Shown here in pieces: positions 1 through 64,000 of a stretch of DNA of 64,000 bases (its first letter is position 1; the number at the start of each line of letters is the position of its first letter). This DNA is from Candidatus Saccharimonadales bacterium (GTDB lineage: Bacteria; Patescibacteriota; Saccharimonadia; Saccharimonadales; UBA10212): the NCBI GenBank assembly GCA_049521895.1, contig JBEKOJ010000001.1:695114-759113 (forward strand), in the 5' to 3' direction. A model generated the notes under the pieces. That model was given only the letters and a program-made list of their open reading frames with translations. It did not search any database and was not told where the DNA came from. The translations under genes were made by a program, and so were the position numbers.

Positions 1-303
1 CCTGGATACAACTGGTGGAGTAGACACCTGTTGCTGCAGCCCGGGGTTTTCTTAGAAGAGTTCGGGGAACTTCAAGACCTGATAAGATATTTTGGCAGTC
101 GGGATGATGATCCTCAAAGTCCACAAACCCGACTGCAGCAAGTAAAACGGGGCGGGGTTATCGTACCCGGGGTTATCGATTTTTACGTAAAAATTGGTGT
201 CGAATCGAACAGAGTTTTACGTAAGCATTCCGATACCGCGCGCAGTCTTGGCGGTGCTGCTATCCATTTTGAAACAGATGGCCAGCCAAGCGTAACAGAG
301 TAG
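1..303 (+). CDS. 3' end of an unidentified gene entering from the left window edge
   Basis: Frame 1 is open from base 1 to TAG 301-303. Track ORF 31..303 is only its TTG-initiated tail. No recognisable motif. Confidence 0.3.
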   Translation, partial: PGYNWWSRHLLLQPGVFLEEFGELQDLIRYFGSRDDDPQSPQTRLQQVKRGGVIVPGVIDFYVKIGVESNRVLRKHSDTARSLGGAAIHFETDGQPSVTE

Positions 304-325
304 TATTTGCTATACTATATCTGTA

Positions 326-781
326 ATGCCGATGCCTAAAAAATCGCGACCAGACTGTTTAAGATGCGGGAAAAAGACAAACGGGCCTAACTACAAGTAT
401 TGCTCCAATAAATGTCAGGTTAACTATCAGTATGAGCAATATATAAAGCTATGGTTGCTCGGCGAAATAACTGGACTTCAGGGACACGGCGTTGTTTCCA
501 ATCATATCAAACGATACCTGCGTGAGAAATTCGGAAACAAATGTTGCATTTGCAGCTGGGCTCAGGCTAATGTGATTACGGGGCAGGTCCCATTAGTTGC
601 CGATCACATAGACGGCAACTGGAAAAACAATATAGAAAGTAATCTTCGCTTGATCTGTCCAAACTGCGACTCTATATCGGCTACATACGCTGGTTTAAAT
701 AGAGGTAACGGTCGAAAACAAAGATTATTAAGTAAAAGGGTCAAAGAAAGCAAATTGTTAGTTGCAGGCGTGCCGGAGTAA
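326..781 (+). CDS. HNH endonuclease with N-terminal CxxC-x11-CSxxC zinc ribbon
   Basis: Track ORF. Motifs CLRCGKK...YCSNKC and HIDGNWKNN...NLRLICPNCD (HNH/His-Me finger). Confidence 0.7.
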   Translation: MPMPKKSRPDCLRCGKKTNGPNYKYCSNKCQVNYQYEQYIKLWLLGEITGLQGHGVVSNHIKRYLREKFGNKCCICSWAQANVITGQVPLVADHIDGNWKNNIESNLRLICPNCDSISATYAGLNRGNGRKQRLLSKRVKESKLLVAGVPE

Positions 782-847
782 CTCAGCTGGTAGAGTAGCT
801 CATTCGTAACGAGCAAGTCGTGGGTTCGAGTCCCATCTCCGGCTCCA
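772..847 (+). tRNA. tRNA-Thr (anticodon CGU), CCA encoded
   Basis: Cloverleaf folded by hand: acceptor GCCGGAG/CTCCGGC, anticodon loop TTCGTAA, T-loop TTCGAGT. One A:C mismatch in the anticodon stem. Confidence 0.8.
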
Positions 848-921
848 GCGAGTGTAGTACAGTGGTAGTATGCCAGCTTCCCAAGCTGGAGATACGGGTC
901 CGATTCCCGTCATTCGCACCA
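848..921 (+). tRNA. tRNA-Gly (anticodon CCC), CCA encoded
   Basis: Acceptor GCGAGTG/CATTCGC, anticodon stem CCAGC/GCTGG with loop TTCCCAA. Starts at the base after the tRNA-Thr CCA. Confidence 0.8.
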
Positions 922-944
922 TGTTTTGATGTAAACTTACATAA

Positions 945-1301
945 GTGGAACTGCCCAAAAAATTTTTACACGACCGCTTAGTGCTACTGCTTATAACAAT
1001 AGTAGCTATCCTGTTAGTTATAGGTGTTAGTACGGTACTACTGCGTTTTGACGTTTCTAAAAACCCCACCACCATTGTTGCCTATAGGCCTAATATCTCT
1101 GGCGCCAGTTATCAAAGCGGCCGGCCCATAGATATCTATAGCTTGGCGATTTTTATGGCGCTTGTCTCCGTTGGCGGCGTGATTTTAGGTGCCCGCACCT
1201 ACATTGTGCGCCGTTCAATAGCTATTTTTCTTCTTAGCTCCACCGTCTTTCTGCTCATCTTGGCTATCCGCGTGGCCTGGAGCATTATATCGCTCCAGTA
1301 G
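945..1301 (+). CDS. small integral membrane protein, function unknown
   Basis: Track ORF (GTG start). About three hydrophobic helices are visible in the translation. Confidence 0.5.
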   Translation: MELPKKFLHDRLVLLLITIVAILLVIGVSTVLLRFDVSKNPTTIVAYRPNISGASYQSGRPIDIYSLAIFMALVSVGGVILGARTYIVRRSIAIFLLSSTVFLLILAIRVAWSIISLQ

Positions 1302-1428
1302 GAGCGAATTTAGCATCTACCATTTGTCATTTAGCATTTATTTTTCATTTGTCATTTAGCATTGAGCAGCAAAGTTAAATGTTACCTGTTAAATAAATGT
1401 GAATTGTGAACTGTTAAATGTAAAATAG
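1291..1428. repeat. CATTT/AAATG word-hairpin element, copy H1
   Basis: Small GC hairpin CGCTCC-AGTA-GGAGCG over the stop codon. A long AT-rich imperfect palindrome follows, with left arm (CATTTNN)n and right arm (AAATG)n. Contains the 15-mer CTGTTAAATAAATGT at 1386-1400. Confidence 0.7.
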
Positions 1429-1432
1429 TCTT

Positions 1433-3049
1433 ATGAGATCAATCGAGATTCCGCAGCCTGAGGACCGCGACTGGAAATACCGGGCCTTCGAGATTCTACC
1501 GGCAGTGTTAACCTGGACAATCCTAAGCCTTCCCGTAGTTTTGGGCATTATCAGCGCCCCGGCGGCGGCATTCTTCGTCATTGGCTACTTAATGCTTTGG
1601 TTTGTCCGTGCTATCGGTATAGATCTGCGCTCGCTCCAGGGATGGCATAATTTGAACCAACATAAAAGACTCCCTTGGAAAAAGCTCAATAGCGATCTGG
1701 AAATCCTCGAACCCAGGACTAAAAATGCCCCTGGCTGGCATGCCCGTAATCTACGCCGGGTAGAGAATAATATCCCCCGCACCCGCATTAAACCCAGCGA
1801 GGTTTATCACGCCGTTATCATCGCTTTCTGGAACGAGTCACGCGAGATCTTAGGGCCGACGGTTAAATCGGTACTAGATAGTGACTACGACCCCAAAAAA
1901 ATCATCCTAATCTTGGCTTACGAGCAGCGCGGCGGCCCGGAAATAGAAGCTACCGCTAGAAGCTTGATTAAAGAATACGGCAAAGATTTCTACTACGCCC
2001 ATGCCGTGATGCACCCATGGCCAATGACCGGGGAGGTTATCGGGAAGGGCGGCAATATTACTTATGCCGGTCGCTGGCTGAAAACCTACTTGGAAGAACA
2101 AAAAATTGACCCATTGCACGTTTTGGTCACCACACTTGATTCGGATAACCGTCCGGATCCTCAGTATCTTGGCGCCTTGACCTACACCTATTGTTCCACC
2201 GAGGATCCCAAACACTCCTCCTACCAGCCGGTACCAATGTTCCTCAATAATATCTGGGATGCGCCGGCGCCGATGCGCGTAGTCGCCACCGGTAACTCGT
2301 TTTGGAATATCATCTTGTCAATGCGCCCACACATGTTGCGTAACTTTTCCAGCCACGCCCAGCCGATGGCCGCTCTAATCGACACCGATTTTTGGAGTGT
2401 GCGCACTATCGTGGAGGACGGCCACCAATTTTGGCGAACCTGGTTCCGCTACGACGGCAACCACCAAGTCTATCCTATATACGTGCCGATTTACCAGGAT
2501 GCGGTACTGGCTGAAACCTACCGCAAAACCATAAAAATGCAGTTTATCCAGGTCCGGCGCTGGGCATGGGGCGCCTCCGACATAGCTTACTTTATCAACC
2601 AGGGCTTTTTTAAGATTAATAACATCCCGCTACATAAAAAAATTGCCAAATTTGGCCGCCTGCTAGAAGGCCACATTAGCTGGTCTACAGCTCCGCCGAT
2701 CCTACTGCTGTCCGCTTATCCGCCGTTTTTCCTGCATCCGCAAAGTTTTGTCGGCCAAGAGCTGCCCCAGTATGCCAGCGCCCTTCAGAGGATCGCTATG
2801 GTCGGTATTTTGATCAGCCTTTTTCTATGCATGAGATCGCTGCCCCCTAAGCCAGAGCGCTATAAACGCCGCCGCACCGTTTGGATGGTCATCCAATGGA
2901 TCTATCTGCCGATTACATCTATAATTTTCAGTTCCTTCGCTGCTATATACGCGCAAACCCGGCTGGCTTTTGGCCGGTATCTGGGCTTTATCGTTACTGA
3001 AAAAGCCAGTAAGAGTAAACGCGTGGACACCACAGAGTTACTGAAGTAA
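1433..3049 (+). CDS. membrane-bound family 2 glycosyltransferase (processive, cellulose/chitin-synthase-like)
   Basis: N- and C-terminal TM segments, DSDN acidic motif, and QVRRWAWG (the Q-x-x-R-W signature of processive GT2). Confidence 0.7.
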   Translation: MRSIEIPQPEDRDWKYRAFEILPAVLTWTILSLPVVLGIISAPAAAFFVIGYLMLWFVRAIGIDLRSLQGWHNLNQHKRLPWKKLNSDLEILEPRTKNAPGWHARNLRRVENNIPRTRIKPSEVYHAVIIAFWNESREILGPTVKSVLDSDYDPKKIILILAYEQRGGPEIEATARSLIKEYGKDFYYAHAVMHPWPMTGEVIGKGGNITYAGRWLKTYLEEQKIDPLHVLVTTLDSDNRPDPQYLGALTYTYCSTEDPKHSSYQPVPMFLNNIWDAPAPMRVVATGNSFWNIILSMRPHMLRNFSSHAQPMAALIDTDFWSVRTIVEDGHQFWRTWFRYDGNHQVYPIYVPIYQDAVLAETYRKTIKMQFIQVRRWAWGASDIAYFINQGFFKINNIPLHKKIAKFGRLLEGHISWSTAPPILLLSAYPPFFLHPQSFVGQELPQYASALQRIAMVGILISLFLCMRSLPPKPERYKRRRTVWMVIQWIYLPITSIIFSSFAAIYAQTRLAFGRYLGFIVTEKASKSKRVDTTELLK

Positions 3050-3198
3050 CTCTCATTTGACATTTATCATTTGACATTTAGCATTTATTTTTCATTTGAA
3101 CATTTTTCATTGCCCCACATTTGTTAAATACTACCTGTTAAATAAATGTAAATTGTTAAATGTAAAATGATAAATCCTGCAAAGCTAGCTTTGCAGGC
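3036..3198. repeat. CATTT/AAATG word-hairpin element, copy H2
   Basis: GC hairpin GAGTTAC-TGAA-GTAACTC over the GT2 stop, an AT-rich palindrome with CTGTTAAATAAATGT at 3135-3149, then hairpin CCTGCAAAGC-TAGC-TTTGCAGG over the nrdR stop. Confidence 0.7.
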
Positions 3199-3595
3199 TA
3201 GGGTGTTCGGCCATATAACGTAAACCAGCTCGTTTATCCAAACGGCCCAAGACCTTTGATGTGAGCTTGCTGATCTGTTCTGGCGCGAACAAGGGGCTCT
3301 CCGGCAGCTTTAGCAGGTTCTTTATAACAGTGTTAGTTACTTCCCGGGCGTCCACATAGCAGTTTTTTCGGTCCTGTAGGGCTAATAGTACTTCGGTAAA
3401 CAGCAAATCGGGCAAAAAGGCCTTTGTAGAGGCCCCAGATTGGACTAAAAGGGCATTAGGCAGGTCTATAGCCTCGTGAGTGGTAAAAACCGCCTTACAG
3501 GCCAAGCATTGCCGCCGGCGCCATACCTGATTGTTACGCTTCTGCAAACGGCTATTGATGACCTTTGTCTCATGCCCACAATATACACAAATCAT
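3185..3595 (-). CDS. nrdR: transcriptional repressor NrdR
   Basis: MICVYCGHETKVINSR...CLACKAVFTT zinc ribbon plus ATP-cone. I prefer ATG 3595 over the track start 3667, whose extension lies in repeat H3. Confidence 0.85.
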   Translation of the reverse strand: MICVYCGHETKVINSRLQKRNNQVWRRRQCLACKAVFTTHEAIDLPNALLVQSGASTKAFLPDLLFTEVLLALQDRKNCYVDAREVTNTVIKNLLKLPESPLFAPEQISKLTSKVLGRLDKRAGLRYMAEHPSLQS

Positions 3596-3597
3596 AG

Positions 3598-3676
3598 AGG
3601 TATTCCGTATTGTGTATATGGTATTAGGTATTTCGGCATACTTTATACTCCATACCTGATACCCCATACTAAATAC
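3598..3676. repeat. GTAT/ATAC word-hairpin element, copy H3
   Basis: GGTATTAGGTATT ... ATACCTGATACC arms. Related to the two 23S insertions at 40725 and 41530. Confidence 0.55.
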
Positions 3677-3763
3677 TTTTTTGAGTGAACCATGTCAACA
3701 TATTGACATGGCCCTATTAAAAAAGCTAGTGGATAAAACTCACAAAACTGGGGATTGATAAAC

Positions 3764-3795
3764 AAAAACCCCGCTTTCTTCAGGGAAGAGCGGGG
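3764..3795 (-). terminator. intrinsic terminator (minus strand)
   Basis: Minus-strand GC-rich hairpin CCCCGCTCTTCC..GGAAGAAAGCGGGG followed by TTTTT. Confidence 0.55.
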
Positions 3796-3811
3796 CTAAT
3801 GGCGGAATATA

Positions 3812-3934
3812 CTAACTGTTAGCGTTAGCCGTTTGCCGCACCCTACGTAGGCGTGGGCGCACCGGCTTAACAGTAGTGATTTCCTCGTAAAACAGCTTGA
3901 ACTGGTCAAGCGCATTACGCTTATTGGTACTCAC
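3812..3934 (-). CDS. candidate 40-aa small protein (MSTNKRNALDQFKLFYEEITTVKPVRPRLRRVRQTANANS)
   Basis: GTG start preceded by GAGG at 6 nt. The terminator lies 17 nt after the stop. Below the track length cut-off. No homology recognised. Confidence 0.3.
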   Translation of the reverse strand: MSTNKRNALDQFKLFYEEITTVKPVRPRLRRVRQTANANS

Positions 3935-4060
3935 TAACTACCTCACGTTAACTCGGTTATGCTAACACAGTAATCAATTTATGTCAATAGCCCTGACCTC
4001 TGTTAATGCTCATGCTTTGATCGGATTTTTTGATTTTGCCATCTGTTACAATTAACCAAG

Positions 4061-5143
4061 ATGCCAAAACGCTATTTTAAAGAGGTGCAAAGGAGTAAAT
4101 CCGGTGGCCGCAGTGGAATTCTCAACACCCGTACCGGTTGGGTGAAAACGCCCTTTTTCATGCCGGTGGCTACCAAGGGCGCAGTGGTGGGCTTAGAGCC
4201 GGCCCAGGTAGCGGCTACCGGCGCTCAGGTATTGTTAGCTAACACCTACCATCTGCACATGCAGCCGGGCGAGAAGGTCATCAAAAAACTTGGCGGGCTG
4301 CAGGCTTTTACAGGGTGGAAAGGGCCAATGCTGACCGATTCTGGCGGTTTCCAAGTATTCTCGCTGGCCAACGTACGTAAGATCACCGAAGAGGGTGTAA
4401 CCTTTAAAGATCCTAAGTCTGGCCGCGAAGTTTTAATTACTCCCGAAAAATCTATGCAGATCCAGTCAGACTTGGGCGCCGATATCATCATGGCCTTTGA
4501 CGATTTAACAGGGTTGGATCCAGCGAAGACCAAAGTCCGTACAGATGAAGCCGTTGAGCGTACCCACCGCTGGCTTGTCCGCTGTATAGCCGAGTTCAAG
4601 AAACTGACAAAGAACCTGCCAGAAACAGAACGGCCTCTGTTGTTTGGTATCGCCCAAGGTGGCCTGGATAAAAAACTCCGCGCTAAAAGCTTGGAATTCG
4701 TGCAATCCCAGGAGGTAGACGGCTTAGGAATAGGCGGTTTATCCGTTGGCGAAAGCAAAAATGACATGCACGGCATGCTGAAATTCCTAGGCAAATTGTA
4801 CGACCCAACCAAAATTCGTTATCTGATGGGTGTGGGTGAACCTTCCAATATGCGCTACGCCATTGAACACGGCATAGACATGTTTGACTGCGTACTGCCA
4901 ACGCGCAACGCCCGCCACGGGTCACTCTGGATCACCGGTGATAAGAGATTGAACCTCAATAACGCCCGCCACGCAGCTGACCCCGGGCCGATAGACAATA
5001 AATGCGACTGTAGCACCTGTAAGATGGGCTACAGCCGCGCCTACTTGTACCAGCTTTTTAAGACGGATAACCCCTTAGGCGGCAGTTTGGCTTCTACCCA
5101 TAATTTACGTTATCTGGCCCGCCTCTGCGAAGAATATCAATAA
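4061..5143 (+). CDS. tgt: queuine tRNA-ribosyltransferase (tRNA-guanine transglycosylase)
   Basis: LLANTYHLHMQPG, TDSGGFQVFSL, DCVLPTRNARHG and the CxCxxC zinc site. Confidence 0.9.
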   Translation: MPKRYFKEVQRSKSGGRSGILNTRTGWVKTPFFMPVATKGAVVGLEPAQVAATGAQVLLANTYHLHMQPGEKVIKKLGGLQAFTGWKGPMLTDSGGFQVFSLANVRKITEEGVTFKDPKSGREVLITPEKSMQIQSDLGADIIMAFDDLTGLDPAKTKVRTDEAVERTHRWLVRCIAEFKKLTKNLPETERPLLFGIAQGGLDKKLRAKSLEFVQSQEVDGLGIGGLSVGESKNDMHGMLKFLGKLYDPTKIRYLMGVGEPSNMRYAIEHGIDMFDCVLPTRNARHGSLWITGDKRLNLNNARHAADPGPIDNKCDCSTCKMGYSRAYLYQLFKTDNPLGGSLASTHNLRYLARLCEEYQ

Positions 5144-5165
5144 AAAATATTTCTCTGACAGTTTT

Positions 5166-5244
5166 TGGTGGGTGCGAAGGGACTCGAACCCCCGAAACCT
5201 CTTCCACGTCAAGGAAGCGCTCTAGCCAACTGAGCTACGCACCC
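5166..5244 (-). tRNA. tRNA-Val (anticodon GAC)
   Basis: Reverse complement reads GGGTGCGTAGCTCAGTTGG...CTTCC-TTGACGT-GGAAG...TTCGAGT...CGCACCCACCA. Confidence 0.8.
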
Positions 5245-5342
5245 AAATTTGTCGGGTGAAACTGAGCTACCCAACAAGAACATTATAACCTTATCTTATT
5301 TGATATAAAGATAGGAAGAGCCGCTAATAGGAGTACCATATA

Positions 5343-5351
5343 TGGTATAAT
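5343..5351 (+). promoter_or_regulatory. extended -10 promoter element TGGTATAAT
   Basis: Exact TGnTATAAT, about 230 nt upstream of thrS, with no plus-strand gene before it. Confidence 0.4.
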
Positions 5352-5468
5352 TTAGGAGCTGAGAGACCTGTGGATAAATAAGTAAAAAAGTACTAGCATT
5401 TTGTGGCTAGTACATATATACTCCTCAGTAGGTTGAGTTCTGCCGATGTGTTAACCCTCACACAAAAT

Positions 5469-5511
5469 GGCTTGAATGACGTTGCGAGATCATTCAAGCC
5501 TTTTTGTTTTT
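5469..5511 (+). terminator. intrinsic terminator/attenuator in the thrS leader
   Basis: GGCTTGAATGA-10 nt loop-TCATTCAAGCC followed by TTTTTGTTTTT, 70 nt upstream of the thrS ATG. Confidence 0.55.
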
Positions 5512-5580
5512 CTAGCTGTCGCAAAATATCCTGCTAGCGCTTTTTAGAAAAAGCCCGAACTGTTATGATGTAAATCGAAG

Positions 5581-6822
5581 ATGGAAGAGACTGATAAATT
5601 AAAAGAGAATGACCACCGCAGACTAGGCCAAGAACTAGATCTGTTCGTGTTTTCGGATTTGGTCGGAGCTGGTTTGCCCCTTTGGACTCCCAGAGGAACC
5701 ATTCTTAGGGAAGAGCTGGACCGTTTCGTGCAAGGAATGCGGGATGAATATGGTTTTCAAGCTGTAACTATTCCCCATATCACTAAAAAAGAGCTTTATC
5801 AAAAGAGTGGACACTGGACAAAGTTCAGCAATGATCTGTTTCACATTAAGAGCCGTGAAGGGCATGAATTTGCCATGAAGCCCATGAACTGCCCACATCA
5901 TATGCAAATCTATGCTAGTCGGCCTCGTAGCTACCGTGAATTGCCAATTCGCTACCGGGAAACCACCATGAATTACAGGGACGAACAAACCGGGGAATTA
6001 AATGGTCTGCTACGAGCGCGATCATTCACCCAAGATGATGCTCACGTTTTTTGTCGGGAGGAACACATCTTAGACGAAGTTTTAAAAATTTGGGGCATAA
6101 TCGAGAATTTCTACAAAACCTTGGGCTTTGATCTGTCGCTGCGCTTCTCCAGGCGAGACCCTTCTACCCCTGATGCTTATGCTGGCAGTAGTGAAAAATG
6201 GCAACGGGCCGAGGGCGAGCTTAAAAAAGCGCTCGATAATCATCCTCATGCAGCTATAGAAGATGGGCTTGGTGATGCAGCATTCTATGGCCCAAAACTG
6301 GACTTTATAGCTAAAGACTCTCTGGGTCGAGATTGGCAGGTGGCCACTATCCAGATTGATTTTGCTCAGCCAGAGGGGTTAGACCTTACGTATGTTAATG
6401 AAAAAGGCGAAAACGAGCGCCCAGTTATGATCCACTGCGCGATCATGGGCTCTATTGAGCGGTTTCTGGCTGTTTATATTGAGCATACCAGCGGCAAATT
6501 TCCGATTTGGCTAGCGCCTGAGCAGCTACGGGTAGCGACCCTCAATGACGAAAAAAACATCTTAAAAATGGCACAGAGTGTTGTAGAAAAGGCAAAGACT
6601 ATGGGAGTCCGTGTAATGTTGGATGACTCTAATGAATCGGTAGCCAAGAAAATCCGCGACGCCGAAGTTATGAAAGTACCCTATGTAGTAGTAATAGGGA
6701 ACAAGGAACTAGAAAATGGTAAAGTGGCTCCGCGCCATCGTAGCGACCTGCCGGAACTGCCCGAATCATCCGTAGGCGAACTTCTCCAGAGGCTTTCCGA
6801 AGATGCCAAAGCCCGGAAGTAG
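5581..6822 (+). CDS. thrS: threonyl-tRNA synthetase, catalytic plus anticodon-binding core only (413 aa)
   Basis: DHRRLGQELDLF..., class II motifs and a C-terminal anticodon-binding domain. In-frame TGA 12 nt upstream of the ATG. Confidence 0.9.
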   Translation: MEETDKLKENDHRRLGQELDLFVFSDLVGAGLPLWTPRGTILREELDRFVQGMRDEYGFQAVTIPHITKKELYQKSGHWTKFSNDLFHIKSREGHEFAMKPMNCPHHMQIYASRPRSYRELPIRYRETTMNYRDEQTGELNGLLRARSFTQDDAHVFCREEHILDEVLKIWGIIENFYKTLGFDLSLRFSRRDPSTPDAYAGSSEKWQRAEGELKKALDNHPHAAIEDGLGDAAFYGPKLDFIAKDSLGRDWQVATIQIDFAQPEGLDLTYVNEKGENERPVMIHCAIMGSIERFLAVYIEHTSGKFPIWLAPEQLRVATLNDEKNILKMAQSVVEKAKTMGVRVMLDDSNESVAKKIRDAEVMKVPYVVVIGNKELENGKVAPRHRSDLPELPESSVGELLQRLSEDAKARK

Positions 6823-7504
6823 ATCTCCGAGTCAAGGTCGTCAGCGCGACCTTAAATATCCGCTAACGGCGGATAATCTCGAAGTCTCACTTCCGGGAAA
6901 GCCCGCAAATAAGCCTGTTATTGCCGTCGATATTGATGATGTATTAATGCCCCATTTTCAAGATCTCATTAATTGGTATAACAAAAAATATAAGACCAAA
7001 CTAACATTAGCCAACAACCATCCTACTGACCCACGGCCCTGGGGGACAGAAAGCATCCACGAAGCAGTCCAAAGGGTACATGGCTTTTTTGATACCGGGA
7101 AGTTTCTAAGCTCCCAACCTTACAGAGAGTCTGTAAAAGCAGTTAATAAACTTAGCCAGAGATATAGTCTTATGGTCGTGACAGCCAGAGATACAATTCT
7201 TGAGAGAGTGACGAGGGATTGGCTGAAAAAACACTTCGGCGAGCTTTTTGCAGATGCGCATTTTACAGCCAGATATAGTCTGGATGGAAAGTCACAAACT
7301 AAGACCGCTGTATGCCTTGCCATAGGAGCTGGCTATTTAGTTGATGATGCCCTAGACCTCTCAATTGATGCGGCAAAGGCTGGAATAAAAGTCTTGTTGT
7401 TTGGTGACTACCCCTGGAATCAGACCAAGAAGTTGCCTAGAGGCATAGCTCGGGTAAAAAACTGGCAGGAAGTGCTGGAGTATTTTAATGCAGCGAGTAG
7501 ATAA
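6803..7504 (+). CDS. HAD-superfamily hydrolase, 5'(3')-deoxyribonucleotidase-like
   Basis: HAD motif I VDIDDV, motif II VVTAR, and a distal DD. The start codon is uncertain because it overlaps the thrS end. Confidence 0.5.
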   Translation: MPKPGSRSPSQGRQRDLKYPLTADNLEVSLPGKPANKPVIAVDIDDVLMPHFQDLINWYNKKYKTKLTLANNHPTDPRPWGTESIHEAVQRVHGFFDTGKFLSSQPYRESVKAVNKLSQRYSLMVVTARDTILERVTRDWLKKHFGELFADAHFTARYSLDGKSQTKTAVCLAIGAGYLVDDALDLSIDAAKAGIKVLLFGDYPWNQTKKLPRGIARVKNWQEVLEYFNAASR

Positions 7505-8030
7505 TGATTTTAAAGAGCGGGTTTATATGCTGGTGTCACAGATACCCAGAGGGCGGGTGATGACTTACGGGCAGATTGCGGCGCTGGCTGGAGCGGCTTG
7601 GGCGGCCTGGGAAGTCGGCCAAATCGCTCATTTCGCACCTTGCGCCGGCCTAAAAACGTGTCCGGCGAATCCAATGAGCGGTACAGGTTTGGATGAAGTG
7701 CAAGGAAAGGCCGAGCAGCGGACTGAGGCGTATATGAAATACGGTGAAGGAGCAACGGAGGCTTTGACGCGGCAATTTGCCAAAAGCAAGAGCGGAGCTG
7801 CTGGCTCTGCTAGCAGGCAGGCTCTTGCGGCCTGTCCCGCTCATGATTTGCCGTGGCAGCGGGTGGTGAATAAAAAGGGCGGCTTAGCCCGGGGTTATAC
7901 CCCTGGTGGCTATGCAGCCCACAAGCGCGACCTTGAAGCCGAGGGCGTGGCCGTAGATTCTGATTACAGGGTAGATATAGGTAAATTATTATGGTTTCCA
8001 CCACATCAGGACCAGAACTTGTTGCTATAG
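7488..8030 (+). CDS. MGMT-family DNA-binding protein without the active-site Cys (alkyltransferase-like), with an internal insertion
   Basis: RVYMLVSQIPRGRVMTYGQIAALAG helix-turn-helix, and LPWQRVVN in place of PCHRV. Confidence 0.55.
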   Translation: MQRVDNDFKERVYMLVSQIPRGRVMTYGQIAALAGAAWAAWEVGQIAHFAPCAGLKTCPANPMSGTGLDEVQGKAEQRTEAYMKYGEGATEALTRQFAKSKSGAAGSASRQALAACPAHDLPWQRVVNKKGGLARGYTPGGYAAHKRDLEAEGVAVDSDYRVDIGKLLWFPPHQDQNLLL

Positions 8031-8875
8031 TTGGCCTGACAGCCAGCGGCAAGTCGGATCTGGCGATGAGGCTGGCCAAAGAGCTGGATGGCGAAATAAT
8101 CTGCGCTGATTCGCGTACGATTTACAGGGGGATGGATATCGGTACGGCCAAACCAACGATAGCCGAGCAGACTGATGTTAGACACTGGGGAATAGATCTG
8201 ATAAAGCCCGGGCAGGGCTACAGCGCCGCCAAGTTTAAAAAGTATGCCAAAAACGCTATCACGGATATCCAGAATAGGGGCAAACTGCCGATTTTAGTTG
8301 GTGGCACCGGCCTATATGTGGACGGCGTACTTTATGATTTTGGGTTTATGCCTAAAGCTCCCAAAAGCCGGCGAGCCAAGCTGGAGGCTATGAGCCTGGA
8401 GGCGTTGCAGGACTTTATCCGTGAAATGAGTTGGCCGATGCCATTTAACGTGCATAACCGGCGGCATCTGGTACGTGTTATGGAGCGGCAGGGAAAAACC
8501 GGCTCTAAAAAGACCGCACCGCCTGCCGGAGTTTTGATGATTGGCCTGATGCCACCGGACGAGGTACTCAAAGAGCGGATTGCCAGCCGCGCTGAGGCAG
8601 TTTTTGGCCAGGGAATTATTAAGGAGACCGAGAAACTAATGGATAGATACGGCCGAGAAAGCGTGTCTAGCACAGCCGGCATTGCCTACCAAGTAATCCT
8701 AAGGCTAATCGGGGGTGAAATTACCCAAAATGAAGCCACTCAACTGATAGCTACGAAGGAATGGCAGTACGCGCGACGGCAAAAAACCTGGTTCAAGCGC
8801 GACCCTCACATAAAATGGTTCAATGATCCGGACGCAGCTTACGAAGCCATCAAAAAACAGTTGGTGAACACATAA
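7991..8875 (+). CDS. miaA: tRNA dimethylallyltransferase
   Basis: P-loop GLTASGKS and ICADSRTIYRGMDIGTAKPT. Confidence 0.85.
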   Translation: MVSTTSGPELVAIVGLTASGKSDLAMRLAKELDGEIICADSRTIYRGMDIGTAKPTIAEQTDVRHWGIDLIKPGQGYSAAKFKKYAKNAITDIQNRGKLPILVGGTGLYVDGVLYDFGFMPKAPKSRRAKLEAMSLEALQDFIREMSWPMPFNVHNRRHLVRVMERQGKTGSKKTAPPAGVLMIGLMPPDEVLKERIASRAEAVFGQGIIKETEKLMDRYGRESVSSTAGIAYQVILRLIGGEITQNEATQLIATKEWQYARRQKTWFKRDPHIKWFNDPDAAYEAIKKQLVNT

Positions 8876-8926
8876 AACAACGTTTTAGCTGGACACTTCT
8901 GGTACAATAAAAACAGGGAGAGAGAA

Positions 8927-9565
8927 GTGATTGAGCAACTGTTTGGATCAAAAACGCGGGTAAAGCTGCTGCAGCTATTTTACGCTAATCCAAACCGATC
9001 ATTTTATGTGCGCGAAATCACCCGTAAAGTTAGCGAGCAGATAAATTCGGTACGTCGCGAGCTGTCCAATCTATTAAGCATTGGCATCATAACCTCCGAT
9101 GCCAATAACAACCGGCTTTATTACGAAGTTAATCAAAAATATCAGTACTACGCCCCGCTGGCAATGATTTTCGGCGGACTAAAAGCTGCGCCGGTAGCGT
9201 CCAAGAAAACTGCTGGTGGCGCAACCATGCAAGATAAATCCAAAACTGCTACTGTGGCCCCAGAGCACCCCATGGCTAAAGAAATCCGTGGCACTGGGCG
9301 GGTGGATCTGGCACTTTTAACCGGCCAATTTACTCGTGACGAGCTTTCTGGTATTGATTTGCTGGTAGTGGGCGATATCAACCAATCTAAGCTGGACCGC
9401 TTCGTGGAAGAGCTGGAAAAAGCCGAGAATAAAGAAGTGCGCTATACCTCCATGCCGCTGGCCACCTATCAATACCGCGTGCAAATCAATGATCGCTTTG
9501 TTAGTAACGTGCTGGCGGCTAAAAAACAGGTTATAATTAATAACCAGGACCTACTCGTAGAATAA
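8927..9565 (+). CDS. winged-helix transcriptional regulator-like protein
   Basis: N-terminal RVKLLQLFYANPNRSFYVREITRKV...SVRRELSNL wHTH pattern. GTG start with a GGGAGAG SD. Confidence 0.45.
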   Translation: MIEQLFGSKTRVKLLQLFYANPNRSFYVREITRKVSEQINSVRRELSNLLSIGIITSDANNNRLYYEVNQKYQYYAPLAMIFGGLKAAPVASKKTAGGATMQDKSKTATVAPEHPMAKEIRGTGRVDLALLTGQFTRDELSGIDLLVVGDINQSKLDRFVEELEKAENKEVRYTSMPLATYQYRVQINDRFVSNVLAAKKQVIINNQDLLVE

Positions 9566-9588
9566 AAAATGATTCGTTACACTCATCA

Positions 9589-9663
9589 GGTTACAGGTTA
9601 CAGGTTACAGGTTACAGAAACTGTAGCTAAACTGTTACCTACAACCTCTAACCTACAACCTCA
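9589..9663. repeat. (GGTTACA)x4 heptad word-hairpin, copy H4
   Basis: GGTTACAGGTTACAGGTTACAGGTTACAG ... CTGTTACCTACAACCTCTAACCTACAACC. The arms are complementary only if transitions/G:U pairs are allowed. Confidence 0.6.
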
Positions 9664-9684
9664 AGCGACCGCAGGGAGCACCTA

Positions 9685-10311
9685 GTGGAATTGTCGTTTT
9701 TTGGTGCTAATTGCCTACGTTTGACGGCCAAAAAGGCTACCATTGTGGTCGACGACAATTTAGCTAATCTTGGCCTAAAAACGCTTACCAAACCAGACAA
9801 TATCAGTCTGCGCACCTCTGTAAAGTTAATTCCCGAGCACGAGGCCAAGTTCAGCGCTGATATGCCCGGCGAATACGAGATGGCCGGTGTGGTTATCCAT
9901 GGCGTGGCTGCACGGGCGCACATGGACAAAGAAGGCGAGCACACAGCAATAATCTACACTGTAGCCACCGATGACTTAAAAGTGGCTATTATCGGTCATA
10001 TTTATCCCGAGTTATCGGACGACCAGCTGGAGCAGATCGGCTTGGTGGATGTGGCTATAATTCCAGTGGGCAATAGTGGATATACGCTGGATGGGGTAGG
10101 TGCCCTTAAAGTCGTTAAAGCCATTGAGCCTAAAGTGGTAATTCCCACTCACTACGCCGATAAAGCGGTTAAGTACGAGGTACCGCAGGTTGAGCTGGCC
10201 GAATCACTCAAGAATTTAGGCATGGAAGCCTCCGAGACACTTGATAAATATAGGCCCAAACCAGCCGAACTAACAGATACAACCCGGCTGATTGTCTTAA
10301 GCCGCCAATAG
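9685..10311 (+). CDS. MBL-fold hydrolase-like protein (Lactamase_B_3-like)
   Basis: Overall pattern of UPF0173-type proteins. A canonical HxHxDH motif is not obvious. Confidence 0.45.
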   Translation: MELSFFGANCLRLTAKKATIVVDDNLANLGLKTLTKPDNISLRTSVKLIPEHEAKFSADMPGEYEMAGVVIHGVAARAHMDKEGEHTAIIYTVATDDLKVAIIGHIYPELSDDQLEQIGLVDVAIIPVGNSGYTLDGVGALKVVKAIEPKVVIPTHYADKAVKYEVPQVELAESLKNLGMEASETLDKYRPKPAELTDTTRLIVLSRQ

Positions 10312-10334
10312 ATAATATAAGACGCGATAATTTT

Positions 10335-10565
10335 ATGGAACTCAGACAAAAGGCTAGAGAACTCATCGACAATAAATATACTAAGCTTGTAAGTTTGCTT
10401 GGAGGGCTAGCTACTTTAGCGGCCGCCGGGATTTACTTGCATGAATCTTTACATCCTAATTTTGATCTTTCGACCGGCGGTCTTGCCGTTGGGGCAACAC
10501 TGGTTTTCCACGGTATAAATAGAGCCCGCGAAAGACGTCCACTTCCAGAAGAACCCGAGTCTTAA
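10335..10565 (+). CDS. small hypothetical membrane protein
   Basis: Track ORF with two hydrophobic stretches. Confidence 0.35.
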   Translation: MELRQKARELIDNKYTKLVSLLGGLATLAAAGIYLHESLHPNFDLSTGGLAVGATLVFHGINRARERRPLPEEPES

Positions 10566-10750
10566 ATAAGGCCTTTTTTCTTTAGGCTGCGGATGGCGGT
10601 GGTGCTGATTTTGACTTTGACTTTTTTGCCGTCTACCACTAGAGTTTTGGTCTGCAAATTAGGCTTCCACACGCGTTTGGTGTGGCGCTGAGAAAAACTG
10701 ACGTTATTACCATACTGCTTTTTCTTGGTATCGATTTCTAATCTTCGCAT
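10562..10750 (-). CDS. rpmB: 50S ribosomal protein L28
   Basis: GNNVSFSQRHTKRVWKPNLQ motif. Confidence 0.85.
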   Translation of the reverse strand: MRRLEIDTKKKQYGNNVSFSQRHTKRVWKPNLQTKTLVVDGKKVKVKISTTAIRSLKKKGLI

Positions 10751-10810
10751 AGGTATAATTTTCTAAGTTATTCAAACACCCATTCTATAGATTGTGTCGC
10801 ATGATTTCAA

Positions 10811-10892
10811 CCCAGCAGTAGACTTTCGATTCGTCCGCCCGTGGCGGACTTATATCTGCGGAGGCAGATAATATCGAAAGCTCACTACTGGG
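10811..10892. repeat. CCCAGCAGT...ACTACTGGG palindromic element, copy P1
   Basis: 20-nt arms CCCAGCAGTAGACTTTCGAT / ATCGAAAGCTCACTACTGGG enclose two small GC hairpins. A second copy is at 20169. Confidence 0.55.
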
Positions 10893-10971
10893 CAAGGGTG
10901 TTATTTTACTTGATTTTTTTATCCCTGTCCACTATCTACAGTCCTCTGCTGCTTAAGCTATACTAAAGGTC

Positions 10972-11607
10972 GTGAGCGCCAATCTGCAAACCATAATAAT
11001 TCTTCTGATTGTGCTGCTTTTTAGCATGTCTATCCACGAGATGATGCATGCTTTTACTGCCGATTGGCTGGGCGATGATACAGCACGTATAATGGGCCGG
11101 GTTAGCTTGAACCCCTTGCGCCACATTGACCCGGTCTTTACAGTAGCCCTGCCGCTGCTGCTACTGCTTTCTGGCAGCCGATTCCTGTTTGGCGCCGCCA
11201 AACCGGTGCAGGTTAACTTTAACAAATTAAAATACGGCGAGTTCGGTGGGGCGATTGTGGGCATGGTGGGGCCAGTTACCAACCTAGTAATTGCGGCGGT
11301 GATGGCTTTGATCTTTAATCATCTGAGTTTAGTAAGTGGTACAGCTGCCTACAGCTTTTTTCAGCTGGCAATCATACTTAATGTGGGCCTGTTTATTTTT
11401 AACTCTATTCCTTGGCCGCCACTGGATGGCTCGCGCTTGCTGTACGCCTTTGCACCGAGGCCGCTGCAGGAATTTATGGAATCTATAGAACGCTTGGGGA
11501 TAATGGGTTTGGTGGTCTTTATTTTCTTGTTTTACTCCTTTGGCGGATCTATCGGTGACATTATGTTAAAACTGGTGCACGCGCTTGCCCCCACCCTTAT
11601 AACCTAA
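10972..11607 (+). CDS. site-2 protease family (peptidase M50) membrane metalloprotease
   Basis: HEMMHAF (HExxH) and NSIPWPPLDGSRLL. Confidence 0.75.
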   Translation: MSANLQTIIILLIVLLFSMSIHEMMHAFTADWLGDDTARIMGRVSLNPLRHIDPVFTVALPLLLLLSGSRFLFGAAKPVQVNFNKLKYGEFGGAIVGMVGPVTNLVIAAVMALIFNHLSLVSGTAAYSFFQLAIILNVGLFIFNSIPWPPLDGSRLLYAFAPRPLQEFMESIERLGIMGLVVFIFLFYSFGGSIGDIMLKLVHALAPTLIT

Positions 11608-11796
11608 TTTTCTCGCTAGATACGTGCTTGAGCAAAGTACAAGACGCTGCCGAGAAACAAGCGAGGCGTATTAATAGATACGTTGAGCGAGTCTCGCAGG
11701 CAGGCAACGCCGTAATTTGCCAAGAGCAGCAGCGGTGCTACCAGCTCCGCTGGTTGACAGGCGGCTGCGGCACGTATTTAGCGGGGTGTATAATAT

Positions 11797-11974
11797 AAGC
11801 AGGTCGGTAAGACTAGCACAATAAATTTTCTGAACAGTTGGTTACTCGAGGGAGCTCAATATTTGCATCGGGCTGTGGCCCGGGCGTGAGGGCACCCACT
11901 TTGCGAACGCAGAGTAAATTTTGGTGCTTCAAACCGACCTACACATAAAAAACCCGATATTTATCGGGTTTTTT
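11797..11974 (+). ncRNA. candidate about 175-nt small RNA (rod-like, 6S-like or unknown)
   Basis: TGTATAAT extended -10 at 11787-11794. Closing helix AGGTCGGT (11801-08) / ACCGACCT (11933-40). Hairpin plus T-run terminator at 11947-11974. No ORF. Confidence 0.35.
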
Positions 11975-11977
11975 ATG

Positions 11978-12053
11978 TGGTCGGGGATGCGGGATTTGAA
12001 CCCACGACCTCACGGCCCCCAGCCGTGCGCGCTACCAACTGCGCTAATCCCCG
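11978..12053 (-). tRNA. tRNA-Pro (anticodon GGG)
   Basis: Reverse complement reads CGGGGATTAGCGCAGTTGG...CACGG-CTGGGGG-CCGTG...TTCAAAT...ATCCCCGACCA. Confidence 0.85.
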
Positions 12054-12177
12054 TCGAAATTGAAGGACAACCTACGGTTTTCCTTCAACGCTCAGTCGGC
12101 AAAGCCGCCCCTGACGGGCAAGCCGAGCTACTACCTTTCCCTTAAGAAAGAACAATAACTATTATAAGATAGTAGGG

Positions 12178-12975
12178 ATGAAAACGCTGAAATTCGACCA
12201 TGGACAGGCCCAGGCTATCCTAGCCGGCCAAAAAAACTCTACTTGGCGGCTTTACGACGATAAGGACCTTTCTGTTAGCGACGATATAAAAATTGTCGAT
12301 AAAGTTAATCCCAAAAACCCGGAGAGTTGGCGGATTATTGGCCAGGCTAAAGTCACAGAAATCATTGAAAAGCTACTGGGGTCAGTGACAGAGGAGGATT
12401 TACGTGCCCGCCCGCCTTTCAAAACTAAGGAAGAGGTGCTGGAAACCTATCGTGGCTACTACGGCCTGCGCGTAAATTTTGAAACGCCAGTCAAGATTAT
12501 TTATTTTGATTTTACACCCACTGTTGGTGACCAGCCTAGCGGCGCTATGTTACTGGAAGAGGCTAAACTTTATACCGATGGCGCCTCGCGTGGCAACCCT
12601 GGCAATTCGGCCTGCGCCTATATTATTTGCAAACCCGATAATACAACGGTAGAGAAGGGCGGTTATTACATGGGTATGGCTACCAACAACCAGGCCGAAT
12701 ACTATGGTTTTATCAAGGGGCTAGAGCGGGCCCGTGACCTGGGAATTGATAAAGTAGACCTGTTTTCCGACAGCCAGCTAGTCGTTAATCAGATGACCGG
12801 TCGCTACAGGGTTAAGAACCAGGAATTGGCGCCGCTGCACCAGCAGGCCAAAGCTTTAGCAGAATCTTTTGAAGAGGTTGGCTTTACCTACGTGCCGCGT
12901 GAGCTTAACAAAATCGCCGACACCGAAGTCAATCGCATCTTGGACCAGGCCGAAAGAAACAAGCGCAAAAAATAG
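12178..12975 (+). CDS. ASCH domain fused to RNase H (type 1)
   Basis: N-terminal ASCH-like region (AILAGQKNSTWR). C-terminal LYTDGASRGNPG...NNQAEY...FSDSQLVVNQ...NKIAD (the DEDD residues of RNase HI). Confidence 0.7.
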   Translation: MKTLKFDHGQAQAILAGQKNSTWRLYDDKDLSVSDDIKIVDKVNPKNPESWRIIGQAKVTEIIEKLLGSVTEEDLRARPPFKTKEEVLETYRGYYGLRVNFETPVKIIYFDFTPTVGDQPSGAMLLEEAKLYTDGASRGNPGNSACAYIICKPDNTTVEKGGYYMGMATNNQAEYYGFIKGLERARDLGIDKVDLFSDSQLVVNQMTGRYRVKNQELAPLHQQAKALAESFEEVGFTYVPRELNKIADTEVNRILDQAERNKRKK

Positions 12976-13023
12976 CCATAAGCAGGGTTGATATCAGGGG
13001 TGAGGTGTGCTATAATTCATCTT

Positions 13024-13365
13024 GGCTCAGATTATCGGCTGATTGCGTGCAGCAATGCACGAGGAAAGTCCGGGCAGTACATGGCAAAGGCAGTTGCTAA
13101 CAGCAACCGGGGACAACCCTAGGGAAAGTGCCACAGAAACAACACAACCGTATCTCTAAAGGGTGCGGAAATGGTGAAACGAGTGAGGTAAGAGCTCACA
13201 GCGACCGCGGGTGACCGCGGGAGAAGGTAAACCCTGCCTACTGCAAGGAGACAGCTACCAGAGCGGCCAGCTACGCTGTCGATTGAACCGCTTGAGCCCA
13301 GTGGCAACGCTGGGCCTAGATAGATAATCAGCTAAAACAGAACCCGGCTTACGGATAATCTGGCT
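13024..13365 (+). ncRNA. rnpB: RNase P RNA (bacterial type A-like)
   Basis: Universal GAGGAAAGTCCGGGC, ACAGAACCCGGCTTAC, and P1 pairing of GCTCAGATTATC with GGATAATCTGGC. Confidence 0.85.
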
Positions 13366-13374
13366 GACAAAGAG

Positions 13375-13398
13375 CTCCTCTGAAAAGAGGAGTTTTTT
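13375..13398 (+). terminator. intrinsic terminator after rnpB
   Basis: CTCCTC-TGAAAA-GAGGAG followed by TTTTTT. Confidence 0.6.
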
Positions 13399-13418
13399 GA
13401 TTTTGTTATACTTCTGCC

Positions 13419-13991
13419 ATGACGACGTTTTATATTTGCCGGCACGGCGAGTCCGAGAACAATAAAAGGCGCAGGCTAATGGGCTGGTTGGATACGCCGC
13501 TAACAGATGAAGGCGTCCAAAATGCGGCGTCCTCGGCCGCGAAATTAAAGGGCATAAAGTTCGATAAAATTGTATCCAGCGACCTTGGCCGGGCCTTCAC
13601 AACCGCTTATTTAATCTCCCGCGAACTTGGCTACACGGATGAAATTAAGCGGAGCAGGGAGCTGCGCGAAGTGAACTATGGCGACCTGGCAAACATGCCT
13701 TATGCTGCCTATCCTGAGAAGTCGCAGGCCGAAAACACAAATTTTGCCCCGCCGAACGGCGAATCACTAGCCCAAATGCAGCAGAGAGTTTTGGCTTACG
13801 CACATAAGCTCAGCGCCGACAACGCCGACAAAACCATCTTGCTTGTAGGCCACCACGGCACCATCAACGCCGTACATGCAAGTTTCACTGGCGAGGATAT
13901 GGGCACAGCGGACGCTAATGAAAAGACCCACGACTTCGTCGCCCAATTCACCGTGAACGACGGCTCAATAACCTCCTTCACCGAACTCTAA
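13419..13991 (+). CDS. histidine phosphatase family protein (phosphoglycerate mutase-like)
   Basis: ICRHGESENN (RHG motif) and a distal GHHG. Confidence 0.7.
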   Translation: MTTFYICRHGESENNKRRRLMGWLDTPLTDEGVQNAASSAAKLKGIKFDKIVSSDLGRAFTTAYLISRELGYTDEIKRSRELREVNYGDLANMPYAAYPEKSQAENTNFAPPNGESLAQMQQRVLAYAHKLSADNADKTILLVGHHGTINAVHASFTGEDMGTADANEKTHDFVAQFTVNDGSITSFTEL

Positions 13992-14018
13992 ATACGCGAT
14001 TAACAGATACGCTTATGC

Positions 14019-15137
14019 TTGCATCAAATACCCAATGCGCCATACTTATTCCAAGATATGGACACAGGCAAACTGCTAAAGGTCATAAGCGACATTCGAA
14101 AGGACGAGTCGGAATTCTCGTTCCAATCACGGTTTTCTCAAATACTCACCTACTATAATGAACCCAATCGTGAGGCATTAAATTCGGAAAAAGAGGCAAT
14201 ATATAACGATATAAACAAGGGGATTCTGGCCAATTATAACTACTCAGACTCCAGTCTAATGAAACAGTTGGGCATAAAGGAGTTCTTTGGTATTGGTTCC
14301 CACGAGCGCTTGGATCAGATTCTGGGCAGCCAGTCGCAGGACACGCGACCACTACTGGAAGAGTTCATCGCAAAGAGACAAGACCAGGTTAACAGACTAA
14401 ACAGCCTATTCGATATTATGAGCGGGTTTGGTGTTAACGCTCGTGAGCTGGGAGATGATGAGTACGAGATAGGATTCTCCTTGCCTGTTATCTATACCGA
14501 TTTGGATAAGCTTCAGGAGGCAATCGCCGACATTAACAACTTTTTGAATGGGCTTTCAAGTGCTGCCGGCGAACAAGCTGCAGTTAGGGTCAAGTATGTC
14601 AGCAATGGCACCCTAGAATTATTTCTAAGCGCAGGGCTGACACTGGTCGTTAACTTTAATAAAGTTCTAGAATTTTCACTCAAGATCTACCACACGCTCA
14701 GTGATTGTGACGAAATCATAGAAAAGGCAAAAGCGTTTACAAAAGCCAAAACCAGGCGGAAGACCATAGAAAACGGTCTCAAGAAAGAAAGCCAAATGCA
14801 GGTGGATAAATTGATTGACGAAATGATTAAGGAGCTTGGCATAAAGGAGCATGACCATAGGAATAGAGTGAAGGGTCTATTTGTCGAAATACTGAAGCAC
14901 ATTGAAGCAGGAATAATACCCGAAGTTAGAGTTCCAGAGTTGCACGAGCCGAAGGAACTAGGCACCGATGCAACTAGCGAGCAAAAAAAAGAGTACAAAA
15001 CATTGGCGAATAGATACGAGAGAAATATGGTCATACAGAATCGTAACCGCGAAATATTGAAGCTAGAGGAAAGCAACTTTTACGGCACATCGGTAAACTT
15101 CTTGAAGGGCTCGGACGCCGACACGATCGCTAGATAG
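14019..15137 (+). CDS. hypothetical protein, coiled-coil-rich, AT-rich coding
   Basis: Long track ORF with no recognisable motif. A likelier start is ATG at MDTGKLL. Confidence 0.45.
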   Translation: MHQIPNAPYLFQDMDTGKLLKVISDIRKDESEFSFQSRFSQILTYYNEPNREALNSEKEAIYNDINKGILANYNYSDSSLMKQLGIKEFFGIGSHERLDQILGSQSQDTRPLLEEFIAKRQDQVNRLNSLFDIMSGFGVNARELGDDEYEIGFSLPVIYTDLDKLQEAIADINNFLNGLSSAAGEQAAVRVKYVSNGTLELFLSAGLTLVVNFNKVLEFSLKIYHTLSDCDEIIEKAKAFTKAKTRRKTIENGLKKESQMQVDKLIDEMIKELGIKEHDHRNRVKGLFVEILKHIEAGIIPEVRVPELHEPKELGTDATSEQKKEYKTLANRYERNMVIQNRNREILKLEESNFYGTSVNFLKGSDADTIAR

Positions 15138-15185
15138 CTGGCGTCTGATGAGTCCGGGCATAAGAAGCTGGCCCGAGCAGAGCGA

Positions 15186-15710
15186 TTGACTTTTCAATCC
15201 GTTTATGCTAATATGTACCCAAGTTCAAAAACAAAAAGGAAAAATATTATGTCCATAGAAGCATTAGCAAAACCGCGGCCTTTACAACCCGGTGAAACAG
15301 ATCATACTCATTCCAAAGAATATGTTTTGGCGCGAGGTGTAAACGTTGAGGTTGATAGGATGAACGAGAGGAAGAAGTTTAACGATCGAACTACAAATTC
15401 AGATTATGCAAATTCTCTGATAGAGCACCCGACAACTAGGATGAAGGAGCTCGGAAGGGATGACATCGCTAGAGACCAACACGAACTTTATCTGCATCAT
15501 CCTGAGAAACTGAGCAGAAGGCAGAGAGCTATGTTTAGAATCGGAGATAAACTTGAGCAAAATGGCGTCCTTGATCTAGTGGGTGACCTTTTAGAGCCAA
15601 GGCCAACTCATGATGATAAACGTTCCTACTGGGGCACTGGCCCTTATAAATATATGTCGTCCGAAGAACGTCGAGCCTATAGACATTCTCGCGGATACGA
15701 TCGTAGATAA
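15186..15710 (+). CDS. hypothetical protein (possibly starting at ATG 15249)
   Basis: Track ORF. The internal ATG is preceded by AAAAAGGA. No motif recognised. Confidence 0.4.
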   Translation: MTFQSVYANMYPSSKTKRKNIMSIEALAKPRPLQPGETDHTHSKEYVLARGVNVEVDRMNERKKFNDRTTNSDYANSLIEHPTTRMKELGRDDIARDQHELYLHHPEKLSRRQRAMFRIGDKLEQNGVLDLVGDLLEPRPTHDDKRSYWGTGPYKYMSSEERRAYRHSRGYDRR

Positions 15711-15760
15711 ATTCTCTTCTATTTTTGGGTCCCGGCATCGGCTTTTTCCTGCAGCCAATA

Positions 15761-16016
15761 GGGCCGGGCATAAGGAGCTAGCCCGGCTTTTCGGGCATCT
15801 GTCGAGGCCTGAGTGGATGATGTGAAAAAGGGGCGTCTTTGAGTGCTAAAGCATGTCCGACGAAACTAAGCAGTCGGGGACTGCTTAGCGAGGAGTTCTT
15901 TAGCAAGCCCGCTTTTTGACTATCAGACACATCAAGCCGAGACAGCCGCCCGAGAGCTTTGATTACTTTGTCGGTACAAAGTAACAGATTATTTAAGCAC
16001 TTTGCAAAAGTGCTAC
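15761..16016 (+). ncRNA. structured-RNA-like repeat, copy A
   Basis: Conserved TGCTAAAG...CTTTAGCA helix around CATGTCCGACGAA-hairpin-CGAGGAGTT, plus two further hairpins. All three hairpins covary with copy B. Confidence 0.4.
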
Positions 16017-16115
16017 TTGGTTTTAACAGCAGCTTTTAAGACTTCTTCGAAGCCGACCGGCTCGTTTATTCAGCTAGGCTATTGTGGTCTCTCTGCCGCC
16101 ATAAACCTTCATCCC

Positions 16116-16976
16116 TCAAGAAGTCTTTTTTCTAGCGAGCTGAAGAGTGGCAGAGAAATGGAGTGTAACTCTATTACCAAACTTGGTTTCAATCAAATTT
16201 CTAACTTCAGCCAAAAAGCCCTCCCGATCAAGTTCAGGCAGCTGTGAGACGTGCGAAATTGTTCGTAGATAATTCAAATAATCCTCCATGTTTTGGTATT
16301 CGAACGCAAGTGGCGGATCAGTTACGAAAAAGCCGATTTCATCGAAAAGATTAGTATCCACAGTTAATTTAGGACCCAGGTCCTCCATGTGTTTAACTAG
16401 TGGGCTGACAGCCTGAACTGTCCTTGGAGCCATACCAGATCTTAGAACACTAGTAACGCCATAACGTAAAACTATTGGCTCGAACGCGTCAAAATAGGCT
16501 TTGTCCTCAGGCAGTTCGACTAAATCGTTATAGATTATCGCTACATGCCCACCTGGCTTAAGCAGGCGAGCCATTTTTTTAAAAAGCGTTTCCTGATTGA
16601 CCCAATGTAATGAAGTTGCGCCGTAAATAAGATCAAAACTACCTTCAGCAAGTTCTACGTCTTCAAATTTGCCGACAACAACATTGGCGTTGGGAAATGG
16701 GGCCAGGTTACGTCTGGCTATATCTGCCAACTGTGGTCCAGGCTCTACGGCCGTAAGTGAGTATCCACGTTTAGCCATAGGTATAGTGGCCTGACCGGTA
16801 CCCGGACCAATTTCCAGCAACCGGGAGCTAGGATGAAGGTGAGTTTCAGCCGCTAAGATGTCAAATAATTGTTCAGGGTAACCAGGCCGTAGGCGATCAT
16901 AGTATGCAGCTTCTTTATCGAATAAGTCGCCTGCTAATGTGTTATGCCCACTCGGCGGTGTAGGCTCGGTGCTCAT
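16116..16976 (-). CDS. class I SAM-dependent methyltransferase
   Basis: LLEIGPGTGQAT motif I. Rossmann-like order of motifs. Confidence 0.75.
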   Translation of the reverse strand: MSTEPTPPSGHNTLAGDLFDKEAAYYDRLRPGYPEQLFDILAAETHLHPSSRLLEIGPGTGQATIPMAKRGYSLTAVEPGPQLADIARRNLAPFPNANVVVGKFEDVELAEGSFDLIYGATSLHWVNQETLFKKMARLLKPGGHVAIIYNDLVELPEDKAYFDAFEPIVLRYGVTSVLRSGMAPRTVQAVSPLVKHMEDLGPKLTVDTNLFDEIGFFVTDPPLAFEYQNMEDYLNYLRTISHVSQLPELDREGFLAEVRNLIETKFGNRVTLHFSATLQLARKKTS

Positions 16977-16978
16977 AA

Positions 16979-17326
16979 CTACTTAATTTTGGCGGCTTTC
17001 AAAACCGCTTCAAAGGCCTTGGGTTCGTTGACGGCCAATTCTGCCATCACTTTTCTGTCTAAAGTGATCTGCGCCTTTTTCATACCATTAATAAGCACGC
17101 TATAAGTCGTTCCATGCGTGCGGGCAGCGGCATTAATGCGGGCGTTCCACATCTGTCGGAAAGTCCGCTTGCGGTTCCGGCGGTCGCGGTAAGCGAACTG
17201 CAGGGCGCGGGTTGTGGCCTGGCGGCCGCGCTTCAGGGAAGAGCGGTGGGATTTTTGCATGCCCCGCGTGGCCTTGCGGACTTTTAAATGGCGTTTATGG
17301 CTGGCCACACCCCTTTTTACCCTCAT
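16979..17326 (-). CDS. rplT: 50S ribosomal protein L20
   Basis: [16 protein letters not shown]... I prefer ATG 17326 with a GAGGAG SD over the track start 17359, which lies inside repeat H5. Confidence 0.9.
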
Positions 17327-17340
17327 CGCTGTGCTCCTCG

Positions 17341-17471
17341 GGCATTTGCCATTTGCCATTTGCCATTTGCCATTAATTTACCAAGTGGCATTTGCCGTTG
17401 ATTAAATGAAAAAAGATCAATAAATGTTAAATGTGAATTGTTAAATGTGAATTGGAATGACGTAGTCATGA
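17341..17471 (-). repeat. intercistronic word-hairpin cassette, copy H5 (rpmI-rplT spacer)
   Basis: Reverse complement is roughly four-fifths identical by eye to 27341-27472. (CATTTGC)x4 arm versus (AAATGT/GAATTG) arm. Confidence 0.7.
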
Positions 17472-17666
17472 CTAGACTCCTAGGTTCCGGCGGATGTCTT
17501 TATTGTGTTTGCCATGCAGCTGCTGCACACCGGCAAAATGCCGCTTGCGCGAAGCTGATTTCTTCTCTAAAAAGTGGCTGCCGGTGGCGCGCCTACGCAG
17601 CAATTTACCGGTCTTGGTGACGGTAATGCGCTTGCCGGTTCCTTTATGAGTCTTTAACTTTGGCAT
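17472..17666 (-). CDS. rpmI: 50S ribosomal protein L35
   Basis: MPKLKTHKGTGKRITVTKTGK... Confidence 0.9.
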   Translation of the reverse strand: MPKLKTHKGTGKRITVTKTGKLLRRRATGSHFLEKKSASRKRHFAGVQQLHGKHNKDIRRNLGV

Positions 17667-18177
17667 GGGGGCGATTCATCCTAACGACGAAACTCAGCTG
17701 CCGGCCAGCAAATTCGGGTGGTTGTTCAACGACAACGTCGTCGCCCAGATCCGCCGTAATTCGCTCGGCTAACTTATAACCCAGCTCTTTGTGGGCCAGT
17801 TCTCGTCCCCTATAGACTACCGCAATCTTCACCTTATGTCCAGCTTCCAGAAAAGCCGTGACTTTGCGCAATTTGATGGCTAAGTCATGGTCGCCGATGC
17901 GCAGGCTGGTGCGCATTTGCTTTAGGTCCAGCGGCTTAGATTTGGCGCGGCTTTTTTGCGCCTGCTTGGTGCGCTGGTAATTATATTTGCCCCAATCAAC
18001 GACTTTGGCTACCGGCGGCTTGGCATCGGGCGAGACTTCCACCAGGTCGAGTTCGGCTTCCCGGGCGGCGGCCAAGGCCTCAGAGCGGCTTAAAACGCCT
18101 AGTTGGCGGCCATCTTCACCTATAACACGCAGTTCAGGGGCCCTGATGGCCTCGTTGATCCGGGGGTCCTTAGAGAT
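17644..18177 (-). CDS. infC: translation initiation factor IF-3, non-canonical AUC start
   Basis: The conserved N-terminal region ISKDPRINEAIRAPELRVIGEDGRQLGV lies upstream of the track start. That frame is closed by TGA just before ATC 18177, and GGAG sits 7 nt upstream. Confidence 0.8.
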   Translation of the reverse strand: MSKDPRINEAIRAPELRVIGEDGRQLGVLSRSEALAAAREAELDLVEVSPDAKPPVAKVVDWGKYNYQRTKQAQKSRAKSKPLDLKQMRTSLRIGDHDLAIKLRKVTAFLEAGHKVKIAVVYRGRELAHKELGYKLAERITADLGDDVVVEQPPEFAGRQLSFVVRMNRPHAKVKDS

Positions 18178-18226
18178 TTCTCAACTCCATGCTTTTCGTG
18201 AATGAATAATATCAAAGCCGATACCT

Positions 18227-19741
18227 TTACGCAAAGACTTGCTGGCGGTATTGCAGGGCTTCAGATATGTGCTGGGGTTCTATGGTTAGCTCGTTGGCCA
18301 AATCGGCGATGGTGCGGGCGACTTTGACCGAGCGCACGTAGGCCCGCGCCGAGATATTAAGCTTGCTGGCGGCACTATCCAGCAGATCTTTAGCATCGGT
18401 AGTCAGGCCGGCTTGCTCGCGCACTTCTTTATTGGTCATGGAATTGTTGTAGCGCGCCTTGCCAAAGCGCCGGTGCTGGACAGCATAGGCTTTTTCTACC
18501 CTTGATCTGATTTCCAGCGTCTGGCTTTTGGCCGTGCGCTTTTCCAACAGTCGTTTGTGGTCAACCTCGTGGACGGGCAGATGCAGGTCTATACGGTCCA
18601 GAATTGGCCCGGAAACCTTCTTCTGGTACTTGGCAATGGCGCTAGCCGTACAGACACAGGGCTTATTAGTGCCGTAGTAGCCGCAGGGGCAGGGGTTCTG
18701 GGTGGCTACCAAGATAAAATCAGCTGGGTAAGTGGCGCTATCACGGACACGGGAAATACTGACCGTGCCATCCTCTAGCGGCTGGCGCAGGGCTTCCAGG
18801 CAGGCGTGGCTGAACTCAGGCAGCTCATCAAGGAATAACACGCCACGGTGGGCCAAGGTGGCCTCACCGGGTTTGGGCACGCTGCCGCCGCCCACCAAGG
18901 CCGTGGCGCTGGCCGTGTGGTGCGGCGTGCGGAAAGGCCTATTGGTGATGATGTCGCAGTGGCCGCCGTTGCCCAGAGAGTGCAGATGGGTTACTTCCAG
19001 TACTTCTGAGTGGTCCAAAGCTGGCAAAATGCCGCACATGGCTCTTGCCAGCATGGTTTTACCGGTGCCTGGCGGGCCGTGCAGTAGGATATTGTGATGG
19101 CCGGCCGCGGCAATCTCCAGCGCCCGTTTGGCAATCGGCTGGCCGGCGATCTCGGCAAACTCAATGGCATCGATATCTACCGGGTCGACTTTGATCTTGC
19201 CGCGGCCGGTTTTGAGACTTTTTAGCGGCAGGGTTTCGCTTAAATCAAGATAAACGTCCCGCAGGGTTGTCGCGGCTTTAACGGTGATCTCTGGTATAAG
19301 CCTGGCTTGGTCCAAGTTGGCCCGCGGTATGTAAAAATGGCCGAAACCCAGGTTCTTGGCAGCCAAAATTCGGCCGATTAAGCCACGGACAGGCCCAAGC
19401 TCGCCCTCCAAGCTTAGCTCACCCAAGAATATATAATCGCTTAAACTATCGGTTTTGATCTGTTGGGAGCGGGCCATAATAGCCACCGCCATAGCTAAAT
19501 CAAGGCTGGTAGAATCCTTGGGGATGTCAGCCGGCGACAGGTTAATAGTAACCCGTTTTTTGGGGAACTGGATCGTGGAGTTGGCAAAACTGGCGCGCAG
19601 GCGCTCCTTGGCCTCGTCTACGGCCTTGGAGGCATCGCCGATTATCAAAACCGAGGGCAGGCCGTTGGTGATATGGCATTCCACGTCTACCACCACGCCG
19701 CCGCCCATGTAATCCACGATGCTCTTAACTGGCTTTTTCAT
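18227..19741 (-). CDS. comM: Mg-chelatase-like ATPase YifB/ComM
   Basis: N-terminal Lon-like domain, Walker A GPPGTGKT, and C-terminal ChlI-type motifs. Confidence 0.85.
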   Translation of the reverse strand: MKKPVKSIVDYMGGGVVVDVECHITNGLPSVLIIGDASKAVDEAKERLRASFANSTIQFPKKRVTINLSPADIPKDSTSLDLAMAVAIMARSQQIKTDSLSDYIFLGELSLEGELGPVRGLIGRILAAKNLGFGHFYIPRANLDQARLIPEITVKAATTLRDVYLDLSETLPLKSLKTGRGKIKVDPVDIDAIEFAEIAGQPIAKRALEIAAAGHHNILLHGPPGTGKTMLARAMCGILPALDHSEVLEVTHLHSLGNGGHCDIITNRPFRTPHHTASATALVGGGSVPKPGEATLAHRGVLFLDELPEFSHACLEALRQPLEDGTVSISRVRDSATYPADFILVATQNPCPCGYYGTNKPCVCTASAIAKYQKKVSGPILDRIDLHLPVHEVDHKRLLEKRTAKSQTLEIRSRVEKAYAVQHRRFGKARYNNSMTNKEVREQAGLTTDAKDLLDSAASKLNISARAYVRSVKVARTIADLANELTIEPQHISEALQYRQQVFA

Positions 19742-19860
19742 GAGATTTAGCTGAATTATCGCACCTCAAGCGCAAAAGATTAATTGCTAGAGCTTAAAAA
19801 ACTTCAAAAAGCCTCCCGCACCATGATCTTTTTCGGGCATTAGCGAAGCCTGTAGCTAAC

Positions 19861-20145
19861 GGGCCTGGGCATAAGAAGCCAACCTGAGTAGATGTCGTAA
19901 AGAAGGAGCGCCCTTGGGTGCTAAAGCATGTCCGACGAAGTGGATATGCTGGGAGCATATTCGCGAGGAGTTCTTTAGCAAGCTTGTTTTTGATCGGCAG
20001 CTACATCAAGTTGGCAACGCGCCCAGCAGCTTTGCTACTTTGGGTGGCCAAAGTAGACATACGTTTAGTTCTTTGGAAAAGAACACTCAAAATCTCGGGC
20101 AGGCTAATAGCAAAACGTCCGGACTAATGCCGGACGTTTTGCGAG
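19861..20145 (+). ncRNA. structured-RNA-like repeat, copy B, ending in a bidirectional terminator
   Basis: Same conserved core as 15761-16016 with compensatory hairpin changes. Hairpin AAAACGTCCGG-ACTAATG-CCGGACGTTTT at 20112-20140. Confidence 0.4.
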
Positions 20146-20168
20146 TTTTGGTTGGGTTTTGGAGTTTG

Positions 20169-20239
20169 CCCAGCAGTGAGCTTTCGCGTGGCTTTGCCAA
20201 TATCCGCTTTGCGGATAGTCGCGAAAGTCTACTACTGAG
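20169..20239. repeat. CCCAGCAGT...ACTACTGAG palindromic element, copy P2
   Basis: Arms CCCAGCAGTGAGCTTTCGCG / CGCGAAAGTCTACTACTGAG. The arm sequences match copy P1 in the inverted orientation. Confidence 0.5.
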
Positions 20240-20433
20240 TTTGTTTGGCGAACTTTTTGTTTATAAGGTTTTGGATGGAACAACGGCTTGCGAGAAGCCG
20301 TTGTTACAGATCAATTTTTGTTTTGAGCACTTTTTTTATTCAAGTGCCATCCTCATCTTATAAACTACTGATTTTGATGTCAACAAGATTTTTATGCTTT
20401 TTTTGACAAACCTGTGCATAACTTTTTGCTAAC

Positions 20434-21125
20434 ATGCCAGCAAAATCTACGCGAAAAAATGTTTGCTACACTCTAAGCATGAAAAACCTGCCGTTTTTCG
20501 CCAACACGCCGGACAATACTCGCTGCGTCCAGGCAGCTTTTAGAATCATACTCAAATATTTTATGCCGGAGCGCAATTTTAGCTACGCGCAGCTGGACCA
20601 AATGAGCCAGAAAATGCCCGGCAAGGACACTTGGTGGCCGCCAATGCTCATAAAACTGCAAAAAATGGGTTTTTCGGTCAAAAGCATCGAAGCTTTTGAT
20701 TATAGAAGGTTCTACGAGGAGGGCGAAACCTATGTAAGGGGTATTTATCCTGAAGCAACGGCGGATTATCACCTAAACCAAACCAATCTAAAGGAGATAA
20801 AACCCCTTATACCCGAGTTTCTTAGTAAAATCGCTACAGCAACACGCCCGGGGCAACATTAAAGGACATTGATAATTTACTGGCTGATGGCTGGTTGGTG
20901 GGCGTGGCCTTAAACTCGCGGGCCTTAAATGACAAGCCGGGCTATGCCGGACACGTGGTGGTAGTTTTTGGCGCGGACAAGAACAATTTTTGGTTGCATG
21001 ACCCAGGCCTGCCGCCCATGCCAAGCCGTAAAGTTAGCCGTCAGAAATTACTTGAAGCATGGCAATGGGCTGGCGGGCAAAATACTAACCTCGCAGCTCT
21101 AAAAGCGAGCAAAAACAGAACATAA
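20434..21125 (+). pseudogene. frameshifted papain-like/C39_2-like cysteine peptidase
   Basis: The candidate catalytic Cys (NTRCVQAAF) is in ORF 20434..20862. The His/Asp part (GHVVVVFG...HDPG) is in ORF 20895..21125. The second frame is open back to 20829, so the frames must switch between 20829 and 20862, where a CCCGGGG run lies. Confidence 0.5.
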
Positions 21126-21429
21126 AAAATACAACTTTCAACTTAATACAACGTAAATTTTACAATTAAAAGCTGTGGATAAACCATATCTTACTGCTTG
21201 TTATTGTAAAAAATATACCTAATTATCGTTGACGTTTTAACTATTTTTTGCTAGGATGGTTTTTGTAAGTTAAAAACAAAAATAACTTATATCTAGCGGT
21301 TAGTGGAGACCGTTTTAGCTATCGCTCTTCAATATGAAGAGCGGTCAGTCAATGGCTTATGTGCGGTAAGCGCTACTTAAGTAATTTAATAGTTGAGCGC
21401 ATTTACCGCCTAAGCCTCCTCGTTCTATA

Positions 21430-21783
21430 ATGCTTGGTGTGAAACTCAACCACCAACGTCCAAGACTACCAGCAATTACCGCAGCTGGTAGTTTTTTATG
21501 TTTGCTGCTCATCGTGCTGTTGACCAGCCCCGTCAAGGATATCGCCTGGGCCATGGCGTTTTTTGTGAGCCTGTTGGTGTTTTTACTGAGCACAGGCTAC
21601 GCAGTGGTGTACCTACAAGCTGGCCAGATGCGCCGCGTTTACCGCTATCGAATTATCATCGCCAGCCTTTTTATAGTTATAGTACTAATGTTTCGTAGTG
21701 CCCAATCATTAAGTTGGATAGATGGTCTGGTGCTGTTGATCATAACCACTGGGCTGCTCTTTTACAGTGGCCGGCGTGCCTGA
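21430..21783 (+). CDS. hypothetical membrane protein
   Basis: Track ORF with 3-4 hydrophobic helices. Confidence 0.4.
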   Translation: MLGVKLNHQRPRLPAITAAGSFLCLLLIVLLTSPVKDIAWAMAFFVSLLVFLLSTGYAVVYLQAGQMRRVYRYRIIIASLFIVIVLMFRSAQSLSWIDGLVLLIITTGLLFYSGRRA

Positions 21784-21920
21784 GCACGGCCGAGCCATAG
21801 CGTAGGACTGATATAGAGCCTTATGCATTATAATAATGCGTATGGATCCCGTTAGAAGTAAGTATTTTATCAAAGATAAAATCTGCCAATTCTCTGGCAG
21901 AGAATTGGACTTCTAACGGG

Positions 21921-22346
21921 ATGAACCCTAGTAGCGGGGAAATAAAACCCCAGTTTGAGACGCCGCAAGGTGATGAGGGGCTGGAACGCCAGCATGATAG
22001 GGCTATGGAGCAAACTGGTGGCGAGGAAACTGCGGTCGGCAAGCAGTCACCCAAAAACGATTCCACCGCGCTGGCTTTGCCAGCCGATATCCCCGATGCT
22101 AATCCGGTAGCTATTCCGGCTGATCAAACCCAAGCCGATAAGAGCAGCCAAACTGCGGGGCCAAAAGAAGTAGCCCACGATTCACACCGTATAGAAAAAC
22201 AGTGGGTAGAACGCGCCAAAAAAGTTATCGCCCAGACTAAAGATGACCCACACACCCAGAAACATAACATGAGCTTGGTCAAAGCTGATTATATCCATAA
22301 GCGCTTTAATAAAACCATCCCCACAGATGATACGGCGGCGGCATGA
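21921..22346 (+). CDS. hypothetical acidic protein, translationally coupled to the downstream ATPase
   Basis: Track ORF. Its stop overlaps the next start (ATGA at 22343-22346). Confidence 0.4.
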   Translation: MNPSSGEIKPQFETPQGDEGLERQHDRAMEQTGGEETAVGKQSPKNDSTALALPADIPDANPVAIPADQTQADKSSQTAGPKEVAHDSHRIEKQWVERAKKVIAQTKDDPHTQKHNMSLVKADYIHKRFNKTIPTDDTAAA

Positions 22347-25243
22347 CAATCTTAGCTATTTTGATAAGCTTTCTGGTCTTGGTGGCCGCCGGTTGCAGCT
22401 TTGCCTATTTTTATATCCGTAGCATTTTTCGTGAACAGAAAAATTACGAACGTGGACTAAAAATGGTACCGGTACTCATTCATTTACCGCCGCCGAGTGA
22501 TGATGCCGACACCAAGGGCCGCGATGCCCGTGATGTGGTGGATGAGAATATCTCCCGCGCACAGGTGTTATACGGTATTTTAGCCAGCACCTTTCAAAAG
22601 GGTTTGCGGCATAAGTTTTATGGCCAGCGCCACATTGCCCTGGAAATCGTCGCTAATCACGGCGCAGTTCATTTTTATAGCGCTGTACCGGTACCACTAC
22701 TGAGCGTAGTCGAGCAGGCTATAGTCGGCGCCTACCCTACAGCCCGCCTGGAGGAAGTGCCGGAGCATAATATTTTTAGCAGCGTCGGACGGATAACCGG
22801 TACCGTAGGTGGCGAACTCGTACTTAAAGAGAACTTCGCCTATCCAATTGCTACCTACCAAGACATTAAACGTGACACTATGCAGTCGCTGCTAAACGCT
22901 TTGTCGGGCTTAACTACTGAGGATGGGGCTGGTGTCCAGATCTTGCTTAGGCCAGCGGATGGGTCCTGGCGCAAAACTGCCAACACCGAGGCCAGTAAAA
23001 AACGCACCGGTAAATCCACTCCACAAGGTTTTGAGAGTGCTTTCTGGTGGTTAGGGCAGCTGTTTACAGCCCTTACTAAGCCGCCAGACTCCAAGCAGGG
23101 CGAGAAAGAAGAAGGCGCGCCAAAAGATGTTTCTTCGTTAGACCAATCCATTGCCCAGGCCATAGAAGAAAAGACCAAGCAGGCGGGCTACGAGGTGCTG
23201 ATCCGCGTTATTGCATCCTCCAATGTCATGCAGCGGGCCGAGACGATTAAGAATAATATCGTGGCTAGCTTTGCCCTGTATGACGCGCCGGGCCGTAACG
23301 GCTTTAAATTTGTGCCAGCCCGCGATATGGAAACTTTCGTGACGGCCTATATTTTGCGTTTTTTTCCGGCTGAGAGATCCAAGAACATCTTGAGTGCTAA
23401 CGAGATCGCCACCATGTTCCACTTCCCGGACCAGCAGAATATACCCACCAGCCAGCTGGAGCGCCAAGCTTCCAAGCAGGTCGACGGCCCGCGCAACGTA
23501 CCCGAACACGGCCTGATGCTGGGCTATAACATGTTCCGCGGCGCCAAGAAAGCCATCCGCTTGGACCTTAACGACCGGCGCCGCCATATGTACGTGGTTG
23601 GCCAAACCGGTACCGGAAAGTCGATGTTTTTGGAAAACTTGGCGCTGCAAGACATGTTAGAGGGACGGGGGTTTGCTTTTGTCGATCCGCACGGTGATAC
23701 GGCTGAAAAGCTGCTGGCTATGGTGCCCAAAGAGCGTACGGAAGACGTAATTTATTTCTGCCCGGCCGACATGGATTACCCCCTGGGACTTAATATGTTT
23801 GAGTATCACAACCCCGAGCAGAAAGACTTTTTGATCCAGGAAGCCATCAATATGCTCTATAAGCTTTACGACCCGGGCCACACCGGTATCATTGGCCCGC
23901 GCTACGAACATTTGTTCCGCAACGCTGCCCTAACCATCATGGCCGACCCGAACGGCGGCAGCTTTGTGGACATACCCAAACTTTTCCGCGACCCAGTCTT
24001 TGTGGAGCAAAAACTTAAGTACGTCACAGATCAAAACGTTATTGAATTCTGGCGCAAAGAAATGCCCCAAAGCCAGCGGTCTAACGAGTTCGGCGAGGTT
24101 GTCAGCTGGTTTATTTCTAAATTTGGCGCTTTTCTTAGCAACGAGATGATGCGCAATATCATCGGCCAGAGCAAGAGCAGCTTTGACCTGCGCGAGGTCA
24201 TGGATACCAATAAAATCCTGCTGGTTAACCTCAGCCGCGGACGGACAGGCGACCTAAATTCCAAACTGTTGGGCATGATTTTTGTGATGAAATTCCAGGC
24301 CGCGGCCATGAGCCGGGCGGACATTCCCGAAGACTTCCGCCAGGACTTTTGCCTGTATGTCGATGAGTTCCAAAACTTCAGCACCGACTCTTTTGCCGAT
24401 ATCTTGTCTGAAGCCAGAAAATACCGCCTGAACGTAGTCGTAGCTAATCAGTTTACCACCCAGTTGACAGATGAGGTACGCGACGCTGTTTTTGGTAACG
24501 TTGGGACGGTGGTAGCTTTCCGCGTGGGAACTAATGACGCCGAATTTCTGGCTAAGCAATACGCGCCGATCTTTGATATCGACGATTTACAGTTTTTGCC
24601 CAACTACAACACTGCTGTACGCATGCTGATTGGCGGCGTGCCGGTACAGTCGTTTTCTATGGCGACTTTGCCACAGTTGGGCAACCCCAATAAGCAACTG
24701 GCTGATGCTCTAAAGCAACTCTCAGCTGCCAAATATGGCCGGCCGAAACAGGCGGTAGAAGCTGAGATTTTCAAGCGCATGGAAACCCAGCCACGCTTGG
24801 GCGGCCCCAGGCCTGGCCTGCCCGCTGGGGCGGGCGCCAGCCCGTTTGACAACTTGGGCTTGCCGCCCGCTGCGGGTGCTTTATCTGGCCCAAGTATGGC
24901 TCCAAGATCATCCACACCCTCCAGTCAGACAGGTTCGTCGTTTCTCGACGAGTGGTTGGCTAAACGTAAAGGTATGGCACCAGGCCAGCCAATGGCCCGC
25001 GCCAGTTCTGCTCCCGGCGCTTCGCCCCCGGCCTATGCCACTACGCCGTCTGCAACCTCTAGCAATGTAGCTAGTCCAACAGTTGCTAAATCGCAGCCGG
25101 CACCGGCTTCAACAGAATTAGCTAAGCCTGAACCGGGCGAGTTCAAAATTAGGCGTGATGATAACAATGCGGCAGGTGGTATGACCGATGAGGGGCAGAC
25201 AATCCATATAGATAAAGACGGCAACCTCTCCTATGGACAGTAG
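22343..25243 (+). CDS. VirD4/TraD/TraG-like (type IV secretion coupling protein family) membrane ATPase with a Pro/Ala/Ser-rich tail
   Basis: N-terminal TM, Walker A VVGQTGTGKS, Walker B CLYVDEFQNF, and a distal RKYRLNVVVANQ. The last ~190 aa are low-complexity P/A/S. Confidence 0.65.
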   Translation: MTILAILISFLVLVAAGCSFAYFYIRSIFREQKNYERGLKMVPVLIHLPPPSDDADTKGRDARDVVDENISRAQVLYGILASTFQKGLRHKFYGQRHIALEIVANHGAVHFYSAVPVPLLSVVEQAIVGAYPTARLEEVPEHNIFSSVGRITGTVGGELVLKENFAYPIATYQDIKRDTMQSLLNALSGLTTEDGAGVQILLRPADGSWRKTANTEASKKRTGKSTPQGFESAFWWLGQLFTALTKPPDSKQGEKEEGAPKDVSSLDQSIAQAIEEKTKQAGYEVLIRVIASSNVMQRAETIKNNIVASFALYDAPGRNGFKFVPARDMETFVTAYILRFFPAERSKNILSANEIATMFHFPDQQNIPTSQLERQASKQVDGPRNVPEHGLMLGYNMFRGAKKAIRLDLNDRRRHMYVVGQTGTGKSMFLENLALQDMLEGRGFAFVDPHGDTAEKLLAMVPKERTEDVIYFCPADMDYPLGLNMFEYHNPEQKDFLIQEAINMLYKLYDPGHTGIIGPRYEHLFRNAALTIMADPNGGSFVDIPKLFRDPVFVEQKLKYVTDQNVIEFWRKEMPQSQRSNEFGEVVSWFISKFGAFLSNEMMRNIIGQSKSSFDLREVMDTNKILLVNLSRGRTGDLNSKLLGMIFVMKFQAAAMSRADIPEDFRQDFCLYVDEFQNFSTDSFADILSEARKYRLNVVVANQFTTQLTDEVRDAVFGNVGTVVAFRVGTNDAEFLAKQYAPIFDIDDLQFLPNYNTAVRMLIGGVPVQSFSMATLPQLGNPNKQLADALKQLSAAKYGRPKQAVEAEIFKRMETQPRLGGPRPGLPAGAGASPFDNLGLPPAAGALSGPSMAPRSSTPSSQTGSSFLDEWLAKRKGMAPGQPMARASSAPGASPPAYATTPSATSSNVASPTVAKSQPAPASTELAKPEPGEFKIRRDDNNAAGGMTDEGQTIHIDKDGNLSYGQ

Positions 25244-25366
25244 CTCTTGGCAAAAGTACACATAAAAACATAGTTTACAATCTGTAATCTGGCTTGCGCG
25301 GTAGGCCGCAATCGGCTACAATATATGTGAGATGTTTAGACAAAAAACAGAGAGGGAATCTTTGCT

Positions 25367-27340
25367 GTGAGTGCCGAAAATAACCCAAAAGGCCATAGTT
25401 ATGATGCCAGCCAAATCCAGGTACTGGAAGGTCTGGATCCAGTGCGCAAGCGTCCGGGTATGTACATTGGCAGCACCGGCACCGAAGGCCTGCACCATCT
25501 TGTAAAGGAGTTGGCCGATAACGGCATCGATGAAGTAATAGCTGGTTTCGCCACCGAACTCCATATTACTCTGCACCAAGACGGCGGCGTGACCGTAACT
25601 GACAACGGCCGTGGTATCCCGGTAGAAATCCATCCTAAAACCCACAAGAACACCTTAGAGACAGTGCTAACAACCTTGCACGCCGGCGGTAAGTTTGGTT
25701 CTGGCGGCTATAAAGTAAGCTCCGGCCTGCATGGCGTGGGTTCTAGCGTAGTTAATGCGCTGTCGATTAAGCTTATTGCCACTGTCGCCCGCGACGGTTT
25801 CGAGTGGACGCAGGAGTACGCCAAAGGTGTGCCGACAACCAAGCTTATCAAGGGTAAGCCAACGGATCGAACTGGCACCACCATCACTTTTTATCCCGAC
25901 AGCAGCGTCTTCAATACAACCACGGATTTTGACTACGACTGGGTAGTAGACTACTTGCGCCACCAGGCTTATCTCACTAAGGGGGTAAAAGCTTCGGTAT
26001 CAGATGAACGCAGCGGCCAGGCCTATGCTTTTCATTTCGAAGGCGGCATCGAAAGCTATGTCCGACATCTCAATGCCGGCAAAGAGACGCTGGACGAAGA
26101 GATTTTCTACGTCGAGAAAGAGATAGAAGAAGCCATAGTGGAAATTTCTCTGCAGTATAACGACGGTTTTAATGAAACCGTAATGGCTTTTGCCAACAAC
26201 GTCTATAACGTCGAAGGCGGTATGCACCTGACCGGTTTCCGCACTGCGCTCACAAGAGTTATTAACGATTACGCCCGCAAAAGCGGCTTACTAAAAGATA
26301 AAGAAGAGAATCTGACCGGCGAAGACTGCCGCGAGGGCTTGACCGCCGTTATTTTGATAAAAATCCCCGACCCGCAGTTTGAGGGCCAAACTAAGAACAA
26401 GCTGGGTAATCCAGAGGTGCGCGGCTATGTAGAGCAGGTGATGAACGAGTGGTTTTCTTACTATTTAGAAGAGCACCCGGCGATCGGCCGCAAGATAGCC
26501 GGCAAGGTACTGCTGGCCGCCCGCGCCCGTAAAGCCGCCCGCGCCGCGCGCGATAACATCATTCGTAAAGGTGCTCTAGAAGGCGCCAGTTTGCCCGGTA
26601 AGCTGGCCGACTGCGCCACCCGCGACCGCAGCCAGGCTGAGCTGTTCATAGTAGAGGGCCTTTCCGCTGGCGGCTCTGCTAAAGACGGCCGCAACAGCTT
26701 TTACCAGGCTATTTTGCCGCTGCGCGGCAAAGTGTTGAACGTTGAACGGGCGCGTCTAGACAAAATGCTGGCCAATCAGGAAATTTTAAATCTTATTAAA
26801 GCTATGGGCGTAGGCATTGAAGATCAGTTCGATATAACAGGCCTGCGCTACGAGCGAATCATTATCATGACCGATGCTGACGTAGATGGTTCTCATATTC
26901 GGACTCTATTAATGACTTTCTTCTTCCGGCACATGCGTCAAGTCCTAGAAGGTGGGCATGTTTATGCCGCACAGCCGCCGTTGTTCGGAATTGTCAGTGG
27001 AAAAAAAGAGGACTATGTCTACAGTGAAGAAGAGCGTGATACCGCTATTGATAAAATCATCCAAGAACGCAGGGATAAAGGTATAAAAATAGATAAAAAC
27101 GATGAGCGTATCAAGCAAGCAGGGGTGTCGATTAAACGGTATAAAGGCTTGGGGGAGATGAATGCTGAACAACTGTGGGAAACTACCATGAATCCGACCA
27201 ACCGAGTTCTAGCCCAGGTAAAGATTGAAGATGCCGAAAAGGCTGACGCTATTTTCTCCAAACTGATGGGAACAGAGGTAGAAATGCGCAAAAACTTCAT
27301 CCAAAGCCGCGCTAAATTCGTGAAGGACCTGGATATTTAG
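25367..27340 (+). CDS. gyrB: DNA gyrase subunit B
   Basis: YDASQIQVLEGLDPVRKRPGMYIG, EGLSAGGSAK, PLRGKVLNVE. GTG start with an AGAGGGA SD. Confidence 0.95.
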   Translation: MSAENNPKGHSYDASQIQVLEGLDPVRKRPGMYIGSTGTEGLHHLVKELADNGIDEVIAGFATELHITLHQDGGVTVTDNGRGIPVEIHPKTHKNTLETVLTTLHAGGKFGSGGYKVSSGLHGVGSSVVNALSIKLIATVARDGFEWTQEYAKGVPTTKLIKGKPTDRTGTTITFYPDSSVFNTTTDFDYDWVVDYLRHQAYLTKGVKASVSDERSGQAYAFHFEGGIESYVRHLNAGKETLDEEIFYVEKEIEEAIVEISLQYNDGFNETVMAFANNVYNVEGGMHLTGFRTALTRVINDYARKSGLLKDKEENLTGEDCREGLTAVILIKIPDPQFEGQTKNKLGNPEVRGYVEQVMNEWFSYYLEEHPAIGRKIAGKVLLAARARKAARAARDNIIRKGALEGASLPGKLADCATRDRSQAELFIVEGLSAGGSAKDGRNSFYQAILPLRGKVLNVERARLDKMLANQEILNLIKAMGVGIEDQFDITGLRYERIIIMTDADVDGSHIRTLLMTFFFRHMRQVLEGGHVYAAQPPLFGIVSGKKEDYVYSEEERDTAIDKIIQERRDKGIKIDKNDERIKQAGVSIKRYKGLGEMNAEQLWETTMNPTNRVLAQVKIEDAEKADAIFSKLMGTEVEMRKNFIQSRAKFVKDLDI

Positions 27341-27472
27341 TCATGACTACGTCATTCCAATTATCATTTAACACTTTACATTTAACATTTATTGATCATT
27401 TTTCATTTAACAGATTCGAAAAATGGCAAATGCCAAATTAATGGCCAATGATAAATGGCCAATGATAAATGC
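27341..27472 (+). repeat. intercistronic word-hairpin cassette, copy H6 (gyrB-gyrA spacer)
   Basis: Starts TCATGACTACGTCATTCCAATT directly after the gyrB TAG. Ends AAATGCC directly before the gyrA SD. Confidence 0.7.
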
Positions 27473-27490
27473 CTCCGGAGGAGGCGTTTG

Positions 27491-30049
27491 ATGGACGATA
27501 GAACTAAAGGCTTGCTGCCAAGTATAGAAAAACACTCCAAAACTGTCTTGGACCGTTCGGTCGAGAACGAGATGGAGACCAGCTACCTTCAATACTCCAT
27601 GAGTGTAATCGTGGCGCGAGCCCTTCCAGACGTACGTGACGGCTTAAAACCAGTCCACCGTCGTATTTTGTACGTTATGGATAAAAACGGGCTTGGAGCG
27701 GGCTCTAAACATACTAAAAGCGCCCAAATTGTGGGCGATGTGATGGGGAAATACCATCCGCACGGCGATACAGCCATTTATGACGCTATGGTACGGCTGG
27801 CACAGCCGTTTTCTACCAGATATCCGCTGGTGGACGGGCAGGGTAACTTTGGCAGTATGGACGGTGACCCGCCGGCTGCCTACCGCTATACCGAGGCCCG
27901 TATGACCAAGGCCTCTGAGGCCTTGCTGGAAGACATCGATAAAGAAACCGTACCTTTTAGGGATAACTTCGACGGCTCCCAACAGGAACCAGAGGTGCTA
28001 CCGGCCAAAATTCCCAATCTGTTGCTAAACGGCCAGGTGGGCATAGCCGTGGGCATGGCCACTAATATTCCGCCGCATAACCTGTCAGAGCTGGTAGACG
28101 CCACTATTGAACAGATAGACAATCCCGAAGCCACCTTGGACGATCTAATGAAGCACGTTAAGGGGCCGGACTTTCCGACGGGTGCGGTAGTCTACGGCAA
28201 AGAGTCCATCCGCAGCGCTTTTGCCACCGGCCGCGGCGGTGTGGTAGTGCGCGGCGTAGCCGACATTGAGGAGTCCAGCAAAGGCCGCCACCAGATTATC
28301 ATCAGCGAAATCCCTTATGCCGTTAACAAAGCTGGCTTGGTAGAGAAAATCGCCGACTTGGTTCGCGAAAAGAAGATTAGCGGTATATCTGATATTCGCG
28401 ATGAGAGCTCGCGCGGCAGCGTGCGAATCGTTATGGATTTGAAAAAAGATGCCTACCCAAAAAAGTTGCTCAACCAGCTGTACAAGTTAACTCCATTGCA
28501 AACGGCCTTTCACTACAACATGCTGGCGCTGGTGGACGGCATCCAACCCCGGGTTTTGGGTCTGCAGGACATTATCAATGAGCACATTAAACACCGGCAG
28601 GTGGTGGTGCGCCGACGCACCGAGTTTGAACTCAAAAAAGCCCAGGAACGCGCCCATGTGCTGGAAGGTCTGAAAATTGCCCTCGACCATATCGACGAAG
28701 TCATCAAGACAATCCGCGCTAGCCAGACCCAAGAAGAGGCTGAAGCCAATCTAATTACCGCCTTTAAGCTTAGCCAAATACAAGCTCAAGCTATCTTATC
28801 GATGCAGTTGCGCCGCTTGACCGGCCTGCAGCGCCAAGAAGTTGAAGATGAGCTGGCCAATCTGATATCACTTATCTCCAAATTGCAAACTGTCTTGGCC
28901 GATGAGAAGAAGATCCTGAAAATCATTAAAGATGAACTGCTGGACGTGAAAAAACAGTTTGGCGATGAGCGCCGAACAAAGATTGTCGCCGCCGAACTGG
29001 GCAAACTTAGCGATGAAGATCTAGTTCCTGATGAGCAAGTTGTTGTTACACTTACATCGGCAAACTATATAAAGCGCACTTCAATCGCTGATTATAAACG
29101 GCAGGGCCGCGGTGGCAAGGGCCGAAGAGGAATGGCTACCCGCGACGAAGATTATATAGAGCACGTTGTTAATGCATCAACACATGATTACCTACTTTTC
29201 TTCACAAACAAAGGCCGGGTCTTCCGCATTAAAACTTACGAAGTGCCGGCGGTTGGTTTAAATGCTAAGGGCGTAGCTATTGTAAACTTGCTGCAGCTAC
29301 AGCCAGAAGAGGCTGTTACATCTGTTATAAATGTAACTAAAGGCAGCGGTGAGTCGGGCTATCTATTGATGTGTACGATCCATGGTGTAGTTAAGAAAAC
29401 ACCATTTGAGCAATACCAGAACGTTCGTGCTACCGGCCTAATTGCTATCAGGTTGGATGACAAAGACGAGCTCAAATGGATCCGCCATACCTCTGGTAAG
29501 GATGAAGTTATTATTTCTACCAGCCAGGGGCAGGCTATTCGCTTTTCTGAAAAGGACGCCCGGCCAATGGGCCGGGCCAGCCGTGGCGTTCGTGGTATTC
29601 GCTTACGCGCCGGCGACCAGGTAATCGGTATGGATATGGTGCAAGAAAAAGCTTCGCTATTTGTCATTAGCGAATTCGGCTATGGCAAACGCACTAAGGT
29701 GGAGCAATTTACTCCTCATAAAAGAGGTGGCGTAGGTATCCGCTCGGCAGTAGTCAACAAAAAGACCGGCCCGCTGATAGGTGTTAAATCGCTGGAGGGC
29801 TTAGATCAGGAAGTGATAATTATTTCTGCTGAAGGTCAAACCATCCGCTTAGGGCTCAGAAACATCCCAAGCCTAGGGCGGGCGACCCAAGGCGTGCGCA
29901 TTATGCGCCTTAATGGCGGCGACCAGGTGGTATCGCTAGCACTGGTGGAAAAGGTTGAAGAAGTCGAAGAAGAACCCTCAGGGGTCCCAGCTGATAATAA
30001 GCCGGCCAAAGAGCCAAAAACCAAGATCTCCACGAAGCCCAAAAAGTAA
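27491..30049 (+). CDS. gyrA: DNA gyrase subunit A
   Basis: [28 protein letters not shown] and YHPHGD. I prefer ATG 27491 (GGAGGAGG SD 7 nt upstream) over track start 27455, which lies inside the repeat. Confidence 0.95.
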
Positions 30050-30077
30050 TCTTCTTTTTCAAAGAAGCAAATAGTCT

Positions 30078-30101
30078 GCCACCTTTTTCCGAAAAGGTGG
30101 C
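30078..30101 (+). terminator. stem-loop after gyrA (no U-tract)
   Basis: GCCACCTTTT-TCCG-AAAAGGTGGC perfect 10-bp stem. The lack of a T-run lowers confidence. Confidence 0.35.
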
Positions 30102-30524
30102 GCCAAACTCTGGGCGCAGGACTCGCTTGACGCAACCACTTGTCAAAGTGCACAACAGCCTGCGGAACGACCCCTACGGGGATCGGTCTCGCTCTTTACT
30201 GTATCTATACGAGTCGCTCGACTAAGTCCTCGGCTGACTTAGTTAGTGTTTTTGACGTGTTTACTCAGGCTCGCCATGCATGCCCAAGCCCTTAGCCCCC
30301 GCCCAAGTTGACTCTCCACGCCCAGACCTGATTTTGGGTATGAAAATAGCCATGCGGGTGCTGCTTGGATAAGCACGCGCCGCATGGCGCTTGCCCCGCA
30401 CTAAAACCTGAGCGTAGAAGAGAGGGAATACCTCTATTTCGTAGCATCAAGATTTTAGTGCCGGGGCTGTGAGGACGGAAGTCATCAGTGCTTCCGTCCA
30501 TTCGAGAAGAAGCTTGCGGGCACA

Positions 30525-30755
30525 TCACGGGCTGCTCTTCCTTAGCCGTGGCCAAAGAAGGATCCAGCTGGGCAGTTGCTCGTTTGGAATGCCCCTTTCG
30601 ATCGCAATCCACAACCCGATTGCGCAGTAGCCGCAATAGCTCAGGCCGATACCCACTCCGGCGTCGAAGCCAAGATACCGGCCTACGACCAGCCACAGAG
30701 TGAGGGCCGGGACGTACATCACGAATATGCAGATAAAACCTGTCAAGAGTCGCAT
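30525..30755 (-). CDS. small hydrophobic protein, 76 aa
   Basis: ATG 30755 preceded by AAGGAG. MRLLTGFICIFVMYVPALTLWLVVGRYLGF... has two TM-like segments. Confidence 0.45.
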   Translation of the reverse strand: MRLLTGFICIFVMYVPALTLWLVVGRYLGFDAGVGIGLSYCGYCAIGLWIAIERGIPNEQLPSWILLWPRLRKSSP

Positions 30756-30769
30756 CGGGCTCCTTTCGG

Positions 30770-30886
30770 TTAGGGCCTTTTGCCGTATCGGCGATCTGCC
30801 ACAGCAATCGCTACGCGGACGAGTACTGCGATCGACGCGCAGGTAATCGCTGCGGCTGTCAACAAACTCTCCCAATAATCGTGCAC
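30770..30886 (-). CDS. small hydrophobic protein, 38 aa
   Basis: GTG 30886 preceded by AGGAG at 6 nt. MHDYWESLLTAAAITCASIAVLVRVAIAVADRRYGKRP. Confidence 0.4.
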   Translation of the reverse strand: MHDYWESLLTAAAITCASIAVLVRVAIAVADRRYGKRP

Positions 30887-30908
30887 CTCGGGCTCCTTTT
30901 GGTTCAGA

Positions 30909-31067
30909 CTAGGGTTTTTCCTGTTGCCTCCGTGGACTACCGCTGAGTACGACAAAGGCGAGACCCCAGATAGCGCAGGCCAGTCCGAAGCCGCCACCCT
31001 TGTTTTCGAAGACGAAAGCTATGCCAAGCCCGATTAATACATATCCAATCAGCGCCTTTTTCGGCAT
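30909..31067 (-). CDS. small hydrophobic protein, 52 aa
   Basis: ATG 31067 preceded by AGGAGG at 7 nt. MPKKALIGYVLIGLGIAFVFENKGGGFGLACAIWGLAFVVLSGSPRRQQEKP. Not in the track (<60 aa). Confidence 0.45.
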   Translation of the reverse strand: MPKKALIGYVLIGLGIAFVFENKGGGFGLACAIWGLAFVVLSGSPRRQQEKP

Positions 31068-31208
31068 TTGAAATCCTCCTTAGTTTGGAAAGAGCTAACC
31101 TCGGAACCAACCCGAAGTTAGCCCGAAATTCATCTCATATTTTACCATATTCCATTGACTTTTCAAACTGTTTGTGGTAATGTACTATCTGTTAACCCGA
31201 AATAAAAA

Positions 31209-32087
31209 ATGTCCGAGCAATTATCAAACGTTATACCTCTAAGAACTGAAACTCATGAAGCTGGTCAACAGAAGCCATGGGAAGCTAGAGTTGAGGCTAT
31301 TAGATCGAGGTCTAGGGATAACCTAGAGGTTATAGTGGGTGCACTGGATCCAAAGCGTACTTCAGAAACTCCTGAAGCGCAGGCTAGAATTGAAGAAATA
31401 AATCATTCTTTAGGAGTAACGATTAACTTCAATGGTGGTGAAACAATACCTTATTTATTAAGCGAGGGTCGCTTAAGGCCACATCTTGAAGACAAAGAGC
31501 CGGATTTGATGAGCAAGTTAAAAACAGGGTTTCTCGATAAAATGCGTACGCGCATAAGTACGATAAAACATACCCGCAGTGCAGAGGAAAGACTGGGCAT
31601 TAGACCTGAAGGGTGGGGGTCAGCTGATGACCCTGAGTTAGTGTATGGCGCAGTTACTGACGGTACAACCGAGGACGAGATTAAGGGAGGTGCTGGAGGC
31701 TGGTATGGCCTTGACATATTTGTTTTGAAACCAGACAGAATTAAAGACAGAGCAACCATTACTCCAATGGACAGCTACTACATACAAGATTCGCGTATGG
31801 TAGTAACTTGGGAAGACGCACCCACCCTTATGTATTTACGGGACGAGGGAAGGGCTGATTCAACCGCCAACCTTACTCGGGGCGAGTACGTAGAAGCACA
31901 AATTGCTGGCGGCGTTAGCGCAGAGGACATAGAGGAAATCAAGTTCTCTGTATGGGGCCCTAATAGCACGCTTGACGATGTTTTAGACCAGTATGGCGGC
32001 CGTGCTGTGTTTGAAGAGAAACTGCCCGGAGTTAAGTTAACTGAAATTAGAGCTCAAGACAGAGCAGAATTGGCCGAAGCCGCCTAG
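31209..32087 (+). CDS. hypothetical protein
   Basis: Track ORF with coding-like composition. No motif recognised. Confidence 0.45.
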   Translation: MSEQLSNVIPLRTETHEAGQQKPWEARVEAIRSRSRDNLEVIVGALDPKRTSETPEAQARIEEINHSLGVTINFNGGETIPYLLSEGRLRPHLEDKEPDLMSKLKTGFLDKMRTRISTIKHTRSAEERLGIRPEGWGSADDPELVYGAVTDGTTEDEIKGGAGGWYGLDIFVLKPDRIKDRATITPMDSYYIQDSRMVVTWEDAPTLMYLRDEGRADSTANLTRGEYVEAQIAGGVSAEDIEEIKFSVWGPNSTLDDVLDQYGGRAVFEEKLPGVKLTEIRAQDRAELAEAA

Positions 32088-32369
32088 AATTCGGGCAAAA
32101 TGAGCAGGCTTGATAGTTTTATCCCCGGGACTCGAGGCAACTGATGAATTTAGTAGGCGTCTGGCGAATCAGCCAAAAGTTTGCCCCGAGTTCCTACGGA
32201 AAGGGCGAGGGGATGCTTGCATTCTTTTGGCGCGCCAGACGCCGTTAAGTAAATTCAATCATGTTACCGAATGTCCCGGCGGTTGGCGCCACCTTACCGC
32301 TAAGGTGGCAATATTTATGGCACTTTGTAAAAAGTGCTATTTTGTAGCAATTGCTACATCAAATTATCC

Positions 32370-32399
32370 TTGACTACACCTTAACTTATGCGGTATCAT
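32370..32399 (+). promoter_or_regulatory. candidate 16S rRNA promoter TTGACT-18-TATCAT
   Basis: Near-consensus -35/-10 hexamers about 250 nt upstream of the mature 16S. Confidence 0.4.
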
Positions 32400-32548
32400 A
32401 GGCTTAGCTTTTAGGGCGTCCTATTTTTGAGTGTCTCCACTACTGAGATACAGGAAGAACAGGAACAATCCGTACGCGAATGAGCGGACGGGTACATCCC
32501 CTTAGAGTGCTCATTGAAAACTGAGTAGTGCAAATCAACGTCAGTTCA

Positions 32549-32651
32549 GCGCGACGAGAGTCGCGCAGGAACAAGTAACAGGTAACAAGGAACTGGTTTT
32601 CCAGTTTCAAGTTTCATGTTTCGTGTTCCACAAATTCGCGTAAGCGAATTT

Positions 32652-32655
<4 letters not shown>
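32549..32655 (+). repeat. word-hairpin (GGAACA/AGTAACA type) in the 16S leader, copy H7
   Basis: GCGCGAC-GAGA-GTCGCGC, then AGGAACAAGTAACAGGTAACAAGGAACTGG-TTTT-CCAGTTTCAAGTTTCATGTTTCGTGTTCC, then CAAATTCGC-GTA-AGCGAATTT. Confidence 0.55.
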
Positions 32656-34241
<1,586 letters not shown>

Positions 34242-34258
34242 AGGGAGAATATTCAACC

Positions 34259-34386
34259 CGTGCTAACACACGGATTTAGCATTAAGCATTTTCCATTTAG
34301 CATTAATTTTTCATTTGACATTTGCCAACTGTTAAATAAATGTGAATTGTGAACTGTAAAGTAATAAATCTCGTGCAGAGCACGAG
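34259..34386 (+). repeat. CATTT/AAATG word-hairpin element in the 16S trailer, copy H8
   Basis: CCGTG-CTAACA-CACGG, an AT palindrome with CTGTTAAATAAATGT at 34329-34343, then CTCGTGC-AGA-GCACGAG. Confidence 0.7.
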
Positions 34387-34536
34387 GTATGGTTGATCCC
34401 CGCAGCCGGAGTTGAACTAACCGGTTGCACTCTAAAAGGGGAAAGTTCATTTTTGACGTTTGATCTGCACTACCCAGTTTTCAAAAAAGCCTGCTTTAAA
34501 AAGCGGGCTTTTTCTGCTAGAATACCCCTGTTGTGA

Positions 34537-34609
34537 GGGGTTATAGCTCAGCTGGTAAGAATACTCCGCAAAATAAAATTTTGCGGGGACCCCGAGTTGA
34601 GCGCGCCAC
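34537..34609 (+). pseudogene. degenerate tRNA-like remnant
   Basis: GGGGTTATAGCTCAGCTGGTAAGA is a tRNA 5' half. The middle is replaced by hairpin CCGCAAAAT-AAA-ATTTTGCGG, and the tail GAGTTGAGCGCGCCAC resembles the tRNA-Ile 3' end. No valid cloverleaf. Confidence 0.4.
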
Positions 34610-34634
34610 TGCTACTTAACAAAATGGTGTACAT

Positions 34635-34711
34635 GGGCACGTAGCTCAGCTGGTTAGAGCGCGTCACTGATAATGACGAGGTCCCTGGTTCGAGTCCAGG
34701 CGCGCCCACCA
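34635..34711 (+). tRNA. tRNA-Ile (anticodon GAU), CCA encoded
   Basis: Anticodon arm CGTCA-CTGATAA-TGACG and T-loop TTCGAGT. One A:C mismatch in the acceptor stem. Confidence 0.85.
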
Positions 34712-34808
34712 TGTGATTTTTGGCACTAACTTCTCTCGAGGTAGAGATATACCGGTCGCTATTCCGATCGCCGTTGTCAAAAACGACACTAAATATGGTT
34801 AGGGGCCT

Positions 34809-35675
34809 ATGGCAATTTCTTATACACCCTTTGGGAACAAATATCAGGATACTGGCAAGCTTGTTATGGGTTTCCCAGATTTCCTTCGCGATGATCTTGT
34901 TGAGTGGATACAAAACGTCATGGAGTTGAATCGGCTCGCGAGTGCCCCTAGCGATTTATACAGAACTTCCGGCTATCTTGATGCTAAGTTCCGCCGATTT
35001 CTGCAGCGTGAATTCATGAGAAACTTTCCCGATGATTGGCCGCATTTTATAAGAGAGGTGGTTGCCGACGAAGAACTCCTCGCCGACTATTTGTCTCTCT
35101 TGCTGAGAAACTTTGCCAACGGATCCCAGGCGAAAGTTTTAGAGTCTTTGCTTCGTCACGTGAACTCAGAATTTACGGTAAAGGCTACCAAAAACGATGC
35201 TGAAGATTATGATGTGGGATGTTTTGACTTGGAATACAGAGTTCCACGTGCAGTTCGTACAAACGCAAACAATGCTCTAAATAGCCAGCTATTATTAGAT
35301 GCTTGGCATGCCTGCTACGGAACCAGATCGCCCGACTACGAAAAATGTGTTAGTGCATGTGCCGACTTCTTGGAGGGCTATCTACGGGATAAGTTTTATC
35401 CGGAGATGGAGAGAACAAAAACGATTCCTCAATTCATCAATGATTTCAAAGAACCAGAGAAAATTGGCTTCGTCGGCGATGGTTTCGTGAAAGACAGGAT
35501 GTCACTAGTAAGTTTACTGACCGGTCTAAGTAACGCTCGTGGTCAGCACACGACGGGCAAGGGGCGACCTCCTACGCCCGAAGACGCAAAGTATGTTCTG
35601 CATACGACGATCTATATTTGGAACTTGATGGAGGGCAAAAGTTCTAGAGGTGGTACTTCGAAGCCGGAGGAGTAG
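34809..35675 (+). CDS. hypothetical protein, possibly Abi_C/HEPN-type abortive-infection-like
   Basis: Track ORF. The C-terminal LSNARGQHTTG resembles the R-x-x-x-H(G) HEPN/Abi_C motif. Weak by-eye call only. Confidence 0.35.
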   Translation: MAISYTPFGNKYQDTGKLVMGFPDFLRDDLVEWIQNVMELNRLASAPSDLYRTSGYLDAKFRRFLQREFMRNFPDDWPHFIREVVADEELLADYLSLLLRNFANGSQAKVLESLLRHVNSEFTVKATKNDAEDYDVGCFDLEYRVPRAVRTNANNALNSQLLLDAWHACYGTRSPDYEKCVSACADFLEGYLRDKFYPEMERTKTIPQFINDFKEPEKIGFVGDGFVKDRMSLVSLLTGLSNARGQHTTGKGRPPTPEDAKYVLHTTIYIWNLMEGKSSRGGTSKPEE

Positions 35676-35855
35676 GACGTCGCTTAACGAACGGTCCGGG
35701 TTCCGGCTCAGACTGTCCCGGTCGGTGCTGTAAAAACGGCAGCATAGACAGCACTAAATATGGATTTTCGGACCGGAGATGGCTCACCGAGGGTCGATCT
35801 TTTCCGTGCTCGATGACGAGTGTGAGCCGCTCGCCGCCTTGTGGTCGAAAACGAC

Positions 35856-36359
35856 CTACGCCCACGACCCGGGATCGCCTGGAAACCGCCAAGGGTGGTA
35901 GCCTGTGCAGGGAGCCTGGCCGCAATACGGACAGACAGAAACGCGTCCACCATCATCCACATAGGCATTAGCGATGCGTTCTCGTTCCTTTCGCCACAGT
36001 CGTTCATTCTCCTCCCACTTGATAATTTCATCGGCTCCAATTAGCTCCGCGACGGCCGCGGCTTTTTCTGTCACGCGATTAACAACATCATGCATCGAAA
36101 GTGACTCGGCAACCACCTGAGCACCGCAATAAGCGTCAAAGGCGTAGATCAATCTGAGAGGGCGTTCTGATTCAACCTGTTCGTCACCCTCTGACTCCAA
36201 GTAGCTGACGATACCGCGCTTACGTCTTCGCGACATCCTACGACTTGAATTCCGTTCCCAGGCCTCTCGGCGAAGATTGAATCTTTCTTGTAAAAATTGT
36301 TCAACTTCTTGACGTTCACGTTGATAATCGCTTGGCAATTGTGGCTCGTACTCACTCAT
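35856..36359 (-). CDS. hypothetical protein with a C-terminal CPYCGQAPC cysteine cluster
   Basis: Track ORF. Charged N-terminus. No family recognised. Confidence 0.4.
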   Translation of the reverse strand: MSEYEPQLPSDYQRERQEVEQFLQERFNLRREAWERNSSRRMSRRRKRGIVSYLESEGDEQVESERPLRLIYAFDAYCGAQVVAESLSMHDVVNRVTEKAAAVAELIGADEIIKWEENERLWRKERERIANAYVDDGGRVSVCPYCGQAPCTGYHPWRFPGDPGSWA

Positions 36360-36811
36360 ACAATCATTATCTCATATTGTCTACTGAGCCAACAATGGAC
36401 TGCGATTAGTGGTGATACTTCGAAGCTGGGTTCGACCGCCGCGTAATCGATGGGGGCCCAGACTCAGGCTGTTCACCCCGAAGTAGCTTTAGTATAATTT
36501 CTAGAGGTTTGGGCAGGTTGGAAAGATGCCCAGTTAGGACCACCACGCAAAAGCTCGGCCTATGAGGCAAGAGCCAAACAATGATCTGTTTGACCCTTTG
36601 CCTTTTCGGCCGGCTTTTGTTTTTCCCCAAGCCACAGCTCCGTGGCTTGGGGACCCCAGCAGATTAATCTGCTATAATTACCTCTGTTCTTTAACAAATT
36701 TTCAAAGCGGCGGTCTAATCACCGTTTGAAAATTTGAGAGGAGCGGCATAGCACTAAGCCGAAGCTTTTGGCTTACTTGGCAAAATGAGGCAAGTGCGTA
36801 GGCCGTGACGA

Positions 36812-36888
36812 GGGGCATTAGCTCAGTTGGCTAGAGCACCACATTTGCAATGTGGGGGTCATCGGTTCAAATCCGATATGCTCCACCA
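36812..36888 (+). tRNA. tRNA-Ala (anticodon UGC), CCA encoded
   Basis: Acceptor GGGGCAT/ATGCTCC with the G3:U70 alanine identity pair. Anticodon arm CCACA-TTTGCAA-TGTGG. Confidence 0.9.
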
Positions 36889-36912
36889 GTCACCTTTAGG
36901 CGTATATCAATC

Positions 36913-37869
36913 TTATAAACTCGTTCTGGACTTGTATACGGCGCGGGCTAGCAGGAGACAGATATTGGATTCGGCGCCGCTGTGGCGGTTGATTTCGCCT
37001 CTGTTAATACCGTCGTAGCATTTTAAGTTCTTAGGCTGGTACATTTTCTGTTTGGCGATATTATCACCCTCAAACCAATTCAACCACTGCTTAGCGTTTG
37101 TGAGGCTGGCTCTCTGGCCATCAAACTGGTAACAGGCCACCCAGGCCAGCACCATGTAGGCAACATCTACCGGCTGCTGGGAGTAATCCGCTGGTCTAGC
37201 TTGGCCTTTTTGGAACCAACCGTCGTTGCCCACCGGACCAAGAACGCGGCCTTTTGTACAAACTTCCTCCAGAAACCCCAGCAACTTATAGGCCTTGTCA
37301 GCCATAGTCTTATCACCGCTGATCAGGCTGTAGCGTAAAAGGGAGTAGGGGATTATAGCGTTGGCATAAGTTATTCGTTGTTCCAGCCAATACCAATCTT
37401 TGGTGCAATTTTGCAGCAGCTTATCCATTTTGCCCGCTAACTGTTTGGCGAGCCCGGCGTCCCAATAAATAGCTCCCAGTAGCGCGTAAGCGTAACCCCG
37501 GATATGCTTCATCTTTGGCAGGGTTGGTCCAATCCGTACTAAAATCTTCCGGCACTCTTGTGGCTTAAATCCAGCTGATAGACTGTAGCCTAAAGCCCAG
37601 GCCACCTGGCCCTTGGCATCCTCAGAAGAAGGATAGGTGTTAAATTGTCCGCTAGAGGTGGCGAAGCCGTAAAAATCGCTACCTTTTCGCGAACGGCTAA
37701 TGTAGTCAAATAATACCTCGGCCCTGCCCAAATCATTATGTGCTAAACACGAGATCAAGCCACGCGCGGCGTCGTCAAGACTATAACCGGATTCTTTAAG
37801 CCACCTGCGGCCATCGGTGTGGTGGTGCACCCCGAAGCTATCTACTAAGCTGTCAAAAAAGTACTTCAT
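36913..37869 (-). CDS. (alpha/alpha)6-barrel (six-hairpin) glycosidase-like protein
   Basis: Track ORF with a repeating helical W/Y-rich pattern. 4-nt overlap with the upstream GT4 gene. By-eye call. Confidence 0.4.
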   Translation of the reverse strand: MKYFFDSLVDSFGVHHHTDGRRWLKESGYSLDDAARGLISCLAHNDLGRAEVLFDYISRSRKGSDFYGFATSSGQFNTYPSSEDAKGQVAWALGYSLSAGFKPQECRKILVRIGPTLPKMKHIRGYAYALLGAIYWDAGLAKQLAGKMDKLLQNCTKDWYWLEQRITYANAIIPYSLLRYSLISGDKTMADKAYKLLGFLEEVCTKGRVLGPVGNDGWFQKGQARPADYSQQPVDVAYMVLAWVACYQFDGQRASLTNAKQWLNWFEGDNIAKQKMYQPKNLKCYDGINRGEINRHSGAESNICLLLARAVYKSRTSL

Positions 37870-39110
37870 ACGGATTTAGGCAACGCGTCATCTATAATCT
37901 TCCAGTAAGCCTCGGCGACCCTGTCCCAGCCCATTTCCTTGCCGTATTTAGTGGCATTTAGCCTGATAGTCTTATACAGCCGCTGATTCGTTATTAGTAA
38001 TATTATGGCTGCGCCTATGGCTTCGGAATTATTGAATGGCACGAGTAGCCCACGATTTTTGGACAGGAGCTCCCTCGCATAGGCGTAAGGTGTGGAAATC
38101 GATACCAAACCGTTACCCACAGCGTAAGCTAACGTACCCGAGGCCGATTGCTCCGGGTCATTGTGGATTGTCAGATACACATCAGAAATAGCCAGATAAT
38201 CCAGTAGCAACTCCGAGGATATATATTTGTTTACAAATCTGACATGCTGGCTTACGCCCAAATCACGGGCCAGTTTTTTGAGGCTCTTGCGGTACTGCTC
38301 ACCGGCGTTTTTTATTATCTGGGGATGAGTCTGGCCGACGACCAGTAACTGAATCTGGGGGTACTCGGCTACTAAGTCAGGCAAGGTCTTAATAATGGCC
38401 TCGATATTCTTGTTCGGACCAATCAGGCCGCTAACCATTAGGTAAAATTTATCATCAGGCAGCTTTAGGCGTTTTAGGATCTTCGATCTGGCTTCGTTTT
38501 TTTCTTTAAGCTCAACCCCGTGGGGAATAAAGGTGGTCTTGCGGGCTATTGCTGGCCACTGATGAATAATCACGCCTTTTGATTGCTCTGTCATCAGGAT
38601 AATTTTGCATGAGCGGGCGGCTATTTCAGCTAGCACCTTCGAGCGCTCGGCATCTAGATGTGGTAAAACTGTATGCAAGGTAGTGATTATAGGAGCGTTA
38701 ACACCCTCCAGTAGGTCCAGCAAGTAATTGCCGGTTGGTGTGCGGTAATCCATGCCTTTTATGCGGAAATTTGCCCACTTGCCGCCGTATATGCCGTATT
38801 CGTGTTGTAACAATATAACGTCAGGCTTAAAGTGTCTTAGGGCTTCGGCGGCCCTCAAATAGCTCTCTTTAGAAGCAGTGTCGACAACAATCTTAACGTT
38901 GCTACCATAACTAAGTTTCTCTTTTTCTTCGGCGGCCACGACAAATAAATCCATCGGGGTGATCTTCTGCATATAAGTGATCAGGTTATTGGTAAAGGTA
39001 GCAATACCGCATTTTTTAGGTACGTACGAACCAATTACAGCAACCTTTGGCAGGCTTTTTTCAGAGATTGTACCAACTATTTTTTTGCTCGATTCGGCTA
39101 TTTTAACCAT
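37866..39110 (-). CDS. family 4 (GT-B) glycosyltransferase
   Basis: Two Rossmann halves. C-terminal PEQSASGTLAYAVGNGLVSISTP resembles the E-x7-E region. Confidence 0.7.
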   Translation of the reverse strand: MVKIAESSKKIVGTISEKSLPKVAVIGSYVPKKCGIATFTNNLITYMQKITPMDLFVVAAEEKEKLSYGSNVKIVVDTASKESYLRAAEALRHFKPDVILLQHEYGIYGGKWANFRIKGMDYRTPTGNYLLDLLEGVNAPIITTLHTVLPHLDAERSKVLAEIAARSCKIILMTEQSKGVIIHQWPAIARKTTFIPHGVELKEKNEARSKILKRLKLPDDKFYLMVSGLIGPNKNIEAIIKTLPDLVAEYPQIQLLVVGQTHPQIIKNAGEQYRKSLKKLARDLGVSQHVRFVNKYISSELLLDYLAISDVYLTIHNDPEQSASGTLAYAVGNGLVSISTPYAYARELLSKNRGLLVPFNNSEAIGAAIILLITNQRLYKTIRLNATKYGKEMGWDRVAEAYWKIIDDALPKSV

Positions 39111-39185
39111 TAACTAATTTCAGTCAGCTAGCTTTAGTACCCATGCTTTCACACCTGGCTGATTGAGTTATACTTAATATAACAA

Positions 39186-40142
39186 ATGTACTCAATAAAG
39201 AACAGATATGGTGGGTTAGAGCTAAGGCTGGAACGGCTTACCGATCAACCTATTTTAGTGCCGGATGGCCGCAGAGACTGGGAAGTGGGAGGAGTATTTA
39301 ATCCAGGAGTTATTAAAAACGGCACGGACTATATAATGATTTATCGTGCCTTTGGAAAAGACAAAATCTCACGGCTTGGCTATGCTTCTAGCAAAAATGG
39401 AATCTCATGGCGCAAAAACCCAAGGCCAATTATTGAGCCAGACCCTAGCGACAAGCAGGAAAGTCGAGGCATGGAAGACCCGCGGATCGTCAAACTCAAC
39501 GGTAGTTATTACATCACCTACACAGCGGCCGAGGGCTTTCCAGTCCGGAAAAGTTGGCGCTGGCGGACCATGATAAGGATTTTGGTTACTGAAGACTTTA
39601 AAGAAATTGGCAAAATAACCCCCAGTTTGCACGGCATCGGCGAAAAAAACGACAAAGACGCAGTATTGTTCCCGGCCAAAGTCAACGGCCAGTATTGGCT
39701 ATTGCACAGGGTCATTCCTGACGTGCATATCGCCCAATCAACCAACCTTATAAGCTGGCAAGAAAAAGGTACTGTAATTAAAAACCGCCAAGACGGCTGG
39801 TCGTACATAAAAGTTGGTGCTGCCGCACCGCCCGTGCTTACTGATTATGGCTGGCTGATGTTTTATCATGGTGTCCGCAGGGATAAAAGTTACGCCCTGG
39901 GGGTAGCATTACTGGATGCTGCTGACCCCTGTAAATTGACCCACCTTCTGCCTTATGCAATTTTTGAGCCGGAGCGGGATTACGAACTATTTGGTGTAGT
40001 GCCAAGGGTTGTCTTTGGTACGTCAGTGTTGGAAGTTGGTAGTGCGCTATGGGTTTATTACGGCGCTGCTGACAGGGTGATAGGCGTGGCCGCGATTGAT
40101 AAAAAAATACTCCTCGATAACCTCGTACGATACATGGTTTAA
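39186..40142 (+). CDS. GH130-family glycosidase/beta-mannoside phosphorylase-like protein
   Basis: GVFNPGVIKNG...YRA..., MEDPRIVKLNGSYYITYTA, and a five-bladed-propeller DUF377/GH130 pattern. Confidence 0.7.
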   Translation: MYSIKNRYGGLELRLERLTDQPILVPDGRRDWEVGGVFNPGVIKNGTDYIMIYRAFGKDKISRLGYASSKNGISWRKNPRPIIEPDPSDKQESRGMEDPRIVKLNGSYYITYTAAEGFPVRKSWRWRTMIRILVTEDFKEIGKITPSLHGIGEKNDKDAVLFPAKVNGQYWLLHRVIPDVHIAQSTNLISWQEKGTVIKNRQDGWSYIKVGAAAPPVLTDYGWLMFYHGVRRDKSYALGVALLDAADPCKLTHLLPYAIFEPERDYELFGVVPRVVFGTSVLEVGSALWVYYGAADRVIGVAAIDKKILLDNLVRYMV

Positions 40143-40724
40143 AGCTAACAATTTTGTCTGGTGGCCTCCTTTCGAAGAAGTTACCACCGGTGATTTAATA
40201 TCTAAAACCAATTCTTCTATACTCAACTGATACCAAAACGTAACCTTTTTTACAGCGATTTGGGGTTGATTACATCTGTTAAAATTGCTAAAATAGTCTT
40301 GGTCGTTTGAGTACGGCCAGTTTGTTAGTCGGCAACCGGCCGGTACTAATCCTCTGGGCTTACTCAAACTCTTTTCCGCGAATCGATCTTTCATGACGCA
40401 CGGTGGAGCGAGAGCAAGCATGTAATTTAACAACTCGGGCTGTATAGCGGCCAGCAAAGCCGCATGCAGATTGAGAAAGCAAATGACAGATAGCATTGGT
40501 GAGAACCAATAGCTAGTCAAATGCACAAATCAGTAGTGAGATTTATCTCATTACTTTGTAAAAAGTTACTCAAGCGCACATAAAGGATGCCTTGACGCAA
40601 AACACCGAAGAAGGACGTAGATGACTGCGATAAGCCGCGGGGAGCTGCCTCACAAGCTTTGATCCGTGGATGTCCGAATGGGGAAACCTCATGCAAGTTA
40701 TATTGCATGGCGCCAAACTGAAGT

Positions 40725-40838
40725 GCTTCTCACTGGCGTGAGAAGCGGTATAGCGTATCTCGTATAAAGTATTAGGTATTTTTTATACCATATACCTTAT
40801 ACCGGATACCAAATACTGCTTACCGCGTTAGCGAGGAG
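40725..40838 (+). repeat. GTAT/ATAC word-hairpin insertion in 23S domain I, copy H9
   Basis: 114 nt inserted between AACTGAAGTG and CATATAGG relative to E. coli. Left half is near-identical to 41530-41587. Confidence 0.7.
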
Positions 40839-41194
40839 CATATAGGTCTGGTAGCGGTAAGCTGGGGAACTGAAACATCTTAGTACCCAGAGGAAAGGAA
40901 AGTAAACAACGAATCCCGTAGTAGTGGCGAGCGAACCGGGACCAGCCCAAACCTTTTAAGTTTCCATCTGTTAATTCAGGTGGATAAATTGGTAGATGAA
41001 TACTTAATAGGGGTTGTGACAAACAATTAACCAGTACGGAGCCCTGGAGCAATCCAGGACTGCGTACTGCTGCAGGTTCTACCGATGGCCTGCGTAAGGT
41101 TACAAATTTCCGGGGCGAGCAGAACAGTCTGGAAAGGCTGGCCAAAGACAGTGAAAGCCTGGTACGCAAAGTGTCGGAAACCTTATCAATTGTT

Positions 41195-41353
41195 TAGCGG
41201 TGCGCAGCACCGCATTTACCATTGACCATTTTTCATTTACCATTGATTTTTCATTGACCATTTACCATTGCAAGCTGCAATTGTTAAATGTTACCTGTTA
41301 AATAAATGTAAATTGTTAAATGTAAATTGATAATTGCGATGCTACGCATCGCC
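41195..41353 (+). repeat. CATT/AATG word-hairpin insertion in 23S, copy H10
   Basis: GCGGTGC-GCA-GCACCGC, an AT palindrome with CTGTTAAATAAATGT at 41295-41309, then GCGATGC-TAC-GCATCGC. Confidence 0.7.
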
Positions 41354-41529
41354 TGTCGAGTAGGTCGGGACACGTGAAACCCTGACTGAAACCAGAGGGA
41401 CCACCCTCTAAGGCTAAATATGTTTTGCGATCGATAGTGTACAAGTACCGTGAGGGAAAGGTTAAAAGAACCGCGGATAGCGGAGTGAAATAGAGCCTGA
41501 AATTATGTGCGTACAAGGAGTCGGAGCGA

Positions 41530-41645
41530 GCTTCTCACTAGCGTGAGAAGCGGTATAGCGTATTTCGTATAAAGTATTAGGTATTTTTTCATACCTTATA
41601 CCCAATACCTGATACCAAATACTGCTTATCGCGTAAGCGAGAAGC
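41530..41645 (+). repeat. GTAT/ATAC word-hairpin insertion at the 23S helix 25 position, copy H11
   Basis: Inserted within the GGAGC...GTGAC helix-25 equivalent. Outer stem GCTTCTC/GAGAAGC. Confidence 0.7.
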
Positions 41646-42264
41646 TTGTGACGGCGTGCTTTTTGTAGAACGATCCAGCGAGTTACTCAGTCACCGCAAG
41701 CCTAAGCCATTTGGCGGAGGCGCAGTGAAAGCGAGGGTTAAATACCCGAAATTAGTGGGGCTGAGTAGACCCGAAACCGGGTGACCTAACCATGGGCAGG
41801 CTGAAGCGTGGGTAAAACCACGTGGAGGGCCGCACCACCGTGAGTTACAATACACTTGGATGACCTGTGGTTAGTGGTGAAATGCTAATCGAACCCGGAG
41901 ATAGCTGGTTCTCCTCGAAATAGCTTTAGGGCTAGCGTCGTACGGTAACGATCAGGGGTAGAGCTCTGTTTTGGACTAGGGCCAGTGATGGTACCTACCC
42001 TTGACAAACTACGAATACTGGTCGCGGAACTACGGCAGTTAGAACGTGGGGGCTAAGCTCCACGCTCGAAAGGGAAACAGCCCAGATCGCCAGCTAAGGT
42101 CCCTAAATATACGCTAAGTGGGAAACGAAGTGGGAATTCTTGGACAATAAGGATGTTGGCTTAGAAGCAGCCATTCATTTAAAGAGTGCGTAACAGCTCA
42201 CTTATCAAGAAATCCTGCGCGGAAAATGTAACGGGGCTAAAGCGTATTACCGAAGCTGCGAACG

Positions 42265-42392
42265 CCAGTAGTGGGACTAAGTCTACGGACTTGTCGCAAA
42301 CTGTTCTTGAAGGGAAAAAGAGCAGCCCGAGAGAAATGTATTCCATTTCCCCGGCGCGATGAGAAAAAACCGCAGGTTTTGTCTCATTACTG
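42265..42392 (+). other. about 128-nt expansion at the 23S helix 45 position
   Basis: Replaces the ~20-nt GCAGCGACGCTTATGCGTTGTTGGG segment of E. coli. Closed by CCAGTAGTG/CATTACTGG. Confidence 0.55.
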
Positions 42393-42892
42393 GTTTGGTA
42401 GAGGAGCGTTGATATCGCACTGAAGTCAGATCGTAAGGTCTGGTGGAGCGTTATCAAGTGAGAATGCTGGAATGAGTAACGATAAGGCAGGTGAGAATCC
42501 TGCCCACCGAAAGAGCAAGGTTTCCTGGGCCATGATAATCAGCCCAGGGTTAGTCGGTCCTAAGCCGAGGCAGGATATGCGTAGGCGATGGACAACGGGT
42601 TAATATTCCCGTACCGGTGTTAATTTGTTAAGTGGTGCGCATTGGATAAGTAGGAGCGGATTCATGGTTATATCCGTCTAACTAGTCCTTACGGGCTAGG
42701 AATGAAACGGCTGCAATATGCCGGATTTCTGCCGACACGGTGCCTAGAAAAGCCACCTAGCTTATGATTAACGCCGACCGTACCGCAAACCGACACAGGT
42801 GCTCAGGGCGAGTAGCCCAAAGGTGTACGAGTGATTCTTCGTTAAGGAACTCGGCAATATAGCGACCGTAAGTTCGCGATAAGGTCTGCCTG

Positions 42893-43058
42893 GGCTCTTC
42901 ACAGGTGAAGAGCCAATGGACAAATGCGACAAATGTTCAATGGACAAATGAATAGTCAGTGCAATCAATGATTCAACGCATTGAGGTATTAAAAGCATTC
43001 ATTAGTTCATTAGTTCATTCGTTCATTGATTCATTGGGCTCATCGCTTGCGATGAGCC
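42893..43058 (+). repeat. AATGGACAAATG/CATTCATT word-hairpin insertion in 23S, copy H12
   Basis: GGCTCTTCAC-AG-GTGAAGAGCC, an AT palindrome, then GGGCTCATCGC-T-TGCGATGAGCC. Confidence 0.65.
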
Positions 43059-43236
43059 TAGGCTGCAACAAAAGAACCCATGCAACTGTTTACTAAAAAC
43101 ACAGGTCTCTGCTAACACGAAAGTGGATGTATAGGGGCTGACGCCTGCCCGGTGCTGGAAGGTTAAGGGGAAAGCTTTACGGCTAGAACTGAAGCCCCAG
43201 TGAACGGCGGCCCTAACTATAAGGGTCCTAAGGTAG

Positions 43237-43932
43237 GAAAGCTGCTTTAGTAAAATTCGGCTATATGCTGGAACATCTGAGAATCGGACTGTACTATGGT
43301 AAAATGTTTCCTTAGATGGGCAACATTAACCTTAGTGACAATCATGTCCGTGCAGACAATCAGCAGGGAAGATTAGATGTATGGTGGATTACGGGTTTCG
43401 TTGACGGCGAAGGGTGTTTCTCGATAAGTGTCTTTAAGAATGCGACCACCAAGGCGGGAGTTCAAATATTCCCGGAATTCGTGGTAACGCAAGGCGCCAA
43501 AAGCCTGCTAACGCTGAAGAATCTGCAAGATTTCTTCGGTTGTGGCCGGATATATGAAAATAGGCGTACAGATAATCATCGGGAGAACCTTTACAGATAT
43601 TGCGTAAGATCAAAACAAGATTTAAGGGATAAGATAATTCCGTTTTTTAAGGAATATCCTCTAAAAACTTCTAAGCATCAGGATTTTCTGGTGTTTTGTA
43701 AGGTAATGGATATGATAGAGAGCAAATCACATCTTAGCCCCGAAGGCCTTATGATCATACGTGAACTGGCAGCCACTACGAACAGACGTAAACCACGTAT
43801 CTAAAACCCTCAGAGACTATACGCCGAAGCCGCTTTAAGGCGGCAAGATATAGTCCGATCTCCATGGCGACATGGAGGATGCAAGCAAAAGCTTTTGCAT
43901 CGTAAAAACAGCAGTAATTGAACTCAAATGAG
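43237..43932 (+). mobile_element. group I intron at the 23S L1917-equivalent site
   Basis: Exon sequence GGTCCTAAGGTAG | CGAAATTCCTTGTC is interrupted by 696 nt. The core element AAGATATAGTCCGA is present. Confidence 0.8.
43316..43804 (+). CDS. LAGLIDADG homing endonuclease (single-motif type)
   Basis: WWITGFVDGEGCFSI motif. The ORF is entirely inside the intron. Confidence 0.85.
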   Translation: MGNINLSDNHVRADNQQGRLDVWWITGFVDGEGCFSISVFKNATTKAGVQIFPEFVVTQGAKSLLTLKNLQDFFGCGRIYENRRTDNHRENLYRYCVRSKQDLRDKIIPFFKEYPLKTSKHQDFLVFCKVMDMIESKSHLSPEGLMIIRELAATTNRRKPRI

Positions 43933-44046
43933 CGAAATTCCTTGTCAGGTAAGTTCTGACCCGCACGAATGGCGTAATGATATGGGTACTGTCTCGACGA
44001 AGAGCTCGGTGAAAGTGCATTGACGGTAAAGATGCCGTCTGTCCGC

Positions 44047-44078
<32 letters not shown>

Positions 44079-44202
44079 ACAGTTTGGCATTGTGCCGAGC
44101 GTGTATATGTGTAGCATAGGTGGGAGACTTTGAAGCTGACGCGCTAGCGTCGGTGGAGTCACCGGTGAAATACCACCCTTATATACGTTTTGTACTTACA
44201 TG

Positions 44203-44379
44203 GCCCTTGAATTGCAAGCAATTCAGGGCATTTACCATTGACCATTTTGCATTACCATTAATTTTTCATTTGTCATTTTTCATTGCAGCTGCAATTGTTA
44301 AATGGTATCTGTTAAATAAATGTTAATTGTGAATTGTAAAATGTTAAATGACCCTGGAAGATTACTTGTAATTCCAGGG
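44203..44379 (+). repeat. CATT/AATG word-hairpin insertion in 23S domain V region, copy H13
   Basis: GCCCTGAATTGC..GCAATTCAGGGC-type clamp, an AT palindrome with CTGTTAAATAAATGT at 44309-44323, then CCCTGGAA...TTCCAGGG. Confidence 0.7.
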
Positions 44380-44600
44380 TCGTGGACAGTGTCTGATGGG
44401 TAGTTTAACTGGGGCGGTTGCCTCCTAAAGAGTAGCGGAGGCGTTCAAAGGTTGGCTAGATACGGATGGAAATCGTATTGGTAGTGTATACGCACAAGCC
44501 AGCTTGACTGCGAGGCATACAAGCCGAGCAGGCACGAAAGTGGGAGTAAATGACCCGCTGATCGCACCTTTTGGTGCATGAGTGTGGTATTGACAGCGAA

Positions 44601-44633
<33 letters not shown>

Positions 44634-44769
44634 TATAGCGCCCAATAGTTCACATAGACGGCGCTGTTTGGCACCTCGATGTCGGCTCATCTCATCCTGG
44701 AGGGGGAGCACCTTCCAAGGGTCGGGCTGTTCGCCCGTTAAAGAGGTACGTGAGCTGGGTTTAGAACGT

Positions 44770-45531
44770 AAATTACATTGCGTTCTACTACTGTAAAGTA
44801 GTAAAATGCTGGTGTACATCGCACCAATAGCATTAACATTCGGCTAATATCGGTGAAACCCCACTCGGATTTTCGAACAATCCGAAGGGCAATACCGAGG
44901 GAAGACGAAATCGTCCATGACTAACGAAGAAAAAGCCTACATAGCTGGGTTTTTAGATGGTGATGGTTCAATCATGGCACAGTTGGTAGCCCGCAAGGGC
45001 TACAAGCTGGGCTATCAGATAAGAACCAGCATCGTTTTCTATCAGAAAACGATCCATCTAGAACATCTCCTTTGGCTTAAAGAGCAGCTAGGCTACGGTT
45101 ATGTTCGCGACCGCCACGATGGCATGAGCGAATATACCATAGTCGGCTTAAGGGAAGTAGAAGCAGTTTTGAAGCTTCTAGGACCCTTTCTTCACCTCAA
45201 AAAAGTTTTGGCGCGCAGCGTGTTGGCAATAATTGCCCAGCATCCGGCGCAGCGCAAAATGACCGAGGCGCAACTGATTAGGTTAAGCAAGCTGGTTGAT
45301 AAAACAGCCGCTTTCAACTATTCCAAGAAGCGCACCAACACAAGTGTTCAGGTCATCAATTTTTTGAGCAGTCGTGAGATTTTGTCCCCGTAGAGACTGA
45401 AGCTTAGCGGAAGCCCCGCGAAGCTGAGATGGGATCCTCAACCAGAGGCCCATAATACGCCGACTCCTAATCCGCACCGGCGGAAAGGAAGAAGATATAG
45501 TCCGTGCCATTAGTAATAATGGAATTACACG
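44770..45531 (+). mobile_element. group I intron at the 23S L2593-equivalent (I-CreI) site
   Basis: Exon sequence GGGTTTAGAACGT | CGTGAGACAGTTCGG is interrupted by 762 nt. The core element AAGATATAGTCCGT is present. Confidence 0.8.
44917..45393 (+). CDS. I-CreI-like LAGLIDADG homing endonuclease
   Basis: YIAGFLDGDGSIMAQ, GYVRDR and AAFNYSKKRTNTSVQV parallel I-CreI LAGFVDGDGSIIAQ, GYVRDR and AALNDSKTRKTTSETV. Confidence 0.85.
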   Translation: MTNEEKAYIAGFLDGDGSIMAQLVARKGYKLGYQIRTSIVFYQKTIHLEHLLWLKEQLGYGYVRDRHDGMSEYTIVGLREVEAVLKLLGPFLHLKKVLARSVLAIIAQHPAQRKMTEAQLIRLSKLVDKTAAFNYSKKRTNTSVQVINFLSSREILSP

Positions 45532-46093
45532 CGTGAGACAGTTCGGATTATATCCGCTGTGGACGATAGGAAATTTGCGAGGAGTTGCCTCTAGTACGAG
45601 AGGACCGAGGCGAACGCACCGCTGGTGTATGGGTTGTTCTACCAAGGGCATTGCCCAGTAGCTATAGTGCGGAATGGATAAGCGCTGAAAGCATATTAAG
45701 CGCGAAGCCAACCTCTAGATTAGATTTCCCCATGATCCCCCAGAAAGACTATCTGGTTGATAGGCGCAAGGTGGAAGTACAGTAATGTATGGAGCCGAAG
45801 CGTACTAATAGGGACATTGACTTTTTACACTATGAGACAAACCTGTGGTTTTTCTCATCGAGCCTGACGGAGTTAATCCGTCTTTCGCTCGAGGAGCGAA
45901 ACCAACTCTGCTCTTTTCCTTCGGGGGAAGGCAGGGAAAGCAGGTTAGTCTTATAGGGATAAGTGCAACTTGACTAGCTTTTGGTAATCAGCAATAATGA
46001 CTGTGGTCATTTGGCAGATTACGTCGTTTGCTTTACAACACATCCGTGCCAATCTTATGGTTGCCGAAGAAGCTCCCCATCGAGGGTCGCTTC

Positions 46094-46207
46094 TTCGGTG
46101 CCCATGGCGCTAGGGAAACACCTGTTCCCATCCCGAACACAGAAGTTAAGCCTAGCTGCGGTTACAATACTTGGGTTTTAGCCCTGGGAAAATAGCACGG
46201 TGCCGAA
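46094..46207 (+). rRNA. rrf: 5S ribosomal RNA
   Basis: CCCATCCCGAACACAGAAGTTAAGC core. Helix I is TTCGGTGCC/GGTGCCGAA. Confidence 0.85.
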
Positions 46208-46213
46208 ATATAT

Positions 46214-46246
46214 AAAGGGCCTCCGAAAGGAGGTCCTTTATCTTTT
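46214..46246 (+). terminator. intrinsic terminator after 5S
   Basis: GGGCCTCC-GAAA-GGAGGTCC followed by TTTATCTTTT. Confidence 0.65.
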
Positions 46247-46435
46247 GGCCACGGCTTTTATAAGTCGGAACAGACCTATGATTATCAGGGGTACACCTAT
46301 GAATATTGAGACAATTGCCAACCCCAGAGTGCTTAAGCCTGATGAATCGATACTATTTCCAGAAACAATGGCCACGATTGGCAGCAGTATTCCGGCGAGA
46401 ATCATCAAGAGGGCATTGCGCCTGCGGTTATTCAT
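46238..46435 (-). CDS. small membrane protein (65 aa)
   Basis: Track ORF with two clear hydrophobic helices. No obvious SD. Confidence 0.4.
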   Translation of the reverse strand: MNNRRRNALLMILAGILLPIVAIVSGNSIDSSGLSTLGLAIVSIFIGVPLIIIGLFRLIKAVAKR

Positions 46436-46774
46436 TACTTCATAATATCAGTTCTCTGTAGAGAATCAGACTATTTGCTACCCTTGCTACCCGGAGTATA
46501 CTTTCCAAGGCTGACTTTCCAAGGCTGGTCCTTGGAAACGTGGGAAGCGGTTGTTGGAAAGCGCGGGTTTTTATAAATAAATTGTTCAAAATTGTTCAGA
46601 GAAAAATAAAAAGTGTGGATAACTTTTAATAATGTGTGACTAATGTTAGAAAAACAACATGCGAGAGACGTTGATTATTTAAGGTGTAAAAAGCAGCTAA
46701 TGTGTAAAAATGACATCGAAAAAACGTAAAAAATAAACTGGACAAGTAACACCTTAAAAAAACGTCTTTTCCTC

Positions 46775-46803
46775 TTGACTTTGTCCGGTTTAAAATCCAT
46801 AAT
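46775..46803 (+). promoter_or_regulatory. candidate sigma70-type promoter TTGACT-17-CATAAT for the giant gene
   Basis: Hexamers with 17-nt spacing, about 40 nt upstream of GTG 46843. Confidence 0.45.
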
Positions 46804-46842
46804 CTTTAGCAGATTCGCGAACAAAAAAATTAACAAAACAAA

Positions 46843-49800
46843 GTGGCGCGCCAAAAAAGTATAATTTGTCTCTCTTGTGGTCAAAGGTTCAGAGGACGCT
46901 CTGATGCTAAGGCCTGCTCACCCCGGTGTCTTAAACGCTTGCAGCGCGCCGCTAAAGCCACGGCCCGTGAAGCCAAACTCGCCAAGGAGCTAGGCTCTTC
47001 CAAGAATAAAATCTGTCAATCTTGCGGCAAGGTATTTGTCGGCCGGCGGTCTAAAACCTGTTCAGATCGCTGTCGTAGACGTCTGCAGCGGGCTGAAGAC
47101 CTGCTAGCCCGGGAAACAGGCAAGGCAAAGAGTTCAGGCAAGCGCGCCATCGCTTCGGTTGAAAAAAACCTGCAAGAACTAGAGAAAGATATAGCTTCGG
47201 CTGTTGAACCCGAGTTCGCCACCGAAGAGGGCTTTGTAGGCGATGAAACTGCTACCCAACAGGGTGTTCCGGAGACTGTTCCGGTGCGATTGGTCAGCCC
47301 GCAGCCGGCCCAAACGGTCATTAATCCGGCAGCAGCCAACAGTTTAGAGCCCCAGCCCCAACTATCACAACCTGACGCTAGCTTGGAGGGCCAGCCGCAA
47401 AACGCACCGGCAGCAGATACAAGCGATGCTTTAAGTGAAACATTCCTAACAAATACAGATGCGGCCCAAACTCCAAGCGAACCAGACCACTACGAAAGTC
47501 CACTCAGAAGGCTCCTTAGGCCCAAACTGGTTACTTACGGTGTTCTTAGTATTTTCCTGGTCATTGGCATGGCAACAGCGCTATTTGTCTATTCCCGCAG
47601 CCAAAAAACCCAAGTTACTTCTGGGTCAAACCTGAGCTTGTCGCTAAACAGCTCGACCATCAATACTACCGGCGACAGCCTGCATATAAACTTCAATACG
47701 GTAATTGACAGGGGCAAAAGCTTGACGGCTTCCGGGCCAGTCGTTTTACAAAATGACGTCAATTCTACAGCTGCTTTCAAGATCCAAAATGCCGCTGGCA
47801 CATCCAACCTGCTTATCGCCGACACTACCAATAACCGTATCGGCATCGGCAAAGCCCCAACCCTGGGTATCCTGGATGTCAATGGTGCTATCTACCAAAA
47901 CGGCAACCGGGTCTGTGACACCTCTGGCAACTGCATCAGTACAGCCGGCCGCGGTGGTGCCATAAGCGGCTCCGGCTTGTCTGGTACCATAGCCCTGTTT
48001 ACCGGCTCCGGTTCAAGCATCGGTAACTCCGACTTAAGCCAGTCCGGCTCTACGGTTACGGCAACCGGCAACCTTAACATCACCGGCCAGCTCTGGGTCG
48101 GCGGCAGCCAGATCAGCTCCGCCAACCTGTTTAATGACGCCAATCTGGCTAAGCTCAACGGCAACCAGACATTTACCGGTATCAACACCTTTACAGGTAG
48201 CGTACTGCTGCAGAGTGCCAACGGAGTAGGTCTGCTATCTGTTGATAGCCAGAATAGCCTGGTGGAATTGGGGCAGGCTAATGCCCAAACTGGTGCTTTA
48301 GTGTTTTATGGCTCGGCTAACGGTAACAGCATTACCCTGGCTGGGCTGAATGGGCCAACTTCTAATCAGAACATCTTCTTGCCGGATAGCTCAGGTACAA
48401 TCTGTTTGACGAGCGGTAACTGCAGCGGCAGCGGTGGTTACGGCGACGTTTTGCAGGGCGGAAACTCATTTGCCACGACAATGCTGCTGGGGACAAACGA
48501 TAACTTCGGCTTTAATCTGGAAACCAACGGCAATGTCGCCCAAAGTATCGCCAACAGCGGTAGCGTATTGTTCAAGGCTGTCAACGACAGCAGCAGTAAC
48601 TTCCAGGTTCAGACAGCCAATGGCAAAAACCTCCTTAACCTAAATGGTCTCAGCGGACAGTTGACAATAGGTAGCCCGGGCGCGACTGGTGCTACCAGTA
48701 TCGTATTCTCTGGCACCAGCGTTATCAATACTGTTACGTTGGTGGCACCAGCTGGTCCTACTAGTAACCAAACCATCACACTGCCAGACGCGTCAGGTAT
48801 AGTCTGTTTGACTGACGGTAACTGTGTCGGCTTGGGCGGTTATGGTGATATAAATCAGGGTGGTAACAGCTTTAGCACTAATATTTTAATTGGTACCAAC
48901 GATAATTTTGGCTTTAATATTGAGACCGACTCCCATACGGTGGCCAGCTTATCTAACACCGGCGCGGCTACGTTTAAAAACTATACAGATTCTACAAACG
49001 CCTTCCAGATCCAGAATGCCGCCGGTACCAGCAACTTGCTTGTGGCCGATAGCCAAGATACCAGAATTGGTCTTGGCACTAATGCGCCAACGGCTTCTTT
49101 GACTATCAAAGATAATTTTTCCAGCACATCTTTGACCGCTAGCCTAACAGTCTCCGGCAATGAGATAACCGATGCCACCCGCACCGCCAACACCCAAGGC
49201 GATGGCTTTACTCCTCCAGATAGCAGCTATGGCATATGGGAAGGGACCACTAACTTGGTAGTCAATGGTGGTTTTGAGACTAATGTTAATAATTGGGGCG
49301 GCGGCACCGTAACAAATAGCCGTGATACTTCAACTGCCAAATTCGGGTCATCCAGTCTTAAGGCGGTGACCAATAATACTAATGCGGGTACTTGGGGCGG
49401 TGGCTCAAGTACTACGAACGGTACTCCGAACCAAATCCCAGTAACAGTTGGCAATACCTACACCGCCAGCGCATGGATTAAGGCATCAAGCGGTGTAAAT
49501 GCGAACCTTGATATTGAATGGACAAATTCCTCTGGAGCTTCATTCGGCACTATTATTCAAGCATTTACGACGACAGGAAGTTGGCAGCGTGTGACTTTGA
49601 CAGGAACTGCTCCCAGCAATGCTGTCTCAGCAGACATCAACATCAATTCAACCAATTGGGGTGGCGTAGGCCAGGCATTTTGGTTAGACGGTGTGCAGTT
49701 TGAGCAAAAAGCCTATGCCACGCCTTATGTAGAAACCAGCAACGGCTCGACCGCCAGCCGCAGCGGTGCATATATAGGGGCTCCATCCAGTCTTGTAAGC

Positions 49801-52800
49801 GAAGCGCAAGGTTGGGTTGCTGTTAGGGCAAGACTAGGCACGTTAGATACCTCTACATCCCACGATCTGTTCGGATGGGCAGCTAACAGTAGTGTTAATA
49901 GAATTTCAGTTGCCCCAAACAGCTCAACTAGTTGGCAGGGCTTCTTCAGTCGTAATGGTACACCCACGTTCATAAGTGCTACGGATAGTAGCCATTTTAT
50001 TGGCGATATAGTTACAGTTGTACTTAGCTGGACGAATAGTCAGGTCGGCTTGTCTGTCAATGGTTCCAGTTTTTCGACCAGCACCCGCAATGGCACAGTT
50101 GGTGGAGCCAGTTTGCCTTCAACGTTTGGTATAGGTAATATCAATCTAAATTTAGGAAACGATGTGTCCGACGATGACATTATGTGGTTTGCCTCCGGTA
50201 CAGGCACTCTTTCCAATAGTGATGCTTCTACTCTGAACGCTTATGGCAACAACGACCCGACTACAACCAGTTTGTCCAGCTCTTTGCCGTCGGCTATACC
50301 AACAATGGCGTGGGCTGCTAATACGTCTAGTTATCAATATCAAACTGGAATCTACAACCCTGTAGCGCTGCAAGTGCAGGATGCCAGCGGCAACAATTTG
50401 CTGACTGTCAACGCCAACTCTTCGGCCAGCAGTTTATTGGCGCTTGGTGCCAATACCACCACGGCTAGCGGCGGTATTACCTTTGGCACCGACACTTATC
50501 TCTACCGCTCCGGCACAGGTGCTTTGACTCTTCAGGGCGCCGGCAGTAACTCTACTTTGCAAGCTGGAGCTGCTTCGGGCTATAGCATGCCTGGCAGCAA
50601 TCTAATCTTGGCGGGCGGACAGGGTACCGGTTCCGGTAACGGCGGTAACATCAACTTACAGATTGCCCAAGCGGCTGTTCCTAACACCCCTAACGAGAGC
50701 TTTATCACTGGCGCCAATGCCCCAGATAGCGTTGCTGTCGACAGCACTTACGTCTACTGGTCTAACAATGGCAACAACACCATCGGCCGCGCCAACCTGG
50801 ATGGCAGTGGCGTTAACCAAAGTTTTATCACCACTACCACCCCAGATGGCTTATCTGTGGATAGCAGTCATATCTATTGGGAGAATAGTACTAACACCAT
50901 CGGCCGCGCCAACCTGGATGGCAGCGGCGTGAACGATAGCTTTATCACCACAAGCAATGCTCCCCGGGGCACAGCCGTCGACAGTGCTCATATTTACTGG
51001 ACTAACTCTGCTACTAACACCATCGGCCGCGCCAACCTGGATGGCAGTGGCGCAAATAATAGTTTCATTACCACGGGCAACGCTCCAGTTAAAGTCGCCG
51101 TTGATAGCACCCATATTTACTGGACTAATAAGTTGGATAACACCATCGGCCGCGCCACCTTGGACGGCTCCAATGTCAATAATAGCTTCATTACTGGGGC
51201 CAACACGCCTCGGGGCATCGCTGTCAACAGTACCTATATTTACTGGGCCAACAACGGTAACGGCAGCATCGGCCGCGCCAACCTGGATGGCAGTGGCGTT
51301 AACCAAAGCTTCACTACCGGCACTAGTGGCCCAGACGGTATGACTTTAGATAGCGCCAATGTTTATTGGGCTAATTATAATGGCGGCAGTGGGACTACCA
51401 TCGGCCGGCTTAACTTTGGTAACGCTGTTAACAGTTTGTCCACAGTGGCTAGTCTGTCGGGCGTCAACGGAGCGGCCACCTTCCAAAATGCCGCCGACTC
51501 AACTAACGCTTTTCAGATCCAGAACGCTGCCGGTACATCCAACCTGCTTGTGGCCGATACTGCGGACTCTAGAATTGGCATAGGCACAGCCACCCCTACA
51601 GCTACACTATCTGTTAATGGTTCTGGCTTAATCCAACAAGCTAGCTCTGCCGGCACAACTCTAACTACTTCCGGCAATGAAATAACTGACGCTACCAGGA
51701 CCACCAACACCCAAGGCGATGGCAGAACCCCGCCAGATAGCAGTTACGGCATATGGGAAGGCACCACCAATCTAATTACTAATGGTGGGTTTGAAAGTAA
51801 TAAGACTGGCTGGACCGCCAGTGGCTCTACCGCCACTCAGGTTACTAGCCAGCATAAGTTTGGCTCAGGCTCTTTGCAAGTTGTCACCAATGGCGCCCTC
51901 AGTGGAGAAGGTGCTTTACCATCTTATCCAGGCATTAATGTCACAGCTGGAAATACATATACTTTTTCTGGTTGGGTTTATGGCACGAGTGGTTCGGTAA
52001 TGATGATTGATTATACGTTTATTAACGGGGTTAATCAGGGTCAACATAACCAGACATCGGCAGTAACACTTAACGGAACCTGGCAAAGACTAACCTTAAC
52101 CGATACAGCTCCTGCTGGCACCACATCTATGACACCGTTTATAGTGACTGCTGGCGTAGAAGCTATCACTTTCTATATTGACGGGGTCCAAATGGAGCAA
52201 AAAGCTATTGCTACACCCTATGTAGAAACTAATGGCGCTACCGCTAGTCGCACCATTGCTAGCGTCCAGGCCCCTAGCTCTTTACTGAATGTGACTCAAG
52301 GATGGGTTGCTATTCGCCTACGGTTGGGTATTCCGCAAAGTGTCGCCGGCACCAGCGCAGACAACTTCCCAGAATTCTTTACATGGGGCACGAGCAACGG
52401 CAACTACTACTATCTAGCTCCAACTTCAACTGGTGTTGATTTTGCCCGCAAAAATGGTTCAACCAAACAGACTGTAAGTGGTAACGTGACTTGGTCGGTT
52501 GGCGACTATATGACGGTGGTTGCTGCGTGGACAGCGACGCAAACTGGAATAAGCGTCAACGGCAACAATTTTGTAATTAATAACAACACCAGTATACCGA
52601 CTATCAGTGCTAGTACATTCTACATTGGCTCCTCTGGGGACACCAACTTCTTCGGTAATCCAAGCAACTCCGACAATCTCTGGTTCGCCGCCGGCACAGG
52701 TACCCTGACCAATACTGATGCTTCTATTATCAACAACTTTGGTAACACCGATCCCAATCCAATATCTTTTAACGGTACAGCTAACGCAACCATGGTTTGG

Positions 52801-55800
52801 CAGGCTAACACCTCTACTTACACTAATGTTAACAGCCAACCAATAGTCTTTCAGGTCCAAAACTCAGCCAATAGTAACTTGCTGAGTATCGATGCTAGTG
52901 CCTCGCAACTTTTGGCTAACACCACTACTGTGTTTAGAAACAGTACTAACTCACCTACCGCTTTCCAAGTACAGAATGCCGCCGGCACTACACTTTTGGG
53001 TGTTGATACTACAAACGGCTTAGTTAACCTGGGCACCCCAGGTTCTAGCGGCGCTAATGGCCAGATTGTCTTTAATTCTACCAATGCTGCCGGCTATGGC
53101 GTAACTATCGCTGCAACTAGCGCGCTGAGCCAGTCTTACACTTTAAAACTCCCAACTGCCGCGCCGGTGCAAAGCCAGTGTTTGGTAGTTGACTCGGTAG
53201 ACGCCAGTCAACTTAACTTTGGTTCGTGTGCCACCGGTAGTGGCGGGTCAGTTGATCTGCAAGGCGCTTACAATAACTCCACCACTCCAGCTACTATCAC
53301 CACCACTTCACCAACCAAGACTCTAATCTTTAAAGCTGGCACCAACAACGACTCCACAACCTTATTCCAGATCCAGAATGCCGCTGGCACATCCAATCTG
53401 TTAGTAGCTGATACCACTGACACTAGACTAGGTGTTGGTACAGCTGCGCCGCTGACTACTTTACAGGTGAATGGCACGGGCTTAATTCAAGGTTCTTCCT
53501 CTACTAGCAATAACTTAACAGTCTCCGGTAATGAGATAACTGATGCGTCCAGAACTCAAAACCAACAAGGCGACGGCCGCACCCCACCAGACAGCAGTTA
53601 TGGCATATGGGAAGGGACGACTAACCTGGTTACCAATGGTGGGTTTGAGAGTAATACGAATGGGTGGGTAGCGTACGGTAGCGGAACAACATTTAGCCGT
53701 GATACGAACGTATCTAAATTCGGGCCGGCATCTCTAAAAGTGGTAACTGATGGAACCATCGCCCAGCAAGGAGTTTACGTTGCGGCAAACTTCTCTCCCA
53801 GCTTGACCTACACTGCCTCCATGTGGGTAAAAGGCCCCTCAGGCGCAAACTTCGTCTTTTGGTCGGCCAATAACTTCCCCAATATTTATGTTAACGGAAC
53901 GTTTACTGGTTCTTGGCAGAGAGTGTCACTGACAGGTACGACACCTTCATATTCTTCATCGGCGTGGCTTATCTTTCAGACTAATTCCGCAGAGGCAATC
54001 ACTTTTTGGGTTGATGGTGCTCAGTTTGAGCAGAAATCAATTGCTACACCTTATGTAGAGACTAATGGCGCCACGGCCAGCCGCAGTAACTCAGCTGTAA
54101 CAGCACCGTCTAGTTTGATTAACTCCACCCAGGGGTGGGCCAGTGTTAGGATGCGAATGAGCTTTGCTAGCACAACGATACCGAACTCATTCGTGATTCC
54201 TTTCACGTGGGACGACGGAACCGGCAATAACGCTATACAGCTAAGGTTCAATGGCTCATGGACCACATTGCGTTGTACTGGCGGATCTTGCGGTAGTGCT
54301 GCAGTTGTTGCTGACACATTCAGTGCCGGTGATTTCCGAACTGTAATACTAAAATGGGACGCCTCTACCATCGGAATCTCAATTAACGGTGGTTCGTTTA
54401 CTACTGCAAGTAATGGGAACATTCCGTCTGGACTTGGTGCCACCTTTAGGCTTGGCTCTGGAAATGGATTTAACCAAGTTGACTCTGACTTTATGTGGAC
54501 CGCCACCGGCACCGGCACGCTGACTAACACTGATGCTACTAACATCAACAACTTTGGTAATACTGATCCATATATCACTAATTTCTCCCAAGCTGCCTAT
54601 CCTACTATGGTCTGGCATGCCAATAACGCCACCTATCAAACAGGTAGCAGCTTGGCCCTACAGGTTCAAAATAGCAATGGTAATAATCTCTTCAACATCA
54701 ACTCGGCTAATACCAGCTTAATAGCTAACACCAACACCAATACCTTCCAAAATACCATTGACTCTACTAATGCCTTCCAGATCCAGAATGCCGCTGGCAC
54801 ATCCAATCTGTTAGTAGCTGATACCACTGACACTAGACTAGGTGTTGGTACAGCTGCGCCGCTGACTACTTTACAGGTGAATGGCACGGGCTTAATTCAA
54901 GGTTCTTCCTCTACTAGCAATAACTTAACAGTCTCCGGTAATGAGATAACTGATGCGTCCAGAACTCAAAACCAACAAGGCGACGGCCGCACCCCACCAG
55001 ACAGCAGTTATGGCATATGGGAAGGGACGACTAACCTGGTTACCAATGGTGGGTTTGAGAGTAATACAACGGGGTGGGGTGCAAGGAACTCTGCAACTTA
55101 TGCAAGGATAACGGCTTTTTCGAAGTTTGGTGCCGCCTCCTTGCAAGTAAACGGAACAGGAAGTACTACTACGCAAGGCATACAATCACCAGAGGTTGCT
55201 ATTTCCCCAAGCATTACTTACACGGCTTCAACTTGGGTCTATTCTCTTTCGGGTACCTCGGTTCAAATATATATAAACTGGTATGACGGCTCGAACGCAT
55301 ACATCTCGACGAGTAGTGGTACGGCAACTGGAACGGCTACTGGGTGGACGAGAGTTTCTGGAACCGCCCCATCACCATCTAATGCTAGCTTTGCAAACAT
55401 TCAAGTCTTCTTCCCAAGCGGGCAACCGATCCAAACATTTTATATCGATGGGGCCCAGATTGAGCAAAAAGCTATCGCCACACCTTACGTAGAAACCAAC
55501 GGTACCACGGCCAGCCGCAGCGCCGCGCGCGTCCAAGCCCCCGTTGCCAACACCATAAATGCCACCCAGGGCTGGATAGCGATGCGATTCCGACCAGCAT
55601 GGTCGGCTAGTACAGAGCCCGCATCCCAAGACAATGCAAGGCTGTTTTTATGGTGTGGCTCAACCTGCAATGACCGACTGGATCTATACTATAATCTCTC
55701 TAATCAAACCTTTGACCTAGGACGTTACGCGGGTGGTTCCGGAGGCGGATCGGGTTCAAATACACAGTCATTTGCGGCTGGCAGTCCTGTAACAGTCGTT

Positions 55801-58800
55801 GCAGCCTGGGATTCAGGGCACCTCTATGTGTCAGTAAATGGTTCCAGCTTTATATCTAGCACCAATACTAATATTCCTACAATTTCAACGTCGACATTTG
55901 ATCTAGGTTCATATGGCAATGGCAGCCATTATCTCGATTCCGACATCCTTTGGACAGCCACCGGCACAGGTACCCTGACTAACACAGATGCTACTAACAT
56001 CAATAACTTTGGCAATACTGATCCATATATCACTAACTTCTCCCAGGCCAGCTACCCGACCATGGTTTGGCAGGCTAACAACGCTACCTACCAAACTGGC
56101 ACCAGCCTGGCTCTGCAGGTCCAGAACAGCACAGGAGCTAACCTCTTCAACATTAACTCGGCTAACACCAGCTTAATAGCTAACACCAACACCAATACCT
56201 TCCAAAATACCATTGACTCTACTAATGCCTTCCAGATTCAGAATGCTGCTGGGACATCCAACCTATTTGTAGCTGACACAACCGATTCACGTATAGGCAT
56301 AGGCACAGCTACACCGGTAGCTACAGTCAACGTTGTAGGTTCTACATTGCTACAGCAAGGAGCAGCTACATCTCTAACCGTCTCTGGTAACGAGATAACT
56401 GATGTTACCCGTACCACCAACACCCAAGGCGATGGCCGAACCCCACCAGACAGCAGCTATGGTATCTGGGAAGGGACGACCAACCTGCTAACTAACGGCG
56501 GCTTTGAGAGCGGGACGACGCCGTGGAACCCACTGGGGTCAGGCGCGTCTCAAACTCGTGTTACTACACAAGCAAAATTTGGTTCAGCCTCTCTTGCCGT
56601 AACTACTCCAGGATCGAGTGCCACTGAAGGCACAGCTATATCAGTCATAACGCTTAGTAGTAGTACTACCTATACGATGAGTGCTTGGGTGCTTTGGGAA
56701 AACGGAGTAGCCGGCAGATTAATCTTCTTTGACGCTACTGGAGCCAGCAACTACGCGACAACCAACTTCACTGGTACGGGCACTTGGCAGCGAGTGACAG
56801 TTACTGCAACAACGTTGTCTACAAGCACGCAGTTCCAGTTAAGGCTAGAGAGAAATGTAGCAACAGCAGGCACTTTCTATGTAGACGGTGCCCAAATTGA
56901 GCAAAAAGCCATTGCTACGCCTTATGTAGAGACCAGCAACGGCTCCACTGCCAGCCGCAATGCTCCCAGCGTTCGAGCTCCGGCATCCTTAATTAATCAA
57001 AATCAATTCTGGGTAGCAGCCAGGGTGAGGATGGGTGTCTCAAGCGCCAACTGGCCCCATAACTTAACACTCTTTAATTGGGGCGATGCTTCACCGGGCT
57101 ATTTCCACTTGGCCTTCAATAGTAGTGGAGCTGAAATGCAAAGCCACACCTCTGGATATAGTGCTGCTGCCGCCAGCTTTAGTTGGAATGCTGGCGACTT
57201 AATAACTATAATTGGCTATCGAACTTCTAGTGGTAGTCTGGGACTATCTGTCAATGGAGGTAGCTTCTCTACAGGCACGGATATTCAAGCGGTTTCCGGG
57301 TTGCCAAGTACCTTTACACTAGGTACAGACTTTGTTCCTTATAATTTGGACTCCGACATCCTTTGGTCTGCCACCGGCATAGGCACCCTAACTAATACCG
57401 ATGCCACTAACCTCAATGCCTTTGGCAATACCGATCCGAACTTCAACCAGCTGCCGCCAGCCGGTGATCCAACTATGCTCTGGAAGGCTAATAATTCTAA
57501 CTACATAGGTCCTTCCAATGCAGATATAGTCTTCCAGGCCAACAATAGTGCAGGCACTAGCTTACTCTCCCTTGATGCCACCAACGCTAAACTAACCGTA
57601 TCTACCGCCGGCCTCTTCCAAAACACCACTAACTCTGCTAATGCCTTTACAGTTAACACCTCTACTGGTAGCCAGCTATTCAACGTTAATACCTCTAACC
57701 TTCAAGTAACCACTAATAATCTCCAATCCTCCGGAGCGGTCAACCTAAGTAACACCCAAGGCACGGTATCCTTAGCTGGAAGCCTGCAAAACTCCTCCCA
57801 AACCCTAACTACCTCTGGCAATGAGATAACTGATGCAGAACGTGCTATAGGTGCATCCTCTACCAACACAGCTGGCCAATCTTACGACGGCAAAACCAAT
57901 GACTCCTCCTACGGCATATGGGAAGGCACGACGAACCTGGTTACTAATGGAGGGTTTGAGAACAATACGACAGGGTGGTCGAATAACGACGGTGTAGCCA
58001 CTTTGGCGCAGGATGCAACTAAATCGAAATTTGGCAGTAAATCTCTCAAGGTTACTCCTGTCGCTGGGCCTACATCAGGGGCAAGAATAAATCCTGCCTT
58101 ATCCACTACTTCTGGCAGCACCTATACTGCCTCCGGTTGGGTATGGGTTACAGCAGGCCAAGCCGTTAAGTTATCGGTTTATCGAGCAGATTTTTCAACA
58201 CTGCTAATTAACACAAATATTACGGGCAATAGTGGATGGCAGAGAGTTACGGCTACCTGGACCGCGCCAGCTACAGAGCTTGCCTATGTAGAGTTCTTGT
58301 CGGCCGATTCAAGCGGCACAGCGTTTTATCTAGATGGCGCGCAGATTGAGCAAAAAGCCTACGCAACGCCTTACGTAGAAACCAATGGCACTACCGCCAC
58401 GCGCAGCGCAGGCCGAGTTCAAGGCCCGGTAACTGCTTTAAGTGCTACCCAGGGCTGGGTGGCGATGCGAGTTAGGATGGGCTTTGCTTCTAGCGTTTCA
58501 TTCAGTGTCCCGCGTGAATTCTTCTCTTATGACGACGGGACACTGAATAATAGGTTCCAGCTTAGGTGGAATCCAGGCACTGTCTCGTGGGTTGCAGACA
58601 CAGTCGTCGGAGGCGTTGCACAGACTCAAATACTCATTGCCGACAGTTTCAATGCGGGAGATGTGCGTACAATAATAATCAGTTGGACTTCCAGCCAGAC
58701 ATTTTTGTCGATTGCCGGCTCTAACTTTACGGGAGCAGCTACCTCCAAGCCGACGGGACTAAACGATCTGGATATAGGTTCATCTACGGGTTCAGGACTT

Positions 58801-61800
58801 ACCGGTCGTGAAGTAGACTCCGACATCCTCTGGGCTGCCACCGGCACCGGCACGCTGAGTAACTCTGACGCTACGACTTTGAATAATCTTGGCAACACTG
58901 ACCCGACCTTAGCTAAGCTCTACAGCTTAAATGGTGGAGCAGGGCAACCAACCTTTGTCTGGAACGCTAATACGGCTAACTACCAAGATATAACAAGCTC
59001 TAACGGCCAAGCCCTAATCTTTGCCGCTAATACCTCTGGGGCCACTACTGGCAACCTAATAGACCTGCAATCCGGCCTGTACCCCTCCAGCAAGTTTTCT
59101 GTAGACGTAAATGGTAACCTAACTGATGTCGGCACCGCCCTCTTCCAGAACACTACTGACTCTACCGCCGCCTTCCAGATCCAAAATGCTGTCGGCACAT
59201 CAAATCTGTTTGTAGCTGATACGGCTGACACTAGACTAGGAGTAGGAACGGCTACACCGGTAGCTACAGTCAACGTTGTAGGTTCTACATTACTACAGCA
59301 AAGGGCAACTACATCTCTAACAGTCTCAGGTAACGAGATAACTGATGCAACTCGTACAACGAATACCCAAGGCGACGGCCGCACCCCACCGGACAGTAGC
59401 TACGGCATCTGGGAAGGCACCACCAACCTAATGATACATGGCGGCATGGAAGGTGGCCTTGGCCAATGGGTGCAAAGTGGCAGTGGCACGGTTACCTTAT
59501 CTAACGACACAAGCACTGCAAAGTTTGGCAGTAAATCCCTTAAAGCTTCCAGCGATGGATCTGTTACAAACGGTGTTAAATGGGATAATGGCGCGGGTGG
59601 AGTCGGCGTGTCCCCAAGCACTACCTATACTTTCTCGGCCTGGGTAAAGGGAACTGGTTCAGCGTTTATACAAATATCTGAATATGCTAGTGGTGTATCC
59701 TTTGTCACTAACGATGGTTCCAGCAACTTTACTCTCACCTCTAGCTGGCAGCGTATAACACTGACTTTCACCACTTCGTCAACAACGGTAGCTGCTTTGC
59801 CTCGCATACTTTTGAACACAGGCTCTGCATGGACTTTGTGGGTTGATGGTGTGCAGCTTGAGCAAAAAGCAATCGCTACACCTTATGTAGAAACCAATGG
59901 CTCTACAGCTACCCGCAACGCCGCCCGCGTGCAGGGCCCAGCAACGGCAATAAACTCAACCCAGAGCTGGTTTGCCGCCCGTATCCGTGTGGGTTGGTCA
60001 ACAACATCTACCAACAGTACCTTCTCCCGTGTGTTTGACTGGGGGGACAGTGATGGAGTTAATGAAATAAGGCTGGCCTGGGTAGATGCTTCTAAGATGT
60101 GGTTGATGCAAAGATATGCCGGCGGCTCTGTGACCAATGCAACAAGCGCTACTCAAACATTCAACGCGGGGGATGTATTAACTATTATTGGATCATGGAC
60201 TAGTGGCCAGGTTGCAATTAGTATTAATGGATCTACATTTACATCAGCTGTTAATACCTATATTCCTTCTCTTGTTGCTTCTCAGTTCAATATCGGCAGT
60301 GATATCAACGGTTACCAACAGGGTGATTCTGATTTCCTCTGGACTGCCACCGGCACCGGCACTCTGACTAACACTGATGCAGCTAACCTTAATGCCTTCG
60401 GTAACACTGACCCGAACTTCAACCAGCTGCCAGCTACTGGCACTCCAACCATGCTCTGGAAAGCTAATAACTCTAACTACATTACATCCTCTAATGCCGA
60501 CATAGTCCTACAAGCTAACAATAACGCTGGCTCTAGCTTACTCTCCCTTGATGCCACCAACTCTAAGCTAACAGTAAATACACAGGGCCTTTTCCAAAAC
60601 ACTACCAATAGCAGTAATGCCTTTACAGTCAACACCTCTACTGGTACCCAGCTATTCAACGTAAATACTGCTAACCTCCAAGTAAGCACTAATAACCTCC
60701 AATCCTCCGGAGCCGTTAACCTAACCAACTCTCAAGGCACTGTCTCCCTAGCTGGAAGTCTGCAAAACAGCAGCCAAACTCTAACTACAAGTGGTAATGA
60801 GATAACTGATGCCGAACGTGCTATAGGCGCATCCTCTACCAACACAGCCGGCCAATCCTATGATGGTAAAACTAGTGATAGCTCCTACGGCATATGGGAA
60901 GGGACGACTAATTTAGTTACTAATGGAGGGTTTGAGAGTAATACAACGGGGTGGACTATAGTTGCTGGAGACGAAACCCTGGTACGTACAACTACAACTT
61001 CTAAGTTTGGTTCCGGTAGTGCATCAGTAACAACTACAGCCAATGCTACACGAGGGCTAATTATTGCCAGTGCCTCACGTCCTGCGGTGTCGGCGTCTAC
61101 AGCCTATACCTATTCTGCCTGGGTTAATGCCCCTGCAGGTGCTCCTATGACACTAAGATTACGAGAGTATATTGGCGCAACACCGCAGGGCGATACCGAC
61201 CAAACTTTTATCGGTACAGGTACTTGGCAAAGAGTTAGTGTTACTCGGACGATGACTTCAACTGGTGGGTCCACTGCTAGTTTGTGGGTATTCCAAACGG
61301 ACGCTACTGTTAGAACCTTCTATGTCGACGGCGCCCAATTGGAGCAAAAAGCGATTGCTACACCTTATGTAGAAACCAATGGTGTTACCGCCAGCCGCAG
61401 CGCCGCCCGTATACAAGCCCCGGCCAGTAATCTGAACGCCACTCAAGGCTGGGCTGCTGTCCGCGTCCGGTTTGGTTGGGCGTCAACTACCTCTCTTGGC
61501 TTCTTGCGATTTTTGTCCTGGGGTAATGACGGCAACAACGCCTTAGAAATTACTAATCAATTGAATCCGGGCGGTGGCATTGCCGTGGTTAGGCGCACTG
61601 CTGGGTCTGGAGCTAACGCGAACGCGTCATTGACATGGAACGCTGGTGATACTGCCACTATCGTTGCAACCTGGACAGCTTCGACATTGAATGTGAGTGT
61701 AAACGGCGGCGCATTTATTACGGTTGCCAATAACACGATTCCTTCTATTACATCCACCACTTTTGATATAGGTGATAGATTTGATTCAACGAGTCAGGCT

Positions 61801-64000
61801 GACTCCGACATCCTCTGGGCTGCCACCGGCACCGGCACGCTGAGTAACTCTGACGCTACGACTTTGAATAATCTTGGCAACACTGACCCGACCTTAGCTA
61901 AGCTCTACAGCTTAAATGGTGGAGCAGGGCAACCAACCTTTGTCTGGAACGCTAATACGGCTAACTACCAAGATATAACAAGCTCTAACGGCCAAGCCCT
62001 AATCTTTGCCGCTAATACCTCTGGGGCCACTACTGGCAACCTAATAGACCTGCAATCCGGCCTGTACCCCTCCAGCAAGTTTTCTGTAGACGTAAATGGT
62101 AACCTAACTGATGTCGGCACCGCCCTCTTCCAGAACACTACTGACTCTACCGCCGCCTTCCAGATCCAAAATGCTGCCGGCACATCTAACCTCTTTGTAG
62201 CCGATACCACAGACTCTAGAATAGGTATAGGTACAGCTACGCCTACGGCCACCCTTTCGGTAAATGGCACCGGCTTAATCCAAGCCAGCTCTGCCAGTAA
62301 CCCACAACTGACTGTCTCTGGTAACGAGATAACTGACGCTACCAGGACTACCAATACCCAAGGCGATGGCAGAACCCCGCCAGACTCCAGCGAAGGCATA
62401 TGGGAAGGCACGACCAACCTGATTACTAATGGCGGATTTGAGAATAATACTACGGGGTGGGGCGCATGGTCAGCCAGTACTGCTGCTAGGACAACTTCCC
62501 GGGCTAAATTCGGATCTGCTTCACTTGCTTTATCTGGTTCGACTAATCCATACATAGGTGGGTCCACAGGATTTGCGCCGACTACAGGAACCCAGTACAC
62601 AGCTTCGCTCTGGTTTAAACCGGTAGAAACGGCCACTTACTCACTCAGGGCTAGCGACGCTACAACCTTGTGGAATGCCTATGGTCCACAGATACAGGCT
62701 CAAGCGGGAGTATGGACACGCTACACTGTTACCTTCACTCCGGGCAACTCCAACAATCTTGTTCTAGGTATGTTCTACGAAGGAGGAGGTAGTGGTTACT
62801 TCACCGGTGAAACAGTCTATTACGACGGCGTACAGGTTGAGCAAAAAGCCATCGCTACACCTTATGTAGAAACCAGCAACGGTTCAACCGCCAGCCGCAG
62901 TGATGCGGCTGCATCGGCTCCAGCAAGCCTAATAAATAATATCCAGAGTTGGATGTCCGTCCGTGCCAGAATTGATGCTCCGACTGGTTCTGGCCAGCCC
63001 ACCCACAGTTTTTTCTCTTGGAATGTTAATAGCAACACGACCCTCCATCTCTACTATAATTCTTCTAGTGGCACGCAGCTGCGTGCAGGACGACAAGTTA
63101 CTGGTTCTGAAAACACAGTTGCCATCAATTACAGTGGTAATGTAGGTGATTTAGTCACTGTAACATTTGCCTGGACTGCCACTAACCTTTACTTGAGCCT
63201 TAATGGTGGCGCTTTTGTATCAGTTAGTAATACAGCGACAAGTGGTACAGGCTATCCTTCGACATTCAATATCGGTTCAGCAGAAAGTGGTACAGGCGTT
63301 GGAGCACTTGATGGCGACATTTTGTGGTTTGCTACTGGCACCGGCATCCTGACTAATACTGATGCCAGCAATATCTACGGCTTTGGCAATGCTGACCCGG
63401 GCTTCTCCAGCTTCCCGGGTTACTCCACGCCCACTATGGTCTGGCAGGCTAATAACTCCAGCTACATCAATAACTCTAACAACTCATCCATAACCTTTAA
63501 TGTCCAGAACTCCAGTGGCAATAGCTTGCTTGACGTTGACTCTAACTTGATGTCGGTCAACCTACAGGCTGCTACTAACAGTACTGCAGCCTTAGTCCTG
63601 GGCAACGACGCCAACCTCTACCGTAGTGCCGCTAATACCCTAAAAACCGATAGCTCACTGGTAGTAGCTGGCGCTAACGCTAAGTTCCAAAATACCACTG
63701 ACTCTACAAACGCTTTCCAGATCCAGAACGCCGCCGGTACATCAAACCTATTAGTGGCCGATACTGCCGATAGCCGTATAGGCATAGGCACAGCCAGTGC
63801 CACCTCTACCTTAACTGTCAGCGGCAGCGGTCTGATTCAGCAGAGTGCGGCAACTAACTCACTGACTGTAAGCGGCAATGAAATAACTGATGCCAGCCGT
63901 ACAACAAACACCCAAGGTGATGGCCGCACCCCGCCCGACAGTAGCTATGGGATATGGGAATCTACCACCAACTTGGTTACTAATGGTGGTATGGAGAATA
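46843..64000 (+). CDS. giant modular surface protein, 5' partial (at least 5,719 codons, continues beyond the window)
   Basis: Frame 1 was read codon by codon from 46843 to 64000 with no TAA/TAG/TGA. TAA at 46831-33 closes the frame upstream, and GTG 46843 is the first start. Missing from the track because no stop lies in the window. Confidence 0.9.
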   Translation, partial: MARQKSIICLSCGQRFRGRSDAKACSPRCLKRLQRAAKATAREAKLAKELGSSKNKICQSCGKVFVGRRSKTCSDRCRRRLQRAEDLLARETGKAKSSGKRAIASVEKNLQELEKDIASAVEPEFATEEGFVGDETATQQGVPETVPVRLVSPQPAQTVINPAAANSLEPQPQLSQPDASLEGQPQNAPAADTSDALSETFLTNTDAAQTPSEPDHYESPLRRLLRPKLVTYGVLSIFLVIGMATALFVYSRSQKTQVTSGSNLSLSLNSSTINTTGDSLHINFNTVIDRGKSLTASGPVVLQNDVNSTAAFKIQNAAGTSNLLIADTTNNRIGIGKAPTLGILDVNGAIYQNGNRVCDTSGNCISTAGRGGAISGSGLSGTIALFTGSGSSIGNSDLSQSGSTVTATGNLNITGQLWVGGSQISSANLFNDANLAKLNGNQTFTGINTFTGSVLLQSANGVGLLSVDSQNSLVELGQANAQTGALVFYGSANGNSITLAGLNGPTSNQNIFLPDSSGTICLTSGNCSGSGGYGDVLQGGNSFATTMLLGTNDNFGFNLETNGNVAQSIANSGSVLFKAVNDSSSNFQVQTANGKNLLNLNGLSGQLTIGSPGATGATSIVFSGTSVINTVTLVAPAGPTSNQTITLPDASGIVCLTDGNCVGLGGYGDINQGGNSFSTNILIGTNDNFGFNIETDSHTVASLSNTGAATFKNYTDSTNAFQIQNAAGTSNLLVADSQDTRIGLGTNAPTASLTIKDNFSSTSLTASLTVSGNEITDATRTANTQGDGFTPPDSSYGIWEGTTNLVVNGGFETNVNNWGGGTVTNSRDTSTAKFGSSSLKAVTNNTNAGTWGGGSSTTNGTPNQIPVTVGNTYTASAWIKASSGVNANLDIEWTNSSGASFGTIIQAFTTTGSWQRVTLTGTAPSNAVSADININSTNWGGVGQAFWLDGVQFEQKAYATPYVETSNGSTASRSGAYIGAPSSLVSEAQGWVAVRARLGTLDTSTSHDLFGWAANSSVNRISVAPNSSTSWQGFFSRNGTPTFISATDSSHFIGDIVTVVLSWTNSQVGLSVNGSSFSTSTRNGTVGGASLPSTFGIGNINLNLGNDVSDDDIMWFASGTGTLSNSDASTLNAYGNNDPTTTSLSSSLPSAIPTMAWAANTSSYQYQTGIYNPVALQVQDASGNNLLTVNANSSASSLLALGANTTTASGGITFGTDTYLYRSGTGALTLQGAGSNSTLQAGAASGYSMPGSNLILAGGQGTGSGNGGNINLQIAQAAVPNTPNESFITGANAPDSVAVDSTYVYWSNNGNNTIGRANLDGSGVNQSFITTTTPDGLSVDSSHIYWENSTNTIGRANLDGSGVNDSFITTSNAPRGTAVDSAHIYWTNSATNTIGRANLDGSGANNSFITTGNAPVKVAVDSTHIYWTNKLDNTIGRATLDGSNVNNSFITGANTPRGIAVNSTYIYWANNGNGSIGRANLDGSGVNQSFTTGTSGPDGMTLDSANVYWANYNGGSGTTIGRLNFGNAVNSLSTVASLSGVNGAATFQNAADSTNAFQIQNAAGTSNLLVADTADSRIGIGTATPTATLSVNGSGLIQQASSAGTTLTTSGNEITDATRTTNTQGDGRTPPDSSYGIWEGTTNLITNGGFESNKTGWTASGSTATQVTSQHKFGSGSLQVVTNGALSGEGALPSYPGINVTAGNTYTFSGWVYGTSGSVMMIDYTFINGVNQGQHNQTSAVTLNGTWQRLTLTDTAPAGTTSMTPFIVTAGVEAITFYIDGVQMEQKAIATPYVETNGATASRTIASVQAPSSLLNVTQGWVAIRLRLGIPQSVAGTSADNFPEFFTWGTSNGNYYYLAPTSTGVDFARKNGSTKQTVSGNVTWSVGDYMTVVAAWTATQTGISVNGNNFVINNNTSIPTISASTFYIGSSGDTNFFGNPSNSDNLWFAAGTGTLTNTDASIINNFGNTDPNPISFNGTANATMVWQANTSTYTNVNSQPIVFQVQNSANSNLLSIDASASQLLANTTTVFRNSTNSPTAFQVQNAAGTTLLGVDTTNGLVNLGTPGSSGANGQIVFNSTNAAGYGVTIAATSALSQSYTLKLPTAAPVQSQCLVVDSVDASQLNFGSCATGSGGSVDLQGAYNNSTTPATITTTSPTKTLIFKAGTNNDSTTLFQIQNAAGTSNLLVADTTDTRLGVGTAAPLTTLQVNGTGLIQGSSSTSNNLTVSGNEITDASRTQNQQGDGRTPPDSSYGIWEGTTNLVTNGGFESNTNGWVAYGSGTTFSRDTNVSKFGPASLKVVTDGTIAQQGVYVAANFSPSLTYTASMWVKGPSGANFVFWSANNFPNIYVNGTFTGSWQRVSLTGTTPSYSSSAWLIFQTNSAEAITFWVDGAQFEQKSIATPYVETNGATASRSNSAVTAPSSLINSTQGWASVRMRMSFASTTIPNSFVIPFTWDDGTGNNAIQLRFNGSWTTLRCTGGSCGSAAVVADTFSAGDFRTVILKWDASTIGISINGGSFTTASNGNIPSGLGATFRLGSGNGFNQVDSDFMWTATGTGTLTNTDATNINNFGNTDPYITNFSQAAYPTMVWHANNATYQTGSSLALQVQNSNGNNLFNINSANTSLIANTNTNTFQNTIDSTNAFQIQNAAGTSNLLVADTTDTRLGVGTAAPLTTLQVNGTGLIQGSSSTSNNLTVSGNEITDASRTQNQQGDGRTPPDSSYGIWEGTTNLVTNGGFESNTTGWGARNSATYARITAFSKFGAASLQVNGTGSTTTQGIQSPEVAISPSITYTASTWVYSLSGTSVQIYINWYDGSNAYISTSSGTATGTATGWTRVSGTAPSPSNASFANIQVFFPSGQPIQTFYIDGAQIEQKAIATPYVETNGTTASRSAARVQAPVANTINATQGWIAMRFRPAWSASTEPASQDNARLFLWCGSTCNDRLDLYYNLSNQTFDLGRYAGGSGGGSGSNTQSFAAGSPVTVVAAWDSGHLYVSVNGSSFISSTNTNIPTISTSTFDLGSYGNGSHYLDSDILWTATGTGTLTNTDATNINNFGNTDPYITNFSQASYPTMVWQANNATYQTGTSLALQVQNSTGANLFNINSANTSLIANTNTNTFQNTIDSTNAFQIQNAAGTSNLFVADTTDSRIGIGTATPVATVNVVGSTLLQQGAATSLTVSGNEITDVTRTTNTQGDGRTPPDSSYGIWEGTTNLLTNGGFESGTTPWNPLGSGASQTRVTTQAKFGSASLAVTTPGSSATEGTAISVITLSSSTTYTMSAWVLWENGVAGRLIFFDATGASNYATTNFTGTGTWQRVTVTATTLSTSTQFQLRLERNVATAGTFYVDGAQIEQKAIATPYVETSNGSTASRNAPSVRAPASLINQNQFWVAARVRMGVSSANWPHNLTLFNWGDASPGYFHLAFNSSGAEMQSHTSGYSAAAASFSWNAGDLITIIGYRTSSGSLGLSVNGGSFSTGTDIQAVSGLPSTFTLGTDFVPYNLDSDILWSATGIGTLTNTDATNLNAFGNTDPNFNQLPPAGDPTMLWKANNSNYIGPSNADIVFQANNSAGTSLLSLDATNAKLTVSTAGLFQNTTNSANAFTVNTSTGSQLFNVNTSNLQVTTNNLQSSGAVNLSNTQGTVSLAGSLQNSSQTLTTSGNEITDAERAIGASSTNTAGQSYDGKTNDSSYGIWEGTTNLVTNGGFENNTTGWSNNDGVATLAQDATKSKFGSKSLKVTPVAGPTSGARINPALSTTSGSTYTASGWVWVTAGQAVKLSVYRADFSTLLINTNITGNSGWQRVTATWTAPATELAYVEFLSADSSGTAFYLDGAQIEQKAYATPYVETNGTTATRSAGRVQGPVTALSATQGWVAMRVRMGFASSVSFSVPREFFSYDDGTLNNRFQLRWNPGTVSWVADTVVGGVAQTQILIADSFNAGDVRTIIISWTSSQTFLSIAGSNFTGAATSKPTGLNDLDIGSSTGSGLTGREVDSDILWAATGTGTLSNSDATTLNNLGNTDPTLAKLYSLNGGAGQPTFVWNANTANYQDITSSNGQALIFAANTSGATTGNLIDLQSGLYPSSKFSVDVNGNLTDVGTALFQNTTDSTAAFQIQNAVGTSNLFVADTADTRLGVGTATPVATVNVVGSTLLQQRATTSLTVSGNEITDATRTTNTQGDGRTPPDSSYGIWEGTTNLMIHGGMEGGLGQWVQSGSGTVTLSNDTSTAKFGSKSLKASSDGSVTNGVKWDNGAGGVGVSPSTTYTFSAWVKGTGSAFIQISEYASGVSFVTNDGSSNFTLTSSWQRITLTFTTSSTTVAALPRILLNTGSAWTLWVDGVQLEQKAIATPYVETNGSTATRNAARVQGPATAINSTQSWFAARIRVGWSTTSTNSTFSRVFDWGDSDGVNEIRLAWVDASKMWLMQRYAGGSVTNATSATQTFNAGDVLTIIGSWTSGQVAISINGSTFTSAVNTYIPSLVASQFNIGSDINGYQQGDSDFLWTATGTGTLTNTDAANLNAFGNTDPNFNQLPATGTPTMLWKANNSNYITSSNADIVLQANNNAGSSLLSLDATNSKLTVNTQGLFQNTTNSSNAFTVNTSTGTQLFNVNTANLQVSTNNLQSSGAVNLTNSQGTVSLAGSLQNSSQTLTTSGNEITDAERAIGASSTNTAGQSYDGKTSDSSYGIWEGTTNLVTNGGFESNTTGWTIVAGDETLVRTTTTSKFGSGSASVTTTANATRGLIIASASRPAVSASTAYTYSAWVNAPAGAPMTLRLREYIGATPQGDTDQTFIGTGTWQRVSVTRTMTSTGGSTASLWVFQTDATVRTFYVDGAQLEQKAIATPYVETNGVTASRSAARIQAPASNLNATQGWAAVRVRFGWASTTSLGFLRFLSWGNDGNNALEITNQLNPGGGIAVVRRTAGSGANANASLTWNAGDTATIVATWTASTLNVSVNGGAFITVANNTIPSITSTTFDIGDRFDSTSQADSDILWAATGTGTLSNSDATTLNNLGNTDPTLAKLYSLNGGAGQPTFVWNANTANYQDITSSNGQALIFAANTSGATTGNLIDLQSGLYPSSKFSVDVNGNLTDVGTALFQNTTDSTAAFQIQNAAGTSNLFVADTTDSRIGIGTATPTATLSVNGTGLIQASSASNPQLTVSGNEITDATRTTNTQGDGRTPPDSSEGIWEGTTNLITNGGFENNTTGWGAWSASTAARTTSRAKFGSASLALSGSTNPYIGGSTGFAPTTGTQYTASLWFKPVETATYSLRASDATTLWNAYGPQIQAQAGVWTRYTVTFTPGNSNNLVLGMFYEGGGSGYFTGETVYYDGVQVEQKAIATPYVETSNGSTASRSDAAASAPASLINNIQSWMSVRARIDAPTGSGQPTHSFFSWNVNSNTTLHLYYNSSSGTQLRAGRQVTGSENTVAINYSGNVGDLVTVTFAWTATNLYLSLNGGAFVSVSNTATSGTGYPSTFNIGSAESGTGVGALDGDILWFATGTGILTNTDASNIYGFGNADPGFSSFPGYSTPTMVWQANNSSYINNSNNSSITFNVQNSSGNSLLDVDSNLMSVNLQAATNSTAALVLGNDANLYRSAANTLKTDSSLVVAGANAKFQNTTDSTNAFQIQNAAGTSNLLVADTADSRIGIGTASATSTLTVSGSGLIQQSAATNSLTVSGNEITDASRTTNTQGDGRTPPDSSYGIWESTTNLVTNGGMEN
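46867..47073 (+). other. two tandem CxxC-x11/12-CSxxC zinc-ribbon (TRASH/FCS-like) motifs at the giant protein N-terminus
   Basis: CLSCGQRFRGRSDAKACSPRC (46867-46929) and CQSCGKVFVGRRSKTCSDRC (47014-47073). A TM helix LVTYGVLSIFLVIGMATALFVY follows at 47527-47592. Confidence 0.6.
50698..51420 (+). repeat. six 40-41-aa YWTD/NHL-like beta-propeller blades inside the giant ORF
   Basis: Six repeats of FIT..N.P.G.AVDS..IYW.N...NTIGRANLDGSG.N.S. The DNA core ACCATCGGCCGCGCCAACCTGGATGGCAG recurs almost exactly. Confidence 0.65.
53365..53657 (+). repeat. 293-bp exact direct repeat (copy 1) in a giant-ORF linker
   Basis: Identical base for base to 54775-55067 (offset 1,410 bp, in frame). Confidence 0.9.
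54775..55067 (+). repeat. 293-bp exact direct repeat (copy 2)
   Basis: Identical to 53365-53657. Confidence 0.9.
58816..59191 (+). repeat. 376-bp exact direct repeat (copy 1) in a giant-ORF linker
   Basis: Identical base for base to 61801-62176 (offset 2,985 bp, in frame). First mismatch at 59192. Confidence 0.9.
61801..62176 (+). repeat. 376-bp exact direct repeat (copy 2)
   Basis: Identical to 58816-59191. Confidence 0.9.

Follow-up and report, generated by a model that had tools for sequence, protein, structure and literature searches.

Why should two segments of a giant gene each be repeated without a single base of difference, while the sequence between the copies is highly diverged? 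This question is raised by a 64,000-nt stretch of DNA (hereafter, the window), for which a preliminary description reported two perfect in-frame direct repeats of 293 bp and 376 bp, and proposed ongoing intragenic recombination or gene conversion.

A giant ORF with tandem modules

The repeats are contained in one ORF, whose features are listed below together with a candidate promoter.

46775..46803, + strand: promoter-like site TTGACT-17-CATAAT (consensus scan; candidate)
46843..64000, + strand: giant ORF, partial, crossing the window end, more than 5,719 aa, in a Saccharibacteria/CPR-type genome
46867..47073, + strand: two Cys4 (CxxC-x12-CxxxC) zinc-ribbon-like motifs, residues 9-29 and 58-77
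47527..47595, + strand: predicted membrane helix, residues ~229-251, with RRLLRPK just before it
49237..51753, + strand: M1, 839 aa, with an inserted YWTD/LDL-receptor-B type beta-propeller (blade repeats at 50652-51318, repeat family D8)
50776..50924, + strand: propeller repeat, 32 nt exact (50776-50807 = 50893-50924)
51754..53607, + strand: M2, 618 aa, with a long linker
53608..55017, + strand: M3, 470 aa, the unit that a pair-1 crossover would lose or double
55018..56466, + strand: M4
56467..57918, + strand: M5, with a distinct linker type that it has in common with M7
57919..59409, + strand: M6
59410..60894, + strand: M7
60895..62400, + strand: M8, structure predicted
62401..64000, + strand: M9 and the first residues of a tenth module, with a WESTTN motif at the window end

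The stop-free frame extends from 46834 to 63999. Its first start codon is a GTG at 46843, and public gene calls on identical contigs use the same start. The promoter-like site is located ~40 nt upstream of this GTG and 570 nt past a 5S rRNA. Judged from its sequence, the product is predicted to be a surface protein with an N-terminal anchor and at least 10 tandem lectin-like modules. The N-terminal region, with cysteines at positions 9, 12, 25, 29, 58, 61, 73, and 77, is predicted to be cytoplasmic; when residues 1-798 were compared with PHROGs, they gave only weak matches, to the Zn-finger parts of HNH proteins (HNH-endonuclease type). Across the whole protein, residues ~229-251 form the only segment that rises above 1.6 on the Kyte-Doolittle scale. 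We infer that the protein is anchored in the membrane here, which would place the more than 5,400 aa downstream outside the cell.

Each module comprises a CBM_4_9 beta-sandwich, a LamG-like beta-sandwich, and a linker of 150-190 aa. Pfam CBM_4_9 matches nine stretches (E 5e-39 and 3e-49; 134 and 167 bits against a cut-off of 25.9), and the other Pfam matches are Ldl_recept_b/DUF5050 in M1 and a weak Laminin_G. At E values up to 1, Pfam returned no family for the linkers or for residues 248-798, and PHROGs assigned no family to the module. An NRPS/PKS-type megasynthase was rejected, as the Pfam search detected no condensation, adenylation, KS, AT, or carrier domains. Searches of protein databases recovered no near-identical match, and every match was shorter than 1,400 aa; exact cluster look-up of a 2,271-aa fragment and look-up of one antisense ORF each returned no match. 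Among GTDB species representatives, a scan of genome contigs with M9 recovered only distant relatives.

An AF2 model of M8 consists of two beta-sandwiches with pLDDT above 90, while the linkers in the monomer model have pLDDT below 50-60 and no confident structure. The modelled module matches CBM22, CBM16, and CBM4 structures. Its homologues are found singly in phage tail-fibre genes and in pilin-like proteins. In IMG/VR, 22 contigs carry module homologues at 30-49% identity, with the module following tape measure and Dit genes in one phage contig (L021) and a baseplate wedge gene in another (L032). Among the structure matches in BFVD are tail-fibre proteins and minor tail proteins, the best at E 1e-27. 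Thus, the module is of the phage tail-fibre, receptor-binding type, with a CBM and ConA/LamG pair. The giant protein may serve in glycan adhesion to another cell.

Two linker segments are exactly duplicated

Direct comparison confirms both repeats and places all four copies in or around linkers.

53365..53657, + strand: pair 1 copy a, linker half B of M2 and the first 50 nt of M3
54775..55067, + strand: pair 1 copy b, linker half B of M3 and the start of M4
58816..59191, + strand: pair 2 copy a, the last LamG strand (DSDILW...) and linker half A of M6, up to FQIQNA
61801..62176, + strand: pair 2 copy b, linker half A of M8

Pair 1 is identical at 293/293 positions with an offset of 1410, and pair 2 at 376/376 positions with an offset of 2985; both offsets are multiples of 3. 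Both pairs are maximal, with not one more identical base at either side, and all four copies begin at codon position 1 of the one shared ORF. Pair 1 copy a translates as FQIQNAAG...SGNEITDASR...DSSYGIWEGTTNLVTNGGFESN, and pair 2 copy a corresponds to residues 398-522 of the M8 construct on the AF2 model. No other exact direct repeat in the window comes close in length: the runner-up, 71 nt long (54712-54782 = 56167-56237), belongs to the same giant gene. At three of the four ends, identity falls to background (~30% in ungapped register) within 30 nt; only at the right end of pair 2 is it lost gradually, over ~90 nt. As the preliminary description had stated, the sequence between the copies is highly diverged, the globular parts being 36-60% identical in nucleotides and 35-46% in amino acids.

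The linkers themselves fall into two halves. Half A extends from ‘DSDxLW..TGTGTLTNTDA’ to ‘DSTxAFQIQNA’, and half B from ‘FQIQNAAGTSNL’ to ‘DSSYGIWEGTTNLxTNGGFE’. The motifs that bound them are short and conserved across all modules, and the ends of the exact tracts coincide with conserved blocks of the module alignment. Each half has its own set of partners: M3-M4, M5-M7, and M6-M8 for half A; M2-M3, M4-M6, and M5-M7 for half B. These pairings are unmatched in the globular domains, so that adjacent segments form a mosaic. Beyond the two exact pairs, three older pairs can be recognised.

54481..54780 with 55936-56235, + strand: linker-A pair M3/M4, 85-86.5% identical, dS 1.1, dN/dS 0.04, including the 71-nt exact stretch
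56199..56498 with 59142-59441, + strand: linker-B pair M4/M6, 81% identical, dS 0.77, dN/dS 0.08
57349..57918 with 60325-60894, + strand: linker A+B pair M5/M7, 78-84% identical, dS 0.96 (A) and 0.52 (B)

The similarity of such pairs had been noticed before and stands, but the earlier figure of about 90% was too high: we measured 86.5% for 54500-54781 against 55955-56236, and 80-82% for 57340-57800 against 60316-60800. Mismatches in the imperfect pairs involve all four bases without adenine bias, and are mainly transitions and mainly at third codon positions.

The identity exceeds chance and peptide constraint

At 85% identity, the level of the best imperfect linker pairs, the probability of an unbroken run is ~2e-21 for 293 nt and ~3e-27 for 376 nt, which excludes a chance origin. 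A Sawyer-type permutation of polymorphic sites, restricted to sites variable among modules and not modelling rate heterogeneity, gave concordant runs of 160 and 223, whereas none of 2000 permutations exceeded 23; significance extended to three further linker pairs.

Synonymous sites agree with this picture. The exact tracts have 0 synonymous differences at 72.7 sites (293 nt) and 92.3 sites (376 nt), compared with a pS of 0.38-0.58 in other linker pairs and 0.75-0.89 (saturated) in the globular domains. Across linker pairs, dS is graded (0, about 0, 0.52, 0.77, 0.96, 1.11), with dN/dS of 0.04-0.17. The latter values indicate strong purifying selection on the linkers, and CPR genomes are known to carry diversity-generating retroelements (DGRs). 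Nevertheless, both peptide-level selection by itself and a DGR can be dismissed for practical purposes, because constraint on the peptide cannot keep 73 and 92 synonymous sites free of differences, the mismatches lack adenine bias, and the window encodes no RVT_1-type reverse transcriptase (its sole RVT_3 match is an RNase H/ASCH protein).

Gene conversion between linkers is the probable explanation

We consider it likely that both pairs result from recent short-tract gene conversion between paralogous linkers of one giant gene, in which a few hundred bases are transferred non-reciprocally by homologous exchange. The short motifs, conserved in all modules for protein reasons, would supply the homology at which exchange starts and ends; halves A and B would thus be overwritten as units and the globular domains left untouched. 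Half B of M2 and M3 would have been homogenised in pair 1, and half A of M6 and M8 in pair 2, probably by copying of M8 into M6. The remaining linker pairs would record older events of the same kind. RecA-type homologous recombination is the presumed machinery, and no gene for RecA or its partners was found among the window ORFs scanned. As a new example of a known process, by which repetitive surface-protein genes commonly evolve, the case is solid and ordinary.

A related contig bears on the direction of copying in pair 2. In this contig (L039), the A segment is 79.1% identical to A6=A8, and the B segment is 79.2% identical to B8 and only 68.3% to B6. It therefore carries A8-B8 at a uniform 79%, which suggests that A8-B8 is the older combination. 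This hints that M8 may have been the donor and M6 the recipient, as read from a single 4.4-kb contig whose orthology is uncertain. The globular part of L039 is 37-43% identical in amino acids to all of M1-M9, while its linkers reach 79% in nucleotides. No orthologue stands out among the nine modules, and position-by-position orthology is thus unusable. In the related loci L011-L013, repeats are weak and uninformative. One of these (L012, from a Saccharibacteria MAG) has a contig that breaks at its own first module.

The interpretation of the preliminary description can thus be kept in part. Recent exchange is upheld by the absence of synonymous differences, the sharp edges, the graded ages, and the switching of partners; “ongoing” finds no support in the public contigs, which up to 54971 show no homologous module-count variant. 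A crossover between copies would indeed stay in frame, removing or adding one module (1410 nt = 470 aa) or two (2985 nt = 995 aa). As a by-product of gene conversion, the 293-nt and 376-nt identities would be good substrates for such loss or gain.

Public contigs and the possibility of an assembly artefact

Eight public contigs, drawn from seven samples in ENA, JGI, and Logan, match the window at 100% identity throughout their overlap with it. The longest reaches 54971, leaving 55-64 kb of the window without public coverage. Up to that point, we found no homologous variant of module count or order in these contigs. The sole candidate length variant lies elsewhere in the gene: in contig L004, 117 nt between the copies of the 32-nt propeller repeat are absent, corresponding to one blade (39 aa) lost in frame.

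Three of the contigs bear directly on the repeats. L002 and L003, MEGAHIT contigs obtained from different samples, both terminate precisely at 53657, where the sequences downstream of the two copies diverge. The third (L001, metaSPAdes) contains M2, the repeat, M3, and the first 197 nt of pair 1 copy b at 100% identity, but turns chimeric at 54971, inside that copy. Its 2,718-aa ‘short allele’ was rejected as a module-count variant, since past 54971 the sequence is out of frame and is DNA of another gene. The joined DNA comes from a different large gene with equal GC content, whose native context is seen in L015/L016, and shares 1 nt with the giant gene at the junction. This points to a chimeric contig or an illegitimate join and not to homologous recombination. 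Two contigs that end at the first repeat and one that is chimeric inside it show that the assembly hazard, raised in the preliminary description, is real.

Could the perfect identity itself be produced by assembly or polishing? Copies that are merely similar (e.g., 95-99%) might have been collapsed or consensus-filled, or one copy misplaced. Short-read assemblers stop or go astray at exact repeats that exceed common k-mers, as in L001, L002, and L003, and polishing of multi-mapped reads can turn copies of 97-99% into copies of 100%. In L001 itself, SPAdes threaded short reads through a repeat that exceeds its k-mer, so this contig is no independent proof that pair 1 is base-perfect. Outside support is limited to pair 1; perfect pair 2 is known from this assembly alone. 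However, the 17-kb ORF is open, each copy keeps its register and is flanked by sequence appropriate to its module, and the exact tracts terminate at conserved motifs instead of arbitrary points. Furthermore, assemblies of other samples give the order M2-repeat-M3-repeat, with two contigs stopping at the same base. We regard an artefact as unlikely. Moreover, since the neighbouring sequence is saturated, even an identity of 95-99% would require recent exchange.

Block duplication or a dedicated variation system as improbable alternatives

Identity by descent would require that blocks of one or two modules were duplicated in tandem and that the globular domains were afterwards replaced by foreign cassettes or hypermutated in a targeted manner. 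B4-B6, A5-A7, B5-B7, and A6-A8 do share a two-module offset, as a block duplication would give, and between genomes linkers are far better conserved than globular domains (the contrast noted for L039 above). Their dS values, however, differ (0.77, 0.96, 0.52, and 0, respectively), indicating that they do not derive from one event. The globular domains are saturated at synonymous sites, with no excess similarity between M5 and M7 or between M6 and M8. GC and GC3 are even across modules, giving no sign of imported cassettes, and on this basis we rejected a foreign origin of the modules. The window also lacks a reverse transcriptase, nor does it bear a mutagenic signature. We consider this explanation highly improbable.

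The preliminary description further suggested that module number and order might be varied by a built-in mechanism. Such a programmed device would have linkers kept identical by selection as crossover sites, from which in-frame deletions, duplications, and re-orderings of modules in a host-binding protein would continually arise within clonal populations. Every repeat offset in the gene is a multiple of 3, and the identities of 293 and 376 nt are far above the minimum for homologous recombination, for which a few tens of bases are enough in E. coli. L004 offers one in-frame loss, at the 32-nt repeat, and the module is of a phage receptor-binding type. On the other hand, repeats inside one ORF give in-frame offsets automatically. 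Only two of ~18 linker halves are identical and the others are at 62-86%, a pattern of sporadic conversion followed by decay. The eight contigs from seven samples, identical to the window where they overlap it, include no homologous variant of module count or order, and the suggestion of a built-in mechanism is not borne out by them. A programmed device is therefore barely plausible.

Implications

The practical consequence is that these repeats will fragment or wrongly join any short-read assembly of this organism, as three public contigs show, and that module number and order in such giant genes are untrustworthy without long reads. For evolution, gene conversion at this locus would provide a clean, datable case of patchy, linker-confined exchange in the giant surface protein of a reduced-genome symbiont. 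The same kind of module is used on phage tail fibres and is fused to pilins in related bacteria, which makes a multi-specific attachment organelle plausible.

A bolder possibility, which we consider unlikely, is that the motif-bounded linkers act as a recombination scaffold with which an episymbiotic Saccharibacterium reshuffles, deletes, and duplicates the lectin modules (of phage receptor-binding type) of a giant adhesin at high frequency in clonal populations. If this were true, the locus would vary the length and order of the array for host attachment; unlike in Periscope stalks, the units that vary would be the binding domains themselves. Real module-count variants would give a direct handle on host-binding surface variation in ultra-small episymbionts.

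Comparison with known systems

Periscope proteins and their kin (Sgo_0707 SHIRT, SasG/Aap, Rib/alpha C, Esp, and CdrA) are surface proteins with tandem repeats of high identity (PMC8201768, PMC9704523). Like them, the giant protein would be a long, cell-anchored array of tandem units, whose long, similar DNA repeats are expected to promote in-frame recombination and pose an assembly problem that needs long reads. In Periscope proteins, near-identical folded domains form a stalk, and the number of repeats differs between strains. Here, in contrast, the folded domains are 35-46% identical in amino acids and only two linker segments are identical. The modules resemble binding units and not spacers, and no variation in their number was seen among public contigs (to 54971).

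In the gp37/gp38 loci of T-even phages, recombination at short motifs reportedly swaps hypervariable receptor-binding segments, as Tetart, Desplats and Krisch are said to have described in 1998. The likeness lies in diverged binding segments bracketed by short conserved motifs as sites of exchange, and the module itself is of a tail-fibre type. In T-even phages, however, exchange takes place between genomes and the variable part is swapped, whereas here the conserved linker would be exchanged within one gene while the variable domains stay.

Gene conversion between bacterial paralogues is known. Intragenic homogenisation and concerted evolution of repeats are found in spidroin genes (PMC3933166, PMC3563967). 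There, as here, units are more alike than their age predicts, synonymous sites included, a likeness attributed to gene conversion or unequal crossover. Spidroins have whole units homogenised along the array, while homogenisation here is patchy, pairwise, sub-module, and bounded by motifs.

Giant, repeat-rich surface proteins are also found in ultra-small and predatory bacteria (bioRxiv 10.1101/2023.11.21.568195; Vampirococcus, PMC8080830). Shared with the present case are a membrane-anchored extracellular protein of very large size that carries numerous binding-type domains, a symbiont with a reduced genome, and assemblies fragmented by repeats. The difference lies in the modules, which are CBM_4_9 and LamG here and HEAT or dockerin there.

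The identical tracts occupy linkers of a giant gene

The two exact direct repeat pairs that prompted the preliminary description are borne out as described, at 293 and 376 nt with offsets of 1410 and 2985.

53365-53657 and 54775-55067 (+): pair 1, copies a and b, exact over 293 nt; linker half B of modules M2 and M3 (FQIQNAAG...SGNEITD...DSSYGIWEGTTNL)
58816-59191 and 61801-62176 (+): pair 2, copies a and b, exact over 376 nt; last LamG strand and linker half A of M6 and M8, ending at FQIQNA

Both pairs are maximal, neither being extendable by a single base, and the four copies all share a frame, each starting on a first codon position. No other exact direct repeat of at least 25 nt in the window comes close in length: the runner-up measures 71 nt, and most of the shorter ones also fall within this gene. 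In a conservation profile across modules that left out the young linker pairs, the peaks coincide exactly with the repeat end points, at the motifs DSDxLW, DSTxAFQIQNA, and DSSYGIWEGTTNL, which are also kept in homologues from other organisms. Further linker pairs are similar, as had been noted by eye, at a measured 86.5% and 80-82% identity rather than about 90%.

The gene encodes a modular, fibre-like protein. From 46834 onwards, the frame stays free of stops up to the window end; its first start codon is the GTG at 46843, which gene calls on identical public contigs also use, and a promoter-like site lies 40 nt upstream of this start. The protein exceeds 5,719 aa and is incomplete, as the window ends within the gene. 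At the N-terminus, which is predicted to be cytoplasmic, two Cys4 motifs (CxxC-x12-CxxxC, window 46867-47073) lie in a K/R-rich stretch before a single hydrophobic membrane helix (residues 229-251). The next ~550 residues are fibre-like, with no Pfam match. The motif WEGTTN marks the module boundaries in the array, of which nine modules are complete and a tenth begins before the window ends. Each module matches CBM_4_9 in Pfam, and M1 additionally has a YWTD-type beta-propeller inserted. Modelled with AlphaFold together with its linkers, M8 shows two beta-sandwiches with pLDDT above 90 (residues 90-460), and the linkers are of low confidence; in a structure search, the predicted sandwiches resemble CBM22/CBM16/CBM4 and laminin-G/galectin structures. 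A second large fibre-like protein (public contig L015), apparently from the same organism, has two MerR/HTH-like segments before its helix instead of Cys4 motifs. Both proteins resemble surface fibres whose cytoplasmic head would bind nucleic acid or metal.

Probable gene conversion between linkers

Linkers have probably been exchanged among modules whose folded parts are highly diverged. The globular parts share 36-60% nucleotide and 35-46% amino acid identity in every module combination, with saturated synonymous sites (pS 0.75-0.89). Half A pairs M3 with M4 (84%), M5 with M7 (80%), and M6 with M8 (100%); half B pairs M2 with M3 (97-100%), M4 with M6 (82%), and M5 with M7 (84%). The pairing is not the same for the two halves. 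Synonymous divergence of the linker pairs is graded (0, about 0, 0.52, 0.77, 0.96, and 1.11; dN/dS 0.04-0.17), which indicates events of different ages in linkers under purifying selection. The perfect tracts have no synonymous differences (0/72.7 and 0/92.3 sites), and in a permutation test on polymorphic sites the observed runs were 160 and 223 sites long, with permuted data reaching 23 at most. The imperfect pairs differ in an ordinary way, mostly at third positions and by transitions, and their mismatches lack an adenine bias; no reverse transcriptase of the diversity-generating retroelement type was found in the window, and composition is uniform from module to module.

Gene conversion or intragenic recombination is the likely origin of the identical tracts, well supported by the zero synonymous differences, the permutation test, and the switching between halves. 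The main rival, in which assembly or polishing made nearly identical copies look identical, appears improbable and, if true, would change the biology little.

A relative bears on the direction of conversion. The 3' end of a homologous giant gene lies on contig L039 (JGI sample 3300037141, GC 52.5%). There, the A segment matches the shared A segment of M6 and M8 at 79.1% identity and every other A segment at 66% or less; the B segment beside it has 79.2% identity to that of M8 versus 68.3% to that of M6. The A8-B8 combination is therefore older than the split, which makes the A6-B6 adjacency the derived one and points to copying of the M8 linker into M6. Positional orthology cannot be established, because the L039 globular module is equidistant (37-43%) from M1-M9. 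The gene end (L039:55-3909) comprises, in order, the last CBM-LamG module, an M2-type long linker, several FQIQN-type fibre repeats, a C-terminal domain of ~250 aa (…YYNASLNKFRCFENGAWGNC…), and a stop. In the window, the M2-type linker lies near the N-terminal end of the array, versus after the last module in L039; thus, either linker order differs between relatives or another such linker lies beyond 64000.

Public assemblies and variants

An identical LAGLIDADG protein occurs on 10 public contigs, and eight of these match the window at 100% identity over 4-20 kb. Their overlap is confined to the region below ~55 kb; no public sequence was found across 55-64 kb. The warning that the repeats are an assembly hazard is directly confirmed. 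Two MEGAHIT contigs from two samples (L002 and L003) both stop at 53657, the last base of pair-1 copy a and the point where the sequences downstream of the two copies diverge. A metaSPAdes contig (L001; NODE_2013, ERZ4200889) passes copy a, M3, and 197 nt of copy b, to window 54971, where it switches out of frame to DNA native to another large gene (on L015 and L016), with 1 nt shared at the junction.

L001:20056-20477: chimeric tail; native counterpart L015:4713-6427

The source gene has the same GC (48.7%), and its product combines fibre-like repeats with a membrane helix and an HTH-like N-terminus. With its out-of-frame, 1-nt junction, L001 was rejected as a homologous module-count variant and represents a chimera or illegitimate join; its 2,718-aa gene call is therefore an artefact or a truncating rearrangement.

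Contig L004 (ERZ27249748) differs from the window only by one mismatch at the contig end and an in-frame 117-nt deletion, which reduces six NTIGRANLDGS-type propeller blades of the YWTD type to five. The junction lies inside a 32-nt exact repeat (both copies within window 50776-50924; L004:8878-8909), and the deletion may be a genuine length variant or a mis-join made by MEGAHIT. The suggestion of a built-in device that varies module number and order finds no support in the available data; in principle it could exist, given that recombinants would keep the frame and that the identical stretches are long.

L003 equals the window from 43144 to 53657, and the 23S rRNA in its upstream part (L003:1-2468) matches that of the window at just 73-83% identity. 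The contig is probably chimeric via conserved rRNA sequence, or else comes from a strain with different 23S or intron content.

Genomic setting

The genome is of the Saccharibacteria/CPR type: protein genes break up its rRNA operon, LAGLIDADG ORFs occur within and beside the 23S, and its best protein relatives are from Saccharimonadales MAGs. The operon (32651-46208) is unusual, with 6 kb between 16S and 23S.

32651-34239: 16S
16S-23S spacer: tRNA-Ile, tRNA-Ala, GT1 glycosyltransferase, GH130 phosphorylase, further protein genes
40559-44878: 23S
43316-43804: LAGLIDADG ORF, within the 23S span
44917-45393: LAGLIDADG ORF, just past the annotated 23S end
46094-46208: 5S

The 23S match of 4,320 nt, against a 2,925-nt model, implies insertions. 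An AT-rich element of ~45-55 nt with TGTTAAAT/TGTAAAT sub-repeats occurs in four copies (1374-1425, 3125-3170, 34326-34365, and 41283-41335; exact matches between copies, 27-35 nt). Two copies flank a GT2-like ORF (1433-3049), one lies just after the 16S, and one is within the 23S span; the element is a candidate regulatory site, terminator, or insertion boundary. A 966-aa ORF (22343-25243) that immediately precedes gyrB and gyrA has AAA_22, TraG-D_C, and HerA-like matches (VirD4/TraG-type coupling ATPase); no further conjugation or secretion genes were recognised nearby.

Module homologues and known systems

Homologues of the module, at 30-49% identity, occur in three settings: stand-alone proteins of ~390 aa whose first residues fall right at LTxSGNEITD; the C-terminal part of type IV pilin-like proteins; and single-module proteins in 22 IMG/VR viral contigs (L017-L038; GC 43-71%; for example, L021:5980-8865 and L032:4477-8436). 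The CBM_4_9 plus LamG module compared here (window 49237-64000) starts at SGNEITD. Gene order was examined in two viral contigs. In one, the module gene comes after tape measure and Dit genes, and in the other after a baseplate wedge gene; both are tail-fibre/receptor-binding or baseplate positions. A search of predicted viral structures with the module returned tail-fibre and minor tail proteins. The phage proteins have one module each, and a tandem arrangement seems to be a peculiarity of giant proteins such as this one. At least 10 receptor-binding-type modules in tandem in a Saccharibacteria protein may merit separate study.

Set beside known systems, the repeats add an example of intragenic homogenisation among repetitive surface proteins. 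Unlike in Periscope proteins, the linkers alone are alike here, while the folded domains are not. The linker motifs also recall phage tail-fibre genes, in which conserved motifs serve as points of exchange.
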